The position numbers were made by a program, and so were the translations under genes. From contig CP013062.1 in the NCBI GenBank assembly GCA_001430755.1, positions 480,001-512,000 of the forward strand: a stretch of DNA of 32,000 bases. The letters are read 5' to 3'. The notes beneath the pieces were generated by a model. The model saw only the letters and a program-made list of their open reading frames with translations. It ran no database searches and had not been told where the DNA came from. This document shows positions 1-32,000 of the stretch, piece after piece. The DNA comes from Candidatus Peribacter riflensis. Lineage in GTDB: Bacteria > Patescibacteriota > Gracilibacteria > Peribacterales > Peribacteraceae. Position 1 is the first letter of the stretch; each line of letters starts with the position of its first letter.

Positions 1-1
1 G

Positions 2-676
2 CAGGTGGGGGATTTTAAAGGCGATCTCGCTATCGTGCTCCGGGAGCAGTGCGCCTCGCCGGAGTTCGCCGGAGGATCGGTGACGGAGTTCCTCTCGAAA
101 CTGCCGCACTGCACGAGCGCAGGAAAAGCTGCTCCGACCGTCGATGCTTTCTACGCCGAAAAGATGCTCACCGATACCCGCGCAGCCCTGCTGGAGATTG
201 TGCAAGAAGACCGGCATACGGCCGAGATGTTGGCCGAAGTGCACCGGGATGATGTGGACGTGAGTGAGAGCACCGATCCCGATCAGCCATCGCAACGGGA
301 ACTGGATCGTTACATCAAGAAAACCACCGGGGGTGATCAGGACGCCGTGGACCGGGCGATCCGGAGTGAGCGAAACGCCTCGGATGAAGACGTGAACGCC
401 AGCTTTCGGTCGACATTCGCCCATCGTGGAGAAGAGGACTTGGACTTCAGTGCACTCCCGCCCAGCATCTGTTACCAGGAAGCGACGCGCACACTCATCT
501 GCGGCGTTCTGCAGGAGTGTGCGGGAGGGGACTTTACGGTAACCCCCCGTCTGCAACCGCTCATCGAAGGGGGCGTGCTGACCCAGAAGACGGCACAGCA
601 GATCTGCCGGCACATCCGCACCCTGGTAGATAAGCTCAAATTCGACTCGACCGGTAAGGTGGATGCGATGGATTGA
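2..676 (+). CDS. hypothetical protein, probably 5'-truncated by the window edge
   Basis: The frame is open from nt 2 to TGA 674-676. The track starts it at GTG 5, but no upstream stop is visible. The sequence is acidic and has no motif I recognise. Confidence 0.5.
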   Translation, partial: QVGDFKGDLAIVLREQCASPEFAGGSVTEFLSKLPHCTSAGKAAPTVDAFYAEKMLTDTRAALLEIVQEDRHTAEMLAEVHRDDVDVSESTDPDQPSQRELDRYIKKTTGGDQDAVDRAIRSERNASDEDVNASFRSTFAHRGEEDLDFSALPPSICYQEATRTLICGVLQECAGGDFTVTPRLQPLIEGGVLTQKTAQQICRHIRTLVDKLKFDSTGKVDAMD

Positions 677-762
677 CCGAACAGCAGTGCGGTGCAGGAA
701 AACGGAGGTAGCGCAGCATGTGCACTACCCCCGTATCCCCTCCAGGAAAACCCCGGAGACTC

Positions 763-1122
763 TCAAACGGACCGCTTCGGCTTCTTGGGCCGATTCGACA
801 GCACACAGCAGGCATCGTACGGCGCATCGTTGATATGCAGCACGTACCAGAGAATCTGGAACTGCGGCAGCCGGATCTTGCGTACTGCCAAAAACAGAAA
901 TAGACCGTGCGGCGGTTGCGTAACGGTCAACCATTGGCAGTGCTGCTTCTTCCAGGCTCGGTCGATCATCGCAAGCGTGACGGCTTGGGGAAAGCGGACA
1001 CGAATCTGCTGTACCCCCCGAGGTTTCCGGATCGTGAGAATCCCCGTAAGGATTCTTCCTATCCGGCGGATGACGAACGTGTGGGGCATGTTGTCCCACT
1101 TGAGCACAAGCGGCTTCTTCAT
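763..1122 (-). CDS. hypothetical protein (119 aa)
   Basis: Lies inside track ORF 763..1305(-). I prefer the internal ATG at 1122 (MKKPLVLKWDN...) because GGAG (complement of 1131-1134) sits 8 nt upstream. Third positions are GC-rich. No family recognised. Confidence 0.45.
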   Translation of the reverse strand: MKKPLVLKWDNMPHTFVIRRIGRILTGILTIRKPRGVQQIRVRFPQAVTLAMIDRAWKKQHCQWLTVTQPPHGLFLFLAVRKIRLPQFQILWYVLHINDAPYDACCVLSNRPKKPKRSV

Positions 1123-1376
1123 TATTCGGTCTCCAGAACGTGTAGGGAGGGGATCTGACCCCTCCGTTTGGTAAACGAAAGAGCCAAGTGACTCCCTACG
1201 AGCAGTGCTGTGAAGGACCGCGAAAGTGGCTAAAGCTACGCGCTTTCGGCGGCAATCGAAAGGGGAAACAGGCTGGTTTTTCAGGCCTATTGTATTAGAC
1301 ATCACCGAAGCGGGTTCTAGACTCCCCTGCGTTCAGACAGTCAGCCGGTCGTTCACAACACAGGAGGATCTATTTC

Positions 1377-1937
1377 ATGGAAAACACGTGGGGACTCAAA
1401 GAATTGACGCTCATGTTTCTCAAGCGTATCCGGGCATTTATGCCGCCCGGAAGCATCCCGGATTTCGAGCCACCGCCCCTTCCGGCAGGACTTGCCATTC
1501 CAAAGGAGGCAGAGTTGAAGAGCAGAAAGCACTTCTGCGCCGATGCTGAGGTGCTCACCCTGCCCATCGTGCTCGTCGTTCCCGGTGTGCACATTCACTT
1601 CGAGGCACCGGATGCAAAAAGCTACGTGCCCGGCGATCCCGCGTTCACGACGCCGTACTGGATCGGGCCGGTCACAGTCGATCACGACCACGCACCGGAG
1701 ATTTTCCGTTCCGGTTTGCAACGTCGGGTCAGCGTGATCGAAAACGCGTGTGCTCTCTGCCAGTACTACTGGATGGGGAGCCTCAGGAGCCGTGAACCAA
1801 CCTGGACAGCCCAGGTGTTCTTCGACAGCTACCGTGTCATCGGCAAGATGGCGGGAAGCGGCCCACGCCACCACGCCACGTGGGCACCCAAAGATCAGGT
1901 GGAGAATCCCCAGCACTATCTCTGCTGGGAAAAGTAA
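1377..1937 (+). CDS. hypothetical protein (186 aa)
   Basis: AGGAGG at 1362-1367 lies 9 nt before ATG 1377, and a strong hairpin terminator follows downstream. The 290-aa antisense ORF 1353..2225 is Arg-rich and judged spurious. Confidence 0.6.
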   Translation: MENTWGLKELTLMFLKRIRAFMPPGSIPDFEPPPLPAGLAIPKEAELKSRKHFCADAEVLTLPIVLVVPGVHIHFEAPDAKSYVPGDPAFTTPYWIGPVTVDHDHAPEIFRSGLQRRVSVIENACALCQYYWMGSLRSREPTWTAQVFFDSYRVIGKMAGSGPRHHATWAPKDQVENPQHYLCWEK

Positions 1938-1977
1938 CGGAAATGCAATGAATGACCGACTCAGCACTGTCCTGAAC

Positions 1978-2028
1978 AAAAAGCGCCGTATCTGCCATCC
2001 GCATTCCGGATGACAGGGCGCTTTTCTT
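1978..2028. terminator. bidirectional rho-independent terminator between convergent genes
   Basis: AAAAAGCGCC (1978-1987) pairs with GGCGCTTTT (2017-2025). They enclose an inner stem CTGCCATCCG/CGGATGACAG (1992-2016, 9 of 10 bp). An A-tract on one side and a T-tract on the other allow function on both strands. Confidence 0.65.
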
Positions 2029-2065
2029 AAAGGCAGCAAACACTGCCAGGGGAGTGGAAGAACTC

Positions 2066-2449
2066 CTACACCAGTTGCGATCCGTACAGCAGCAGGCCGC
2101 CCATGACCACAGCGATGATCCCGAGGATTGGCCGGACTGCTCCGTCCCCCAGCACGCGGTCTGTGAGGTTGACCAGCACGGCGGGCCGCCATGCGGCGGT
2201 GATACCCTTGAGCAATCCCAGCCATGCGATCAGGCGGATAATGCCCGCAGGATCGGTGCCGATGCTGTAATCCGCACGGAGCGTGAGGGCGCAGAGCACG
2301 ACGATCAGGGCGCCGGAGCAGCGCATGTGCAGAGTATTGCGCATAAATTCCTGCACGAAGGCGACGGTGGCCTCGCCGTTGACGAGCAGGGGAATGCCGA
2401 CGAGCAGAACGAGAATGCCGGTGATTTGGGCGAAGGTTTGAAGGTCCAT
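2066..2449 (-). CDS. hypothetical integral membrane protein (127 aa)
   Basis: Internal ATG at 2449 (MDLQTFAQITGILVLLVG...) of track ORF 2066..2560, 23 nt after the tspO stop. There are several hydrophobic segments. No family recognised. Confidence 0.55.
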   Translation of the reverse strand: MDLQTFAQITGILVLLVGIPLLVNGEATVAFVQEFMRNTLHMRCSGALIVVLCALTLRADYSIGTDPAGIIRLIAWLGLLKGITAAWRPAVLVNLTDRVLGDGAVRPILGIIAVVMGGLLLYGSQLV

Positions 2450-2472
2450 GATCGTGCAGTGTACACCACCCT

Positions 2473-2877
2473 TCACCGGTTCAACCACGTCACGCTGGCC
2501 TGCAGCACGGTGGCAAAGCTCACCCAGAGCAGGTAGGGCACCTGCGCCCACATCACCCAAGCCGAGAGGGGAGCGACGGTGCGGAGCATCCAGATGAGGG
2601 ATCCCAGTACCACGAGGATATCGAGGAATGCGAGCAGATTATTCCGGAGTCCGAACTGAATGGGCGAGAAGGCTAGGTTGGCGACGAGGTTGATCCCGAA
2701 CGGCACGATCACCCACGCAGACCAGTGCCCTTTGATCACCTTCCAGAGCACGAAGCTGAAGGAGATGAGGATGATGACGTACAGCACGGTCCACACGGGT
2801 CCGAAGATCCATGCCGGCGGAGCGAAGAACGGTTTCTTCTGCGCCGCGTACCAGAGGGCGGTATCTGCGGGGTTCAT
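2473..2877 (-). CDS. tspO: TspO/MBR family tryptophan-rich sensory protein
   Basis: The K-P-x-F-x-P-P-x-W-x-F-G-P-V-W-x-x-L-Y signature (KKPFFAPPAWIFGPVWTVLY) is present, and the five-TM-like sequence is Trp-rich. Its ATG overlaps the upstream stop as ATGA (2874-2877). Confidence 0.85.
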   Translation of the reverse strand: MNPADTALWYAAQKKPFFAPPAWIFGPVWTVLYVIILISFSFVLWKVIKGHWSAWVIVPFGINLVANLAFSPIQFGLRNNLLAFLDILVVLGSLIWMLRTVAPLSAWVMWAQVPYLLWVSFATVLQASVTWLNR

Positions 2878-3212
2878 CCGGAATGGGGGGAACGGGATGA
2901 GGCCTTGAGTCTAGCTTTTATGGTATTCGCCCACTTCTTGCCGGGATCCCCGCCCCACAGGAACCACGCGATGAGCCCGTTACTGGGGTGATCGGGATTG
3001 CCGAAGTCTTTGCCGCGCTTATCGACCTCGTGCCGCGCGAAGAAGCTGACCATGCGCAGGATCGTGCGCTGAGAGAGGGGACGGCGGTTCTTTAAGTCCC
3101 GCGCCCGCGCCACCCCGACCATTGTTCCCCCGCGCTTCCACTTTCGGCGGAGCCGTAAACCCTCTGCGGCATAGCGGGCGACTTCGACAGGGGGGATGAA
3201 GGAGGAGGACAC
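2874..3212 (-). CDS. hypothetical protein; start uncertain (GTG 3212, or ATG 3338/3344)
   Basis: The conserved-looking core is RGGTMVGVARARDL...RMVSFFARHEVD...AWFLWGGDPGKKWA. An ATG at 3344 would overlap the divergent gene at 3283 by about 60 nt, so GTG 3212 is preferred. It is translationally coupled to tspO. Confidence 0.45.
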   Translation of the reverse strand: MSSSFIPPVEVARYAAEGLRLRRKWKRGGTMVGVARARDLKNRRPLSQRTILRMVSFFARHEVDKRGKDFGNPDHPSNGLIAWFLWGGDPGKKWANTIKARLKASSRSPHSG

Positions 3213-3282
3213 GGAGGAAGTATAGAGGATCTCTGCGGTTTTGATGACTGGCCGCTGATCCTCCGCTAGATTCCCTCCCTTT

Positions 3283-4146
3283 ATGGATCTACGCGCAACG
3301 CTCGATTCCGGCCGCGTCCTGCTGCTCGATGGCGCCATGGGCACGGAGCTTCATAAGCATGGCCTGCAGGGCCAGTGCGATGCCCACCAGAAGCATCCCG
3401 GCAAGGTCATCGCCCTTCACGATGCCTACCTGAGGGCGGGGGCGCAGGCCATCACCACCAATACCTTTCTCTTGAACAGGCTCACGCCTGCCGCCGTGCG
3501 CGACAAGCCCGACCTCGATTTCTTGAATCGCGTGGGTGTGGAGCTGGCGAGGAATGTGGCCGGGGAGGACCACTTTGTTCTGGGTGGTATGGGGCCCACC
3601 GGACGGGTCTTCGACATGGATCCCCTCATGACCGATGAGGCGGTACGGGCGGCCTATCTGGCACAGGCGCAGATCCTGGCCGAAGAGGGGACAGATGGTC
3701 TCATCATCGAGACGATGACGAGTTTGCGTGAGGCACTGCTGGCCCTCGAAGCCTGCCGCGAGGTGACCGATAAGCCCGTGATTGTTTCGATGTCCTACTA
3801 CACCATGAACAGGGGTATCCGGACGATGAATGGCGAGACTGCGGCGGAGTGTGCGAAGCTTCTCACAGAGAGGGGAGCGGACTCCGTCGGAACCAATTGC
3901 AGCACCTTCCTGATGCGTGAGATGGCGCAGGTGGTCGCGGCCATGCGCTCCGCTGTGACAAAGGTGCCGATCATCGCGCAGCCCAATGCCGGCCAGCCGC
4001 ATGGTGAGGAGGGGACGTACATCATGACGCCGCAGGAGTTTGCGGATGGAGTAAAGCTTTGTATCGAAAAAGGTGCGACGATGGTGGGTGGGTGTTGCGG
4101 GGCGGGGCCGGAGTGTATTGCGGAGGTGGGGAAACGGCTTAGTTAA
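3283..4146 (+). CDS. homocysteine S-methyltransferase domain protein (MmuM/MetH N-domain-like)
   Basis: N-terminal LLLDGAMGTEL and C-terminal GGCCG (zinc-ligand Cys pair), plus an internal GTNCS, are typical of the Pfam S-methyl_trans family. It ends in a double stop, TAA TAG. Confidence 0.85.
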   Translation: MDLRATLDSGRVLLLDGAMGTELHKHGLQGQCDAHQKHPGKVIALHDAYLRAGAQAITTNTFLLNRLTPAAVRDKPDLDFLNRVGVELARNVAGEDHFVLGGMGPTGRVFDMDPLMTDEAVRAAYLAQAQILAEEGTDGLIIETMTSLREALLALEACREVTDKPVIVSMSYYTMNRGIRTMNGETAAECAKLLTERGADSVGTNCSTFLMREMAQVVAAMRSAVTKVPIIAQPNAGQPHGEEGTYIMTPQEFADGVKLCIEKGATMVGGCCGAGPECIAEVGKRLS

Positions 4147-4342
4147 TAGGAACAGTAAGCTTGGCAAGCTTGGTGGACTCGGTGCGTAAACGTTGGAACC
4201 AGCTCCAGCAGATAATATTTGAGTGGTATGAGCAGCTTCGCCATATCAATGGAAGATTCGGATTGCAGCCTCTAATAGCGCAATGGACATCTGTCTTCAC
4301 ATACAAGAGGAGAATGGAAACTCCAATGCGTCATGGTGTAGA

Positions 4343-5089
4343 ATGGCGATGCAATCTATGCAAAGGAGGGTCATTAGCCTTTTCACCGGCGCAGGAGGTT
4401 TGGATATTGGCTTTGAGAAGGCAGGCTTTGAAATTTCTATTGCTGTTGAGTCCGATCCTGCTTGTTGCTCAACACTTAGAGCAAATAGGCCGTCTCTAAT
4501 TGTTATTGAAGATAAGATTGAGAATATCCCATCAGAGAAGATTCTGACACTTTCAGGGCTTCAACCGCTAGAGACAGATTTAGTTATTGGCGGTCCACCT
4601 TGCCAACCATTTAGCCTAGCCGGTGAACGCAGAGGACTGGAGGACCCCAAAGGTATGTTGCTGATGGAATTCGTTCGGGTCATACGAGAGACCCTTCCTA
4701 AGGGTTTTGTGCTTGAAAATGTAAAAGGATTACTAAACTGGGACGGGGGAAGGGCGAGAGATCTACTTCTGACTGAATTGGTTAAACCAATTTCCTACAA
4801 GGGAAAAACTTATCAATACGAAGTTGAGGTCAGGCTACTTAATGCATGTGACTATGGAGTGCCACAAAAACGAGAACGCGTTGTATTTGTTGGAAATCGA
4901 ATCGGCGTTAAATTCAAGTTTCCAACTCCTACGCATGCTGATAAGACTATTGCATCAATAAAGAAACTTAAGAAATATCGCACAGTTTGGGATGCAATTG
5001 GCAACTTGCCACCCCCTGATGAACCATCTGAAACAGCAAAAATGGTGGCACAGACAATTCGTGGTAGAATTGCTAAGCATGGTTACTAA
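4343..5089 (+). CDS. DNA (cytosine-5)-methyltransferase, N-terminal part / alpha subunit (motifs I-VIII)
   Basis: Contains motif I SLFTGAGGLDIGF, motif IV GGPPCQPFS, motif VI ENVKGL and motif VIII QKRERVVFVG. Candidate starts are ATG 4343, 4349 or 4358. The frame stops at 5087-5089, inside the variable (TRD) region. Confidence 0.85.
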   Translation: MAMQSMQRRVISLFTGAGGLDIGFEKAGFEISIAVESDPACCSTLRANRPSLIVIEDKIENIPSEKILTLSGLQPLETDLVIGGPPCQPFSLAGERRGLEDPKGMLLMEFVRVIRETLPKGFVLENVKGLLNWDGGRARDLLLTELVKPISYKGKTYQYEVEVRLLNACDYGVPQKRERVVFVGNRIGVKFKFPTPTHADKTIASIKKLKKYRTVWDAIGNLPPPDEPSETAKMVAQTIRGRIAKHGY

Positions 5090-5480
5090 GACGATAACAA
5101 ATCATCAGGTTACTGCTCATGCCCCAACCACGGTTGCCAAGATTTTGAAGGTGGCGATTGGTTACAAGCTATCAGAGCAGCAGAAAACTTTTGGCTCTAC
5201 TTATCGTCGCCTAGACCCATCAAAGCCATCGCCCACAGTGACAAGAAGCGGTTATCGAGACTTTATTCATCCCTACGAACATCGGATGCTCACAGTACGG
5301 GAACTGGCTTGCTTACAATCTTTTCCTTCAAATTGGGTGTTCAAAGGCGTTCGATTGGACTCATATAGTTCAAGGCGTCAAACAACGATGACTCAATTCG
5401 GACAAGTTGGTAACGCTGTTCCCCCGTTACTAGCCGAGGTAATAGCCCGGTCAATTATGGAACAGTTTTTCCCAAACTAG
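5079..5480 (+). CDS. DNA (cytosine-5)-methyltransferase, C-terminal part / beta subunit (TRD, motifs IX-X)
   Basis: This lies in a different frame. It carries ...ITNHQ..., motif IX RMLTVRELACLQSFP and motif X GNAVPPLLA. ATG 5079 overlaps the alpha stop by 11 nt, and the frame is open back to ATG 4992. Confidence 0.8.
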   Translation: MVTKTITNHQVTAHAPTTVAKILKVAIGYKLSEQQKTFGSTYRRLDPSKPSPTVTRSGYRDFIHPYEHRMLTVRELACLQSFPSNWVFKGVRLDSYSSRRQTTMTQFGQVGNAVPPLLAEVIARSIMEQFFPN

Positions 5481-5484
5481 AGTT

Positions 5485-6522
5485 ATGCCAAAAGTTCCAA
5501 AAGAGGTCACAAAGGAGCAGTACATGCTAAAATCCACCTTCTTCTTGGAGAAGCTTGATTCTTTTGGTTTTTTCAAACTATACGAAGATATCAAGAAGAT
5601 TGCCTTTGACCATGCAAAAGCTCACTCTTGGAATGAGCGAAAAGATTGGTGCATTGATGAACAAGCTTGGGAGGCGATTAAGCGTACTAAAATTAATCCT
5701 CTCCTTGTCTTTGCACACCCCAATATTCTCAAGATTTATCCGGCAATGCTTAAATATTACCGATCAGTTGCAATGCTCCCTCAGAAAGGGCTAAGTGCCA
5801 TTTCTGGCTTTAGCGGGATACGTGCTGTTGAGAATGAGAAAAAAGGAATTCCTGAGAAGAAATTAGGGCAGGTTCTATGCGCTTTAAACGAGGTGATGTC
5901 TACATTGATTAAACTTGTAAGCGCCCTTGATGAAGAAAAGATAAAGGGAATGATGTTTGCTACCGCAGGAACAACAATCGATGGTTCTTGGAGAAATCAA
6001 ATCGGAAGTGAGGGGGAGAGGGTTATTCGATCATTGATCCTCAGAAAATTACTTGATAACAAAGAAGTCACCGCATTCGTTTTAAAAAATGGCAGCTCAA
6101 AGAGCACTGAAGAATGGGACAATGAAGATCCTGTGAAGCACATTAATGAAATTAAATCATTCACAAATATAAATGGAACAGTGGTGATCTTTGGCTCTGA
6201 ACCAGACATTGAGTTCCGCAATAGCGAAGGTAAAGTTCTTGGCGGAGTAGAGATCAAAGCCGGATTAGATCCGGCGGGTGCGCTTGAAAGGCTTGGGGCA
6301 ATGTTTAAATCTTTTGAAAACATGCTCCAACAGTATCCTGCCGCAGCAACAATCCTAATCGCTTCCTGCATTACAGATGAGGTTGGCCAGCGCTTACGTA
6401 CATCACGCTCTGTGCAGCAGACTTACATAACAACGGACGTTATGAGTAATGAAAAAGGACAGGCTGATAAATTTTGCAACTCAATAAGAGGGATATTAGA
6501 GTTAGTAGAGAAAAGAATGTAA
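5485..6522 (+). CDS. putative type II restriction endonuclease (PD-(D/E)xK; possibly BsoBI/AvaI/AquI-like)
   Basis: It starts 5 nt after the MTase stop and shares the same AT-rich composition. SEPDIEF...GGVEIKAGLDPAGA fits a PD...ExK catalytic core. The E-x-K-x-G-x-DPAGA stretch matches my unverified recollection of BsoBI. Confidence 0.55.
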   Translation: MPKVPKEVTKEQYMLKSTFFLEKLDSFGFFKLYEDIKKIAFDHAKAHSWNERKDWCIDEQAWEAIKRTKINPLLVFAHPNILKIYPAMLKYYRSVAMLPQKGLSAISGFSGIRAVENEKKGIPEKKLGQVLCALNEVMSTLIKLVSALDEEKIKGMMFATAGTTIDGSWRNQIGSEGERVIRSLILRKLLDNKEVTAFVLKNGSSKSTEEWDNEDPVKHINEIKSFTNINGTVVIFGSEPDIEFRNSEGKVLGGVEIKAGLDPAGALERLGAMFKSFENMLQQYPAAATILIASCITDEVGQRLRTSRSVQQTYITTDVMSNEKGQADKFCNSIRGILELVEKRM

Positions 6523-6545
6523 CCAATTATTCTTATATCTTATAA

Positions 6546-6570
6546 TGGTGGAGATATCGAGAATCGAACC
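6546..6570 (-). other. tRNA 3'-end-like fragment (T-loop, acceptor, CCA); possible att remnant
   Basis: The reverse complement reads GGTTCGATTCTCGATATCTCCACCA. This gives a G53-TTCGATT T-loop, T-stem 3' strand, 7-nt acceptor strand, discriminator A and CCA. The 5' complement needed for a T-stem or acceptor stem is absent, so it is not a functional tRNA. Confidence 0.35.
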
Positions 6571-6612
6571 ATTGACTACTTCCCATGCATCAACCAATAT
6601 TATTTCAGGAAA

Positions 6613-6641
6613 GCAAAAAATAGCCTTCCTGAAGGCAGGCT
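6613..6641 (-). terminator. rho-independent terminator of the minus-strand AT-rich operon
   Basis: The minus strand reads AGCCTGCC-TTCA-GGAAGGCT (one mismatch) followed by ATTTTTTGC. It lies 30 nt after the stop at 6671. Confidence 0.6.
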
Positions 6642-6670
6642 TATTCTTGAGAAGTCACTTTGCGATCCGC

Positions 6671-6817
6671 TCAGTCCAAACAAACTTTTATGCCTTTGTT
6701 CTCTTCGATGGAGGAAAGGATTTTGGGATCATGAAATTGCATCCAATCGCGCTCGTCGCGGAATTGTCTGATTTTATTGAGGACTTGCCTGATCGGATCT
6801 TGCCTATCAATTTGCAT
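6671..6817 (-). pseudogene. truncated MazG-like (dCTPase-type) nucleotide pyrophosphohydrolase, N-terminal 48 codons only
   Basis: Not in the track because it is under 60 aa. My translation is MQIDRQDPIRQVLNKIRQFRDERDWMQFHDPKILSSIEENKGIKVCLD*. The FRDERDW-QFH-PK-L stretch is the typical N-terminus of roughly 100-120-aa all-alpha NTP pyrophosphohydrolases. Similarity is lost where the ExxE helix should begin. Confidence 0.5.
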
Positions 6818-7610
6818 AATTAGCCTGGAAATTCTTTAGCCACTGATCTGCAGCCGGCTTTCCAAATCTTTCCAGCATACAAGAGTAAGTCGCTCCATTA
6901 CAATTATAGATGAAGCAATCACTGTTATTTTCACATTTATACGACAGCAACAGAGATGAAATAGTTGCCCCACCGTATGTACCAGTAAGATCAACAGGAA
7001 CTGCAATGAGACTAGCAGAATCTGCGTTACCAGTATTGTTTATGAAATTAATAATGTGAGTAGGTTTACCTGTTTTTTCAAAATAATCACCAGAGGAAGC
7101 TATTTCATCTCCAAGCAGATTAATTTTTAGCATAACTTCTTGATTAGGAGCGATTAGGCCACCGCGGCGATTAGTATCGGAAATATCAATTTGATTTTTT
7201 GATATCCTAGAGGACTTAATAAATCCGGTCTCTCGTGCGAAGTTAAAAAGAACGACAACGGGAGAATCTGATGATACTTTGCCAGATATATCTAGGTTTA
7301 CCTGAGAGAATTTCCCAAGATAAATTATCTTGGGAATTTTTTCATAGTTATCTATGGAAAAAGGGTTGGAAGAAGGGACATAAGGTCCTTGAAGCAGTTC
7401 AAGAGTTCTGATATCTGAATCGGGGATTGGTTTTGGCAACACTGCTTCAGGCATTTTGGGCTTTATCCAATTAATCTCAACTAACCTGAGTCTGATAAAA
7501 GGAATAATTCTATTAATTACTGAATCAAAAACCAATAAAAATAAAACTGCTGAAATAATGAACAAAACGATTCCTTTGATAGCCGCTTTAACTTTGGCAT
7601 TTAGAATCAT
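6807..7610 (-). CDS. hypothetical N-terminally membrane-anchored protein (267 aa)
   Basis: An N-terminal hydrophobic helix (IVLFIISAVLFLLVF) is followed by a Ser/Asn-rich region and a Cys-containing C-terminus. The gene is AT-rich and overlaps the upstream gene by 23 nt. No family recognised. Confidence 0.6.
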   Translation of the reverse strand: MILNAKVKAAIKGIVLFIISAVLFLLVFDSVINRIIPFIRLRLVEINWIKPKMPEAVLPKPIPDSDIRTLELLQGPYVPSSNPFSIDNYEKIPKIIYLGKFSQVNLDISGKVSSDSPVVVLFNFARETGFIKSSRISKNQIDISDTNRRGGLIAPNQEVMLKINLLGDEIASSGDYFEKTGKPTHIINFINNTGNADSASLIAVPVDLTGTYGGATISSLLLSYKCENNSDCFIYNCNGATYSCMLERFGKPAADQWLKNFQANYAN

Positions 7611-7968
7611 ACTTTATGAATGGAATAAATTTCATTACGCAATGTGGAATGGAACAAAGAATTATTGCAGATGCAATAAACAAAAAATTTCCAAGCCAAA
7701 GAAATACTGCTAGTAGTAGCAATTCTGTTACAGAAACATCTTTTGTATTCCAAAAAAATTTGCATACAATCCACTCGTTAAGGGAACCCGATTTCCCATG
7801 ACTAATAAATAGGGGGAGAAAAATAAATACGAGAACAAAAAAACCAGTTAGAAATGAGACTTCAAGTTGAGAATATGAAATATTCACTAATTTGTTATAA
7901 CAAAAAATAGATAGGCCTACTATAAGCCACAAAAGAGTCATGTTGATAATAATTAATAAGGACTTCAT
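7588..7968 (-). CDS. hypothetical polytopic membrane protein (126 aa)
   Basis: It has about four hydrophobic segments and is the first gene of the AT-rich minus-strand operon. No family recognised. Confidence 0.55.
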   Translation of the reverse strand: MKSLLIIINMTLLWLIVGLSIFCYNKLVNISYSQLEVSFLTGFFVLVFIFLPLFISHGKSGSLNEWIVCKFFWNTKDVSVTELLLLAVFLWLGNFLFIASAIILCSIPHCVMKFIPFIKYDSKCQS

Positions 7969-8158
7969 AAATTATGTCTGTGCTAAGTTTGATGGTCACT
8001 TGAAATTTGTGCAAGGACATTTGCGCTACTAAGTACTCTGGCAAGATTATTTCCCATGAAACTTCCTATGCACCTCCTTCAGCTGCGGATCCTTCGCTCT
8101 TGTTCAGGACAAGTTCATCACTTCCCCCGAAACTTCCCCTGCTTCCCTCCACTCCACT

Positions 8159-8419
8159 TCACCTCGCCGCACTCCTCTCTGAGCTCACGTCAGCCAAGAC
8201 AGCGACAATGAGGATGATCACGCGCCACGTGTTCCACTCCCCGTGGTACCAATGCGCGACTGCGCTGTACCAGAGAAGGGTTAAGGGCAGAAAGATAAAG
8301 CCGAGGATCGGCCAGAGCTTTGTGACAAAAACGCCCTGAAACCATGTCGTCATCAACCAGAGTCCGGCGATCACGAATCGCGGTGCAATGAGGCCGATGA
8401 GTCCGATGATGAGTGGCAT
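8159..8419 (-). CDS. small hypothetical membrane protein (86 aa)
   Basis: Internal ATG at 8419 (MPLIIGLIGLIAPRFVIAGLWLM...) of track ORF 8159..8575. It is Trp-rich and hydrophobic, with host-like GC. Confidence 0.5.
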   Translation of the reverse strand: MPLIIGLIGLIAPRFVIAGLWLMTTWFQGVFVTKLWPILGFIFLPLTLLWYSAVAHWYHGEWNTWRVIILIVAVLADVSSERSAAR

Positions 8420-8738
8420 AGGTGGTGAAAGAGGGGAGTGTACACCTGCGGGCCTGTAGAGGAGGTGAGTCAGTGGTCTCTCATCTTCTGAAGCGGCAAT
8501 GATCTTTACAAGCAGGTGTACGCGTGTACACTCGCAGTATGAATTTCTTGAAGAGAGAAAAGCGTGCGCGTACAATACAAGTATTCCTCCCCACGGGATT
8601 CTCCCGTGGCCCCCGGGCGGCCCGAGCCCCCGGGAATCTTTGTATGTTCACATGTCTCAACGCGTAATCGCTTTCATTGATGGTTTCATTTCTTCAGTAT
8701 TCTGCTCAGGCCATTTGTCTTTTGCCCGCTGAATTCGT

Positions 8739-9236
8739 ATGAATGCTCCAGCGCCCAAAAACATCGCATATATTGACGGCGCGAACCTACACAAGAGCAT
8801 CAGTGCCCTCGGCTGGAAACTTGATTACCGTGTGTTTCGTCGCTGGCTGGAACAAAAGTACGGTGTTGAGGCTGTATACATATTCATCGGATTAATCCCT
8901 GCACAGCGTTCACTCTATCTTCGTCTCCAGGAATATGGCTACGTACTGGTCTACAAAGAAGTCACATACGACGGAGAGGGCAGAGTGAAGGGTAATTGTG
9001 ATGCCGATCTTGTGCTCAAGGTCACTCAAGATTACTACGAAGGCCGGATTGCGCAGGCGATTCTCGTTGCGAGTGACGGCGACTACAGCAGTTTGGTCGC
9101 CTTTCTGAAGGAAAAGCGCGTTTTCCGTACGTTACTTTCGCCGAGTAATAATTGTTCGTTCCTCCTGCGAAAGCTCAATATCCCAATCGTCTATCTCAAT
9201 ATGCTCCGAGGGAAGCTGGAGAAGAAAAACCCTTAA
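8739..9236 (+). CDS. NYN domain (LabA/PIN-like) putative RNase
   Basis: IAYIDGANL, KGNCDADLV and VASDGDYSSL match the acidic-residue signature of NYN/LabA-like domains. Confidence 0.8.
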   Translation: MNAPAPKNIAYIDGANLHKSISALGWKLDYRVFRRWLEQKYGVEAVYIFIGLIPAQRSLYLRLQEYGYVLVYKEVTYDGEGRVKGNCDADLVLKVTQDYYEGRIAQAILVASDGDYSSLVAFLKEKRVFRTLLSPSNNCSFLLRKLNIPIVYLNMLRGKLEKKNP

Positions 9237-9244
9237 ACGAAAAA

Positions 9245-9282
9245 GCCCCCGTCACGGACGTATCCGTGAAAGGGTCTTCTTC
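9245..9282 (+). terminator. putative intrinsic terminator after the NYN gene
   Basis: Stem TCACGGA (9252-9258) / TCCGTGA (9263-9269) has loop CGTA and is flanked by CCC/GGG. It is followed by the T-rich TCTTCTTC. Confidence 0.45.
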
Positions 9283-9455
9283 ATAGGGATACTCTCAGTC
9301 TACTCCCATCAACAGGATCATTTCAATACCTATAATTCTATGAGATAAAACTATCTGCTGTGATATTTCTTGTGCACTTCTTTAAATAACGAGAGGGAGT
9401 AACCTTCGGACGGAACCTTAGGTGTGCCCTCTCATCGTGATGCGTGCATCATAGC

Positions 9456-10382
9456 TCATTTCCCATGGAATTTCTTATGAACTTCTTTTAATTGAGGATT
9501 CGTGACGTGTGTATATATTTGGGTTGTTGAAAGATCCTTATGCCCCAGCATCTCCTGCACACTCCTCAAATCCGCCCCATTGCGCAGTAAGTCCGTCGCG
9601 AAGGAGTGGCGCAGGGTGTGTGGCGAAGGATTCGAGAGTATGCCGGCCTCAAGGGCATATCGCTTCACGATGCGGTAGATCATATTTGCGGATATCCTGA
9701 ATCGCTCACCCGGCGGCATCTCGAACGTGGCTTTCTGCAGATGACTGATGAAGAGCGGAGTGAGATGATCGAGTCTCGCTTCGAGGTATGCCTTCAGCGC
9801 GGTGCAGGCGGCGTCAGACAGAAAAACTACGCGCAGTTTTCCTCTCTTTCCGCGAACGCTGATTTCCTTGGTCTTAAAGTTCAGGTCAGTGCGGTTGAGA
9901 GAGCGCAACTCTGCGAGACGCATGCCGGTAGAGAAGAAGAGCTCCAAAATCGCCTTATCTCGCTTGCCCTCGCGGGTAGTGGTATCAGGAGAAGAGAGGA
10001 GGAGTGCGAGGTCATCGGCGAAGAGCACCTTGACCTTGCGCTGTTCCTCTTTGAAGCGCTGGATGCGATCAGGAGGAAGCACGTCCATTTCTTCTTCTTG
10101 AATAAGGTAACGCAAGAAAGCCCGCAGTATTGTCAAATGATGATTCTTTGTACGGATAGAGAGTTCACGTCCATTACGGGCTCGAAATGAGTGAAGCGCC
10201 GTCTTATAGATACGGATCGTCTGCTTACTGAAGAGGAGGGGACTTTCGATTTGAGAGAGCTTCAAAAGAAGATCAAGGGATTGCCTGTAGGACCGGATCG
10301 TAAGAGGAGACTTATTCTGCTCCGCCTGGAGGAAAGTAAGATAGCGGTCAATGGCCTGAGCAAGTGTCGTTGGATGGCTCAT
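9456..10382 (-). CDS. site-specific tyrosine recombinase, XerC/XerD family
   Basis: An N-terminal SAM-like domain is followed by the catalytic signature ...GMRLAEL...HTLRHSFATDLLRNGADLRSVQEMLGHKDLSTTQIYTHV (R, HxxR, H, Y). Confidence 0.85.
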   Translation of the reverse strand: MSHPTTLAQAIDRYLTFLQAEQNKSPLTIRSYRQSLDLLLKLSQIESPLLFSKQTIRIYKTALHSFRARNGRELSIRTKNHHLTILRAFLRYLIQEEEMDVLPPDRIQRFKEEQRKVKVLFADDLALLLSSPDTTTREGKRDKAILELFFSTGMRLAELRSLNRTDLNFKTKEISVRGKRGKLRVVFLSDAACTALKAYLEARLDHLTPLFISHLQKATFEMPPGERFRISANMIYRIVKRYALEAGILSNPSPHTLRHSFATDLLRNGADLRSVQEMLGHKDLSTTQIYTHVTNPQLKEVHKKFHGK

Positions 10383-10415
10383 CGAGCGGGGGAGAGGGGT
10401 TTTCCACAGTACTTC

Positions 10416-11162
10416 CTATTCAAGATAATGCATTTTATCTTGAATAATCAATTGACAGACCAAATGATCTGATTTTGTGATCATAAAGCCAAGAACATCC
10501 GGTTCGAACTCGTCGGGTATGCCATGTTGTGCAATCTCATCTAATGGAAAGAGATGCGTGATGATCATGTAGTAGAGGAGGGCGACCACTTCCCTCCCCA
10601 CACTCTTCAATTCGAAGGGCCAGGAGGGCTCGATGTCGCTCGGGAGGGTACGGATGTCCGGAAAGCCCTGCCGGGAGGCCAGGTACCCGATGCGTGCGAG
10701 GTGATACCGGTCCGAAATACCGATCACAGAGGTGCAGCCGGCTGCGAGGGGCCGGGAGTTTAAGAGGTTCTCCCACGTGGAGCGCGATTCCTCTTCTAAC
10801 GTTATGTCCCCTGCTGCAATGCCTTTTTTCAGCGCGACATCGCGCATCACCTCCGCCTCACTCGCCATGCCGTCCTCCCCCTTGCCGCCAGAGAGAATAA
10901 TGTGTTGTAACACTCCTTCATCGTACAGACGCGCGGCTGTGGCTACTCTGCGGGTAATCCCCGGTCCGGGGAGCGACGACCGGTGCACGGCGGCACCGAA
11001 CACGAGTCCACACACGACTCCCCTGCCCTCTTTCAGGCTCTCAGGGTCAAAAGACCCGTCAAACTGCAGAAAAACAAACGCTGTGAGGAAGATGACGATC
11101 AGCAAGATCGCGCTTACAGAAGCCATAATCAGCCATAGGAGGATGCGGAAAATCTTGCGCAT
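10416..11162 (-). CDS. DUF218/YdcF-SanA-ElyC family protein
   Basis: An N-terminal TM helix is followed by GGKGEDGMASEAEVM and ISDRYHLARI, typical of DUF218. It lies 33 nt upstream of the recombinase gene on the same strand. Confidence 0.75.
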   Translation of the reverse strand: MRKIFRILLWLIMASVSAILLIVIFLTAFVFLQFDGSFDPESLKEGRGVVCGLVFGAAVHRSSLPGPGITRRVATAARLYDEGVLQHIILSGGKGEDGMASEAEVMRDVALKKGIAAGDITLEEESRSTWENLLNSRPLAAGCTSVIGISDRYHLARIGYLASRQGFPDIRTLPSDIEPSWPFELKSVGREVVALLYYMIITHLFPLDEIAQHGIPDEFEPDVLGFMITKSDHLVCQLIIQDKMHYLE

Positions 11163-11168
11163 GACGAT

Positions 11169-12761
11169 TTAAAGGGTGGAACCAGAAACCGGCTCAATGT
11201 AGATGTGCGTGGGGATGGGGGGAAGTTTGGGGCTCCAGGGCGGCCAGACCGAGATCTCGACCTGATCCACCTCGGGAAAGTTCTTCACGATGCGCGCGGC
11301 CTCCTCGACGGGCAGCCCCGCCACCTTCTCACGCACCTTCTTGGCGAATTGGGCGCCGGTGGGCGTGAGGGGATCCAACACGTACTGCTCGGTGCCCGAG
11401 AGATCCACGGTGATCTTGATCCACGACAGGTCGTCGGCGTAGTCGATGACGTGTGCCACAAGACGGTTCATCGTGAGGCTCTGGGGAAGTAAACGCTTCT
11501 CGGCGCGCACGTGCGACTTGAGCTCCGCGATGAGCAGATCGAGGACCGCCTGCGTGTCGTAGGCGTAGGCGGTGTAGACGATGGTGCCCTCGACGGGCAC
11601 GGACGAGACCGGCTGGCCCACGAACTCCGTCGGCAGCACAAAATCTTTAAAGGCGATCTGCGTGAGCTCGTCGTAGTAGAGAATCTCTAACTGGGCATCG
11701 GCATGCTGAGAGTTCCACAGCGTCCGCTCCTCATCCACGATCTGCTTGGCCGTGAGCAGAAGCTCATTCTCGAGATGCTTGCGCGCCACGACGAGATCCT
11801 CCTTGGTGAGCACGGTCCGCGATGACGTGAGCCCGCCCGAAGCCGACACCTGGTTTTCTGCGTAGACTAAGGCACGCTCGGCGGGCGGCAGACCCACGAA
11901 TTCCCACTTGCGCCCGGCAGGCACGTTGCCGCGCTCCCCCACGATTTGCCCATAGAGATCCAGCGGATCCGCCTCCGCGATCACCGTCACGCGTGCCCCG
12001 GGGGCGAGCAGCACTGCTTCCTGAATGCGAAAGACCATGCCGGCCTGATTCGTGAGGCGCGTGCCCTTGCGGAAGGAGTAGGGCTCTTTCGTCGTGTTGA
12101 TCACAATCATGGGTACCTTGGCGCTTTCACCGCTGAATTCCTTGCTGATGCGGTCAAACGTGATGGTGCGGGTAAGGTGCACGCGTACGGGCTTGAGCGG
12201 CATGGTGCGCACGCGGTCGGGAATCTGGGCAATGGCTCCTGTCTGCACGAGAAAGATGTTCACCGTGTGCGTGAGCGTGTCTTCACGCGGCTTCACGCTG
12301 ATCTCGGCCGATGGAAGCAGGCGAAAGAGCACGAAGGCGAAGAGCCCCGTGCTCACGAGAATGAGAACCCAGATGCGCAGCTTGGGCAGCGACAAAATAC
12401 CCATGGTCTGCAGCTGTGACCGCAGCTGCTGCCGCCACAGGTGGGGCGAGAAGACGCGCATGGCCTCCTCGGCCGCCGGATGCCCCTCGAGCACGAAGCG
12501 CATCTCGGCCGTGCTGGAGAGCACGCGAAAGCCGTGCACCCGGGCCGCCTTGATGAGCGAAGAACGCTTTGAGGCAATGCGCACTCTGCCGCGCACCTCC
12601 ATCAGCACCTCGAAGAAACGCTGCTGCTCAACACGGTCTTTGAGCTGGCCCTCCAGTGCGGGCAGCAGGAGCAGCAGTTCGCCGGAAGTCTCGATGGCAC
12701 GTCGGACGAACGCACCGGAGGACTCCCCTTCCATGGGAATGAGAACGATGAGCGGTTCCAT
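11169..12761 (-). CDS. hypothetical single-pass membrane protein (530 aa)
   Basis: A cytoplasmic N-domain is followed by a TM helix (IWVLILVSTGLFAFVLF) and a large extracytoplasmic region. It lies 6 nt upstream of the DUF218 gene. Family not recognised with confidence. Confidence 0.65.
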   Translation of the reverse strand: MEPLIVLIPMEGESSGAFVRRAIETSGELLLLLPALEGQLKDRVEQQRFFEVLMEVRGRVRIASKRSSLIKAARVHGFRVLSSTAEMRFVLEGHPAAEEAMRVFSPHLWRQQLRSQLQTMGILSLPKLRIWVLILVSTGLFAFVLFRLLPSAEISVKPREDTLTHTVNIFLVQTGAIAQIPDRVRTMPLKPVRVHLTRTITFDRISKEFSGESAKVPMIVINTTKEPYSFRKGTRLTNQAGMVFRIQEAVLLAPGARVTVIAEADPLDLYGQIVGERGNVPAGRKWEFVGLPPAERALVYAENQVSASGGLTSSRTVLTKEDLVVARKHLENELLLTAKQIVDEERTLWNSQHADAQLEILYYDELTQIAFKDFVLPTEFVGQPVSSVPVEGTIVYTAYAYDTQAVLDLLIAELKSHVRAEKRLLPQSLTMNRLVAHVIDYADDLSWIKITVDLSGTEQYVLDPLTPTGAQFAKKVREKVAGLPVEEAARIVKNFPEVDQVEISVWPPWSPKLPPIPTHIYIEPVSGSTL

Positions 12762-12823
12762 GAAATCAGTGGCGCTTCATTGTGCCATTCCCGGGCTGGA
12801 ATGGCTAGCGATGTACCAGAATT

Positions 12824-12900
12824 GTCATGGTGAGCCCTGTCGAACCATGACACGTGATGTCGCCCCTCGACAGTGCTCGGGGTGACAAGCTCACCATGAC
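12824..12900. repeat. REP-like 28-nt hairpin units (2.5 copies)
   Basis: GTCATGG-TGAGCCCTGTCGAA-CCATGAC lies at 12824-12851 and GTCGCCCC-TCGACAGTGCTC-GGGGTGAC at 12859-12886. A half unit, GCTCACCATGAC, runs to 12900. Confidence 0.8.
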
Positions 12901-12905
12901 AAATA

Positions 12906-14114
12906 CTACTTCTTCGTCAGTGCCTTCAGCGCCGGCAGCTCCTTGCCCGAAATGAAATCGAGCATGGCGCCACCGCCCGTGCTCACGAAGGTGTAGACAT
13001 CCATCGGGTACTGGTACTTCATGTGGAAGTCGATCGTATCCCCTCCCCCGACGATGGAAACCGCACCCTTCTTGGTCGCATCGCGCATCGCCTCTGCAAT
13101 GCGCTTGGTGCCGTGCGAGAAACGGTTCATCTCATACAAACCGAGGGGTCCGTTCCAGATGATCGTGCCTGATTTTTCGATGATCTTTCGATAGCGTTCG
13201 ATCGTCACCTTGCCGACATCCAGAATCATCATATCGCCCATCACGTTCTCGACCGGCAGATCCAGTTTCTCCGCCTCCTCCGTTGCTTCCGTAGCCACCA
13301 CCACGTCGCGCGGCACGTGCACATCGGCCAAATCCGTTTTTTCACCCTCCAGCATGATCTCCTGCGCTTTTTCCATCTGCTCCTCCTCGTACCTCGAGGC
13401 ACCCACCTCAAACCCCCGTGCAGCGATGAAGGTCGTGGCGATGCAGCCGCCGAGCAGCACGTCGTCACCCTTATTCAGGAAGTACTCGATGACGGGCACT
13501 TTCGTCTCCATCTTGGCCCCGCTCACGATGAGCGTTAAAGGCCGGCGTGGATCATCCACGACGTTCGAGAGATTCTTCACTTCCTGCTCCAGTTGCAGAC
13601 CCATGTAGGCAGGCAGCAGCTTCGGCACACTCGTCATGCTGGCGTGATCGCGGTGGCAGTTGGTGAAGGCATCGTTGACGTACACGTCAGCAAGCGCAGC
13701 GAGCTCCTTGCCGAACGCATCACGCTCCTTCTGGTCTTTGCTGTTCTCGGCTTTCTCGTAGCGCAGATTCTCGAGCAGCAGCACCTCGCCCATCGTGAGG
13801 GCATCTGCCATCTTCTGTGCTTCCGGTCCCCGGCACTGATCCGAAAATTTCACCGTCGCCTTCAGCAGTTTCTCCAGGATGGGGACGAGTGGTTTCTGGC
13901 TCATTGCAGGCACACGTTCGCCCTTGGGGCGGCCCTGGTGGGCCATGAGGATCAGAGCGGCGCCTTCTTTGAGAATATGTTTCATCGTGGGTAGCATCGC
14001 CTGAATGCGCGAGTCGTTCGTCACCTTGCCGCCTTCGATCTCCACATCAAACCCTGCGCGCAGGAGAACCTTCTTACCCTTCAGTTTCGCTTCTTTGAGG
14101 AGGGGGTACTGCAT
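12906..14114 (-). CDS. pgk: phosphoglycerate kinase
   Basis: Full-length PGK-like sequence of 402 aa, with LLRAGFDV...NDSRI...MAHQGRPKG at the N-terminus and the ...STGGGA... motif near the C-terminus. Confidence 0.95.
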   Translation of the reverse strand: MQYPLLKEAKLKGKKVLLRAGFDVEIEGGKVTNDSRIQAMLPTMKHILKEGAALILMAHQGRPKGERVPAMSQKPLVPILEKLLKATVKFSDQCRGPEAQKMADALTMGEVLLLENLRYEKAENSKDQKERDAFGKELAALADVYVNDAFTNCHRDHASMTSVPKLLPAYMGLQLEQEVKNLSNVVDDPRRPLTLIVSGAKMETKVPVIEYFLNKGDDVLLGGCIATTFIAARGFEVGASRYEEEQMEKAQEIMLEGEKTDLADVHVPRDVVVATEATEEAEKLDLPVENVMGDMMILDVGKVTIERYRKIIEKSGTIIWNGPLGLYEMNRFSHGTKRIAEAMRDATKKGAVSIVGGGDTIDFHMKYQYPMDVYTFVSTGGGAMLDFISGKELPALKALTKK

Positions 14115-14521
14115 GCGAAAAGTGTACTGATTCCGGGGATGAATTCGAGTCGAGTGAGATTGACATCACTGCGTTCACCTTTCAGGATGCCCCCCTCATT
14201 CCACACGAACGCAACTCCTTCACCCTCCGAAGCCTTGGCGGAGGAGGGCCTCCTCCGCGCGGCAGGTTCCACGCGATCGAGGAGCGGAATGATCACTTTC
14301 GAAAGATCGTTTCCAACAAGGTATCCCCGGCGGTCGAAGTGGAACATTTCACTCAGGCGCTCGGGCAGGTTTTTCTCCGTCGTGGGATACACATCCAGCG
14401 AGGCGTCGATGCCCCGCTCCCGGAAGGCGGCATTCCACTGCTTCAGGATCCGCGAGGCATCCGGCACATGCCCGATGATGCCGTAGAGCTCGCGGTGGGG
14501 GGAGGGGCGGGGCTTGGTCAC
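14081..14521 (-). CDS. shikimate dehydrogenase (AroE) N-terminal-domain-like protein, truncated or degenerate
   Basis: LYGIIGHVPDASRILKQWNAAFRERGIDASLDVYP resembles the AroE substrate-binding N-domain (G-x-I-G-x-P-x-x-H-S-x-S-P...HNAAF...G). There is no NAD(P) domain. The only in-frame start after the repeat is GTG 14521. It overlaps the pgk start by 34 nt. Confidence 0.4.
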   Translation of the reverse strand: MTKPRPSPHRELYGIIGHVPDASRILKQWNAAFRERGIDASLDVYPTTEKNLPERLSEMFHFDRRGYLVGNDLSKVIIPLLDRVEPAARRRPSSAKASEGEGVAFVWNEGGILKGERSDVNLTRLEFIPGISTLFACSTPSSKKRN

Positions 14522-14545
14522 TCTGGTAGTATGCCATAGAGTAAT

Positions 14546-14601
14546 GTCATCCTGAGCTCTGTCGAAGGATGACGTCATGGTTCGACAGTGCTCACCATGA
14601 C
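14546..14601. repeat. REP-like 28-nt hairpin units (2 tandem copies)
   Basis: GTCATCC-TGAGCTCTGTCGAA-GGATGAC lies at 14546-14573 and GTCATGG-TTCGACAGTGCTCA-CCATGAC at 14574-14601. The loop of the second unit is the inverted orientation of the first. Confidence 0.8.
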
Positions 14602-14603
14602 AC

Positions 14604-15698
14604 TTGTGTATGAGCACCACCTCGCAAATCATCGTCTGGACGAGTCTTGCGACTTTTATGTTCACACTGATCCTGCACCTGCTCGCGCTCAGGCTCTTTC
14701 CGAAGTGGGGCCTTCTGGATTTCCCCGAGCGCTACGGCCTCACACGCCCGCGCATTCCCTACCCCACCGGCATCCTCGCCGTCTTTGTCTTCCTCGTCTT
14801 CTTCGTAACCTTCGAATCCACCCTTGCCTTGAAGCCGTGGTCACTGCAGGCGTGCGGGCTCATCGCCGGCATCGCAGTACTCGCCCTTGTCACCTTTCGC
14901 GATGACCGCCGTCCCCTCCCCTCCTCCGTGCGGCTGCTCACACAGGTCGTCGTCTCTCTCGTGATCTTTCTCACAGGCACGCGCATCTACACACTGACGA
15001 ACCCATTCGCCGCATTGACCGGTCTCGATGTGCTTCCGCTCCACACTCTTCAGCTGCCGATTGCCGCACTCGACAATCCCTCGCTGCTCGGCATGCTCTT
15101 CACCGTGCTCTGGCTCGGCCTCACCATGAATGCCCTCAACTGGTTCGACGGCATTCGCGGGCAGGTGAGCGTGGTGTCGGTCATCGGCTACGTCACGATC
15201 GGGCTTCTGTCACTCAGTGACCGCGTGGGTGATTTTTCGCTCGGCATGATCTCGTTTGCGCTTGCCGCGATCGCGCTGGCCTGCCTGTTCTTCGACCGTC
15301 CCGGCCCCCTCGCGCTCATCGGCGATACGGGAGCCATGTTCTTCGGGCTCATGTTGGGCGTGCTCACCATCTTCACGGGAGGCAAGGTGGCCACGGGGTT
15401 TCTGGTGCTCGGCGTGCCGCTCATCGACTCCGTGATCGTGATTGCCCGGCGCGTGAAGAGAGGAAAATCCGTCTTCCAGGGGGATGCCCAAAGCGAACAC
15501 CTGCATCACCGGTTACTGCGTAAAGGATGGACCGAGTGGCAGATCATCGCGCTCACGGCAGGGCTGGGCGCCGCCTTCGGCACGACGGCGCTCTTTCTCT
15601 CGACCACCGAAAAATTCCTGGCGGCACTCGCACTCTTTCTGATCATGCTGTGGCTTTCCATCTACTCCGGCCGTCGTCCCCTCCCCCCTTCCCCCTAA
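14604..15698 (+). CDS. glycosyltransferase family 4, WecA/TagO-like polyprenyl-phosphate HexNAc-1-phosphate transferase
   Basis: A polytopic membrane protein with NALNWFDGIRG (the NxxNxxDGxDG equivalent), GDTGAMFFG and HLHHRLL. An alternative start is ATG 14610. Confidence 0.8.
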   Translation: MCMSTTSQIIVWTSLATFMFTLILHLLALRLFPKWGLLDFPERYGLTRPRIPYPTGILAVFVFLVFFVTFESTLALKPWSLQACGLIAGIAVLALVTFRDDRRPLPSSVRLLTQVVVSLVIFLTGTRIYTLTNPFAALTGLDVLPLHTLQLPIAALDNPSLLGMLFTVLWLGLTMNALNWFDGIRGQVSVVSVIGYVTIGLLSLSDRVGDFSLGMISFALAAIALACLFFDRPGPLALIGDTGAMFFGLMLGVLTIFTGGKVATGFLVLGVPLIDSVIVIARRVKRGKSVFQGDAQSEHLHHRLLRKGWTEWQIIALTAGLGAAFGTTALFLSTTEKFLAALALFLIMLWLSIYSGRRPLPPSP

Positions 15699-15735
15699 CC
15701 CTATCCCTAACCCTATCCCTAACCCTAAACCCTAT
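15683..15735. repeat. telomere-like CCCTAA/CCCTAT tandem repeat (C-rich on +, G-rich on -)
   Basis: ccctaaccctatccctaaccctatccctaaccctaaaccctat is preceded by C6 and C5 runs, giving eight C3+ tracts with loops of 4 nt or less. It spans the gap between two convergent stop codons (15696-15698 and 15732-15734). Confidence 0.85.
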
Positions 15736-17192
15736 TTCGTGTACCGCATCGGCTGGCTCAGTGTTTTGAACGGGATGACTTCGACCACCAGTGTGCGTCG
15801 GCCATGAGGCAGCACGCCCACTTCGGCGCGGCCGTTCTGAAAGTCTAAGACCGAGAGCGTGTCGGGCTGGAAATCGGCGGTGCCGAAGGCGGCGCGCAGC
15901 ACGAGATCACGTTCGAAGGCGGGTGACGTCACGACATTGCCCTGCGCATCGAGCAGCGTGAGGCGCATGCGCTCCCAGCCGCGCTCGTTGTAGACACCAT
16001 CGTGCGCAATCTCCACTGACACCACAGTCGAGCTGGCCGCGGCCGGAACATCCCGATCGTTCAAGACCACCACTTCACGCCTCTGCACGACTTCGGGCAG
16101 AGCAGGCGCTGCAGAAGATGCCACAGAGGAGACTGCAGATGCCGCGCTGTGCACCGCTACGGTCGTCACGCGCTGTGTCAGCCGCTCTGCGCGTCGCTGT
16201 GCGACACGCGATTGCACGCGCGCGATCCACGTCTGGCTCGTCACGCTCGACGCAGCAGCAGAGCTCTGGACTTTGGTCTTTACGTCCGCAACGGTCGTCA
16301 CCGGCGCGTAATTCGCCTGGGTGAAGAGCAACGGGTTCACCGTGAACGAGAGACCGCGATCAGCGTGGAATCCCCTGTTGATGGCCGCAGTGGTCGACAG
16401 ACCTGCCGTGCGCAGCTCTTCGGACGTAAAGGGCCAGTAGGGATGCCATGGCGCATCCTCACGGTCGATCTGAAAGTGCAGGTGCGGGCCCGTGGCATCA
16501 CCCGTCATCCCCGAGAGAGCGATCTGCTCCCCCTTCTCCACAATGTCGCCGGGGTTCACGAAGGTCGTGCTCAAGTGGGCGTAGTTCGAGTAGAGCACGG
16601 TGGTCTCACTGGGACGGCTGGGATCGGGGATATGCGGGTGGCGAATCACCACGGTCCTGCCGAAGCCGGTGGCATCTTTCACCTCGCTCACGATGCCGCT
16701 CGCAACCGCGCGCACCGGCGTGCCGATGGGCACGCGGATATCCACAGCCGGGTGGCTGCCGGAACGCTCGGTGCCCGAGACGTACGACCCCATGTAGCCT
16801 ACCGAGTAGATGACCCGAGCCGTTTCGTCGTTGAGGTTGGACGTGTACTGCGGCAGAGGAATGAGCAGATCAGCCGGCACCTCGCGGAACGTGTGTTCCT
16901 GGGGATTGCCTCCGTAGCGGGTCCAGCGGGTGTAATCGGGGACGAGAGCGATGGGCGTGACTGTGCCCGTGTAGACGATGAGGCTATCATCATCGTGACC
17001 CAGAACCGATTTCCAGAAGACCTGCCATCCATGCTGACCGATCATGTTGCCGGTGACGAAGGCGAGCAGCGAGAGGATCGCCACCCAAAAGGAGGCGCGC
17101 TGCGCCAGATAGTGGAACGCATGAGGTTCCACATGACGGTGCAGAGGGGTCGCGCCGAATCCCAAAGTTTTGCGGGCAACGAGGGTGGTCAT
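15732..17192 (-). CDS. M23 family (LytM-like) peptidoglycan metallopeptidase
   Basis: An N-terminal TM helix is followed by HPAVDI...GTPV...G...FGRTVVIRHP...YAHLS...G.TGDATGPHLHFQI (HxxxD and HxH zinc motifs). Confidence 0.85.
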   Translation of the reverse strand: MTTLVARKTLGFGATPLHRHVEPHAFHYLAQRASFWVAILSLLAFVTGNMIGQHGWQVFWKSVLGHDDDSLIVYTGTVTPIALVPDYTRWTRYGGNPQEHTFREVPADLLIPLPQYTSNLNDETARVIYSVGYMGSYVSGTERSGSHPAVDIRVPIGTPVRAVASGIVSEVKDATGFGRTVVIRHPHIPDPSRPSETTVLYSNYAHLSTTFVNPGDIVEKGEQIALSGMTGDATGPHLHFQIDREDAPWHPYWPFTSEELRTAGLSTTAAINRGFHADRGLSFTVNPLLFTQANYAPVTTVADVKTKVQSSAAASSVTSQTWIARVQSRVAQRRAERLTQRVTTVAVHSAASAVSSVASSAAPALPEVVQRREVVVLNDRDVPAAASSTVVSVEIAHDGVYNERGWERMRLTLLDAQGNVVTSPAFERDLVLRAAFGTADFQPDTLSVLDFQNGRAEVGVLPHGRRTLVVEVIPFKTLSQPMRYTK

Positions 17193-17242
17193 GGATGTTG
17201 TTTTGCTGGTATCTATAATAACATTTTGCTACATTTTCGTCA

Positions 17243-18259
17243 ATGAGCGATCTGGTCACACTTTGGCTGAGAGATGCGGAAATCACGTCCTCCGCCGGGG
17301 CGTCACTCGCCCATACGCTCTACCGCATTCCGGTGACGATTTGGATGACGGGTCCGCTGGGTGCCGGCAAGACCACGTTCCTGCAGGGACTGGGGCGGGA
17401 ACTGGGAATACCGCAGAGACTTCTGAGCCCCACATTCGCCTTAGAACAGCGGTACCACACCAGGCAATGCGGCGAATTACTGCACATCGATCTGTACCGG
17501 CTTTCGCCGAACGATGCGCAGCATCTCGTGCACTCTTCAGATCACCACACGGGCATCCGCTGCATTGAGTGGGCGGATCGCCTGCAGGAATCCCCTGCAC
17601 AGGAAGGCATCGACATCACGCTCGCAGAACGGCCGGATGACACAGGCAGGGAACTCACCGTGTCTTTTCGGGATCTCGCCCTCCCCTCCTTTGAACAGAT
17701 CAGCACGTGGCGGGAACAATTCTTTCTCTCACGCGTGATCATCCGCCACTGTGATGCGGTGGCGAACGCAGCTGTGCGGCTGGGTGAGGAGTTGCTGAAG
17801 CGGGGGCAGATCATCCGTCTGCAGGCTCTGCGGGCGGCGGCGCAGGTGCATGACTTGCTCCGGTTCGTTGATTTTCATCGCGGTGCGGGCCACATCGAAG
17901 AAGAGATCCTCCCGGAGCGCGCGCAGAAGTGGGAGGAGGTCAAAGCCCTGTACCCGGGGCTGCACCACGAGGCAGCAGTGAGCCGCTTTCTCATCGGGCA
18001 GGGGTTCCCCGAGCTTGCCGAGATCGTGCGCGTGCACGGTCTCACACTGGCAGATGCCACCCGCGTCACCATCGAGCAGCGCCTGCTCTACTACGCCGAC
18101 AAGCGCGTGAAGATCGACGAAGTGGTGAGCCTGGAGGAGCGGCTGCGCGATTTCACCGAGCGGTACAGCCACCTGGGAAAGCTTCGGGAATCGGATGCCT
18201 GGTACGACGAAGCGCGTAAAACGGAGCGCTCTCTCTTCCCCGATGGGCCACCGTTCTGA
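17243..18259 (+). CDS. tsaE: TsaE (t6A ATPase) fused to a C-terminal HD-domain phosphohydrolase
   Basis: The N-terminal half carries the P-loop GPLGAGKTTF, SPTFALEQRY and HIDLYRL. The C-terminal half of about 190 aa has RHCDAV...AAQVHDLLRF...HHEAA...VRVHG (H...HD...H pattern). Confidence 0.75.
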   Translation: MSDLVTLWLRDAEITSSAGASLAHTLYRIPVTIWMTGPLGAGKTTFLQGLGRELGIPQRLLSPTFALEQRYHTRQCGELLHIDLYRLSPNDAQHLVHSSDHHTGIRCIEWADRLQESPAQEGIDITLAERPDDTGRELTVSFRDLALPSFEQISTWREQFFLSRVIIRHCDAVANAAVRLGEELLKRGQIIRLQALRAAAQVHDLLRFVDFHRGAGHIEEEILPERAQKWEEVKALYPGLHHEAAVSRFLIGQGFPELAEIVRVHGLTLADATRVTIEQRLLYYADKRVKIDEVVSLEERLRDFTERYSHLGKLRESDAWYDEARKTERSLFPDGPPF

Positions 18260-18271
18260 CACACTGTCCGT

Positions 18272-19042
18272 ATGTTGCTCTCCTCCCCCCTGTTCCTCAC
18301 GCTCGCCAGCGTCTTTCTGGTGAGCTTTGTCTCCCTCTCGGGGGTGATGCTCTTTGCCCTGCAGGAGAAAATCATCCGCAAATCACTCCTCGTGCTCGTG
18401 GGCTTCTCCGCCGGAGCGCTCCTCGGCGACGTGTTCATCCACATGCTGCCGGAGATGGTGGAGGAGGCACAGGAACACCCGTTCTCGCCGTTCCTGCTCA
18501 TGCTCGCCGGTATGCTCCTCTCCTTCGTCATTGAAAAGGTCATCCACTGGCGGCACTGCCACTGCTCCGCCCTGCCCCTCGCCTCCGCGCACATGCATCC
18601 GGTCGGGGTGATGAACCTCGTCGGCGACGGCATTCACAATTTTCTCGACGGCGCGCTGATTGCGGGCAGCTACCTCTTGAGCCCCACGATCGGCATCGCC
18701 ACGACGGTGGCCGTAGTCCTGCACGAGATCCCGCAGGAGATCGGCGATTTCGCCGTGCTGCTCTACAGCGGATTCTCCACGCGCCGCGCGGTCGCCTTCA
18801 ATCTGCTCTCAGCGGTGGCTGCCTTTGCGGGGGCGATCCTCGTGCTCTCGTTCGCCTCCCCTCTCCCGTTCCTAGGCTCGCTGCTCCTGCCGATCGCCGC
18901 AGGAAACTTTCTCTACATCGCAGGGGCGGACCTGATGCCGGAGTTGCACAAAGAGACCCGCCTGCCGCAGGCTGCCCTGCAATTTCTCGTCATCCTGCTC
19001 GGGCTCGGTACCATGCAGCTCCTCACGCTGCTGGAACGATGA
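18272..19042 (+). CDS. ZIP family divalent metal (zinc) transporter
   Basis: Polytopic membrane protein with the HEIPQEIGDFAVLL signature and a His-rich loop (HWRHCHC). Confidence 0.85.
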   Translation: MLLSSPLFLTLASVFLVSFVSLSGVMLFALQEKIIRKSLLVLVGFSAGALLGDVFIHMLPEMVEEAQEHPFSPFLLMLAGMLLSFVIEKVIHWRHCHCSALPLASAHMHPVGVMNLVGDGIHNFLDGALIAGSYLLSPTIGIATTVAVVLHEIPQEIGDFAVLLYSGFSTRRAVAFNLLSAVAAFAGAILVLSFASPLPFLGSLLLPIAAGNFLYIAGADLMPELHKETRLPQAALQFLVILLGLGTMQLLTLLER

Positions 19043-19052
19043 GCGTAGCTCT

Positions 19053-19646
19053 CTAGAGACGCCAGGGAATCATCTCGCGCACAACGGTGAGGACGAGATC
19101 GCCGGTGGAGACCAGGAGAATCGTGGGGGCCGCGAGAAGCAGGATCAGCGTAGAGACAATGAGAAATATCTGGAGCTTCTCGGCTGCAGAGAACCCCTGC
19201 CCGATACGGATGTGAATCGTGCGCAGGTGTTCCCCGATGCGCAGCAGCACCACAAGAAAGCGATGCAGAATTTCAAATTTCGGCAGAAAGACTCCCGCGA
19301 ACCGCGCGAGGGTGAGGTCGGCACGCACGATGCCGCTCGCGGCGACGATGCCGATGGTATGGTGCAGGTAGACGGAGAACGTGAGTGCGACGGAGAGCAG
19401 CAGAAGGTCGAGCAGACTCTCACGGAATGTTCCCTCCAGTGTTCTCGCCCAGGAGAGACTGTGCACTTCGCGGTACTTCACGAGATCGAGCGCAACGTGC
19501 ACGGCAATGAGCAACGCGAACGCTCCGAGGTTCAAGAGCGCGGCGAAGACGACGGTGAGCACGAGGTATCCCGCGTGGAAAGCAGGCAGATCATCGTGTT
19601 CGTGCGCGAAGTGCCGAAGCGCGAGCAGAGCGGTGTGGGTGTGCAT
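19053..19646 (-). CDS. hypothetical membrane protein (197 aa)
   Basis: AGGAG (complement of 19649-19653) lies 2 nt before the ATG. TATAAT (complement of 19657-19662) sits just upstream in an AT-rich spacer. The product has a His-rich N-terminus and several TM segments. Confidence 0.65.
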   Translation of the reverse strand: MHTHTALLALRHFAHEHDDLPAFHAGYLVLTVVFAALLNLGAFALLIAVHVALDLVKYREVHSLSWARTLEGTFRESLLDLLLLSVALTFSVYLHHTIGIVAASGIVRADLTLARFAGVFLPKFEILHRFLVVLLRIGEHLRTIHIRIGQGFSAAEKLQIFLIVSTLILLLAAPTILLVSTGDLVLTVVREMIPWRL

Positions 19647-19718
19647 TACTCCTATTATTATACAATGTTTTCTATTTTATGTGAAATATGAATATTCCGG
19701 CTCTGCACAAACGCGTGC

Positions 19719-20996
19719 CTACGTGCGCACAATGGATCGGATATGCTCCAGACGCTCCTTTACCTCCCCCTCAAACCCACGATCCGTCGGTTCGTAGAAT
19801 GCGCGCGGTTCCATGCCGATGGGAAAGTAGTGCTCCTGCACGACTCCCTTTTGATCGTGATGCGGATACTGGTAGCCCTTGCCGTAGCCCTGATCGGCCA
19901 TGCCTTTGATCGGCGCATTGCGTAAATGCATGGGTACTTCCAGCGTCGGAGCCGTGCGCAGCACCTCGCGGGCACCCGCCATCGCGCGTGTGATCGCATT
20001 CGATTTGGGTGCCTGGCTTAAGTAGATACAGGCATGGGCGAGAAAAAATTCCCCCTCGGGCAGCCCGACAAATTCGAACGCCTGCCACGCCGCCATGACC
20101 ATCTGCAGTGCGCGCGGATCAGCATTGCCGACATCTTCGCTGGCGAAGATCGCCATGCGCCGAAAGAGGAAGCGCGGCTGCTCCCCGCCCGCGAGCATCT
20201 TGAACATCCACAGCAGCGCCGCATCGCAGTCGCTCCCGCGCATGCTCTTGATGAAGGCGGACACCGTATTGTAGTGCTCCTCGCCGTTGCGGTCGTAGCG
20301 CTTGCCGTGCTCGTGAAAGAGGCGTGTGACCTCTGCAATCGAGAGCTTCTTGCCGGCAGTGAGCACCGCCATCTCGAGCAGGTTCAAGGCAATGCGAGCG
20401 TCCCCGTTGCTCAGCTCCGCAATGTACGTGAGCGCATCGTCACTCACGTTCACCGCTCCTCCGTACCCCTCCTTCTCTTTCAGGGCACGCTGAAGAATCA
20501 TCTGCAAATCCGGAACGGAGAGAGGCGTGAGCAGGTACACCTGCGACCGCGAGACCAAAGCGGCATTCACCTCAAAGTAGGGATTCTCGGTGGTCGCTCC
20601 GATGAGGATCACCGTCCCGCTCTCGACGTACGGAAGCAGGGCATCCTGCTGGCTTTTGTTGAACCGATGGATCTCGTCGATGAAGAGCACAGTACGCTGC
20701 TTTAAGCCCGTGAAGAGCTGCTCGGCCTCGGCACAGACCTCGCGGAGTTCTTTGACGCCGCTCAACACGGCATTGATCTGCACGAAGTGCGCGTGCGTGC
20801 ACTCCGCCACGATCTTCGCGAGCGTGGTTTTGCCCGTCCCGGGCGGTCCGGCGAGAATGATGGAGGAGAGCGTGTCTCCTTCGAGTGCTTTGCGCAGAGC
20901 CGTCCCCTCTCCCACGACGTGCGACTGCCCCACAAAATCCTCAAGGGTCTTCGGGCGGAGACGGAAGGCCAGTGGAGCGGAATCAAGTTTTGGCAT
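19719..20996 (-). CDS. rarA: replication-associated recombination protein A (MgsA/RarA AAA+ ATPase)
   Basis: Contains LRPKTLEDFVGQ, Walker A GPPGTGKTTLA, FIDEIHRFNK and the MgsA C-terminal domain (YLSQAPKSN...YQYPH). Confidence 0.92.
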   Translation of the reverse strand: MPKLDSAPLAFRLRPKTLEDFVGQSHVVGEGTALRKALEGDTLSSIILAGPPGTGKTTLAKIVAECTHAHFVQINAVLSGVKELREVCAEAEQLFTGLKQRTVLFIDEIHRFNKSQQDALLPYVESGTVILIGATTENPYFEVNAALVSRSQVYLLTPLSVPDLQMILQRALKEKEGYGGAVNVSDDALTYIAELSNGDARIALNLLEMAVLTAGKKLSIAEVTRLFHEHGKRYDRNGEEHYNTVSAFIKSMRGSDCDAALLWMFKMLAGGEQPRFLFRRMAIFASEDVGNADPRALQMVMAAWQAFEFVGLPEGEFFLAHACIYLSQAPKSNAITRAMAGAREVLRTAPTLEVPMHLRNAPIKGMADQGYGKGYQYPHHDQKGVVQEHYFPIGMEPRAFYEPTDRGFEGEVKERLEHIRSIVRT

Positions 20997-21182
20997 TGTG
21001 AGGATAGGATAACAGGTATTGGAACAGCTTCTTAGCTGATTAGCTGGTGAGCTTTTTAGGTCTTTGTTGCACTTCCACTCACGATTGTTCCCCTCATCAC
21101 TTCCATTCCTCGCAAGCTAAGAAGCTACTCATACACACGTAGCTCAATGAGGGGAAATATGATAAAATGGAGAACGTTCTGT

Positions 21183-21569
21183 ATGGCCGACTTCTTACAG
21201 ACCATCGGGCAACAGCAGCCGCTCTCCGAAGCCGAGCAGAAAAAGGCGGGGCAGTCGCAGGCGGCGCCGATGGGTGCTGAGCACGAAGATTTCATGCGCA
21301 CCATTCTGCAATTGCTCGACTCAAAACAGATCGACGTCTCGAAGCCGCAGTCCATTCTGAAGATGGAGGTCTACAACCGCCTCGACGAGGAGTGGAAGGG
21401 CAAGGTGGATCTTGCACTCGTGAACATTGCCGACTTGCTCGGGCACATCGTGGAATTCCGGCTCTCGAAGAAAACTCCCGATGCATCATCCGAGCTGCAG
21501 TCGATGATCGAATATCTCTGGCAGATGAAGCAGCGCATCGAAGAGTTCCATGACGTCTTCAAGTTCTGA
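21183..21569 (+). CDS. hypothetical protein (128 aa)
   Basis: I prefer ATG 21183 (MADFLQTIG...), with GGAG about 13 nt upstream, over the track start at 21147. No family recognised. Confidence 0.5.
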   Translation: MADFLQTIGQQQPLSEAEQKKAGQSQAAPMGAEHEDFMRTILQLLDSKQIDVSKPQSILKMEVYNRLDEEWKGKVDLALVNIADLLGHIVEFRLSKKTPDASSELQSMIEYLWQMKQRIEEFHDVFKF

Positions 21570-21584
21570 TTCCCTCCCTTTCCG

Positions 21585-21833
21585 ATGACAGACAAACACG
21601 TGAAAACAACCGAGAAGCCCGAAGAGAACCTGCGAGAGAGTCCTTCCAAGTTGAACGATGCCGCAAAGAAATCGCCAGATCTGCCTCCGCAGGTGCGCGA
21701 GCTCGTGCAGGCGGAAGAGCAGGAAGAGCAGGGGGTGATCCGGGGGACGCGTGCAGCCCTGGCGCAGTTGTCCGGCCGTCTGCCGCCTCCGAAGCTCTCA
21801 CCGGAACAGAAACTGGAGCGGTTCGTCGCATGA
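21585..21833 (+). CDS. hypothetical small protein (82 aa)
   Basis: Follows the previous gene after 15 nt. The product is charged and Pro-rich, with no motif recognised. Confidence 0.4.
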   Translation: MTDKHVKTTEKPEENLRESPSKLNDAAKKSPDLPPQVRELVQAEEQEEQGVIRGTRAALAQLSGRLPPPKLSPEQKLERFVA

Positions 21834-21845
21834 AAGAAGCGCTCC

Positions 21846-22844
21846 TCACTGTCTTCCCTCTCCCCCTGGGAGAGGGTGGTGCAAAGCACCGGGTTGCGGG
21901 ATGGGTGAGGGAGCGATCCAGCGAATCCGCTCATCCTCTCTCCACCACGTCATCTGCCGCCTGGCGTACTGGCGCGCCTTTGCCGTGATGGCCTGCTTCA
22001 GGGCCGCATCTCTACGCACCTCCTCCACGGAAGCCTTCTGGAGCCGCTCTGCAATGTCACGGTACCCGTGGCTCTGCATACCCGGATCCTCCGCGCTGTA
22101 CCCATGCTGCAGCAGGGACGACACTTCCTCCACGAAGCCCTCTGCGAACATGGCTTCGGTGCGCGCGGCGATGCGGCGGTGCAGTTCCTCGCGCGGGAGG
22201 GCGAGGCCCATGAAGAAGAGATCTTCGTCAGATGAAGTGTTTTTTTTCTTGGCATGCTTCAGCGTCCTGCCGGTGACGAGGCACACTTCCAGCGCACGCA
22301 GCAGGTACACGCTGTTGCGCGGATCGACGGAGAGCGCCCCTTCGGGATCGAGCTCCTGCAACTCTGCGAAGAGGGCAGCCGGCCCCTCCGTCTGCAGGCG
22401 CTTTCTGAGCGTTTTGCGCAAGGAAGGATCAGCACGATCCACGAACGCCAGATGGTCAACGATCGCGCTCACGTAGAGCATCGACCCTCCGACCAAAAAC
22501 GGCACATGTGCTCTCTGCCGGATCTCCCCGATCACACGCTCCGCCTCACGCTTGTACCATGCCGCAGTCACTTCTTTCTTCGGATCAAGCTGATCGAGAA
22601 GGTGATGCGGAATCCCCTGCATGTCCTCTGTGCGAATCTTGGCCGTGCCGATATCGAGAGCGCGGTAAAGCTGGCGCGAATCGGCATTGATGATCTCCAC
22701 GGTCTTCCCCTCCTCCGAAAGAGCGTGTGCCAGCGAGATCGAAAGTGCGGTCTTGCCGCTCGCCGTGGGTCCGACGAGCACGAGGAGTGGACGTTTTGCA
22801 GTCGTGAGAAATGCCCCGATGTCAGTGATGATCGACGTCTCCAT
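21846..22844 (-). CDS. miaA: tRNA dimethylallyltransferase
   Basis: Internal ATG 22844 (METSIITD...) of the 571-aa track ORF. P-loop GPTASGKTALS, INADSRQLYRALDIGTAKI and MiaA-like sequence continue throughout (332 aa). Confidence 0.9.
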   Translation of the reverse strand: METSIITDIGAFLTTAKRPLLVLVGPTASGKTALSISLAHALSEEGKTVEIINADSRQLYRALDIGTAKIRTEDMQGIPHHLLDQLDPKKEVTAAWYKREAERVIGEIRQRAHVPFLVGGSMLYVSAIVDHLAFVDRADPSLRKTLRKRLQTEGPAALFAELQELDPEGALSVDPRNSVYLLRALEVCLVTGRTLKHAKKKNTSSDEDLFFMGLALPREELHRRIAARTEAMFAEGFVEEVSSLLQHGYSAEDPGMQSHGYRDIAERLQKASVEEVRRDAALKQAITAKARQYARRQMTWWREDERIRWIAPSPIPQPGALHHPLPGGEGRQ

Positions 22845-22989
22845 TCGCCCGAATCGTACTGGTATTGAGGGAAAAAACCGAAATGTACTCTCAACTTTAC
22901 ATTCCTCCGCACCACATTCCTCTGCTGGCGCCAACTGCCGGGAAAACACAAAAAGAAGTATAATTCTTGCGAGGTTTAAAGGAATCAAT

Positions 22990-23028
22990 CCCCTACTCCT
23001 AACCCTAACCCTAACCCTTCCCCTATCC
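22990..23028. repeat. telomere-like (CCCTAA)n-type repeat directly upstream of clpP
   Basis: cccctactcctaaccctaaccctaacccttcccctatcc. The C-tracts at 23003-23023 fit C3-TAA-C3-TAA-C3-TT-C4. The repeat ends 2 nt before the clpP ATG. Confidence 0.85.
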
Positions 23029-23030
23029 AC

Positions 23031-23675
23031 ATGCATCCCAAGCTCTCTTCGATCGCAGCCCAGATCTCGCGCGGAACGCTCACGCCACAGAACTTCCTCA
23101 TTCCGACAGTGATCGAGAAGACGCAGTTCGGGGAGCGCGTGTACGACATCTACTCCCGCCTGCTCGAGGACCGCGTCGTGTTCCTCGGTACAGCGATCAA
23201 TGATGACGTTGCGAACTCCATTATCGCGCAGCTCCTCTTCCTCGAAAAAACGAACGCCAAGAAAGACATCACCCTCTACGTGAACTCCCCCGGCGGACAG
23301 GTCACCTCCACGCTCGCCATGTACGACACCATGCAGTACGTACAGCCCGATATCTCCACGGTCTGTCTGGGCATGGCTGCCAGCGGAGGCGCGATCATCC
23401 TCATGGGCGGCGCCAAGGGCAAGCGCTTCGCCCTGGACCATGCCGAGATCATGATTCACCAGCCGCTCGGCGGAACAGAAGGCCAGGCCACGGATATCGC
23501 CATCCACGCCGACCACATCATCCAGACCAAGAAACTGCTCAATGAGCTCATTGCCCAGCACACGGGCAAGCCCGTGGAACAGGTAACGGCCGACACCGAG
23601 CGCGACAAGTTCCTGTCTGCCAAAGAGGCGCTGAAGTACGGGCTCATCGACCGGATCGTGACAAAGGGAGCCTGA
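23031..23675 (+). CDS. clpP: ATP-dependent Clp protease proteolytic subunit
   Basis: [31 protein letters not shown], catalytic-Ser motif GMAASGGA and IMIHQP are present. It has an N-terminal extension of about 22 aa. Confidence 0.95.
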
Positions 23676-23686
23676 GTGCCTCTCAT

Positions 23687-23719
23687 CAAAAAACGCAGCT
23701 GGAATGCGTGATGATCACG
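23687..23719 (-). terminator. putative intrinsic terminator for the 23761..24195 gene
   Basis: The minus strand reads GCGTGA-TCA-TCACGC, then ACGCA-TTCCAGC-TGCGT, followed by TTTTTT (complement of 23687-23692). Confidence 0.5.
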
Positions 23720-23760
23720 CGGTTCTTCCAGCCACGTTTTGAGAAACGGGAACGAGGGGG

Positions 23761-24195
23761 CTACTTCTTCGTGCAGCACTCCTCATCAGAGCAGCAACAC
23801 TTGAGCAGCTTCACGACGAGAATGAGCGCAATCAGCCAGATGATCGCATTGATGGCTGCAGGCATGGTGTTGCTCAGCGGCACGCCGGCGAGCACGGACT
23901 TGAGCAGCATACCGGCCGGAATTGATCCGATAGCGACGGCAGCAGCCCAGGTCGCCACTTCGGGGAACATGCCGAGCACGAGCAGCGCTCCGCCGACGAT
24001 CATGAGCGCGGGGAGGAGGTAGGCCCAGAGCACGCCCAACATCGTCAGGGCACCGAGATCTTCGCTCACCATGCCCACGAAAGATTCGAAGGTCATGTAG
24101 TGGACGAGGCCGACGAAGAGGAGGGAGAGACCCAAGCTCGCGCGGGCGACCGTCCCGACGATACAGGTGGGGCATCGGGGCAACGACAGTTGCAT
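23761..24195 (-). CDS. hypothetical membrane protein with a C-terminal Cys cluster
   Basis: Internal ATG 24195 (MQLSLPRCPTC...) of track ORF 23761..24255. It has four hydrophobic segments and ends in KCCCSDEECCTKK. The start is uncertain. Confidence 0.5.
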   Translation of the reverse strand: MQLSLPRCPTCIVGTVARASLGLSLLFVGLVHYMTFESFVGMVSEDLGALTMLGVLWAYLLPALMIVGGALLVLGMFPEVATWAAAVAIGSIPAGMLLKSVLAGVPLSNTMPAAINAIIWLIALILVVKLLKCCCSDEECCTKK

Positions 24196-24311
24196 AGAGT
24201 GGAGGGGAAAAGAAACAGTTTGGAAAAGTATGGAGACAGCTTCGATCTTGTACAATATATTTGTTCACAATGGACGAATTCCGCAAGGCAAAATCCAGTA
24301 GTCTATGGCCG

Positions 24312-25379
24312 ATGTTCACCTGTAAAACACTCGGAAATTTGGGCCGGAGGGGGGTGCTCAAAACGCCGCACGGGGTCATCGAAACACCGTTTTTTCTCCC
24401 TGTGGGAACGGCCGGGGCCATGCGCGGCATCACGCACACGGATCTCTTGGACCTGCAGGCGCAGGTCCTCCTCTGCAATACCTACCACCTCCACCTGCAT
24501 CCGGGAGAAGACACCGTGCAACAGGCGGGAGGCCTGCACCGTTATATCGGATGGGAAAAGCCCATCCTCACCGATTCCGGCGGCTACCAGGTTTTTTCTC
24601 TGAGGGGACTTCGACACATCTCTGAGCGTGGAGTCGAGTTCCGCGCACATACCGATGGCAGCAGACATGTTCTGGGTCCACAGGAGGCGACGGAGATCCA
24701 GTGGAAATTCGGATCGGATATCATCATGTGTTTCGACGAGTGCCCGCCCTCCACCGCTTCGCGCCGGGAGATCGAAACGGCGGTGGATCGCACGCTCCGG
24801 TGGGCGAAGATCTGCAAGACGACACACGACCAGCTGAAACAGTCGGCGAACGGGCCGCTTCTGTTCGGCATCGTGCAGGGCGGACTCCATTTCGATCTGC
24901 GCAAGAAGTGTGCTGAAGAGCTCCGTGCCATCGGCTTCGACGGCTACGCACTGGGGGGGCTCGCGGTCGGAGAGAGCGAAGAAGAGATGCTCGGCATTCT
25001 GCGGGAGGTCGCCCCCCTTCTTCCGGAAGAGTATCCCCGCTACCTCATGGGGGTGGGCGTCTTGCACCAGCTTCGGGCCTGCGTCGCACTCGGGATCGAC
25101 ATGTTCGATTGCGTGCTGCCCATGCGCATCGCGCGTCACGGAACGATTCTGCTCTCGGATGGATCAGAGATCCGCATCACCAACGCCGAGTTCAAACAGG
25201 CGCACGTCCCCCTCGATCCTGACTCACCCTCCGACTTGAGCCGCACGCACCTCAAGAGTTACCTGCACCACCTCTTCAAAGTGAATGAGCGCCTGGCCGA
25301 AACCATCGCCTGCAAGCAAAATCTTGGCGTTACGCTCAAAATGATGCGTGACTTGCGCACCAAGATGGATACGCCTTAG
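24312..25379 (+). CDS. tgt: queuine/preQ1 tRNA-ribosyltransferase (tRNA-guanine transglycosylase)
   Basis: GVIETPFFLPVGT, LTDSGGYQ, GLAVGE, YLMGVG and GIDMFDCVLP are all present. ATG 24312 gives the canonical N-terminal length; alternative starts are ATG 24270 and TTG 24261. Confidence 0.9.
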   Translation: MFTCKTLGNLGRRGVLKTPHGVIETPFFLPVGTAGAMRGITHTDLLDLQAQVLLCNTYHLHLHPGEDTVQQAGGLHRYIGWEKPILTDSGGYQVFSLRGLRHISERGVEFRAHTDGSRHVLGPQEATEIQWKFGSDIIMCFDECPPSTASRREIETAVDRTLRWAKICKTTHDQLKQSANGPLLFGIVQGGLHFDLRKKCAEELRAIGFDGYALGGLAVGESEEEMLGILREVAPLLPEEYPRYLMGVGVLHQLRACVALGIDMFDCVLPMRIARHGTILLSDGSEIRITNAEFKQAHVPLDPDSPSDLSRTHLKSYLHHLFKVNERLAETIACKQNLGVTLKMMRDLRTKMDTP

Positions 25380-25690
25380 GCAGAAATTTTAGTAATTTCG
25401 ATCTCCGTGAACCCCTGCCGGTGACCATGGAGTCGGCGGTAGCGCTTGCGGCGGTGCATCTTGTAGACGCGCACTTTATCGCCCTTGCCATGGGCGAGCA
25501 CTTTGGCTTCGACCGTGGAGCCCGACACGTTCGGCGTGCCCACGGCGATGTCATCCTCACCCTTCACAGTGAGCAGCACATCCTTGAATGTGACCGTGCT
25601 CCCCGGCTCGGCATCGAGCGCGGGAACCTTCAGCTTCATCCCCTCTTCCACTTTCTCCTGAAAGCCGGCAATTTTCACAATCACGAACAT
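25376..25690 (-). CDS. rplU: 50S ribosomal protein L21
   Basis: Internal ATG 25690 (MFVIVKIAGFQEKVEEG...) of track ORF 25376..25777. The basic C-terminus KMHRRKRYRRLHGHRQGFTEIEI is typical of L21. Its stop overlaps the convergent tgt stop. Confidence 0.9.
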   Translation of the reverse strand: MFVIVKIAGFQEKVEEGMKLKVPALDAEPGSTVTFKDVLLTVKGEDDIAVGTPNVSGSTVEAKVLAHGKGDKVRVYKMHRRKRYRRLHGHRQGFTEIEITKISA

Positions 25691-26023
25691 GACCGCGGGA
25701 GTGTAAAGAAGGGCGGAACGGAGAGCAAGTCTTATCTCGTCCAGTGTATGGAAGACAGCAGTCTCATCTGCTATCAAGATTTTTATATTCCAAAGTGTTT
25801 CTTTCGGAATGCCCTTCCTGATCCACTCTTCAAATATTCCTCGAAACGACGAGCGGTGAGTCTATGTTGGTCCCGGTACCAGACGCTCGCAAGCTCGCGT
25901 CGGTACGGGACTCATGCCCAGAGCGTCCTCGGCCTTTGAGAGATGGCCTGCCATGAACCGTGTGCCGCATTGTGCGGTAGCACAAAATGCCGAGCACAGC
26001 GAGGCCTGCGGCGCTCTGGTTCA

Positions 26024-26098
<75 letters not shown>

Positions 26099-26470
26099 AC
26101 GTGATGACAAGGGACGAGATGCTCTGTGGATAGAGAAAGAGAAAACCGCGCCAAAGATACCCTCTTTCATCATTTTGTCCAAATCGGCTGTAGGCTGGAA
26201 CATTTTGAAGCAGATGAGCATTCTTAAGCCTGTTTCAGTGCAGGGCATGAGCCTCTCATGAAACCCGGTATTCAATTAGAAATAATGAAACATATTACCG
26301 ATTTGACAATCATGATAAATATTATTAACAAACGATGGATAAGTGGCTACTGAAGTACTCGATCTAACTTTTGACGAATCGTTCATTTAATTGACTTAAC
26401 TACAGTAAAGACTAGCATTCATCCCTTTATGGTTTCTGTCCACTTATCATCTATTTTCCCCACGGTCATT

Positions 26471-29400
26471 ATGGAAAAACGAGAAGCAGCGAAGAAAATC
26501 TTCGCCACGATTGCCCTATTTCTGCTCTTGGTTTCTCAACCGGGGGTGTCTTCGCTCTGGAGCCTCGTTCCGGCCGTCGCCGAAGAGAGCTCGTCTTCTG
26601 AGCAAAGCATGTCTTCAGAGGCGCAGGCTCCTGCGCCGGCAATCGAGCCGCCAATCTTCGATGAATCGCAGGCGGTGCTCATGGCTCCGATCATGCCTTC
26701 GAGCTCTGTGGAATCTGTGCCAAACGTCCAGGCATCTATCGAGGAGGACCAGTCCTCATCCGTCACGAATCAGCCTCAGGCATCTCCTGTCGCTGAGCAG
26801 GTGGTCACTTCCGGAATGCAGGCATTTTCTGCAGGCGGATCGGCGTTTACGTGGCAAATTATCTGTGGGGAATCTGGCAGCAACCGCAACATCGCCTGCA
26901 ATGAAGCCTGCAGTCACTGTTGGAGCGATACCTACTACTTCTGGCGGAAATTTCTGCTGAAGGAAATCGGCTATTTCTACCGTGATAACCATGGAAACCG
27001 CGTGAAAGTGCCGTTCGCAACGGGCCAGAATATCTGCCGTGACGGCACCTCAGCCGTGAGCGGCGGAGGGACCGTTCCGGCCGGCATCACCGTGCTCGGC
27101 ACGTACACCTCGTGGAAGATCAATGATTACACGCATCTCTATACCCTCTACTCCGACACGCATTCAGCCATTGTCTGCCCGCGTGGAGGAAACCGCACCG
27201 ACTACTACTGGGATGACGGCGGAAACCCGGGCACCCACAACGATGGCCGCCTGATCTTCAACTACTCTCCCGCCCCCGCACAGTGCGCGGACGGCATCGA
27301 CAATGACAACGATGGAGCCACCGATACGGCAGATTTCAGCTGCTCCTCAACGACAGACACCGACGAGACCAATCCCAAGGCCCAGTGCCAGGATGGATCG
27401 GATAACGATGGAGACGGCGTTGTAGACGGGCAGGATCCCGGCTGCAGCGGCAACCAGGACAACGACGAGCACAACATCTGTCCCGCAGCCACGCAGACCT
27501 CCACCTGCCACTGCGCCACGAACGCGGACTGCACCGCCCCCGACACCTGCCAGAGCGGCATCTGCCGTCCGGTGACGTACCAGTGTAATGACGGCATTGA
27601 TAACGATAATGACGGGGCAACGGACTTCCCGAATGATTTCAGCTGCTCCTCGGCCACGGACAACGACGAGACGAATCCGAAGGCCCAGTGCCAGGATGGC
27701 GTGGATAACGATCAGGATGGAAAAACCGATGCACAGGATCCCGGGTGCTCCGATGCCCAAGATAATGATGAATGGAACGCATCTTCGTCATCCTCATCCT
27801 CCTCCGTGCCCGGCACTACGCAGTGCAGCGACGGCATCGACAATGATCAGGATGGAAAAATAGATGCGTTGGTCGAGCTGAGCCCGACCAACGGCCAGAC
27901 GCGGGTCTGGAACGCCGACACCGTCGGCATTCGCGCCTTCTACAACCAGAAGGCCGCCGAACGCGGATACACGCAGATTTCCACGAACTGGAACGGGCAG
28001 GGCATGGTGAGCAACGATGCCACCACCGCAGACAAGATCTGCGAGCTGGCGGGATTCAACACAGTCGTCTCCAGAAACTGCTTCGAGTACGGCACGAGCG
28101 GACGCTGTAACTTCTCCAGCTGCGGCGACAACAGTATGGGCGTGTGGAGCACATCTGCCAATAACATGAACATCGTGGGTGCCTGCGGGTACACGTGGCT
28201 GGCTTCCCTCACCTGCCGCGACCGTCTGGCCGCCTGCAGTGACGGCATCGACAACGACGGTGACGGCCAGAAAGATATGGCCGACAGCGGCTGCGCAACG
28301 CCGAACGATGACAGCGAGATCGCCCACGATCCGGACTGCACCGGTCCGAGCGATCCGACCGAGGCACCTGCCTACCAGTGCTCCGACGGCATCGACAATG
28401 ACAACGACGGAGCCACTGATATGAACGACTTCAGCTGTTCTTCACCCACGGATACCGACGAGACGAACCCGAAGGCCCAGTGCCAGGATGGCGTGGATAA
28501 CGATCAGGATGGAAAAACCGATTATCCAAACGATCCGGGCTGCAGCTCAAAACAGGATAATGATGAGTACAATACGAATCCCTACTGCGCCAACAATACG
28601 TCCATGACCGCTCCCGAGATGGCATCTGCCATCACCGCGGGCGCCGTGACCGCAACCTTCACGCAACAGGGTGGTCAGGAGATCATCCACATCAATAACA
28701 CGACAGGCTGCAGGGCGCCGGTGGTGCTGGCCTCGTACAAGGTCTTCATCGCCCCGACGAATCCAGGATGGCTGGATACGCAGGAATTCATCGCAGAATC
28801 CGCAGTGACCAACATCCAGCCGACCGGCACGACGGATATCAGTGTGGCTGTTGCCTCCTGCAAATCTCAGGTGGATCTGTGGTACCAATTCGCCCCGCAC
28901 CAACTGCAAGACAGCGATCCGTATCACAATCCGAATCAGCTTCCCTACGTCATGTTTGCGGCGATGTCCTCGGGCGGTCTCTGTCCTGTTACGACGGCAC
29001 AGTGCTCCGACGGCATCGACAACGATCAAGACGGTGCCACGGATTGGCCATGGGATTTCAGTTGTTCATCCATCGATGACAACGATGAAACATTCCCGAA
29101 GGCCGAGTGTCAGGATGGCATCGACAATGATCAGGATGGAAAGACCGATTACCAGCAGGATCCCGACTGCGGAGGGAACCAGCAAGGAACAGAGGGAACG
29201 CCCCTCCTCACCTGCCCCGGCGGCTCCAATAAGCTCACAATCCTCAGCGGAACGGATACGCTCCTCAATAACGGACAACCGTCCGCGATCACGTGGAGCA
29301 ATCATGCGCTCTGGAACGCCAGTATCCCCGGCGCTTCCTGGCTCTGGTCTTCCTTCTACGTCACCGACCCGACGGTCCAGCAGGATAACCTCCTCGCGAA

Positions 29401-32000
29401 GTCGTTCCAGATCCCCGGCCCCGTCACCGCCACGAAACTGACGGTGGCAGCAGATAACCAATTCCGCGCGGCCATCAACGGGCACCTGTTCAACGGAAAC
29501 TACCACGAAGGGACCTTCCAGAAGGAAATCTCTTACACGAACTCAACGTATTTCCAGCAAGGTGCGAACATCCTTTCTTTCGATGTGAGAAACCTGGGAG
29601 TCGCAGGTTCGACAGCGCAGACAAATCCGGCCGGACTCCTCTACCGGTTGGAAGTGTGCTACCAGCCTACGCCGCCTCCCCAGTGCAGCGACGGCATCGA
29701 CAATGACAACGATGGAGCCACTGATATGAACGACTTCAGCTGTTCTTCACCCACGGACAACGATGAGACGAATCCCAAGGCCCAGTGCCAGGATGGCGTG
29801 GATAACGATCAGGATGGACTTGCAGACTACCCGATGGATCCGGGCTGCAGCGGGAATCAGGATAACGACGAGCGCAACATCTGCCCCGCAGCGACGCAGA
29901 CCTCGACCTGCCGCTGCGCCACGAATGCCGACTGCACCTCACCCGACACCTGCCAGAACGGGTACTGCCGGCCAGTGACGTACCAGTGTAATGACGGTAT
30001 CGACAACGATCAGGACGGCAAGACCGATTACCCGAATGACCCGGACTGCGTGAGCCCGAGTGATAATGACGAAACCGGCTCGATCGGCAGCTGCAACGGG
30101 CAACCGATCAGCCTGACAAGCCTGCCGAATTTGCAATCAATTATCCTACACGAGGATACGACAAACATAGCAACGTATACCTTTGCAAAGAACGATCCCA
30201 AGTTGTTCCAGGACCTCAACCAGAGTCCTACATCCTACGACTTCTCTACGAATGCCGACGAGTACTACGATCTCTACATCAGTAACGCCGATGGTTCGGT
30301 GAATCCAAACGGCAGTTACCTGACAATCGATGATTTCCGCAACAATACGCTTTTGAATGCCCAGGTTGGCCACAACATAGACGCAGTGGAACTCAAGCTC
30401 TCAAGCGGCCCGAGTTTCTACGCAGACAAGGTGGTGAAGGTTGCCATCGGCACAGGCCTCTCCGGCGACTACCTGAACCAGAACGGCTACGCAACAAGGG
30501 CGCTCGGCACACCAAATGCACAGAGTACTCGCCTGGGCGATCAGCATGCGCGCCTGGTGCTCGGGTTCTGCGATGCGCTCCAGAATCTGCCGGCATGTTC
30601 CGATGGCATTGATAATGATGGGGACGGCGCAACCGACTATCCAGGTGACTTCAGTTGCGACTCTCCGACAGACAACGATGAAACGAATCCCAAGGCCCAG
30701 TGCCAGGATGGCATCGACAACGATCAGGATGGACTCATCGACTATCCCAATGATCTTGGATGTTCCAGTGCGCAGGATCAGACCGAGGCCAACACCGATA
30801 TCTGCAGCGCAGACGGCGACATCAGCATGAAAATTTACCTCACACATGTCAGTAATGAAGGGGCTGGGAATACGCAGCCTAAAATCTATCTGACGAACGA
30901 ATCGCTTCCCGTGAATCCAGGACAGACCATTGACCTTGTGCAAAACGGAGTGCCTGTGATCGATGCAATAGAACAATTGAATATCCCGGGGCTCTCGGTA
31001 CAGCGAGGAAATGGATGGGTGCGAATCGGACTGTACGGCAGCCATCCGACACACGAATCCATCGAACGTATGATTGGAGAAATGGTCCTGCTGGGCGCGC
31101 AGGTCACGGCATTTGAAAATGATACGCGAGCCAGCAACCCAGTGGAGCGGCCGCGCAACAACATCCACCGTGGCATTCCAACGGAAGACGAAGTGTATCC
31201 GAATGTCGGAACCAATAATACTGCGTTCTTCCTGACCGTCGACACGGCGAACGACGTCTTCACGATCCGCTACGCACCTGTACTCTGTCCCGCACCGCAG
31301 GCGGATCTCTCGGTGACGAAGAGCGGGCCTTCCTCTGTCGTGGCAGGCAATACGGTCTCGTACACCGTGACCGCGGCAAATGCCGGACCGCATACCGCAA
31401 CGAACGTGGTCATCGCGGATGTGATTCCAGCAGGGCTGACCTTCGATGCAGGGGCCTCGACCCCGGGTTGTATCCTCAACGGAGCAGGCACCAGCGTGCT
31501 GTGCAATAACTTCTCGCTCACGGCCGGGCAGACGCGCACCTTCACCATCGCCTTCACGGTGCCTTCCACGCACCCGTGCGACGGAACGAATATGATCACG
31601 AATCAGGCGACGGTCTCCTCCTCGCAGGGGGATCCGAATGCCGGCAATAACACGAGCACAACGGTGACGACGCCGGTGCAATGTCCCGCCGCACCGAAAG
31701 CGGATCTCTCGATCGTGAAGACGGGACCGAGTTCCGTGCTGCGCGGCGAGGCGATCGCGTACACCGTGACCGTGACGAATGCCGGCCCCACAGACGCCCA
31801 GAACGTGGTGATCACGGATCTGATTCCCACAGGGCTGACCTTCGATGCAGGGGCCTCGACCCCGGGTTGTGTCCTCAACGGAGGCGGAACCAGCGTGCTG
31901 TGCAATAACTTCACCTTGCAGCCCGCGCAGAGCCGCACCTTCACCATCGCCTTCACAACGGCTTCTTCGCTCTCCTGCGGATCGACGATCCGCAACACGG
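26471..32000 (+). CDS. giant secreted/surface repeat protein, 3'-truncated by the window (at least 1,843 codons)
   Basis: My own translation of the frame starting at ATG 26471 finds no stop up to nt 31999. It is absent from the ORF track. The N-terminus MEKREAAKKIFATIALFLLLVSQPGVSS... looks like a signal peptide. All repeat motifs fall in this frame; spot checks at 27284, 27584, 27821, 28235, 29681, 30596, 31301 and 31682 confirm it. Confidence 0.85.
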   Translation, partial: MEKREAAKKIFATIALFLLLVSQPGVSSLWSLVPAVAEESSSSEQSMSSEAQAPAPAIEPPIFDESQAVLMAPIMPSSSVESVPNVQASIEEDQSSSVTNQPQASPVAEQVVTSGMQAFSAGGSAFTWQIICGESGSNRNIACNEACSHCWSDTYYFWRKFLLKEIGYFYRDNHGNRVKVPFATGQNICRDGTSAVSGGGTVPAGITVLGTYTSWKINDYTHLYTLYSDTHSAIVCPRGGNRTDYYWDDGGNPGTHNDGRLIFNYSPAPAQCADGIDNDNDGATDTADFSCSSTTDTDETNPKAQCQDGSDNDGDGVVDGQDPGCSGNQDNDEHNICPAATQTSTCHCATNADCTAPDTCQSGICRPVTYQCNDGIDNDNDGATDFPNDFSCSSATDNDETNPKAQCQDGVDNDQDGKTDAQDPGCSDAQDNDEWNASSSSSSSSVPGTTQCSDGIDNDQDGKIDALVELSPTNGQTRVWNADTVGIRAFYNQKAAERGYTQISTNWNGQGMVSNDATTADKICELAGFNTVVSRNCFEYGTSGRCNFSSCGDNSMGVWSTSANNMNIVGACGYTWLASLTCRDRLAACSDGIDNDGDGQKDMADSGCATPNDDSEIAHDPDCTGPSDPTEAPAYQCSDGIDNDNDGATDMNDFSCSSPTDTDETNPKAQCQDGVDNDQDGKTDYPNDPGCSSKQDNDEYNTNPYCANNTSMTAPEMASAITAGAVTATFTQQGGQEIIHINNTTGCRAPVVLASYKVFIAPTNPGWLDTQEFIAESAVTNIQPTGTTDISVAVASCKSQVDLWYQFAPHQLQDSDPYHNPNQLPYVMFAAMSSGGLCPVTTAQCSDGIDNDQDGATDWPWDFSCSSIDDNDETFPKAECQDGIDNDQDGKTDYQQDPDCGGNQQGTEGTPLLTCPGGSNKLTILSGTDTLLNNGQPSAITWSNHALWNASIPGASWLWSSFYVTDPTVQQDNLLAKSFQIPGPVTATKLTVAADNQFRAAINGHLFNGNYHEGTFQKEISYTNSTYFQQGANILSFDVRNLGVAGSTAQTNPAGLLYRLEVCYQPTPPPQCSDGIDNDNDGATDMNDFSCSSPTDNDETNPKAQCQDGVDNDQDGLADYPMDPGCSGNQDNDERNICPAATQTSTCRCATNADCTSPDTCQNGYCRPVTYQCNDGIDNDQDGKTDYPNDPDCVSPSDNDETGSIGSCNGQPISLTSLPNLQSIILHEDTTNIATYTFAKNDPKLFQDLNQSPTSYDFSTNADEYYDLYISNADGSVNPNGSYLTIDDFRNNTLLNAQVGHNIDAVELKLSSGPSFYADKVVKVAIGTGLSGDYLNQNGYATRALGTPNAQSTRLGDQHARLVLGFCDALQNLPACSDGIDNDGDGATDYPGDFSCDSPTDNDETNPKAQCQDGIDNDQDGLIDYPNDLGCSSAQDQTEANTDICSADGDISMKIYLTHVSNEGAGNTQPKIYLTNESLPVNPGQTIDLVQNGVPVIDAIEQLNIPGLSVQRGNGWVRIGLYGSHPTHESIERMIGEMVLLGAQVTAFENDTRASNPVERPRNNIHRGIPTEDEVYPNVGTNNTAFFLTVDTANDVFTIRYAPVLCPAPQADLSVTKSGPSSVVAGNTVSYTVTAANAGPHTATNVVIADVIPAGLTFDAGASTPGCILNGAGTSVLCNNFSLTAGQTRTFTIAFTVPSTHPCDGTNMITNQATVSSSQGDPNAGNNTSTTVTTPVQCPAAPKADLSIVKTGPSSVLRGEAIAYTVTVTNAGPTDAQNVVITDLIPTGLTFDAGASTPGCVLNGGGTSVLCNNFTLQPAQSRTFTIAFTTASSLSCGSTIRNT
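27281..30772 (+). repeat. array of 15 C-x-DG-x-DND-x-DG-x-x-D motifs within the giant ORF
   Basis: Six double modules read QC(S/A/N)DGIDNDNDGATD..DFSCSS.TD.DETNPKAQCQDG(V/I)DNDQDG..D...DPGC. They start near 27281, 27581, 28376, 28998, 29681 and 30590. Three single motifs lie near 27821, 28232 and 29981. Confidence 0.85.
31289..32000 (+). repeat. tandem DUF11-like domains (period 399 nt) at the end of the visible giant ORF
   Basis: ADLS(V/I)(T/V)K(S/T)GPSSV...YTVT..NAGP..A.NVVI.D.IP.GLTFDAGASTPGC.LNG..TSVLCNNF occurs twice. A 41-nt identical run lies at 31431-31471 and again at 31830-31870. Confidence 0.75.

What the first reader, a model, noticed from the sequence alone, without database searches (positions are those of the whole stretch)
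4343..5480. C5-cytosine methyltransferase split into two overlapping ORFs within the TRD (M.AquI-like alpha/beta) or frameshifted
Motifs I-VIII lie in one frame that ends at TAA 5087-5089. The TRD remainder and motifs IX-X lie in the +1 frame, which is open from 4992 and has an ATG at 5079, 11 nt before the alpha stop. There is no long homopolymer at the junction; only an A5 run lies nearby at 5037-5041. Both halves keep intact catalytic motifs, and an apparently intact endonuclease gene follows. A dead methylase would therefore be lethal unless the endonuclease were also dead. From established knowledge, M.AquI is a natural m5C methylase made of two polypeptides, encoded by overlapping ORFs split between motifs VIII and IX. 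That is the same topology seen here.
Basis: partly seen in the sequence, partly recalled or inferred. Interest (0 to 1): 0.6.

Follow-up and report, generated by a model that had tools for sequence, protein, structure and literature searches.

The report
Natural two-piece M.AquI-type cytosine methyltransferase
The "broken" DNA cytosine methyltransferase is a normal member of the M.AquI family, whose enzyme is always made as two proteins from two genes overlapping by 11 bases; here it sits with an intact restriction enzyme on a recently acquired DNA island.

Summary
One frame (4343/4358..5089) carries C5-methyltransferase motifs I-VIII. The +1 frame (ATG 5079..5480) carries the distal target-recognition region and motifs IX-X. 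The two ORFs overlap by 11 nt.

The split is neither a sequencing error nor decay.
- The halves are 56% and 75% identical to the characterised M.AquI alpha (P34882) and beta (P34883).
- In an M.AquI-orthologous locus and in 24 of the 25 other related loci examined, from at least seven phyla, alpha ends in (H/Y)GY-stop and beta starts at an ATG exactly 11 nt before the end of that stop codon.
- All loci with lower alpha identity (47% or less), bar one that is split differently, are ordinary single-ORF enzymes.
- An independently deposited assembly is 100% identical across the junction.

The downstream gene is a full-length XcyI-family endonuclease with its PD...ExK motif intact. M.AquI itself pairs with a BsoBI-type enzyme. 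The genome has 346 CCCGGG sites and no other C5-methyltransferase. The cassette lies in a 32-45% GC island that same-genus relatives lack.

This is a new member of a known kind, of modest interest. The scan has flagged split C5-methyltransferases before on other DNA, mostly the nested M.EcoHK31I-like phage type.

The parts
4343..5089 (+). M alpha subunit gene. It is 248 aa from ATG 4343. ATG 4358 (243 aa) is the start that aligns with the M.AquIA N-terminus and the one called in an NCBI record. It carries motifs I-VIII plus the proximal half of the target-recognition region and ends ...AKHGY-TAA.
   Evidence: Pfam PF00145 positions 2-195, E 1e-51. Aligns to M.HaeIII residues 3-172. 56% identical to M.AquIA P34882. 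Keeps all 76 invariant residues of 17 alpha homologues.
5079..5480 (+). M beta subunit gene, 133 aa in the +1 frame. It carries the distal target-recognition region plus motifs IX and X. The family-consensus start is ATG 5079; gene callers used ATG 5019 (153 aa).
   Evidence: Pfam PF00145 positions 204-323. Aligns to M.HaeIII 247-321. 75% identical to M.AquIB P34883. Keeps all 67 invariant residues of 18 beta homologues. Stand-alone homologues of 128-146 aa are 75-83% identical.
5079..5089 (+). The 11-nt alpha/beta overlap ATGGTTACTAA. It is an instance of the family motif ATGGNTAYTRR, with the beta start codon inside the His-Gly codons of alpha. It is the likely site of translational coupling.
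   Evidence: The same 11-nt overlap occurs in 25 of 26 split loci, including the M.AquI-orthologous L100. The His/Tyr codon always ends in T, which preserves the ATG.
5485..6522 (+). Type II restriction endonuclease of the XcyI family, 345 aa, starting 4 nt after the beta stop codon. It has a PD...ExK motif (EPD ... VEIK).
   Evidence: Pfam PF09571, E 4.6e-15, above the cut-off. Full-length alignment at 42-62% identity to nine homologues that follow split methyltransferases, with all 68 invariant residues kept. It is the only RE_XcyI match in the genome.
4150..8100 (.). Low-GC island (32-45% GC in a 58.5% GC genome). It carries the M-alpha/M-beta/R operon plus two unknown minus-strand ORFs (6807-7610, 7588-7968).
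   Evidence: Composition profile. Genome GC. No match to window 4150-8100 in eight same-genus genomes, apart from one 71-nt piece, although both flanks are conserved and syntenic.

Best explanation
This is a horizontally acquired Type II restriction-modification operon. Its C5-cytosine methyltransferase belongs to the M.AquI family and is made as two polypeptides. Alpha (243-248 aa) supplies the AdoMet-binding and catalytic core, motifs I-VIII with the PCQ cysteine, plus the first half of the target-recognition region. Beta (133 aa) supplies the rest of the recognition region and motifs IX-X. Beta starts at an ATG 11 nt before the end of alpha's stop codon, so ribosomes finishing alpha probably restart on beta (translational coupling; inferred). 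The two chains then assemble into one active enzyme, as shown experimentally for M.AquI but only inferred here. That enzyme would methylate a cytosine in CCCGGG, or in the wider CYCGRG that contains it, and so protect the 346 chromosomal CCCGGG sites from the XcyI-type endonuclease encoded 4 nt downstream. Shown here: the architecture, the homology, the conservation of the split, and the intactness of all three genes. Inferred: the coupling, the assembly, the specificity and in vivo activity.
For: Direct homology to the characterised enzyme: alpha is 56% identical to M.AquIA over 243 of its 248 aa, and both end in HGY. Beta is 75% identical to M.AquIB.

Same gene layout: the M.AquI-orthologous locus L100 has alpha of 248 aa and beta of 139 aa with an 11-nt overlap.

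Conservation of the split:
- The 120 best alpha hits of 5.8 billion proteins are alpha-length (234-294 aa), or 305-340 aa with an N-terminal HTH. None is a fused protein of about 385 aa.
- There are more than 900 clusters of stand-alone beta-like proteins.
- 21 loci with alpha identity of 46% or more, from Cyanobacteriota, Pseudomonadota, Bacteroidota, Bacillota, Lentisphaerota, Kiritimatiellota and Ignavibacteriota, are all split with beta in the +1 frame. Loci with 47% alpha identity or less are single ORFs, except L032, which is split in the +2 frame.
- The junction ATGGNTAYTRR is kept in 25 of 26 loci, and the synonymous third base of the His/Tyr codon is always T.
- In L015, L019, L020 and L021 the beta frame is closed one or two codons before the ATG, which leaves no room for a frameshift fusion.

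Intactness: all invariant residues are kept in alpha, beta and R.

Sequence accuracy: the independent assembly GCA_003500185.1 is 100% identical over 6,462 bp including the junction.

Need for the enzyme: alpha and beta are the only PF00145 matches in the genome, and no PF01555 match exceeds the cut-off. The genome has 346 CCCGGG and 1,641 CYCGRG sites.

Literature: M.AquI consists of two polypeptides split in the variable region, and both are needed (PMC3404938, citing Karreman & de Waard 1990 and Pinarbasi et al. 2002).
Against: No expression, protein or methylome data exist for this organism. There is no clear Shine-Dalgarno sequence before either ATG 5079 or the alpha start, and the promoter scan is no better than shuffled sequence. 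The genome shows no avoidance of CCCGGG (O/E 1.12). That fits recent acquisition, but it equally fits an inactive endonuclease. Specificity is inferred only from the Pfam family of the endonuclease.
Confidence: 0.9

Rival explanations
1. A sequencing or assembly indel, or a recent frameshift mutation, has broken an ordinary single-ORF dcm gene. The locus would then be a pseudogene, perhaps with a dead endonuclease.
For: The genome is assembled from a metagenome, according to earlier notes that I did not test. Reads could not be checked. There is no CCCGGG avoidance.
Against: The break falls at exactly the codon where characterised M.AquI and 24 other relatives end alpha and start beta. A random indel would not recreate the HGY-stop and the ATG 11 nt before its end. 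All invariant residues are kept in all three proteins. An independent assembly is identical. No fused close relative exists among the best hits.
Confidence: 0.03
2. Programmed +1 ribosomal frameshifting in the overlap produces a single fused methyltransferase, and the separate beta ORF is incidental.
For: Beta is in the +1 frame of alpha. In this window the beta frame is open for 98 nt before alpha's stop.
Against: In L015, L019, L020 and L021 the beta frame has a stop one or two codons before the conserved ATG. A shift would therefore have to occur within about 11-14 nt that contain no slippery run. The ATG is conserved through a synonymous site, as expected for a start codon. M.AquI was shown to consist of two polypeptides (PMC3404938).
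Confidence: 0.03
3. The methyltransferase is functional and two-subunit, but the downstream endonuclease is inactive, so the enzyme acts as an orphan or epigenetic methylase.
For: There is no depletion of CCCGGG or CYCGRG sites. No activity data exist.
Against: R has the same 345-aa length as its closest relatives and keeps all 68 invariant residues, including the PD...ExK motif. It is tightly coupled to beta with a 4-nt spacer, as in the related loci. The low-GC island looks recently acquired, so lack of site avoidance is expected.
Confidence: 0.1

Closest known systems
M.AquI (alpha P34882 and beta P34883) of Picosynechococcus/Synechococcus sp. PCC 7002 (Agmenellum quadruplicatum), recognising CYCGRG
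   Same: It is a two-polypeptide C5-methyltransferase split inside the variable region. Alpha carries motifs I-VIII and beta carries motifs IX-X. The two share the 11-nt overlap and the HGY C-terminus of alpha. Identity is 56% for alpha and 75% for beta.
   Different: The partner endonuclease here is XcyI-family (PF09571), not BsoBI/AvaI-family (PF09194) as in the AquI-type locus. On the alpha+beta tree the window falls in a separate, well-supported clade of XcyI-partnered enzymes. The host is a small-genome bacterium and the system sits on a low-GC island.
M.EcoHK31I (alpha/beta C5-methyltransferase, YGGCCR)
   Same: It is also a natural C5-methyltransferase that needs two polypeptides encoded in overlapping frames (PMC3404938).
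   Different: In M.EcoHK31I only motif IX is in the small subunit, while the large subunit has motifs I-VIII, X and the recognition domain. Here the genes overlap by only 11 nt, and beta carries half the recognition region plus motifs IX and X.
XcyI/Cfr9I/XmaI-type restriction endonucleases (Pfam RE_XcyI; C^CCGGG)
   Same: The downstream ORF matches PF09571 above the gathering score and has a PD...ExK motif.
   Different: From my own recollection (not tested here), the classical XcyI/Cfr9I systems use N4-cytosine methyltransferases. Here the partner is a split C5 enzyme. The cleavage specificity of this protein is untested.

Membership tests
M.AquI family of two-subunit C5-cytosine methyltransferases | Significant full-length sequence similarity of both halves to M.AquI alpha and M.AquI beta | tested here: met
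   Alpha is 56% identical (E 2e-105) to P34882, aligned to the last residue. Beta is 75% identical (E 5e-75) to P34883.
M.AquI family of two-subunit C5-cytosine methyltransferases | Split inside the variable (target-recognition) region: motifs I-VIII in alpha, motifs IX-X in beta | tested here: met
   Pfam profile positions 2-195 in alpha and 204-323 in beta. M.HaeIII residues 3-172 align to alpha and 247-321 to beta. The description of M.AquI is in PMC3404938.
M.AquI family of two-subunit C5-cytosine methyltransferases | Two overlapping ORFs, with beta starting shortly before the alpha stop | tested here: met
   An 11-nt overlap in the window, in the M.AquI-orthologous locus L100, and in 25 of 26 family loci overall.
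M.AquI family of two-subunit C5-cytosine methyltransferases | Both polypeptides are made and both are required for methylation | not testable with these tools
   This needs expression and methylation assays. It is known for M.AquI only from the literature cited in PMC3404938.
AquI restriction-modification system (isoschizomer of AvaI/BsoBI, CYCGRG) | Cognate endonuclease of the BsoBI/AvaI family | tested here: not met
   The window's R is PF09571 RE_XcyI. The AquI-type locus L100 and 12 other loci have PF09194 Endonuc-BsobI or a tblastn match to the L100 endonuclease.
AquI restriction-modification system (isoschizomer of AvaI/BsoBI, CYCGRG) | Methylation specificity CYCGRG | not testable with these tools
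   No alignment column separates XcyI-partnered from BsoBI-partnered methyltransferases. A shared specificity is therefore possible but unproven.
M.EcoHK31I-type nested two-subunit C5-methyltransferases | The small subunit carries only motif IX, and the large subunit carries motifs I-VIII, X and the recognition domain | tested here: not met
   Beta here carries motifs IX and X plus the distal recognition region, and the overlap is only 11 nt.
XcyI-family Type II endonucleases (PF09571) | Pfam match above the gathering score, and an intact PD...(D/E)xK catalytic motif | tested here: met
   56.1 bits against a cut-off of 25. D241, E256 and K258 are invariant in 10 aligned homologues.

The most novel reading that the evidence does not exclude
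All members of this split methyltransferase family may share one broad specificity (CYCGRG, as for M.AquI). If so, the same two-piece methylase acts as a portable protector that can be coupled either to a BsoBI-type endonuclease (CYCGRG) or to an unrelated XcyI-type endonuclease that cuts the nested subset CCCGGG. That would explain how endonuclease genes have been swapped behind an almost unchanged methyltransferase. Supporting observations: beta is 71-82% identical to the window's across both partner types and has 67 invariant residues. No alignment column separates the two partner types. XcyI-partnered L098 is sister to BsoBI-partnered L010 on the tree.
Probability: 0.35. Interest if true: 0.45.

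Novelty: new member of a known kind. Interest (0 to 1): 0.3.

Why it matters
Annotation: the pair should not be flagged as a frameshifted pseudogene. The beta start should be moved to 5079, because gene callers extend it to 5019. More than a thousand protein clusters in public data share this layout.

Biology: the locus gives a small-genome, candidate-phyla-type bacterium a probably active, recently acquired restriction-modification system. It also shows that the M.AquI-type split, with its exact 11-nt overlap, is an old feature under selection across many phyla and is not a peculiarity of one cyanobacterium.

The pairing of one methyltransferase family with two unrelated endonuclease families of nested specificity is a tidy system for studying how restriction-modification modules are reshuffled.

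Tried and rejected
I substituted an independent assembly.
- The original M.AquI paper (PMC208427) is not held. Details of M.AquI rest on PMC3404938 and on the Swiss-Prot sequences found through cluster look-ups.
M.AquI was reached through the third protein search and cluster members instead.
- Site-avoidance test: CCCGGG and CYCGRG are not depleted in the genome, so this gives no support for long-term restriction pressure.
- Island borders: there are no convincing flanking direct repeats and no tRNA.
- Promoter and terminator scan: not above shuffled expectation.
- Fused relatives have different recognition regions, so they do not show how the junction arose.
- From memory I thought the 48-aa ORF at 6674-6817(-) looked like a MazG-type fragment. 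Pfam gives no match, so I dropped that reading.
- I did not fold the proteins. A single-chain model of either half would not bear on the verdict.

Full report
**The observation**

The window has an ORF in one frame from 4283 to the TAA at 5087-5089, with in-frame ATGs at 4343, 4349 and 4358. A second ORF lies in the +1 frame from ATG 4992 to TAG 5478-5480, with further ATGs at 5019 and 5079.

- Pfam DNA_methylase (PF00145) matches the first ORF on profile positions 2-195 of 324 (E 1e-51) and the second on positions 204-323 (E 2.7e-12). NCBIfam TIGR00675 behaves the same way.
- Against solved structures, the first product aligns to M.HaeIII residues 3-172 and the second to residues 247-321. The break therefore lies inside the variable, target-recognition region between motifs VIII and IX.
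The only correction is that the A5 run sits at 5038-5042.
- The next ORF (5485-6522, 345 aa) matches the XcyI restriction endonuclease family PF09571 above its cut-off.

**Whether the split is an error or a feature**

A search of 5.8 billion proteins with alpha returned 120 best hits at 52-72% identity (apart from the window's own sequence). Almost all are 234-268 aa, one is 280 aa and one 294 aa. The few of 305-340 aa carry an extra N-terminal HTH domain. No fused enzyme of about 385 aa appears, although that length was within the search range. Searches with beta found 927 and 1,436 clusters of short stand-alone proteins, and the best of them are 128-146 aa and 75-92% identical to the query used.

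Genomic context was read for nine hits from Sporomusa, Vibrio lentus, Pseudanabaenaceae and metagenomes. In each, an alpha gene of 241-256 aa is followed by a beta gene of 130-138 aa that overlaps it by exactly 11 nt, and then by an endonuclease gene.

A scan of one genome per prokaryotic species gave a sharp boundary.

- All 21 loci with alpha identity of 46% or more are split, with beta in the +1 frame and alpha nearly always ending in (H/Y)GY-stop. They come from Cyanobacteriota, Pseudomonadota, Bacteroidota, Bacillota, Lentisphaerota, Kiritimatiellota and Ignavibacteriota.
- Every locus with 47% alpha identity or less is a single fused ORF, except one Longimicrobiales locus that is split in the +2 frame.

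The junction reads ATGGNTAYTRR in 25 of 26 loci; one Oscillatoria locus has an 8-nt variant. The His/Tyr codon that supplies the A and T of the ATG always ends in T, although C would be synonymous. In four loci the beta frame is closed one or two codons before that ATG. That excludes a frameshift fusion there and marks the ATG as a genuine start codon.

**Direct test against M.AquI**

A 139-aa hit from Synechococcus moorigangaii belongs to the same 90% cluster as Swiss-Prot P34883, M.AquIB of PCC 7002. Its upstream neighbour clusters with P34882, M.AquIA.

- The window's beta is 75% identical to M.AquIB.
- Its alpha is 56% identical to M.AquIA, aligned through to the shared C-terminal HGY.
- In the S. 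moorigangaii locus, alpha (248 aa) and beta (139 aa) overlap by 11 nt and are followed by a BsoBI-family endonuclease.
- PMC3404938 states that M.AquI (CYCGRG) consists of two polypeptides. [quoted passage not shown] It cites Karreman & de Waard 1990 and Pinarbasi et al. 2002.

The window's enzyme therefore meets every sequence-level criterion of the M.AquI family.

**Sequence accuracy**

The tool for finding sequencing runs was unavailable, so reads were not mapped. An independently deposited assembly, GCA_003500185.1, carries the same locus and is 100% identical over 6,462 bp (window 2019-8480), including the junction. It may derive from the same samples, so this is weaker than a read pile-up. 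The family-wide conservation of the exact junction makes an indel artefact very unlikely.

**Intactness and need**

- Alpha keeps all 76 invariant positions of 17 homologues.
- Beta keeps all 67 invariant positions of 18 homologues, M.AquIB among them.
- The endonuclease has the same 345-aa length as its closest relatives. It keeps all 68 invariant positions of ten homologues, including EPD...ExK.
- In the whole 1.248-Mb genome the only PF00145 matches are these two ORFs. There is no Vsr, no N4/N6 methyltransferase (PF01555) above the cut-off, and only this one RE_XcyI gene.
- The genome holds 346 CCCGGG and 1,641 CYCGRG sites, with no depletion.

If the endonuclease is active, the split methylase must be active too. 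This last step is inference.

**Setting**

The three genes lie in a 32-45% GC stretch (about 4150-8100) of a 58.5% GC genome. Eight same-genus genomes conserve both flanks in synteny: the homocysteine S-methyltransferase at 3283-4146 and the region from about 8100 onward, which includes a tyrosine recombinase at 9456-10382. They have no match to the island apart from one 71-nt piece, and they carry other DNA there instead. The cassette is therefore a recent horizontal acquisition in a variable spot, which also explains the lack of site avoidance. Earlier notes of this scan name the organism Candidatus Peribacter riflensis, a candidate-phyla-radiation bacterium. I did not test that.

**Mechanism**

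Alpha provides cofactor binding and catalysis, and beta completes the recognition region and the small domain. The conserved overlap, with beta's ATG 11 nt before the end of alpha's stop codon, suggests termination-reinitiation coupling and roughly equal amounts of the two chains. The endonuclease starts 4 nt after beta's stop, and in relatives from 13 nt of overlap to a 3-nt gap, so all three genes form one tight operon. Assembly into an active heterodimer is shown for M.AquI only.

**What differs from M.AquI**

The partner endonuclease differs. Across 26 loci, 12 have an XcyI-type and 13 a BsoBI-type endonuclease, and one shows neither. On a maximum-likelihood tree of alpha+beta, built on 24 of these loci after dropping two duplicates, the partner type needs only two changes, against a shuffled mean of 8. 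The window sits in a clade with 98/99 support of nine rows, eight of them with XcyI-type partners. The M.AquI-like locus sits among BsoBI-partnered enzymes.

Even so, no alignment column separates the two groups, and the beta subunit is almost invariant across both. CCCGGG is a subset of CYCGRG. One broad methylase specificity could therefore serve both endonuclease families. This is the most novel reading left open.

**Verdict**

The frameshift and pseudogene alternative is rejected with high confidence. This is a new member of a known, experimentally characterised kind, so interest is modest. The useful by-products are the correct beta start (5079, not 5019), the evidence that the exact 11-nt split is ancient and widespread, and the endonuclease-swap pattern.

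Noticed in passing
window 3283-10382; G002:C2 22140-32465; G007:C19 26068-32033: The space between the homocysteine S-methyltransferase gene and a genus-conserved tyrosine recombinase (9456-10382, minus strand) holds different DNA in each same-genus genome. In G002 and G007 a 40-45-nt copy of the 3' end of the methyltransferase gene (window 4088-4132, 95-96% identical) recurs 1.3-1.5 kb downstream, which looks like an att-type duplication. No such repeat was found in this window.
   Followed up: partly
window 12820-12888: A 65-70-nt intergenic sequence recurs at many places in this genome and in all same-genus genomes at 76-97% identity. It may belong to one of the structured repeat families that earlier notes report for Peribacteria.
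   Followed up: no
proteins P0038, P0045, P0046, P0062, P0081, P0090, P0092-P0094, P0103, P0110, P0114: A subset of alpha subunits (305-340 aa) carries an N-terminal helix-turn-helix domain (PF13443/PF01381). This suggests self-regulation of the split methylase in place of a separate controller protein.
   Followed up: no
L032:2-2142 (Longimicrobiales MAG): A more distant relative (alpha 44%, beta 56% identical) is also split, but with beta in the +2 frame, a different alpha end (YGKK-stop), and a long beta-frame ORF. It may be an independent or derived split.
   Followed up: no
window 5019-5480; L101:3001-3462: Gene callers annotate beta as 153 aa from ATG 5019, overlapping alpha by 71 nt. 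Family alignment places the start at ATG 5079 (133 aa).
   Followed up: yes
L096:6262-6615; L097:2600-3037: In one of the window's closest relatives a vsr (very-short-patch repair) gene directly follows the XcyI-type endonuclease, as is typical of active m5C systems. This genome has no Vsr match.
   Followed up: partly
window 6545-8100: The rest of the low-GC island holds ORFs with no Pfam match: 6807-7610 (minus strand, 267 aa) and 7588-7968 (minus strand, 126 aa, hydrophobic). A 71-nt piece (6723-6793) is 89% identical to a site in same-genus genome G004.
   Followed up: partly

Follow-up and report, generated by a model that had tools for sequence, protein, structure and literature searches.

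Bacteria of the candidate phyla radiation are commonly regarded as living in attachment to other cells, and we know of no molecule that has been identified as mediating this attachment. A 32,000-nt stretch of the Candidatus Peribacter riflensis genome (the window; contig CP013062.1, positions 480,001 to 512,000) raises the question of what is encoded by a frame that opens at ATG 26471 on the plus strand, is still open at 31999 and yet is missing from the list of ORFs drawn up for this DNA. On re-translation the frame gave 1,843 codons with 0 stops, just as an earlier sequence-only reading had claimed, and the nearest in-frame stop upstream of the ATG ended at 26374. The G+C of the window is ~58%, stops are expected at roughly 3.5% of codons, and by our own calculation the chance of an open frame of this length is ~1e-28. 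The frame had dropped out of the track because the ORF lister leaves out ORFs that run off an end; this confirmed the earlier suspicion of an omission, and what the list does contain here is short or antisense, including the 426-aa ORF at 30401..31681 on the minus strand.

In fact, the gene is already published. The translated 1,843 aa match the opening 1,843 residues of GenBank HBH20097.1 with 100% identity; this is a record for a partial hypothetical protein of Ca. P. riflensis that starts at ATG 26471. In position, the gene matches RIFOXYC2_FULL_PER-ii_58_32_471 of the complete genome base for base (Anantharaman et al. 2016), and the offsets of clpP, tgt, rplU, tRNA-Gln and the giant gene are those of RIFOXYC2_FULL_PER-ii_58_32_467 to _471; on contig DNSX01000010.1 the neighbours of the gene are again the same as in the window. 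The stop that the sequence-only reading sought beyond the end of the DNA is supplied by the closed genome, where the full gene has 3,861 codons, ~6,053 nt of them past the window end. In Anantharaman et al. (2016, PeerJ 4:e1607), gene _471 is listed as a 3,861-aa protein annotated 'likely cell surface' and as one of the elevated-cysteine proteins; that paper interprets such large Cys-rich exported proteins as serving attachment and as differing from strain to strain through indels. The earlier statement that no homologue could be named was thus only half true, as GenBank has a record of this very gene and the 2016 listing includes it. Its domain dissection, which we did not find in the accessible text of that paper, is the only new part here. 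Since the frame is the first half of this published protein, whose role is probably attachment at the cell surface, it is genuine and largely ordinary for its lineage.

A long frame in repetitive DNA could also be an assembly artefact, namely a chimera of shorter paralogous repeat genes, and the sequence-only reading had itself raised this case. Repeats are certainly present, among them copies of 198 nt that are 87% identical and copies of 204 nt that are 85% identical, but the longest exact repeat within the gene is 54 nt. The public copies each stop at a different point of the array of DUF11 domains (the longest retrieved ends at 2,959 aa), with P0266 ending in out-of-frame sequence and P0001 without one 144-nt unit; over the overlap with the window, however, three copies that come from different assemblies or read sets, namely P0265, P0266 and P0268, depart from it at only 0 to 4 residues. 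Moreover, the manually closed genome has a single 3,861-codon gene at these very coordinates, and syntenic orthologues of 2,338-3,684 aa occur in other genomes. Mis-assembly is unlikely, and to a chimera of paralogues we attach next to no probability. The reading that we favour, with some but by no means full confidence, is that the window holds the 5' 48% of one gene whose product is a very large surface protein of Ca. P. riflensis, a member of the Peregrinibacteria within the candidate phyla radiation, and that this protein is a membrane-anchored, Ca2+-stiffened, modular fibrillar adhesin; its place at the cell surface, its adhesive role and its binding of Ca2+ and of sugar are all predictions.

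The features ahead of the gene and at its 5' end are as follows.

26024..26098, minus strand: tRNA-Gln(UUG), directly preceding the giant gene (ARAGORN; Rfam tRNA, 66.9 bits)
26250..26470, plus strand: AT-rich putative promoter and 5' leader region (G+C, promoter-like sites, conservation)
26471..26581, plus strand: start codon and predicted Sec-type signal peptide, aa 1-37 (hydropathy, orthologue conservation)
26582..26830, plus strand: low-complexity linker rich in Ser, Ala, Pro and Gln, aa 38-120 (translation)

The order of a minus-strand tRNA-Gln followed by a plus-strand giant gene recurs at four orthologous loci (L002, L005, L009 and L010). Between 26250 and 26450 the G+C content is 30-39%, compared with about 59% around it, and this spacer carries TTGAC boxes at about 26304, 26371 and 26391, the last of them in a -35/-10 pair, TTGACT-16 nt-TAGCAT, at 26391-26418. 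A scan of this region picked out five promoter-like sites, where shuffled sequence gave an expectation of 0.5, and when four orthologous upstream regions were aligned, none of the three TTGAC boxes varied and neither did the TAnnAT box. The AT-rich stretch that was put forward earlier as a candidate promoter is real, and a predicted, conserved sigma-70-like promoter within it would start transcription of the gene.

The N terminus of the protein has an n-region (MEKREAAKK), an h-region (IFATIALFLLLV) with a hydropathy peak of 2.97, a conserved SQPGVSSL and a candidate cleavage site, AVA|EE. Orthologues begin at the homologous Met with MAK(I/L)E..KK...LLL.SQPGVS(S/A)L, and an upstream ATG at 26429 is missing from them or out of frame. 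The n-h-c layout proposed by the sequence-only reading is thus present, and its conservation in positional orthologues suggests that the protein would be exported through the Sec pathway. A lipoprotein was suggested in the 2016 annotation; the translation has no lipobox Cys, its first Cys falling at aa 132. The linker that follows the signal peptide had no match in a Pfam scan.

Beyond the linker, the chain is a mosaic of six different globular modules (G1 to G6), parted by 15 acidic repeats and two 6-Cys knots and followed by DUF11 domains, so that every component named in the sequence-only reading was recovered. The repeats and knots lie as listed here, with the members of each repeat pair given by their starting residues.

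27284..27475, plus strand: pair of acidic repeats, aa 272 and 306 (NF033662, motif table)
27476..27571, plus strand: 6-Cys knot 1, aa 336-367, C-x8-C-x-C-x5-C-x5-C-x4-C (read from the sequence)
27584..27790, plus strand: pair of acidic repeats, aa 372 and 407, then a poly-Ser tract (NF033662, motif table)
28235..28582, plus strand: three acidic repeats, aa 589, 637 and 671, holding the 144-nt unit that P0001 lacks
29003..29206, plus strand: pair of acidic repeats, aa 845 and 880 (NF033662, motif table)
29684..29878, plus strand: pair of acidic repeats, aa 1072 and 1106 (NF033662, motif table)
29879..29974, plus strand: 6-Cys knot 2, aa 1137-1168 (read from the sequence)
29987..30085, plus strand: single acidic repeat, aa 1173 (motif table)
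30596..30802, plus strand: pair of acidic repeats, aa 1376 and 1411 (NF033662, motif table)

Knot 1 had no match in a Pfam scan but is 88-97% conserved in P0002, P0004, P0005 and P0007, and the 27433-27636 stretch that spans it is 85% identical to a 204-nt DNA repeat at 29836-30039. The acidic repeats follow the pattern C.DG.DND.DG, found in 15 copies, and the protein matches NCBIfam NF033662 in 15 stretches with 238.2 bits, far over the curated cut-off of 41 (E 2.6e-72). The columns C, D, G, D, N, D, D, G, D, D and C are invariant, the core being D-G-x-D-N-D-x-D-G-x-x-D, and in 14 of the 15 units one Cys stands at position 0 and another at +19 or +20; the exception, at aa 452, has no closing Cys and runs into G2. 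NF033662 is an acidic double-disulfide family defined by sequence alone, with no function or structure attached, and we found no mention of its name in the literature searched.

The best solved relative of the repeat is the C-rich Ca2+-binding domain of teneurin-4 (7PLP), although the match is short and marginally significant (E 0.12 with a single sequence, E 0.0081 with the repeat profile). Ca2+ is bound in teneurin-4 by D840, D843, N844, D845, D847 and D851 (PMC9058538), and all six ligands of teneurin sites I and II align with invariant columns of the repeat. The two Cys of the repeat align with C838 and C857 of teneurin-4, which form its 1-3 disulfide, and a core of C-x-D-x-x-D-N-D-x-D-G-x-x-D...D-P-x-C is common to the repeats and to the teneurin and thrombospondin type-3 sequences. 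The teneurin domain, however, has six Cys in three disulfides (1-3, 2-5 and 4-6) where each repeat has two Cys, and no clear counterpart of its third, LDLR-A-like Ca2+ site is seen in the repeats. The thrombospondin type-3 family, which the sequence-only reading had named for a search, shares only this ligand motif: Pfam TSP_3 (PF02412) gave no match when the repeat segment was searched out to E 10, nor on the whole protein. As a side reading from sequence, the NF033662 repeat may be a prokaryotic relative of the metazoan teneurin domain, whose discoverers reportedly called it unlike any other known fold. AlphaFold2 modelled the repeats flanking G2 at low confidence (pLDDT 40-64). With the D-x-x-D-N-D-x-D-G-x-x-D ligand pattern kept, each unit of ~34 residues, closed by one disulfide, would bind Ca2+ and act as a stiffened linker between the globular beads.

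So many predicted sites could conceivably serve another end, with the motifs mainly sequestering Ca2+, Cu or other cations in a metal-binding or metal-buffering envelope protein, much as in MopE; a metal-binding envelope protein was the alternative offered by the sequence-only reading. If each of the 15 repeats in the window held two Ca2+, as the two sites I and II of teneurin-4 would suggest, together they might hold about 30 ions. The MopE-type motif (PF11617), which the sequence-only reading had proposed to search for, is likewise short, Asp-rich and Cys-framed, true copies of it occur in the relatives P0122, P0123 and P0193, and the second half of one repeat here resembles it at E 0.022. 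That resemblance lies below threshold: PF11617 gave no hit on the whole protein or on the repeat segment, its best sub-threshold score being 15.4 bits (cut-off 27), and the repeats belong to NF033662 instead. The true motif also has another Cys pattern, DC.D....I.PGA.E.CNG.DDDCDG..DE, and the ligands of the present repeats are all oxygen (Asp, Asn), as is typical for Ca2+ rather than Cu. A buffering role would moreover leave the six modules, the lectin domain and the Ig-like stalk unexplained, and we consider it very improbable.

The modules that the repeats set apart are the following.

26831..27274, plus strand: G1, aa 121-268, with 6 Cys (homologues in Peribacteria)
27824..28231, plus strand: half-repeat, aa 452-466 (C.DG.DND.DGKIDAL, no closing Cys), fused to G2, aa 466-587
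28583..28996, plus strand: G3, aa 705-842 (alignment A4; motifs YCANG, NNTTGC.AP, SYK.F and Q.DLWY..AP)
29207..29680, plus strand: G4, aa 913-1070, predicted CBM67-like (galactose-binding-domain-like) lectin beta-sandwich (profile, model)
30086..30595, plus strand: G5, aa 1206-1375 (alignment A5; motifs EYYD.Y.SD, GNNIDAV and ALG.PD...T.LGD)
30803..31294, plus strand: G6, aa 1445-1608 (alignment A6; motif DVPGLAVQR.NG)

In searches of Pfam and the PDB, a relative was found for one module of the six, G4, and a function can be assigned to that one alone. G1 had no match in a Pfam scan, and only a small number of Peribacteria proteins or loci contain homologues, at 48-77% identity. The Cys-rich alpha/beta module G2 has an AlphaFold2 core above pLDDT 90; a Foldseek search of the PDB returned nothing significant for it (best E 0.44), and neither a PDB sequence profile nor Pfam gave a relative, but homologues have the DGKIDAL lead-in as well. 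For G3, G5 and G6, searches of the PDB and Pfam likewise gave no relative, and by hhalign G5 and G6 are both unrelated to G4.

G4 is another matter. Its profile (hmmsearch) matched residues 134-231 of the rhamnosidase 3w5m with E 8.6e-17, a segment that we take to be the CBM67 domain, and the lectins 6t1d, 6t0q and 6kbj at about 1e-15. CBM67 has been described as a Ca2+-dependent rhamnose-binding module (PMC4690510). The 'AADN' of G4 aligns with the 'SADN' of 3w5m and is invariant or nearly so in alignment A2. An AlphaFold2 model of G4 (pLDDT 94.3) had as Foldseek neighbours CBM35, CBM36, GH2 sugar-binding and rhamnosidase domains. Both the profile match and the beta-sandwich of the model are thus shared with the CBM67 of Streptomyces avermitilis SaRha78A (3W5M/3W5N) and with 6KBJ, 6T0Q and 6T1D, whereas G4 has no attached glycoside hydrolase and its Foldseek TM-scores to solved CBMs are modest, at 0.44-0.52. 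A recognisable ligand-binding domain, one mark of a fibrillar adhesin, is accordingly present in the window, and G4 would probably bind a sugar, for instance rhamnose, presented by a partner cell or by a polymer.

The sugar could also be the cell's own. If the CBM67-like module, and perhaps others, bound rhamnose or perosamine polymers of the wall from which the protein extends, it would be a wall-organising tether to the bacterium's own envelope and not an adhesin. Ca. P. riflensis does make envelope rhamnose and perosamine, as stated in the accessible text of PMC4736985, and G4 is related to a rhamnose-binding module; binders of a self-polymer would, however, be expected to be conserved, and the modules are swapped between same-position genes of close relatives. 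We regard such a tether as quite unlikely.

Following the last module, the frame enters a stalk.

31304..31663, plus strand: DUF11/CLIPPER Ig-like stalk domain 1, aa 1612-1731 (PF01345, TIGR01451)
31703..31999, plus strand: DUF11/CLIPPER stalk domain 2, aa 1745 onward, truncated where the window stops (PF01345, TIGR01451)

The DUF11-like domains of the sequence-only reading are therefore two in the window, matching PF01345 in 2 stretches with 134.3 bits (cut-off 24.6) and TIGR01451 with 81.7 (cut-off 24), and together they provide the tandem stalk that is a second mark of fibrillar adhesins. Past the window, P0264 has more DUF11-type units and one further pair of acidic repeats, and the 2,959-aa copy has about ten DUF11-type units by motif count, with CLIPPER or CLIPPER_2 domains listed. 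DUF11/CLIPPER domains form the stalks of fibrillar adhesins; the isopeptide triad of the CLIPPER crystal structure 9IFR is K715/D748/N806, and some DUF11 domains are without the bond (PMC12617251). Stalk domain 1 aligns with 9IFR in a weak pairwise match (E 0.0057), in which D1650 faces the Asp of 'LND', which we take to be the triad Asp although by count it falls one residue off D748, N1711 faces the Asn matching N806, and the candidate Lys, K1617 in 'DLSVTK', lies two residues from the aligned position. In all, the long Ig-like array would form a stalk beside the anchor, perhaps with isopeptide cross-links.

The protein's own C terminus lies about 6 kb past the window, and the anchor is seen only in complete orthologues. 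In these, such as P0002, a TM helix is followed by a basic cluster at the C terminus, and 11 of the 263 related proteins retrieved, the positional orthologue P0002 included, end in '(S/N)[IL]P...W..G..G..G[KR][KR]'. To judge by the complete orthologues, a C-terminal hydrophobic anchor would hold the protein in the cytoplasmic membrane, and the N-terminal half encoded in the window would be held off the cell, showing its six unrelated modules as beads on a string. The earlier suggestion of a surface adhesin is strengthened by the CBM67-like module, by the CLIPPER stalk and by these anchors.

The same features bear on a structural alternative, in which the protein is S-layer-like, forming or joining a Ca2+-bridged lattice or sheath at the surface that would shape or protect the cell, with variable modules that evade immunity or phages and bind no ligand. 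Its composition is very acidic, with 10% Asp, and many Ca2+-dependent S-layers are very acidic as well. Of the lattice-forming domains, an SLH-type domain (PF00395) does close one family member, P0044, but neither SLH nor any other such domain occurs within the 2,959 aa seen of this protein. DUF11 is found in archaeal sheath or porin-like surface proteins too (PMC12617251); here, on the other hand, it stands between a distal lectin and what in orthologues is a single C-terminal TM anchor, the layout of a fibrillar adhesin. Separate S-layer genes are named for this genome in the 2016 paper. Hypervariability at a fixed locus would also fit the diversification of a phage receptor, and we rate the S-layer-like role as unlikely.

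In the adhesin reading, that variability would concern binding. Same-position genes in related genomes keep the signal peptide, the repeats and the stalk, whereas the modules differ in set and in order, and the housekeeping neighbours are 77-82% identical. A smaller change is visible among strains: P0001 is short of 48 aa (the 144-nt unit) within 28235..28582, a unit that P0264, P0265, P0266 and P0268 all keep. A distance of exactly 144 nt separates two of the repeat copies, at 28235 and 28379, and the indel sits exactly between them. The repeats are proposed as recombination sites because they are similar at the DNA level; in-frame exchange between them would account for the indel and for the module turnover, and its outcome would be strain-to-strain variation in binding specificity. 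More tentatively still, and as a reading that we think possible but rather doubtful, the locus of tgt, rplU, tRNA-Gln and the giant gene could be a cassette-shuffling host-range determinant of the Peribacteria, in which the repeats are both rigid Ca2+-binding spacers and substrates for module swapping, and G1, G2, G3, G5 and G6 are widespread, undescribed domain families.

No other strain-variable surface protein in the best-assembled Peribacter genome is as large as the product of this gene. Dissection turns a 'hypothetical, likely cell surface' protein into a testable model of predicted Ca2+-stiffened linkers, one lectin-like module, five orphan modules and a CLIPPER stalk, and it shows module content turning over at a fixed locus. 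It leaves the current picture of Peribacter-type organisms unchanged and should help in picking constructs for binding and structural studies.

Among known systems, giant RTX-type adhesins such as LapA and MpIBP use Ca2+-rigidified repeats to project sugar- or protein-binding modules from the cell. The present protein would work alike, by analogy, with a Sec signal peptide in place of type I secretion, with other repeats and with another kind of anchoring; no RTX motifs were detected in Pfam and NCBIfam scans of the protein. The fibrillar adhesins with DUF11/CLIPPER stalks (PF01345; 9IFR; PMC12617251) have the same order of signal peptide, binding modules, Ig-like stalk and, to judge from orthologues, anchor. 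Compared with these, the isopeptide Lys is not cleanly aligned with that of CLIPPER domains of the 9IFR type, the adhesive region is unusually long and interleaved with acidic disulfide repeats, and the host is a candidate-phylum bacterium.

The frame that opens at ATG 26471 on the + strand runs to 31999 as 1,843 codons with zero stops on translation, and the nearest in-frame stop on its 5′ side ends at 26374. By our own estimate the chance probability of such an open frame is ~1e-28, given that stops make up ~3.5% of random codons at ~58% G+C. The sequence-only reading had proposed a giant secreted Cys/Asp-rich repeat protein here and had attributed its absence from the ORF track to the lack of a stop in the window; retranslation bore out the open frame, and the explanation is correct, since the ORF lister, by its own description, skips ORFs that run off the end. 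Over the giant gene the track holds short or antisense ORFs only, including one of 426 aa at 30401..31681(-). That ORF was rejected as a gene: the opposite strand is coding there, with homologues at E = 0, and comparable long antisense ORFs occur at orthologous loci.

A protein search with the window translation returned P0001, a 2,601-aa public copy that is 97% identical, as well as numerous giant DUF11 proteins from Candidatus Peribacteraceae and Peregrinibacteria. P0001 shares its 90%-identity cluster with HBH20097.1 ('hypothetical protein DDX11_03960, partial [Candidatus Peribacter riflensis]'; 2,959 aa), which has the same start ATG and whose residues 1-1,843 are identical to the window translation. 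It occupies the end of contig DNSX01000010.1, 3′ of ClpP, TGT and L21, and runs off that contig. The closed genome RIFOXYC2_FULL_PER-ii_58_32 is covered by supplementary table 2 of Anantharaman et al. 2016 (PMC4736985), which lists the following genes, with tRNA(Gln) also entered after rplU:

503117-503761, clpP
504356-505465, tgt
505462-505776, rplU

In the window, ClpP is at 23031-23675, and the offset of 3,440 nt from there to the giant ATG is equal in the closed genome, which identifies the window gene as gene _471. The window holds 48% of this gene, and the stop is expected ~6,053 nt beyond the window end. Its full length of 3,861 aa is taken from the supplementary table of the 2016 paper, as no copy that reaches the stop was retrieved: the longest, P0264, likewise runs off its contig, its last 378 aa, used as a query, did not bring up the complete protein, P0001 could not be placed on any contig, a metagenome scan for an extension of the gene gave no match, and a scan of a genome collection for the full-length gene found only distant relatives, matched via the repeat. 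Supplementary table 4 of that work counts gene _471 among the elevated-cysteine proteins (107 Cys in 3,860 aa), and its text suggests that these large, exported, cysteine-rich proteins may serve in attachment and reports that the five strains differ mainly by indels, which affect twelve proteins, seven of these with 1,219-3,861 aa (PMC4736985).

Three other public copies, derived from other assemblies or read sets, show 0, 0 and 4 residue differences from the window over the overlap. DNA repeats inside the gene are 60-87% identical, the longest exact repeat is 54 nt, and TRF finds no tandem array, so a tandem-repeat artefact was rejected. That the gene is an assembly artefact is, in our estimate, extremely improbable. 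P0001 differs from the window by seven substitutions and a 48-aa deletion that equals the 144-nt spacing between repeat copies at 28235 and 28379, as repeat recombination, slippage or read collapse in that data set would produce. All five public copies (P0001, P0264, P0265, P0266 and P0268) break off within the DUF11 array, no two at the same point, the truncation points being, in ascending order, 1,777, 2,185, 2,258, 2,601 and 2,959 aa; one of them, P0266, ends in out-of-frame sequence. This scatter points to the stalk array, not the part in the window, as hard to assemble, and the array is a hot-spot for assembly breaks.

An alternative in-frame ATG at 26429 was chosen by gene callers for P0001, P0266 and P0268. 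The first Met of the positional orthologues is homologous to 26471, reading MAK(I/L)E..KK, and in an alignment of four upstream regions ATG 26429 is replaced by TAG in locus L005 of a related Peribacteria genome, while its equivalent is out of frame in L002 and probably also in L009. The upstream start, being unconserved and not in frame in orthologues, was therefore rejected, and 26471 was taken as the start. The AT-rich stretch upstream, proposed earlier as a candidate promoter, has 30-39% G+C at 26250-26450. Across four genomes (window 26300-26420, L005, L002, L009), three TTGAC boxes are invariant, as is a TAnnAT box 16 nt past the third, and a consensus scan found one site that coincides with invariant boxes:

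26391-26418, + strand, promoter-like site TTGACT-16-TAGCAT

This phylogenetic footprint supports the proposal, and the boxes could represent tandem promoters or regulator binding sites. No recognisable Shine-Dalgarno was seen at ~20 gene starts inspected across the window, so its absence at the giant gene carries no weight. An Rfam scan of the upstream region gave the tRNA alone, apart from chance-level matches.

The encoded protein is modular, with the following features numbered from ATG 26471:

aa 1-37, predicted signal peptide (n-region MEKREAAKK, h-region IFATIALFLLLV, conserved SQPGVSSL, AVA|EE)
aa 38-120, low-complexity linker
aa 121-268, module G1
aa 466-587, module G2
aa 705-842, module G3
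aa 913-1070, module G4
aa 1206-1375, module G5
aa 1445-1608, module G6
aa 272, 306, 372, 407, 452, 589, 637, 671, 845, 880, 1072, 1106, 1173, 1376 and 1411, starts of 15 acidic repeats, between modules
aa 336-367 and 1137-1168, two 6-Cys knots, between modules
aa 1612 onward, DUF11 domains (PF01345, 134 bits; TIGR01451)

Hydropathy reaches 2.97 in the h-region IFATIALFLLLV, and a lipoprotein was ruled out, there being no lipobox. Beyond the window part, the 2,959-aa copy adds further DUF11-type domains and one more repeat pair.

The six globular modules, concatenated, retrieved four proteins only in a word-index search, and an exhaustive HMMER search with them gave 1,192 proteins at E up to 1e-3, mostly via G4. 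With alignments made per domain, the G4 profile matches the Streptomyces avermitilis rhamnosidase 3w5m (E 8.6e-17) and the lectins 6t1d, 6t0q and 6kbj (E ~1e-15); CBM67 of SaRha78A is a Ca2+-dependent rhamnose-binding module (PMC4690510). The AlphaFold2 model of G4 is a confident beta-sandwich (pLDDT 94.3) whose Foldseek neighbours are CBM35, CBM36, GH2 sugar-binding and rhamnosidase domains (E ~6e-5 to 1e-3, TM 0.44-0.52). A module of this kind might also tether the protein to the cell's own rhamnose-containing wall, a reading we hold to be unlikely. G1, G2, G3, G5 and G6 have no match in Pfam, NCBIfam or PDB-sequence searches, and hhalign found no relationship of G5 and G6 to G4. The predicted alpha/beta core of G2 (27824-28231) is confident, at pLDDT above 90, with no significant Foldseek neighbour in the PDB. 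A 'DGKIDAL' variant half-repeat regularly stands before G2.

DUF11, lately renamed CLIPPER, is described as an Ig domain of CnaA-like type that builds fibrillar-adhesin stalks and frequently carries a Lys-Asp-Asn isopeptide bond (PMC12617251). The first DUF11 of the window matches 9IFR at E 0.0057, with the Asp and Asn in register and the Lys two residues off. In complete Peribacteria homologues, the positional orthologue P0002 among them, the C-terminus is a conserved hydrophobic segment, '(S/N)[IL]P...W..G..G..G[KR][KR]', shared by P0002, P0003, P0006, P0014, P0021, P0025, P0028, P0033, P0036, P0052 and P0101. In its make-up of motif, TM helix and basic cluster it resembles sorting signals of the exosortase or archaeosortase type, and no NCBIfam model recognises these anchor segments. 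If the N-terminal signal is cleaved and the C-terminus anchored, the N-terminal modules would lie at the distal end of the protein. Two groups of acidic-repeat proteins (P0015-P0017, P0020, P0022, P0024, P0035, P0040, P0041; and P0011, P0013, P0031, P0032, P0038, P0048, P0050, P0060, P0071, P0080) have one conserved tail each, '...DRWREFWNWNW' or '...IPRFxxEC'.

The best-supported model, which we consider reasonably probable, is that of a Sec-exported, C-terminally anchored fibrillar adhesin, whose CLIPPER stalk would bear interchangeable binding modules, including one or more lectins, on a string stiffened by Ca2+ and locked by disulfides. An S-layer-like structural protein is a rival reading that we judge rather unlikely.

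The housekeeping neighbours of the giant gene (M23 peptidase, TsaE, ZIP, MgsA, MiaA, ClpP, TGT and L21) are 77-82% identical to their counterparts in the Peribacteraceae MAG loci L002 and L005. TGT, and mostly L21 too, adjoins the match in at least 12 Peribacteria loci, and tRNA-Gln followed by a giant gene was found in all four loci examined (L002, L005, L009, L010). The positional orthologues (2,338-3,684 aa) have in common the signal peptide, repeats and DUF11, and three of the four have Cys knots, but the modules are not shared throughout. L002 has G1 and G2 in common with the window gene, L029 has G2, and L005, L009 and L010 have no window modules, save for a borderline match to G1 at 29% identity in L009. 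The syntenic orthologue at L028 6002-8560 is ordered G1, G4, G3, versus G1, G2, G3, G4 at window 26831-29680, which points to module rearrangement. Module content thus changes far more quickly than the genes beside it.

Among these neighbours, in the stretch 21846-23675, the MiaA ORF (571 aa from GTG) is probably over-extended; its IPPT domain begins at aa 297, and it overlaps ClpP (23031-23675, + strand). Elsewhere, a low-G+C island at 4000-10400 (33-46% versus ~59% in its surroundings) has the look of an integrated mobile element with a type II restriction-modification system, and it contains:

4283-5089 and 4992-5480, C-5 cytosine DNA methylase, split over two overlapping ORFs, possibly by a frameshift
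5485-6522, XcyI-type restriction endonuclease
minus strand, two unassigned ORFs
8739-9236, NYN-domain protein
9456-10382, minus strand, tyrosine recombinase

The acidic repeat belongs to NCBIfam NF033662 ('acidic double-disulfide repeat-containing protein'), with 15 matches and 238 bits against a cut-off of 41; the family name is not mentioned in the literature searched. An alignment of 14 complete units has the invariant columns C, D, G, D, N, D, D, G, D, D, C and E. While the DUF11/TIGR01451 assignment suggested by the sequence-only reading held, its MopE-type and thrombospondin type-3 suggestions did not: neither Pfam MopE (PF11617) nor TSP_3 matched, and the sole MopE signal, 15.4 bits, falls under the cut-off of 27, so membership in either family was rejected. 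Genuine PF11617 motifs in relatives have a Cys pattern other than that of the acidic repeat. A metal-buffering protein is in our view very unlikely.

The giant gene is already known, being deposited in GenBank and listed in the 2016 paper with essentially the same functional guess; a curated NCBIfam model of the repeat and a 2025 structure of the stalk domain also exist. New here are the CBM67-like module, the five orphan module families, the promoter boxes conserved between genomes, evidence that modules are shuffled at a fixed locus, and the correspondence of the repeat to the Ca2+ sites of a teneurin C-rich domain. The best solved relative of the repeat is the teneurin-4 C-rich domain 7PLP (E 0.12 with a single sequence, 0.0081 with a repeat profile), and AlphaFold2 confidence is low for the acidic repeat segments. 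In 7PLP, solved at 1.5 Å, three Ca2+ are held by E835, D840, D843, N844, D845, D847, D851, D854 and D856; its sites I and II correspond to those of thrombospondin type-3 repeats, and its three disulfides include C838-C857 (PMC9058538). The C0, D2, D5, N6, D7, D9, D13, D16/17 and C19/20 of the repeat stand at corresponding positions, from which it is a well-founded inference that each repeat would bind Ca2+ at two sites and be closed by one disulfide.

Follow-up and report, generated by a model that had tools for sequence, protein, structure and literature searches.

What is the acidic, Cys-containing motif that recurs through a giant predicted surface protein of Candidatus Peribacter riflensis, and what does it do for that protein? 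Candidatus Peribacter is a CPR bacterium and is thought to be attached to other cells. The description of Ca. Peribacter riflensis includes large Cys-rich extracellular proteins with a proposed role in attachment (PMC4736985). Here we analyse a 32,000-nucleotide stretch of the genome (the window) that holds the 5′ part of the gene for the giant protein.

Organization of the repeats

The motif C.DG.DND.DG..D occurs exactly 15 times in the translations of the window, always in the +2 frame and always within one forward-strand ORF that extends from 26429 to beyond 32000. The matches span from 27284 (first Cys codon) to 30742 (end of the last motif). No match is present in the remaining five frames of the window, composition predicts approximately 4e-7 matches by chance, and 0 of 2000 residue shuffles produced one. 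The matches are organized as six A+B pairs and three single units, in agreement with a preliminary description of this DNA that had counted 15 in-frame motifs in six doubles and three singles, and whose example peptide is located at aa 650–706. A seventh A+B pair lies past the window edge (aa 2013/2048), giving 17 units in the full protein (Table 1).

The full unit comprises approximately 34 residues, not 14, and has the form C-x-DG-x-DND-x-DG-x-x-D-x2-3-D-x-x-C-x4-D-x-DE. The acidic core D-N-D-x-D-G-x-x-D is invariant in 17/17 units, and a closing Cys is present in 16/17; the remaining unit, at aa 466, is an N-terminal loop alone that leads directly into a 120-aa Cys-rich insert. The central position of DND-x-DG is occupied by N, Q or G and never by Cys, as the preliminary description had noted. 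A-type units end in DFSC and bear a DxDETNPKAQ linker, and B-type units end in DPGC. In the giant protein each A-type unit always precedes a B-type unit to form a pair of 68–70 aa, bearing out the earlier view that the units are joined through a fixed linker.

Searches of Pfam at E-values up to 10 with the whole protein, the isolated double modules and all inserts matched only DUF11-type domains towards the C-terminal end, leaving the repeats and inserts unmatched. The DUF11 HMMs (PF01345 / TIGR01451) score above their cut-offs, with 134 bits (cut-off 24.6) and 81.6 bits (cut-off 24). The full 3874-aa protein has a C-terminal transmembrane helix that would serve as a membrane anchor. The neighbouring genes are tgt and rplU upstream and pth, signal peptidase I, nusG, murJ and a weak DsbA-like gene downstream; because these are housekeeping genes, no operon partner is informative on function. 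The genome encodes three DsbA-like Thioredoxin_4 genes and three sortases, and contains no VKOR gene.

Table 1 Features of the giant surface-protein gene within the 32,000-nucleotide window
Feature	Position in window	Strand	Basis or remark
Giant surface-protein gene	26429..32000, cut by window edge	+	ORF/translation; full ORF 3874 aa, ending at genome C1:518053 (window-equivalent 38053)
Probable signal peptide or N-terminal anchor	26471..26581	+	Inferred from translation: Lys-rich n-region, hydrophobic core, AVA-EE site; counted from Met15
A+B double module 1 (Cys1 aa 286, 320)	27278..27493	+	Regex, alignment, NF033662 stretches
Six-Cys knot-like module copy 1, C-x8-C-x-C-x5-C-x5-C-x4-C	27479..27565	+	DNA repeat; no family match
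A+B double module 2 (Cys1 aa 386, 421)	27578..27793	+	
Half unit aa 466–479 (Cys1 aa 466): Cys1 and DxDxDG loop, no closing Cys, then 6-Cys insert	27824..27865	+	
Insert domain aa 480–602, 6 Cys	27866..28234	+	No family match
Single B-like unit aa 603–630 (Cys1 aa 603)	28235..28318	+	
A+B double module 3 (Cys1 aa 651, 685), copy used for modelling	28373..28588	+	
Insert domain aa 719–858, bracketing Cys 720 and 852	28583..29002	+	No family match
A+B double module 4 (Cys1 aa 859, 894)	28997..29212	+	
Insert domain aa 925–1085, bracketing Cys 929 and 1077	29201..29683	+	No family match
A+B double module 5 (Cys1 aa 1086, 1120)	29678..29893	+	
Six-Cys knot-like module copy 2	29882..29968	+	85% DNA identity to copy 1 over 204 nt including flanks
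Single B-type unit aa 1187–1215 (Cys1 aa 1187)	29987..30073	+	
Insert domain aa 1209–1389, bracketing Cys 1222 and 1381	30053..30595	+	No family match
A+B double module 6 (Cys1 aa 1390, 1425)	30590..30805	+	
Long DUF11 array (PF01345 / TIGR01451), start	31304..32000	+	HMM; occupies most of the remaining 2000 aa

A variant of the acidic double-disulfide repeat

Each of the 15 units in the window is matched by the 32-position model NCBIfam NF033662 (acid_disulf_rpt, acidic double-disulfide repeat); together they score 238 bits, where the curated whole-protein cut-off is 41 bits. Single units score 20–37 bits each in a six-frame search of the genome, and related proteins from other phyla reach 134–737 bits. 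The preliminary description, which did not recognise the arrangement as a described family, is not supported with respect to the unit. No separate description of the A+B pairing itself came up in the two Pfam scans, the NCBIfam scan or the literature searched, and no paper on the NF033662 repeat was found.

The units of the giant protein and the NF033662 repeat have a common C-x-D-x-x-D-N-D-x-D-G-x-x-D core. The canonical repeat has four Cys (positions 7, 21, 26 and 32) forming two disulfides, whereas the 16 units with a closing Cys have Cys at profile positions 7 and 26 only, with no inner Cys, and would form a single disulfide. The units also add a conserved D-x-D-E tail and alternate between A and B types. 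The four-Cys pattern that characterizes the family is thus absent from the giant protein's units; the genome does carry canonical four-Cys copies, in two further proteins. Judged by their sequence, the units can be classed as a one-disulfide variant of the NF033662 repeat.

Conservation and age of the modules

Across 150 representative proteins (1388 module instances), conservation is 97–100% in the Cys columns, 96–99% at the five core Asp and 95–99% at the tail Glu; eight acidic residues per 34 aa are conserved. Modules are near-identical between copies and genera, with few variable positions. The A+B pair is found throughout the Peribacter family, and A/B pairing is kept in relatives. An even number of Cys is found in 282 of the 291 between-module inserts, which fits disulfide pairing within the units. 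The unit itself is found in 8459 protein clusters (50% identity) from many bacterial and archaeal phyla, its spread including CPR bacteria, DPANN and other archaea, Myxococcota, Bdellovibrionota, Proteobacteria and Actinomycetota.

Comparison of the copies in this gene gives a median pS of 0.77, which is saturated, and a pN of 0.19. The A/B pair is old, and the saturated synonymous divergence rules out that the pairs arose by recent slippage. It also bears on the idea that the units are a low-complexity acidic linker that has no defined fold and owes its repeats to recent slippage only. The region is indeed rich in Asp and Asn, and some DNA repeats in the gene are 85–87% identical, but synonymous sites are saturated between most copies while the peptide is conserved, the Cys and Asp columns do not vary from phylum to phylum, and the structural model described below has a pLDDT of 92. 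This explanation is effectively refuted by the combination of synonymous divergence, column conservation and model confidence.

Predicted structure and relationship to teneurin-4

We modelled double module 3 with AlphaFold2 using an alignment of 126 sequences from loci in other genomes. The resulting model has a pLDDT of 92.3 and contains no helix or strand (no helix of at least 4 residues); with the six in-gene copies alone the pLDDT was 56, too low for use. Each unit is thus confidently predicted to be a loop fold without helices. A Foldseek search of the PDB with the model ranked the teneurin-4 structure 7PLP first at a non-significant level (E 8.9, 16 columns, rmsd 1.4 Å); loop-only mini-domains lie outside the reach of this method.

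The same structure is the best PDB match to a profile of the pair, with an E-value of 0.016 for 6 sequences and a still marginal 4.2e-4 for 126 sequences over approximately 24 of the 34 unit residues. The next PDB matches are the EF loops of calmodulin (E 0.02–0.2). A canonical four-Cys copy from the same genome aligns to 7PLP ungapped over 32 residues (E 8.4e-6), with 4/4 Cys aligned. A single double module used as a single-sequence PDB query matched only a designed Kelch protein and Rpb6, which we judged to be spurious.

The C-rich domain of teneurin-4 holds three Ca2+ through E835, D840, D843, N844, D845, D847, D851, D854 and D856, and contains the disulfides C838–C857, C852–C863 and C858–C869 (PMC9058538). 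According to Meijer et al. 2022 (PMC9058538), two of the sites, Ca I and II, correspond to those of thrombospondin type-3 repeats, and the domain is located in the dimer interface region. Cys1 and Cys2 of the unit align to C838 and C857, and D3, D6, N7, D8, D10, D14 and D17/18 align to teneurin residues D840 to D854. The unit therefore keeps equivalents of the ligands D840, D843, N844, D845, D847, D851 and D854 (6/8 acidic ligands plus the Asn) and lacks E835 and D856. Unit and teneurin domain resemble each other in the predicted loop-closing disulfide equivalent to C838–C857 and, as far as the model goes, in the lack of regular secondary structure. The teneurin domain, however, is a single copy with six Cys paired 1–3, 2–5 and 4–6 and a conotoxin-like C-terminal half, whereas the units here are present in 17 copies, have a different tail and are without C852, C858, C863 and C869, such that only the 1–3 pair of the six-Cys pattern has equivalents. 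Because two acidic ligands and two of the three disulfides are absent, Ca2+ stoichiometry and rigidity could differ from those of teneurin. The conserved D and E of the tail might replace the lost ligands.

Comparison with other calcium- and metal-binding motifs

The likeness to calcium loops of the thrombospondin type-3 kind that had been recognized from the sequence is upheld by the core D-N-D-x-D-G-x-x-D-x-x(x)-D, a DxDxDGxxDxxD motif, and by the type-3-like Ca sites I and II of teneurin-4, the best solved relative. Thrombospondin type-3 repeats (PF02412; PDB 1UX6) likewise combine this calcium motif with bracketing disulfides, and their tandem units come in two flavours that reportedly alternate to form a Ca-filled 'wire'. 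Their Cys spacing and unit length are not those of the units here. Pfam TSP_3 (PF02412, cut-off 25 bits) does not match this gene, either directly at E<=10 or in a six-frame search at E<=1, and it matches another gene of the same genome (C1:1103738). At the level of the loop, D-x-D-G-D-G-x-I-D resembles an EF-hand and produces the alignments to calmodulin, but the units have no flanking helices, their loop presumably being closed by the disulfide instead, and the model lacks the helix–loop–helix of an EF-hand. Tests for membership of the dockerin, MopE and TSP_3 families were likewise negative.

The preliminary description had also pointed to the 'putative metal-binding motif' of MopE. This connection has a precedent in the literature, in that Jackson et al. 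2019 (PMC6425310) cite Tucker 2012 for a resemblance of the teneurin Cys-rich motif to bacterial putative metal-binding motifs, and the string C-x-DG-x-DND-x-DG is common to the units and to PF11617 (Cu-binding_MopE). In the giant protein, PF11617 touches only 1 of 17 units, the aa 466 half unit (16.6 bits, E 0.02, below the 27-bit cut-off), with no match in the other 16; a true match is found elsewhere in the genome (C1:98257–98349). The central Cys of DNDCDG is absent from the units. Although the half-unit match and the literature likeness would be in keeping with MopE-type binding of copper or another transition metal, no His, Met, Trp or free Cys is conserved as a ligand, every conserved ligand is Asp, Asn or Glu, residues that favour Ca2+, and teneurin-4 binds Ca2+. 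We regard a transition-metal motif as very improbable.

A probable Ca2+-loaded spacer in a putative surface fibre

The reading that we favour, at a probability of roughly 0.7, is that the unit is a Ca2+-binding one-disulfide loop domain and that the pairs are Ca2+-stiffened connectors in an adhesin-like surface fibre. Each unit of approximately 34 residues would be a small loop domain without regular secondary structure, closed by a Cys1–Cys2 disulfide and folded around Ca2+ ions gripped by the DxDxDGxxDxx(x)D cluster. Retention of Ca sites I and II, the two that resemble thrombospondin type 3, is expected, and the third site, for which two teneurin ligands are lost, may be rebuilt from the conserved D..E tail. 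An A unit followed by a B unit would produce a rod-like pair of 68–70 aa.

Seven such pairs and three singles would separate unrelated globular inserts ahead of the DUF11 array and the C-terminal membrane anchor, and it is this alternation that suggests a spacer or connector role. The pairs would most likely act as Ca2+-stiffened, protease-resistant connectors, setting the spacing and orientation of the binding domains in an adhesin-like fibre on the Candidatus Peribacter cell surface. It is the architecture that points to a probable stalk or adhesin function; the signal-peptide-like N terminus, the DUF11 repeats and the C-terminal transmembrane helix are in keeping with this reading, as are the DsbA-like genes and sortases of the genome.

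The modules could instead be the adhesive element themselves, making Ca2+-mediated contacts with a partner such as a host-surface glycan or protein in the manner of dockerin–cohesin or C-type-lectin interactions. The many copies per protein, the location of the teneurin-4 C-rich domain in a dimer interface region and the long-maintained distinction between A and B types, which could reflect a specific surface, are compatible with this. Against it, the modules are near-identical and have few variable positions, which is not what recognition surfaces look like, specificity would more plausibly reside in the non-conserved globular inserts, the model contains no helices and no Dockerin or lectin Pfam match was found, making direct recognition unlikely. 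Less likely again, in our view, is an array that stores cations or nucleates mineral at its surface, in which approximately 17 units with 2–3 sites each would gather Ca2+ or another hard cation (Mg2+, lanthanide) at the cell envelope. The dense O-donor ligands and the groundwater habitat would suit such a function, but the solved relative has buried DxDxDG sites of a structural type, and folded domains lie between the units, which do not make up a single acidic block.

A more elaborate form of the connector model can be put forward tentatively, as a possibility rather than an expectation. The A+B pair may be a two-unit superdomain in which the A tail, D-x-DETNPKAQ, completes a third Ca2+ site shared with B to produce a rigid 70-residue rod, from which the globular domains, each stapled by Cys at its own N and C termini, would hang as side beads. 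The minimal one-disulfide form would then be a widespread prokaryotic archetype that was elaborated to two disulfides in the NF033662 repeat and to three in the teneurin C-rich domain.

Discussion

The repeat family NF033662 was already known; what appears to be new, as judged from the sequences, is its one-disulfide, A/B-paired variant. At the level of this locus the outcome is mainly one of annotation, the giant protein being a large and fairly ordinary family member. The repeat is nevertheless very common (8459 clusters) and yet has no Pfam family, and its Ca2+ role in prokaryotes is a prediction. If the one-disulfide unit does bind Ca2+ and stiffen fibres, a structural rule would become available for interpreting giant envelope proteins labelled 'hypothetical', which number in the thousands and include those by which episymbiotic ultra-small bacteria attach. 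The descent of the teneurin C-rich domain from prokaryotes would likewise be anchored, and the 34-aa module would be small enough for use as an engineered Ca-dependent rigid linker.

Repeat content and pairing

The long open frame starting at 26429 contains 15 matches to C.DG.DND.DG..D (DNA 27284-30742), the number given in the preliminary description, and the same regular expression finds none in the window's other five frames. No match arose in any of 2,000 residue shuffles (expectation from composition, ~4e-7). As proposed, the in-window units form six pairs and three singles; of the latter, the one at aa 466 is no more than a unit's first half and lacks the closing Cys. There, Cys1 and the DxDxDG loop are followed by a 120-aa insert with six Cys, which may mean either that a domain has been inserted into the unit or that the unit has decayed.

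Aligned units are ~34 residues long and follow the pattern C-x-D-G-[IVS]-D-N-D-x-D-G-x-x-D-x2-3-D-x-x-C-x4-D-x-D-E. A-type units end in DFSC and continue into a fixed linker, S-x-TD-x-DETNPKAQ, whereas the ending of B-type units is DP[GD]C. In 7/7 cases the A-type unit is followed by a B-type unit, and the complete single units are B-like. The six in-window pairs share 65-83% protein identity with a reference copy and only 61-87% DNA identity. Divergence between copies within the gene has a median pS of 0.77, which is saturated, and a pN of 0.19, indicating that the pairs are old and under purifying selection and ruling out recent slippage as their source.

In the whole genome the giant gene ends at position 518053 of contig C1 and encodes a product of 3874 aa, with a seventh A+B pair at aa 2013/2048, beyond the window. 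The C-terminal part has DUF11 repeats in a long array, together with an FPQTG motif and a hydrophobic helix. FPQTG lies ~40 residues before this helix and a terminal KK, and could be an atypical sortase signal in a genome that has three sortase genes. The genome also encodes three DsbA-like Thioredoxin_4 proteins; VKOR was not found in it. The gene is flanked by housekeeping genes (tgt, rplU, pth, lepB, nusG and murJ), and a weak DsbA-like Thioredoxin_4 gene (26.5 bits) adjoins murJ ~5.6 kb downstream.

Features of the giant gene and of other loci in the genome (window coordinates unless prefixed; C1, genome contig; L101, genome locus)
Feature	Position	Strand	Detail
Long open frame	26429 to beyond window end	+	1857 residues in window, stop-free
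15 motif starts	aa 286, 320, 386, 421, 466, 603, 651, 685, 859, 894, 1086, 1120, 1187, 1390, 1425
Half unit and insert	27824-28234		aa 466
Knot-like module and flanks, two copies	27433-27636 and 29836-30039
Insert	28583-29002		bracketing Cys 720/852
Insert	29201-29683		bracketing Cys 929/1077
Insert	30053-30595		bracketing Cys 1222/1381
FPQTG and C terminus	C1:517800-518053
Weak DsbA-like gene	L101:12696-13487 = C1:523696-524487	minus
Cu-binding_MopE match	C1:98257-98349
TSP_3 match	C1:1103738-1103806
Two adjoining giant proteins	C1:1205192-1215675	minus	~2100 and 1377 aa

Family assignment

No Pfam model matches the repeat region, even at E values up to 10. The paired arrangement had not been recognised as a described family, but the NCBIfam model NF033662 ('acid_disulf_rpt', an acidic double-disulfide repeat) matches 15 stretches, scoring 238 bits where the curated cut-off is 41. 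A canonical copy has the form C-x-D-x-x-DND-x-DG-x-x-DC-x-D-x-DC-x5-C, its four Cys occupying profile positions 7, 21, 26 and 32, whereas the giant-protein units align with Cys at positions 7 and 26 only, so that by alignment they appear to be a one-disulfide variant of this 'double-disulfide' repeat.

Two further Cys-rich giant proteins in the genome have one canonical NF033662 copy each. These are encoded side by side and combine GACC...C...C modules, Ser-rich linkers, the single four-Cys unit and a C-terminal TM helix; they probably belong to the cluster of 14 Cys-rich genes that has been described in Ca. P. riflensis.

The resemblance to MopE noted previously holds in part. The Pfam MopE model gives a single sub-threshold match in the giant gene, at the aa 466 half unit, but the teneurin motif considered below has been likened to bacterial 'putative metal-binding motifs' (Tucker 2012, as cited in PMC6425310). 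That the modules bind copper as MopE does is very improbable. The TSP_3 Pfam model has no match in the giant gene. Both models match other large ORFs of the genome above cut-off (MopE, 42 bits; TSP_3, 26 bits), so that the organism has three or more distinct families of Asp/Cys repeats of the calcium type.

A solved relative and a predicted fold

The best PDB match to a profile of the six pairs is human teneurin-4's C-rich domain (7PLP; E 0.016). A profile of 126 sequences, built from loci of other genomes, finds 7PLP at E 4.2e-4, followed by the EF-hand loops of calmodulin (E 0.02-0.2), and a canonical four-Cys copy from the genome aligns to 7PLP without gaps (E 8.4e-6), all four Cys being matched. 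The teneurin-4 domain binds three Ca2+ through E835, D840, D843, N844, D845, D847, D851, D854, D856 and three backbone carbonyls, with sites I and II resembling thrombospondin type-3 repeats and site III resembling LDL-receptor A modules; it contains the disulfides C838-C857, C852-C863 and C858-C869, and the protein is stabilised by Ca2+ (Meijer et al. 2022, PMC9058538). Cys1 and Cys2 of the unit align to C838 and C857, and D3, D6, N7, D8, D10, D14 and D17/18 fall on D840, D843, N844, D845, D847, D851 and D854; nothing in the unit corresponds to E835, D856 or the remaining four Cys. Judged by the type-3 motif DxDxDGxxDxxD, the retained residues would form sites I and II.

AlphaFold2 gave a pLDDT of 56 from a six-sequence alignment and, from the 126-sequence alignment, a pLDDT of 92.3 (pTM 0.72) with neither helix nor strand, as would be expected for a loop domain wrapped around ions. 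An unfolded acidic linker is scarcely credible. Foldseek placed 7PLP at the top, but the match (16 columns, rmsd 1.4 A) was not significant at E 8.9.

Conservation and distribution

When 1.84 billion representative proteins were searched with the profile, 8459 clusters were returned at E<=1e-3 (832 at E<=1e-30), with full-length pair matches in all of the best 150; scanned relatives among these score 134-737 bits against NF033662. Across the 1388 module instances in these 150 proteins, the Cys columns are conserved at 97-100%, the five core Asp at 96-99%, the tail Glu at 95-99%, the tail Asp at 85-86% and D3 at ~80%, so the acidic positions are conserved, contrary to the outcome that would have counted against the preliminary description. 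That the modules serve as a cation store or mineral nucleator is improbable.

Genome records with the repeat span Peribacteria, other CPR lineages, DPANN and other archaea, as well as Myxococcota, Bdellovibrionota, Gammaproteobacteria, Actinomycetota and others, with Tahibacter soli and Patulibacter minatonensis among cultured carriers. Occurrence is patchy: within the family, 20/24 genomes match the pair profile, but only 2/16 from the class's other families do so, as do 13/301 genomes of an even phylum sample (E<=1e-8). In Peribacteria, alternating A and B units are the typical arrangement (six loci, with 23 of each); outside them it is rare and uniform B-like arrays dominate. P0005 (2601 aa), a protein of the representative library that is nearly identical to the giant protein, has ~50 residues missing in the region of aa 455-650 and a shorter overall length, which fits the strain-level variation of such proteins reported in PMC4736985.

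Inserts and proposed role

The Cys count is even in 282/291 inserts (90-400 aa, between consecutive units of the 150 related proteins), supporting Cys1-Cys2 pairing inside each unit. In three in-window inserts the first Cys lies 15 residues after Cys2, the expected place of the next Cys1, and the last lies 7-9 residues before the Cys1 of the next module. Among the 291 inserts, 187 have the opening Cys, 131 the closing Cys and 71 both. Such bracketing suggests an N-to-C disulfide staple, with the insert hanging off the module chain. A six-Cys knot-like module (C-x8-C-x-C-x5-C-x5-C-x4-C) occurs with its flanks in two copies of 85% DNA identity; it has no Pfam match except a chance-level one to Dumpy DPY.

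We propose that each unit is a disulfide-closed loop that would hold two, possibly three, Ca2+ ions, and that A+B pairs would act as rigid ~70-residue spacers between globular inserts. That the modules themselves are Ca-dependent ligand binders is possible but unlikely. The describers of Ca. P. riflensis reported extracellular proteins of large size, rich in Cys, 'that may function in attachment' and weakly similar to Myxococcus Cys-rich repeats (PMC4736985). On the proposed reading, the whole protein would be a C-terminally anchored surface fibre presenting several binding domains. The repeat kind is already known: it is catalogued by NCBI, its eukaryotic counterpart is solved and its likeness to bacterial motifs has been published. 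Specific to the present case are the one-disulfide unit with its D..E tail, the lineage-typical A/B pairing and the putative use of the units as connectors between disulfide-stapled inserts.
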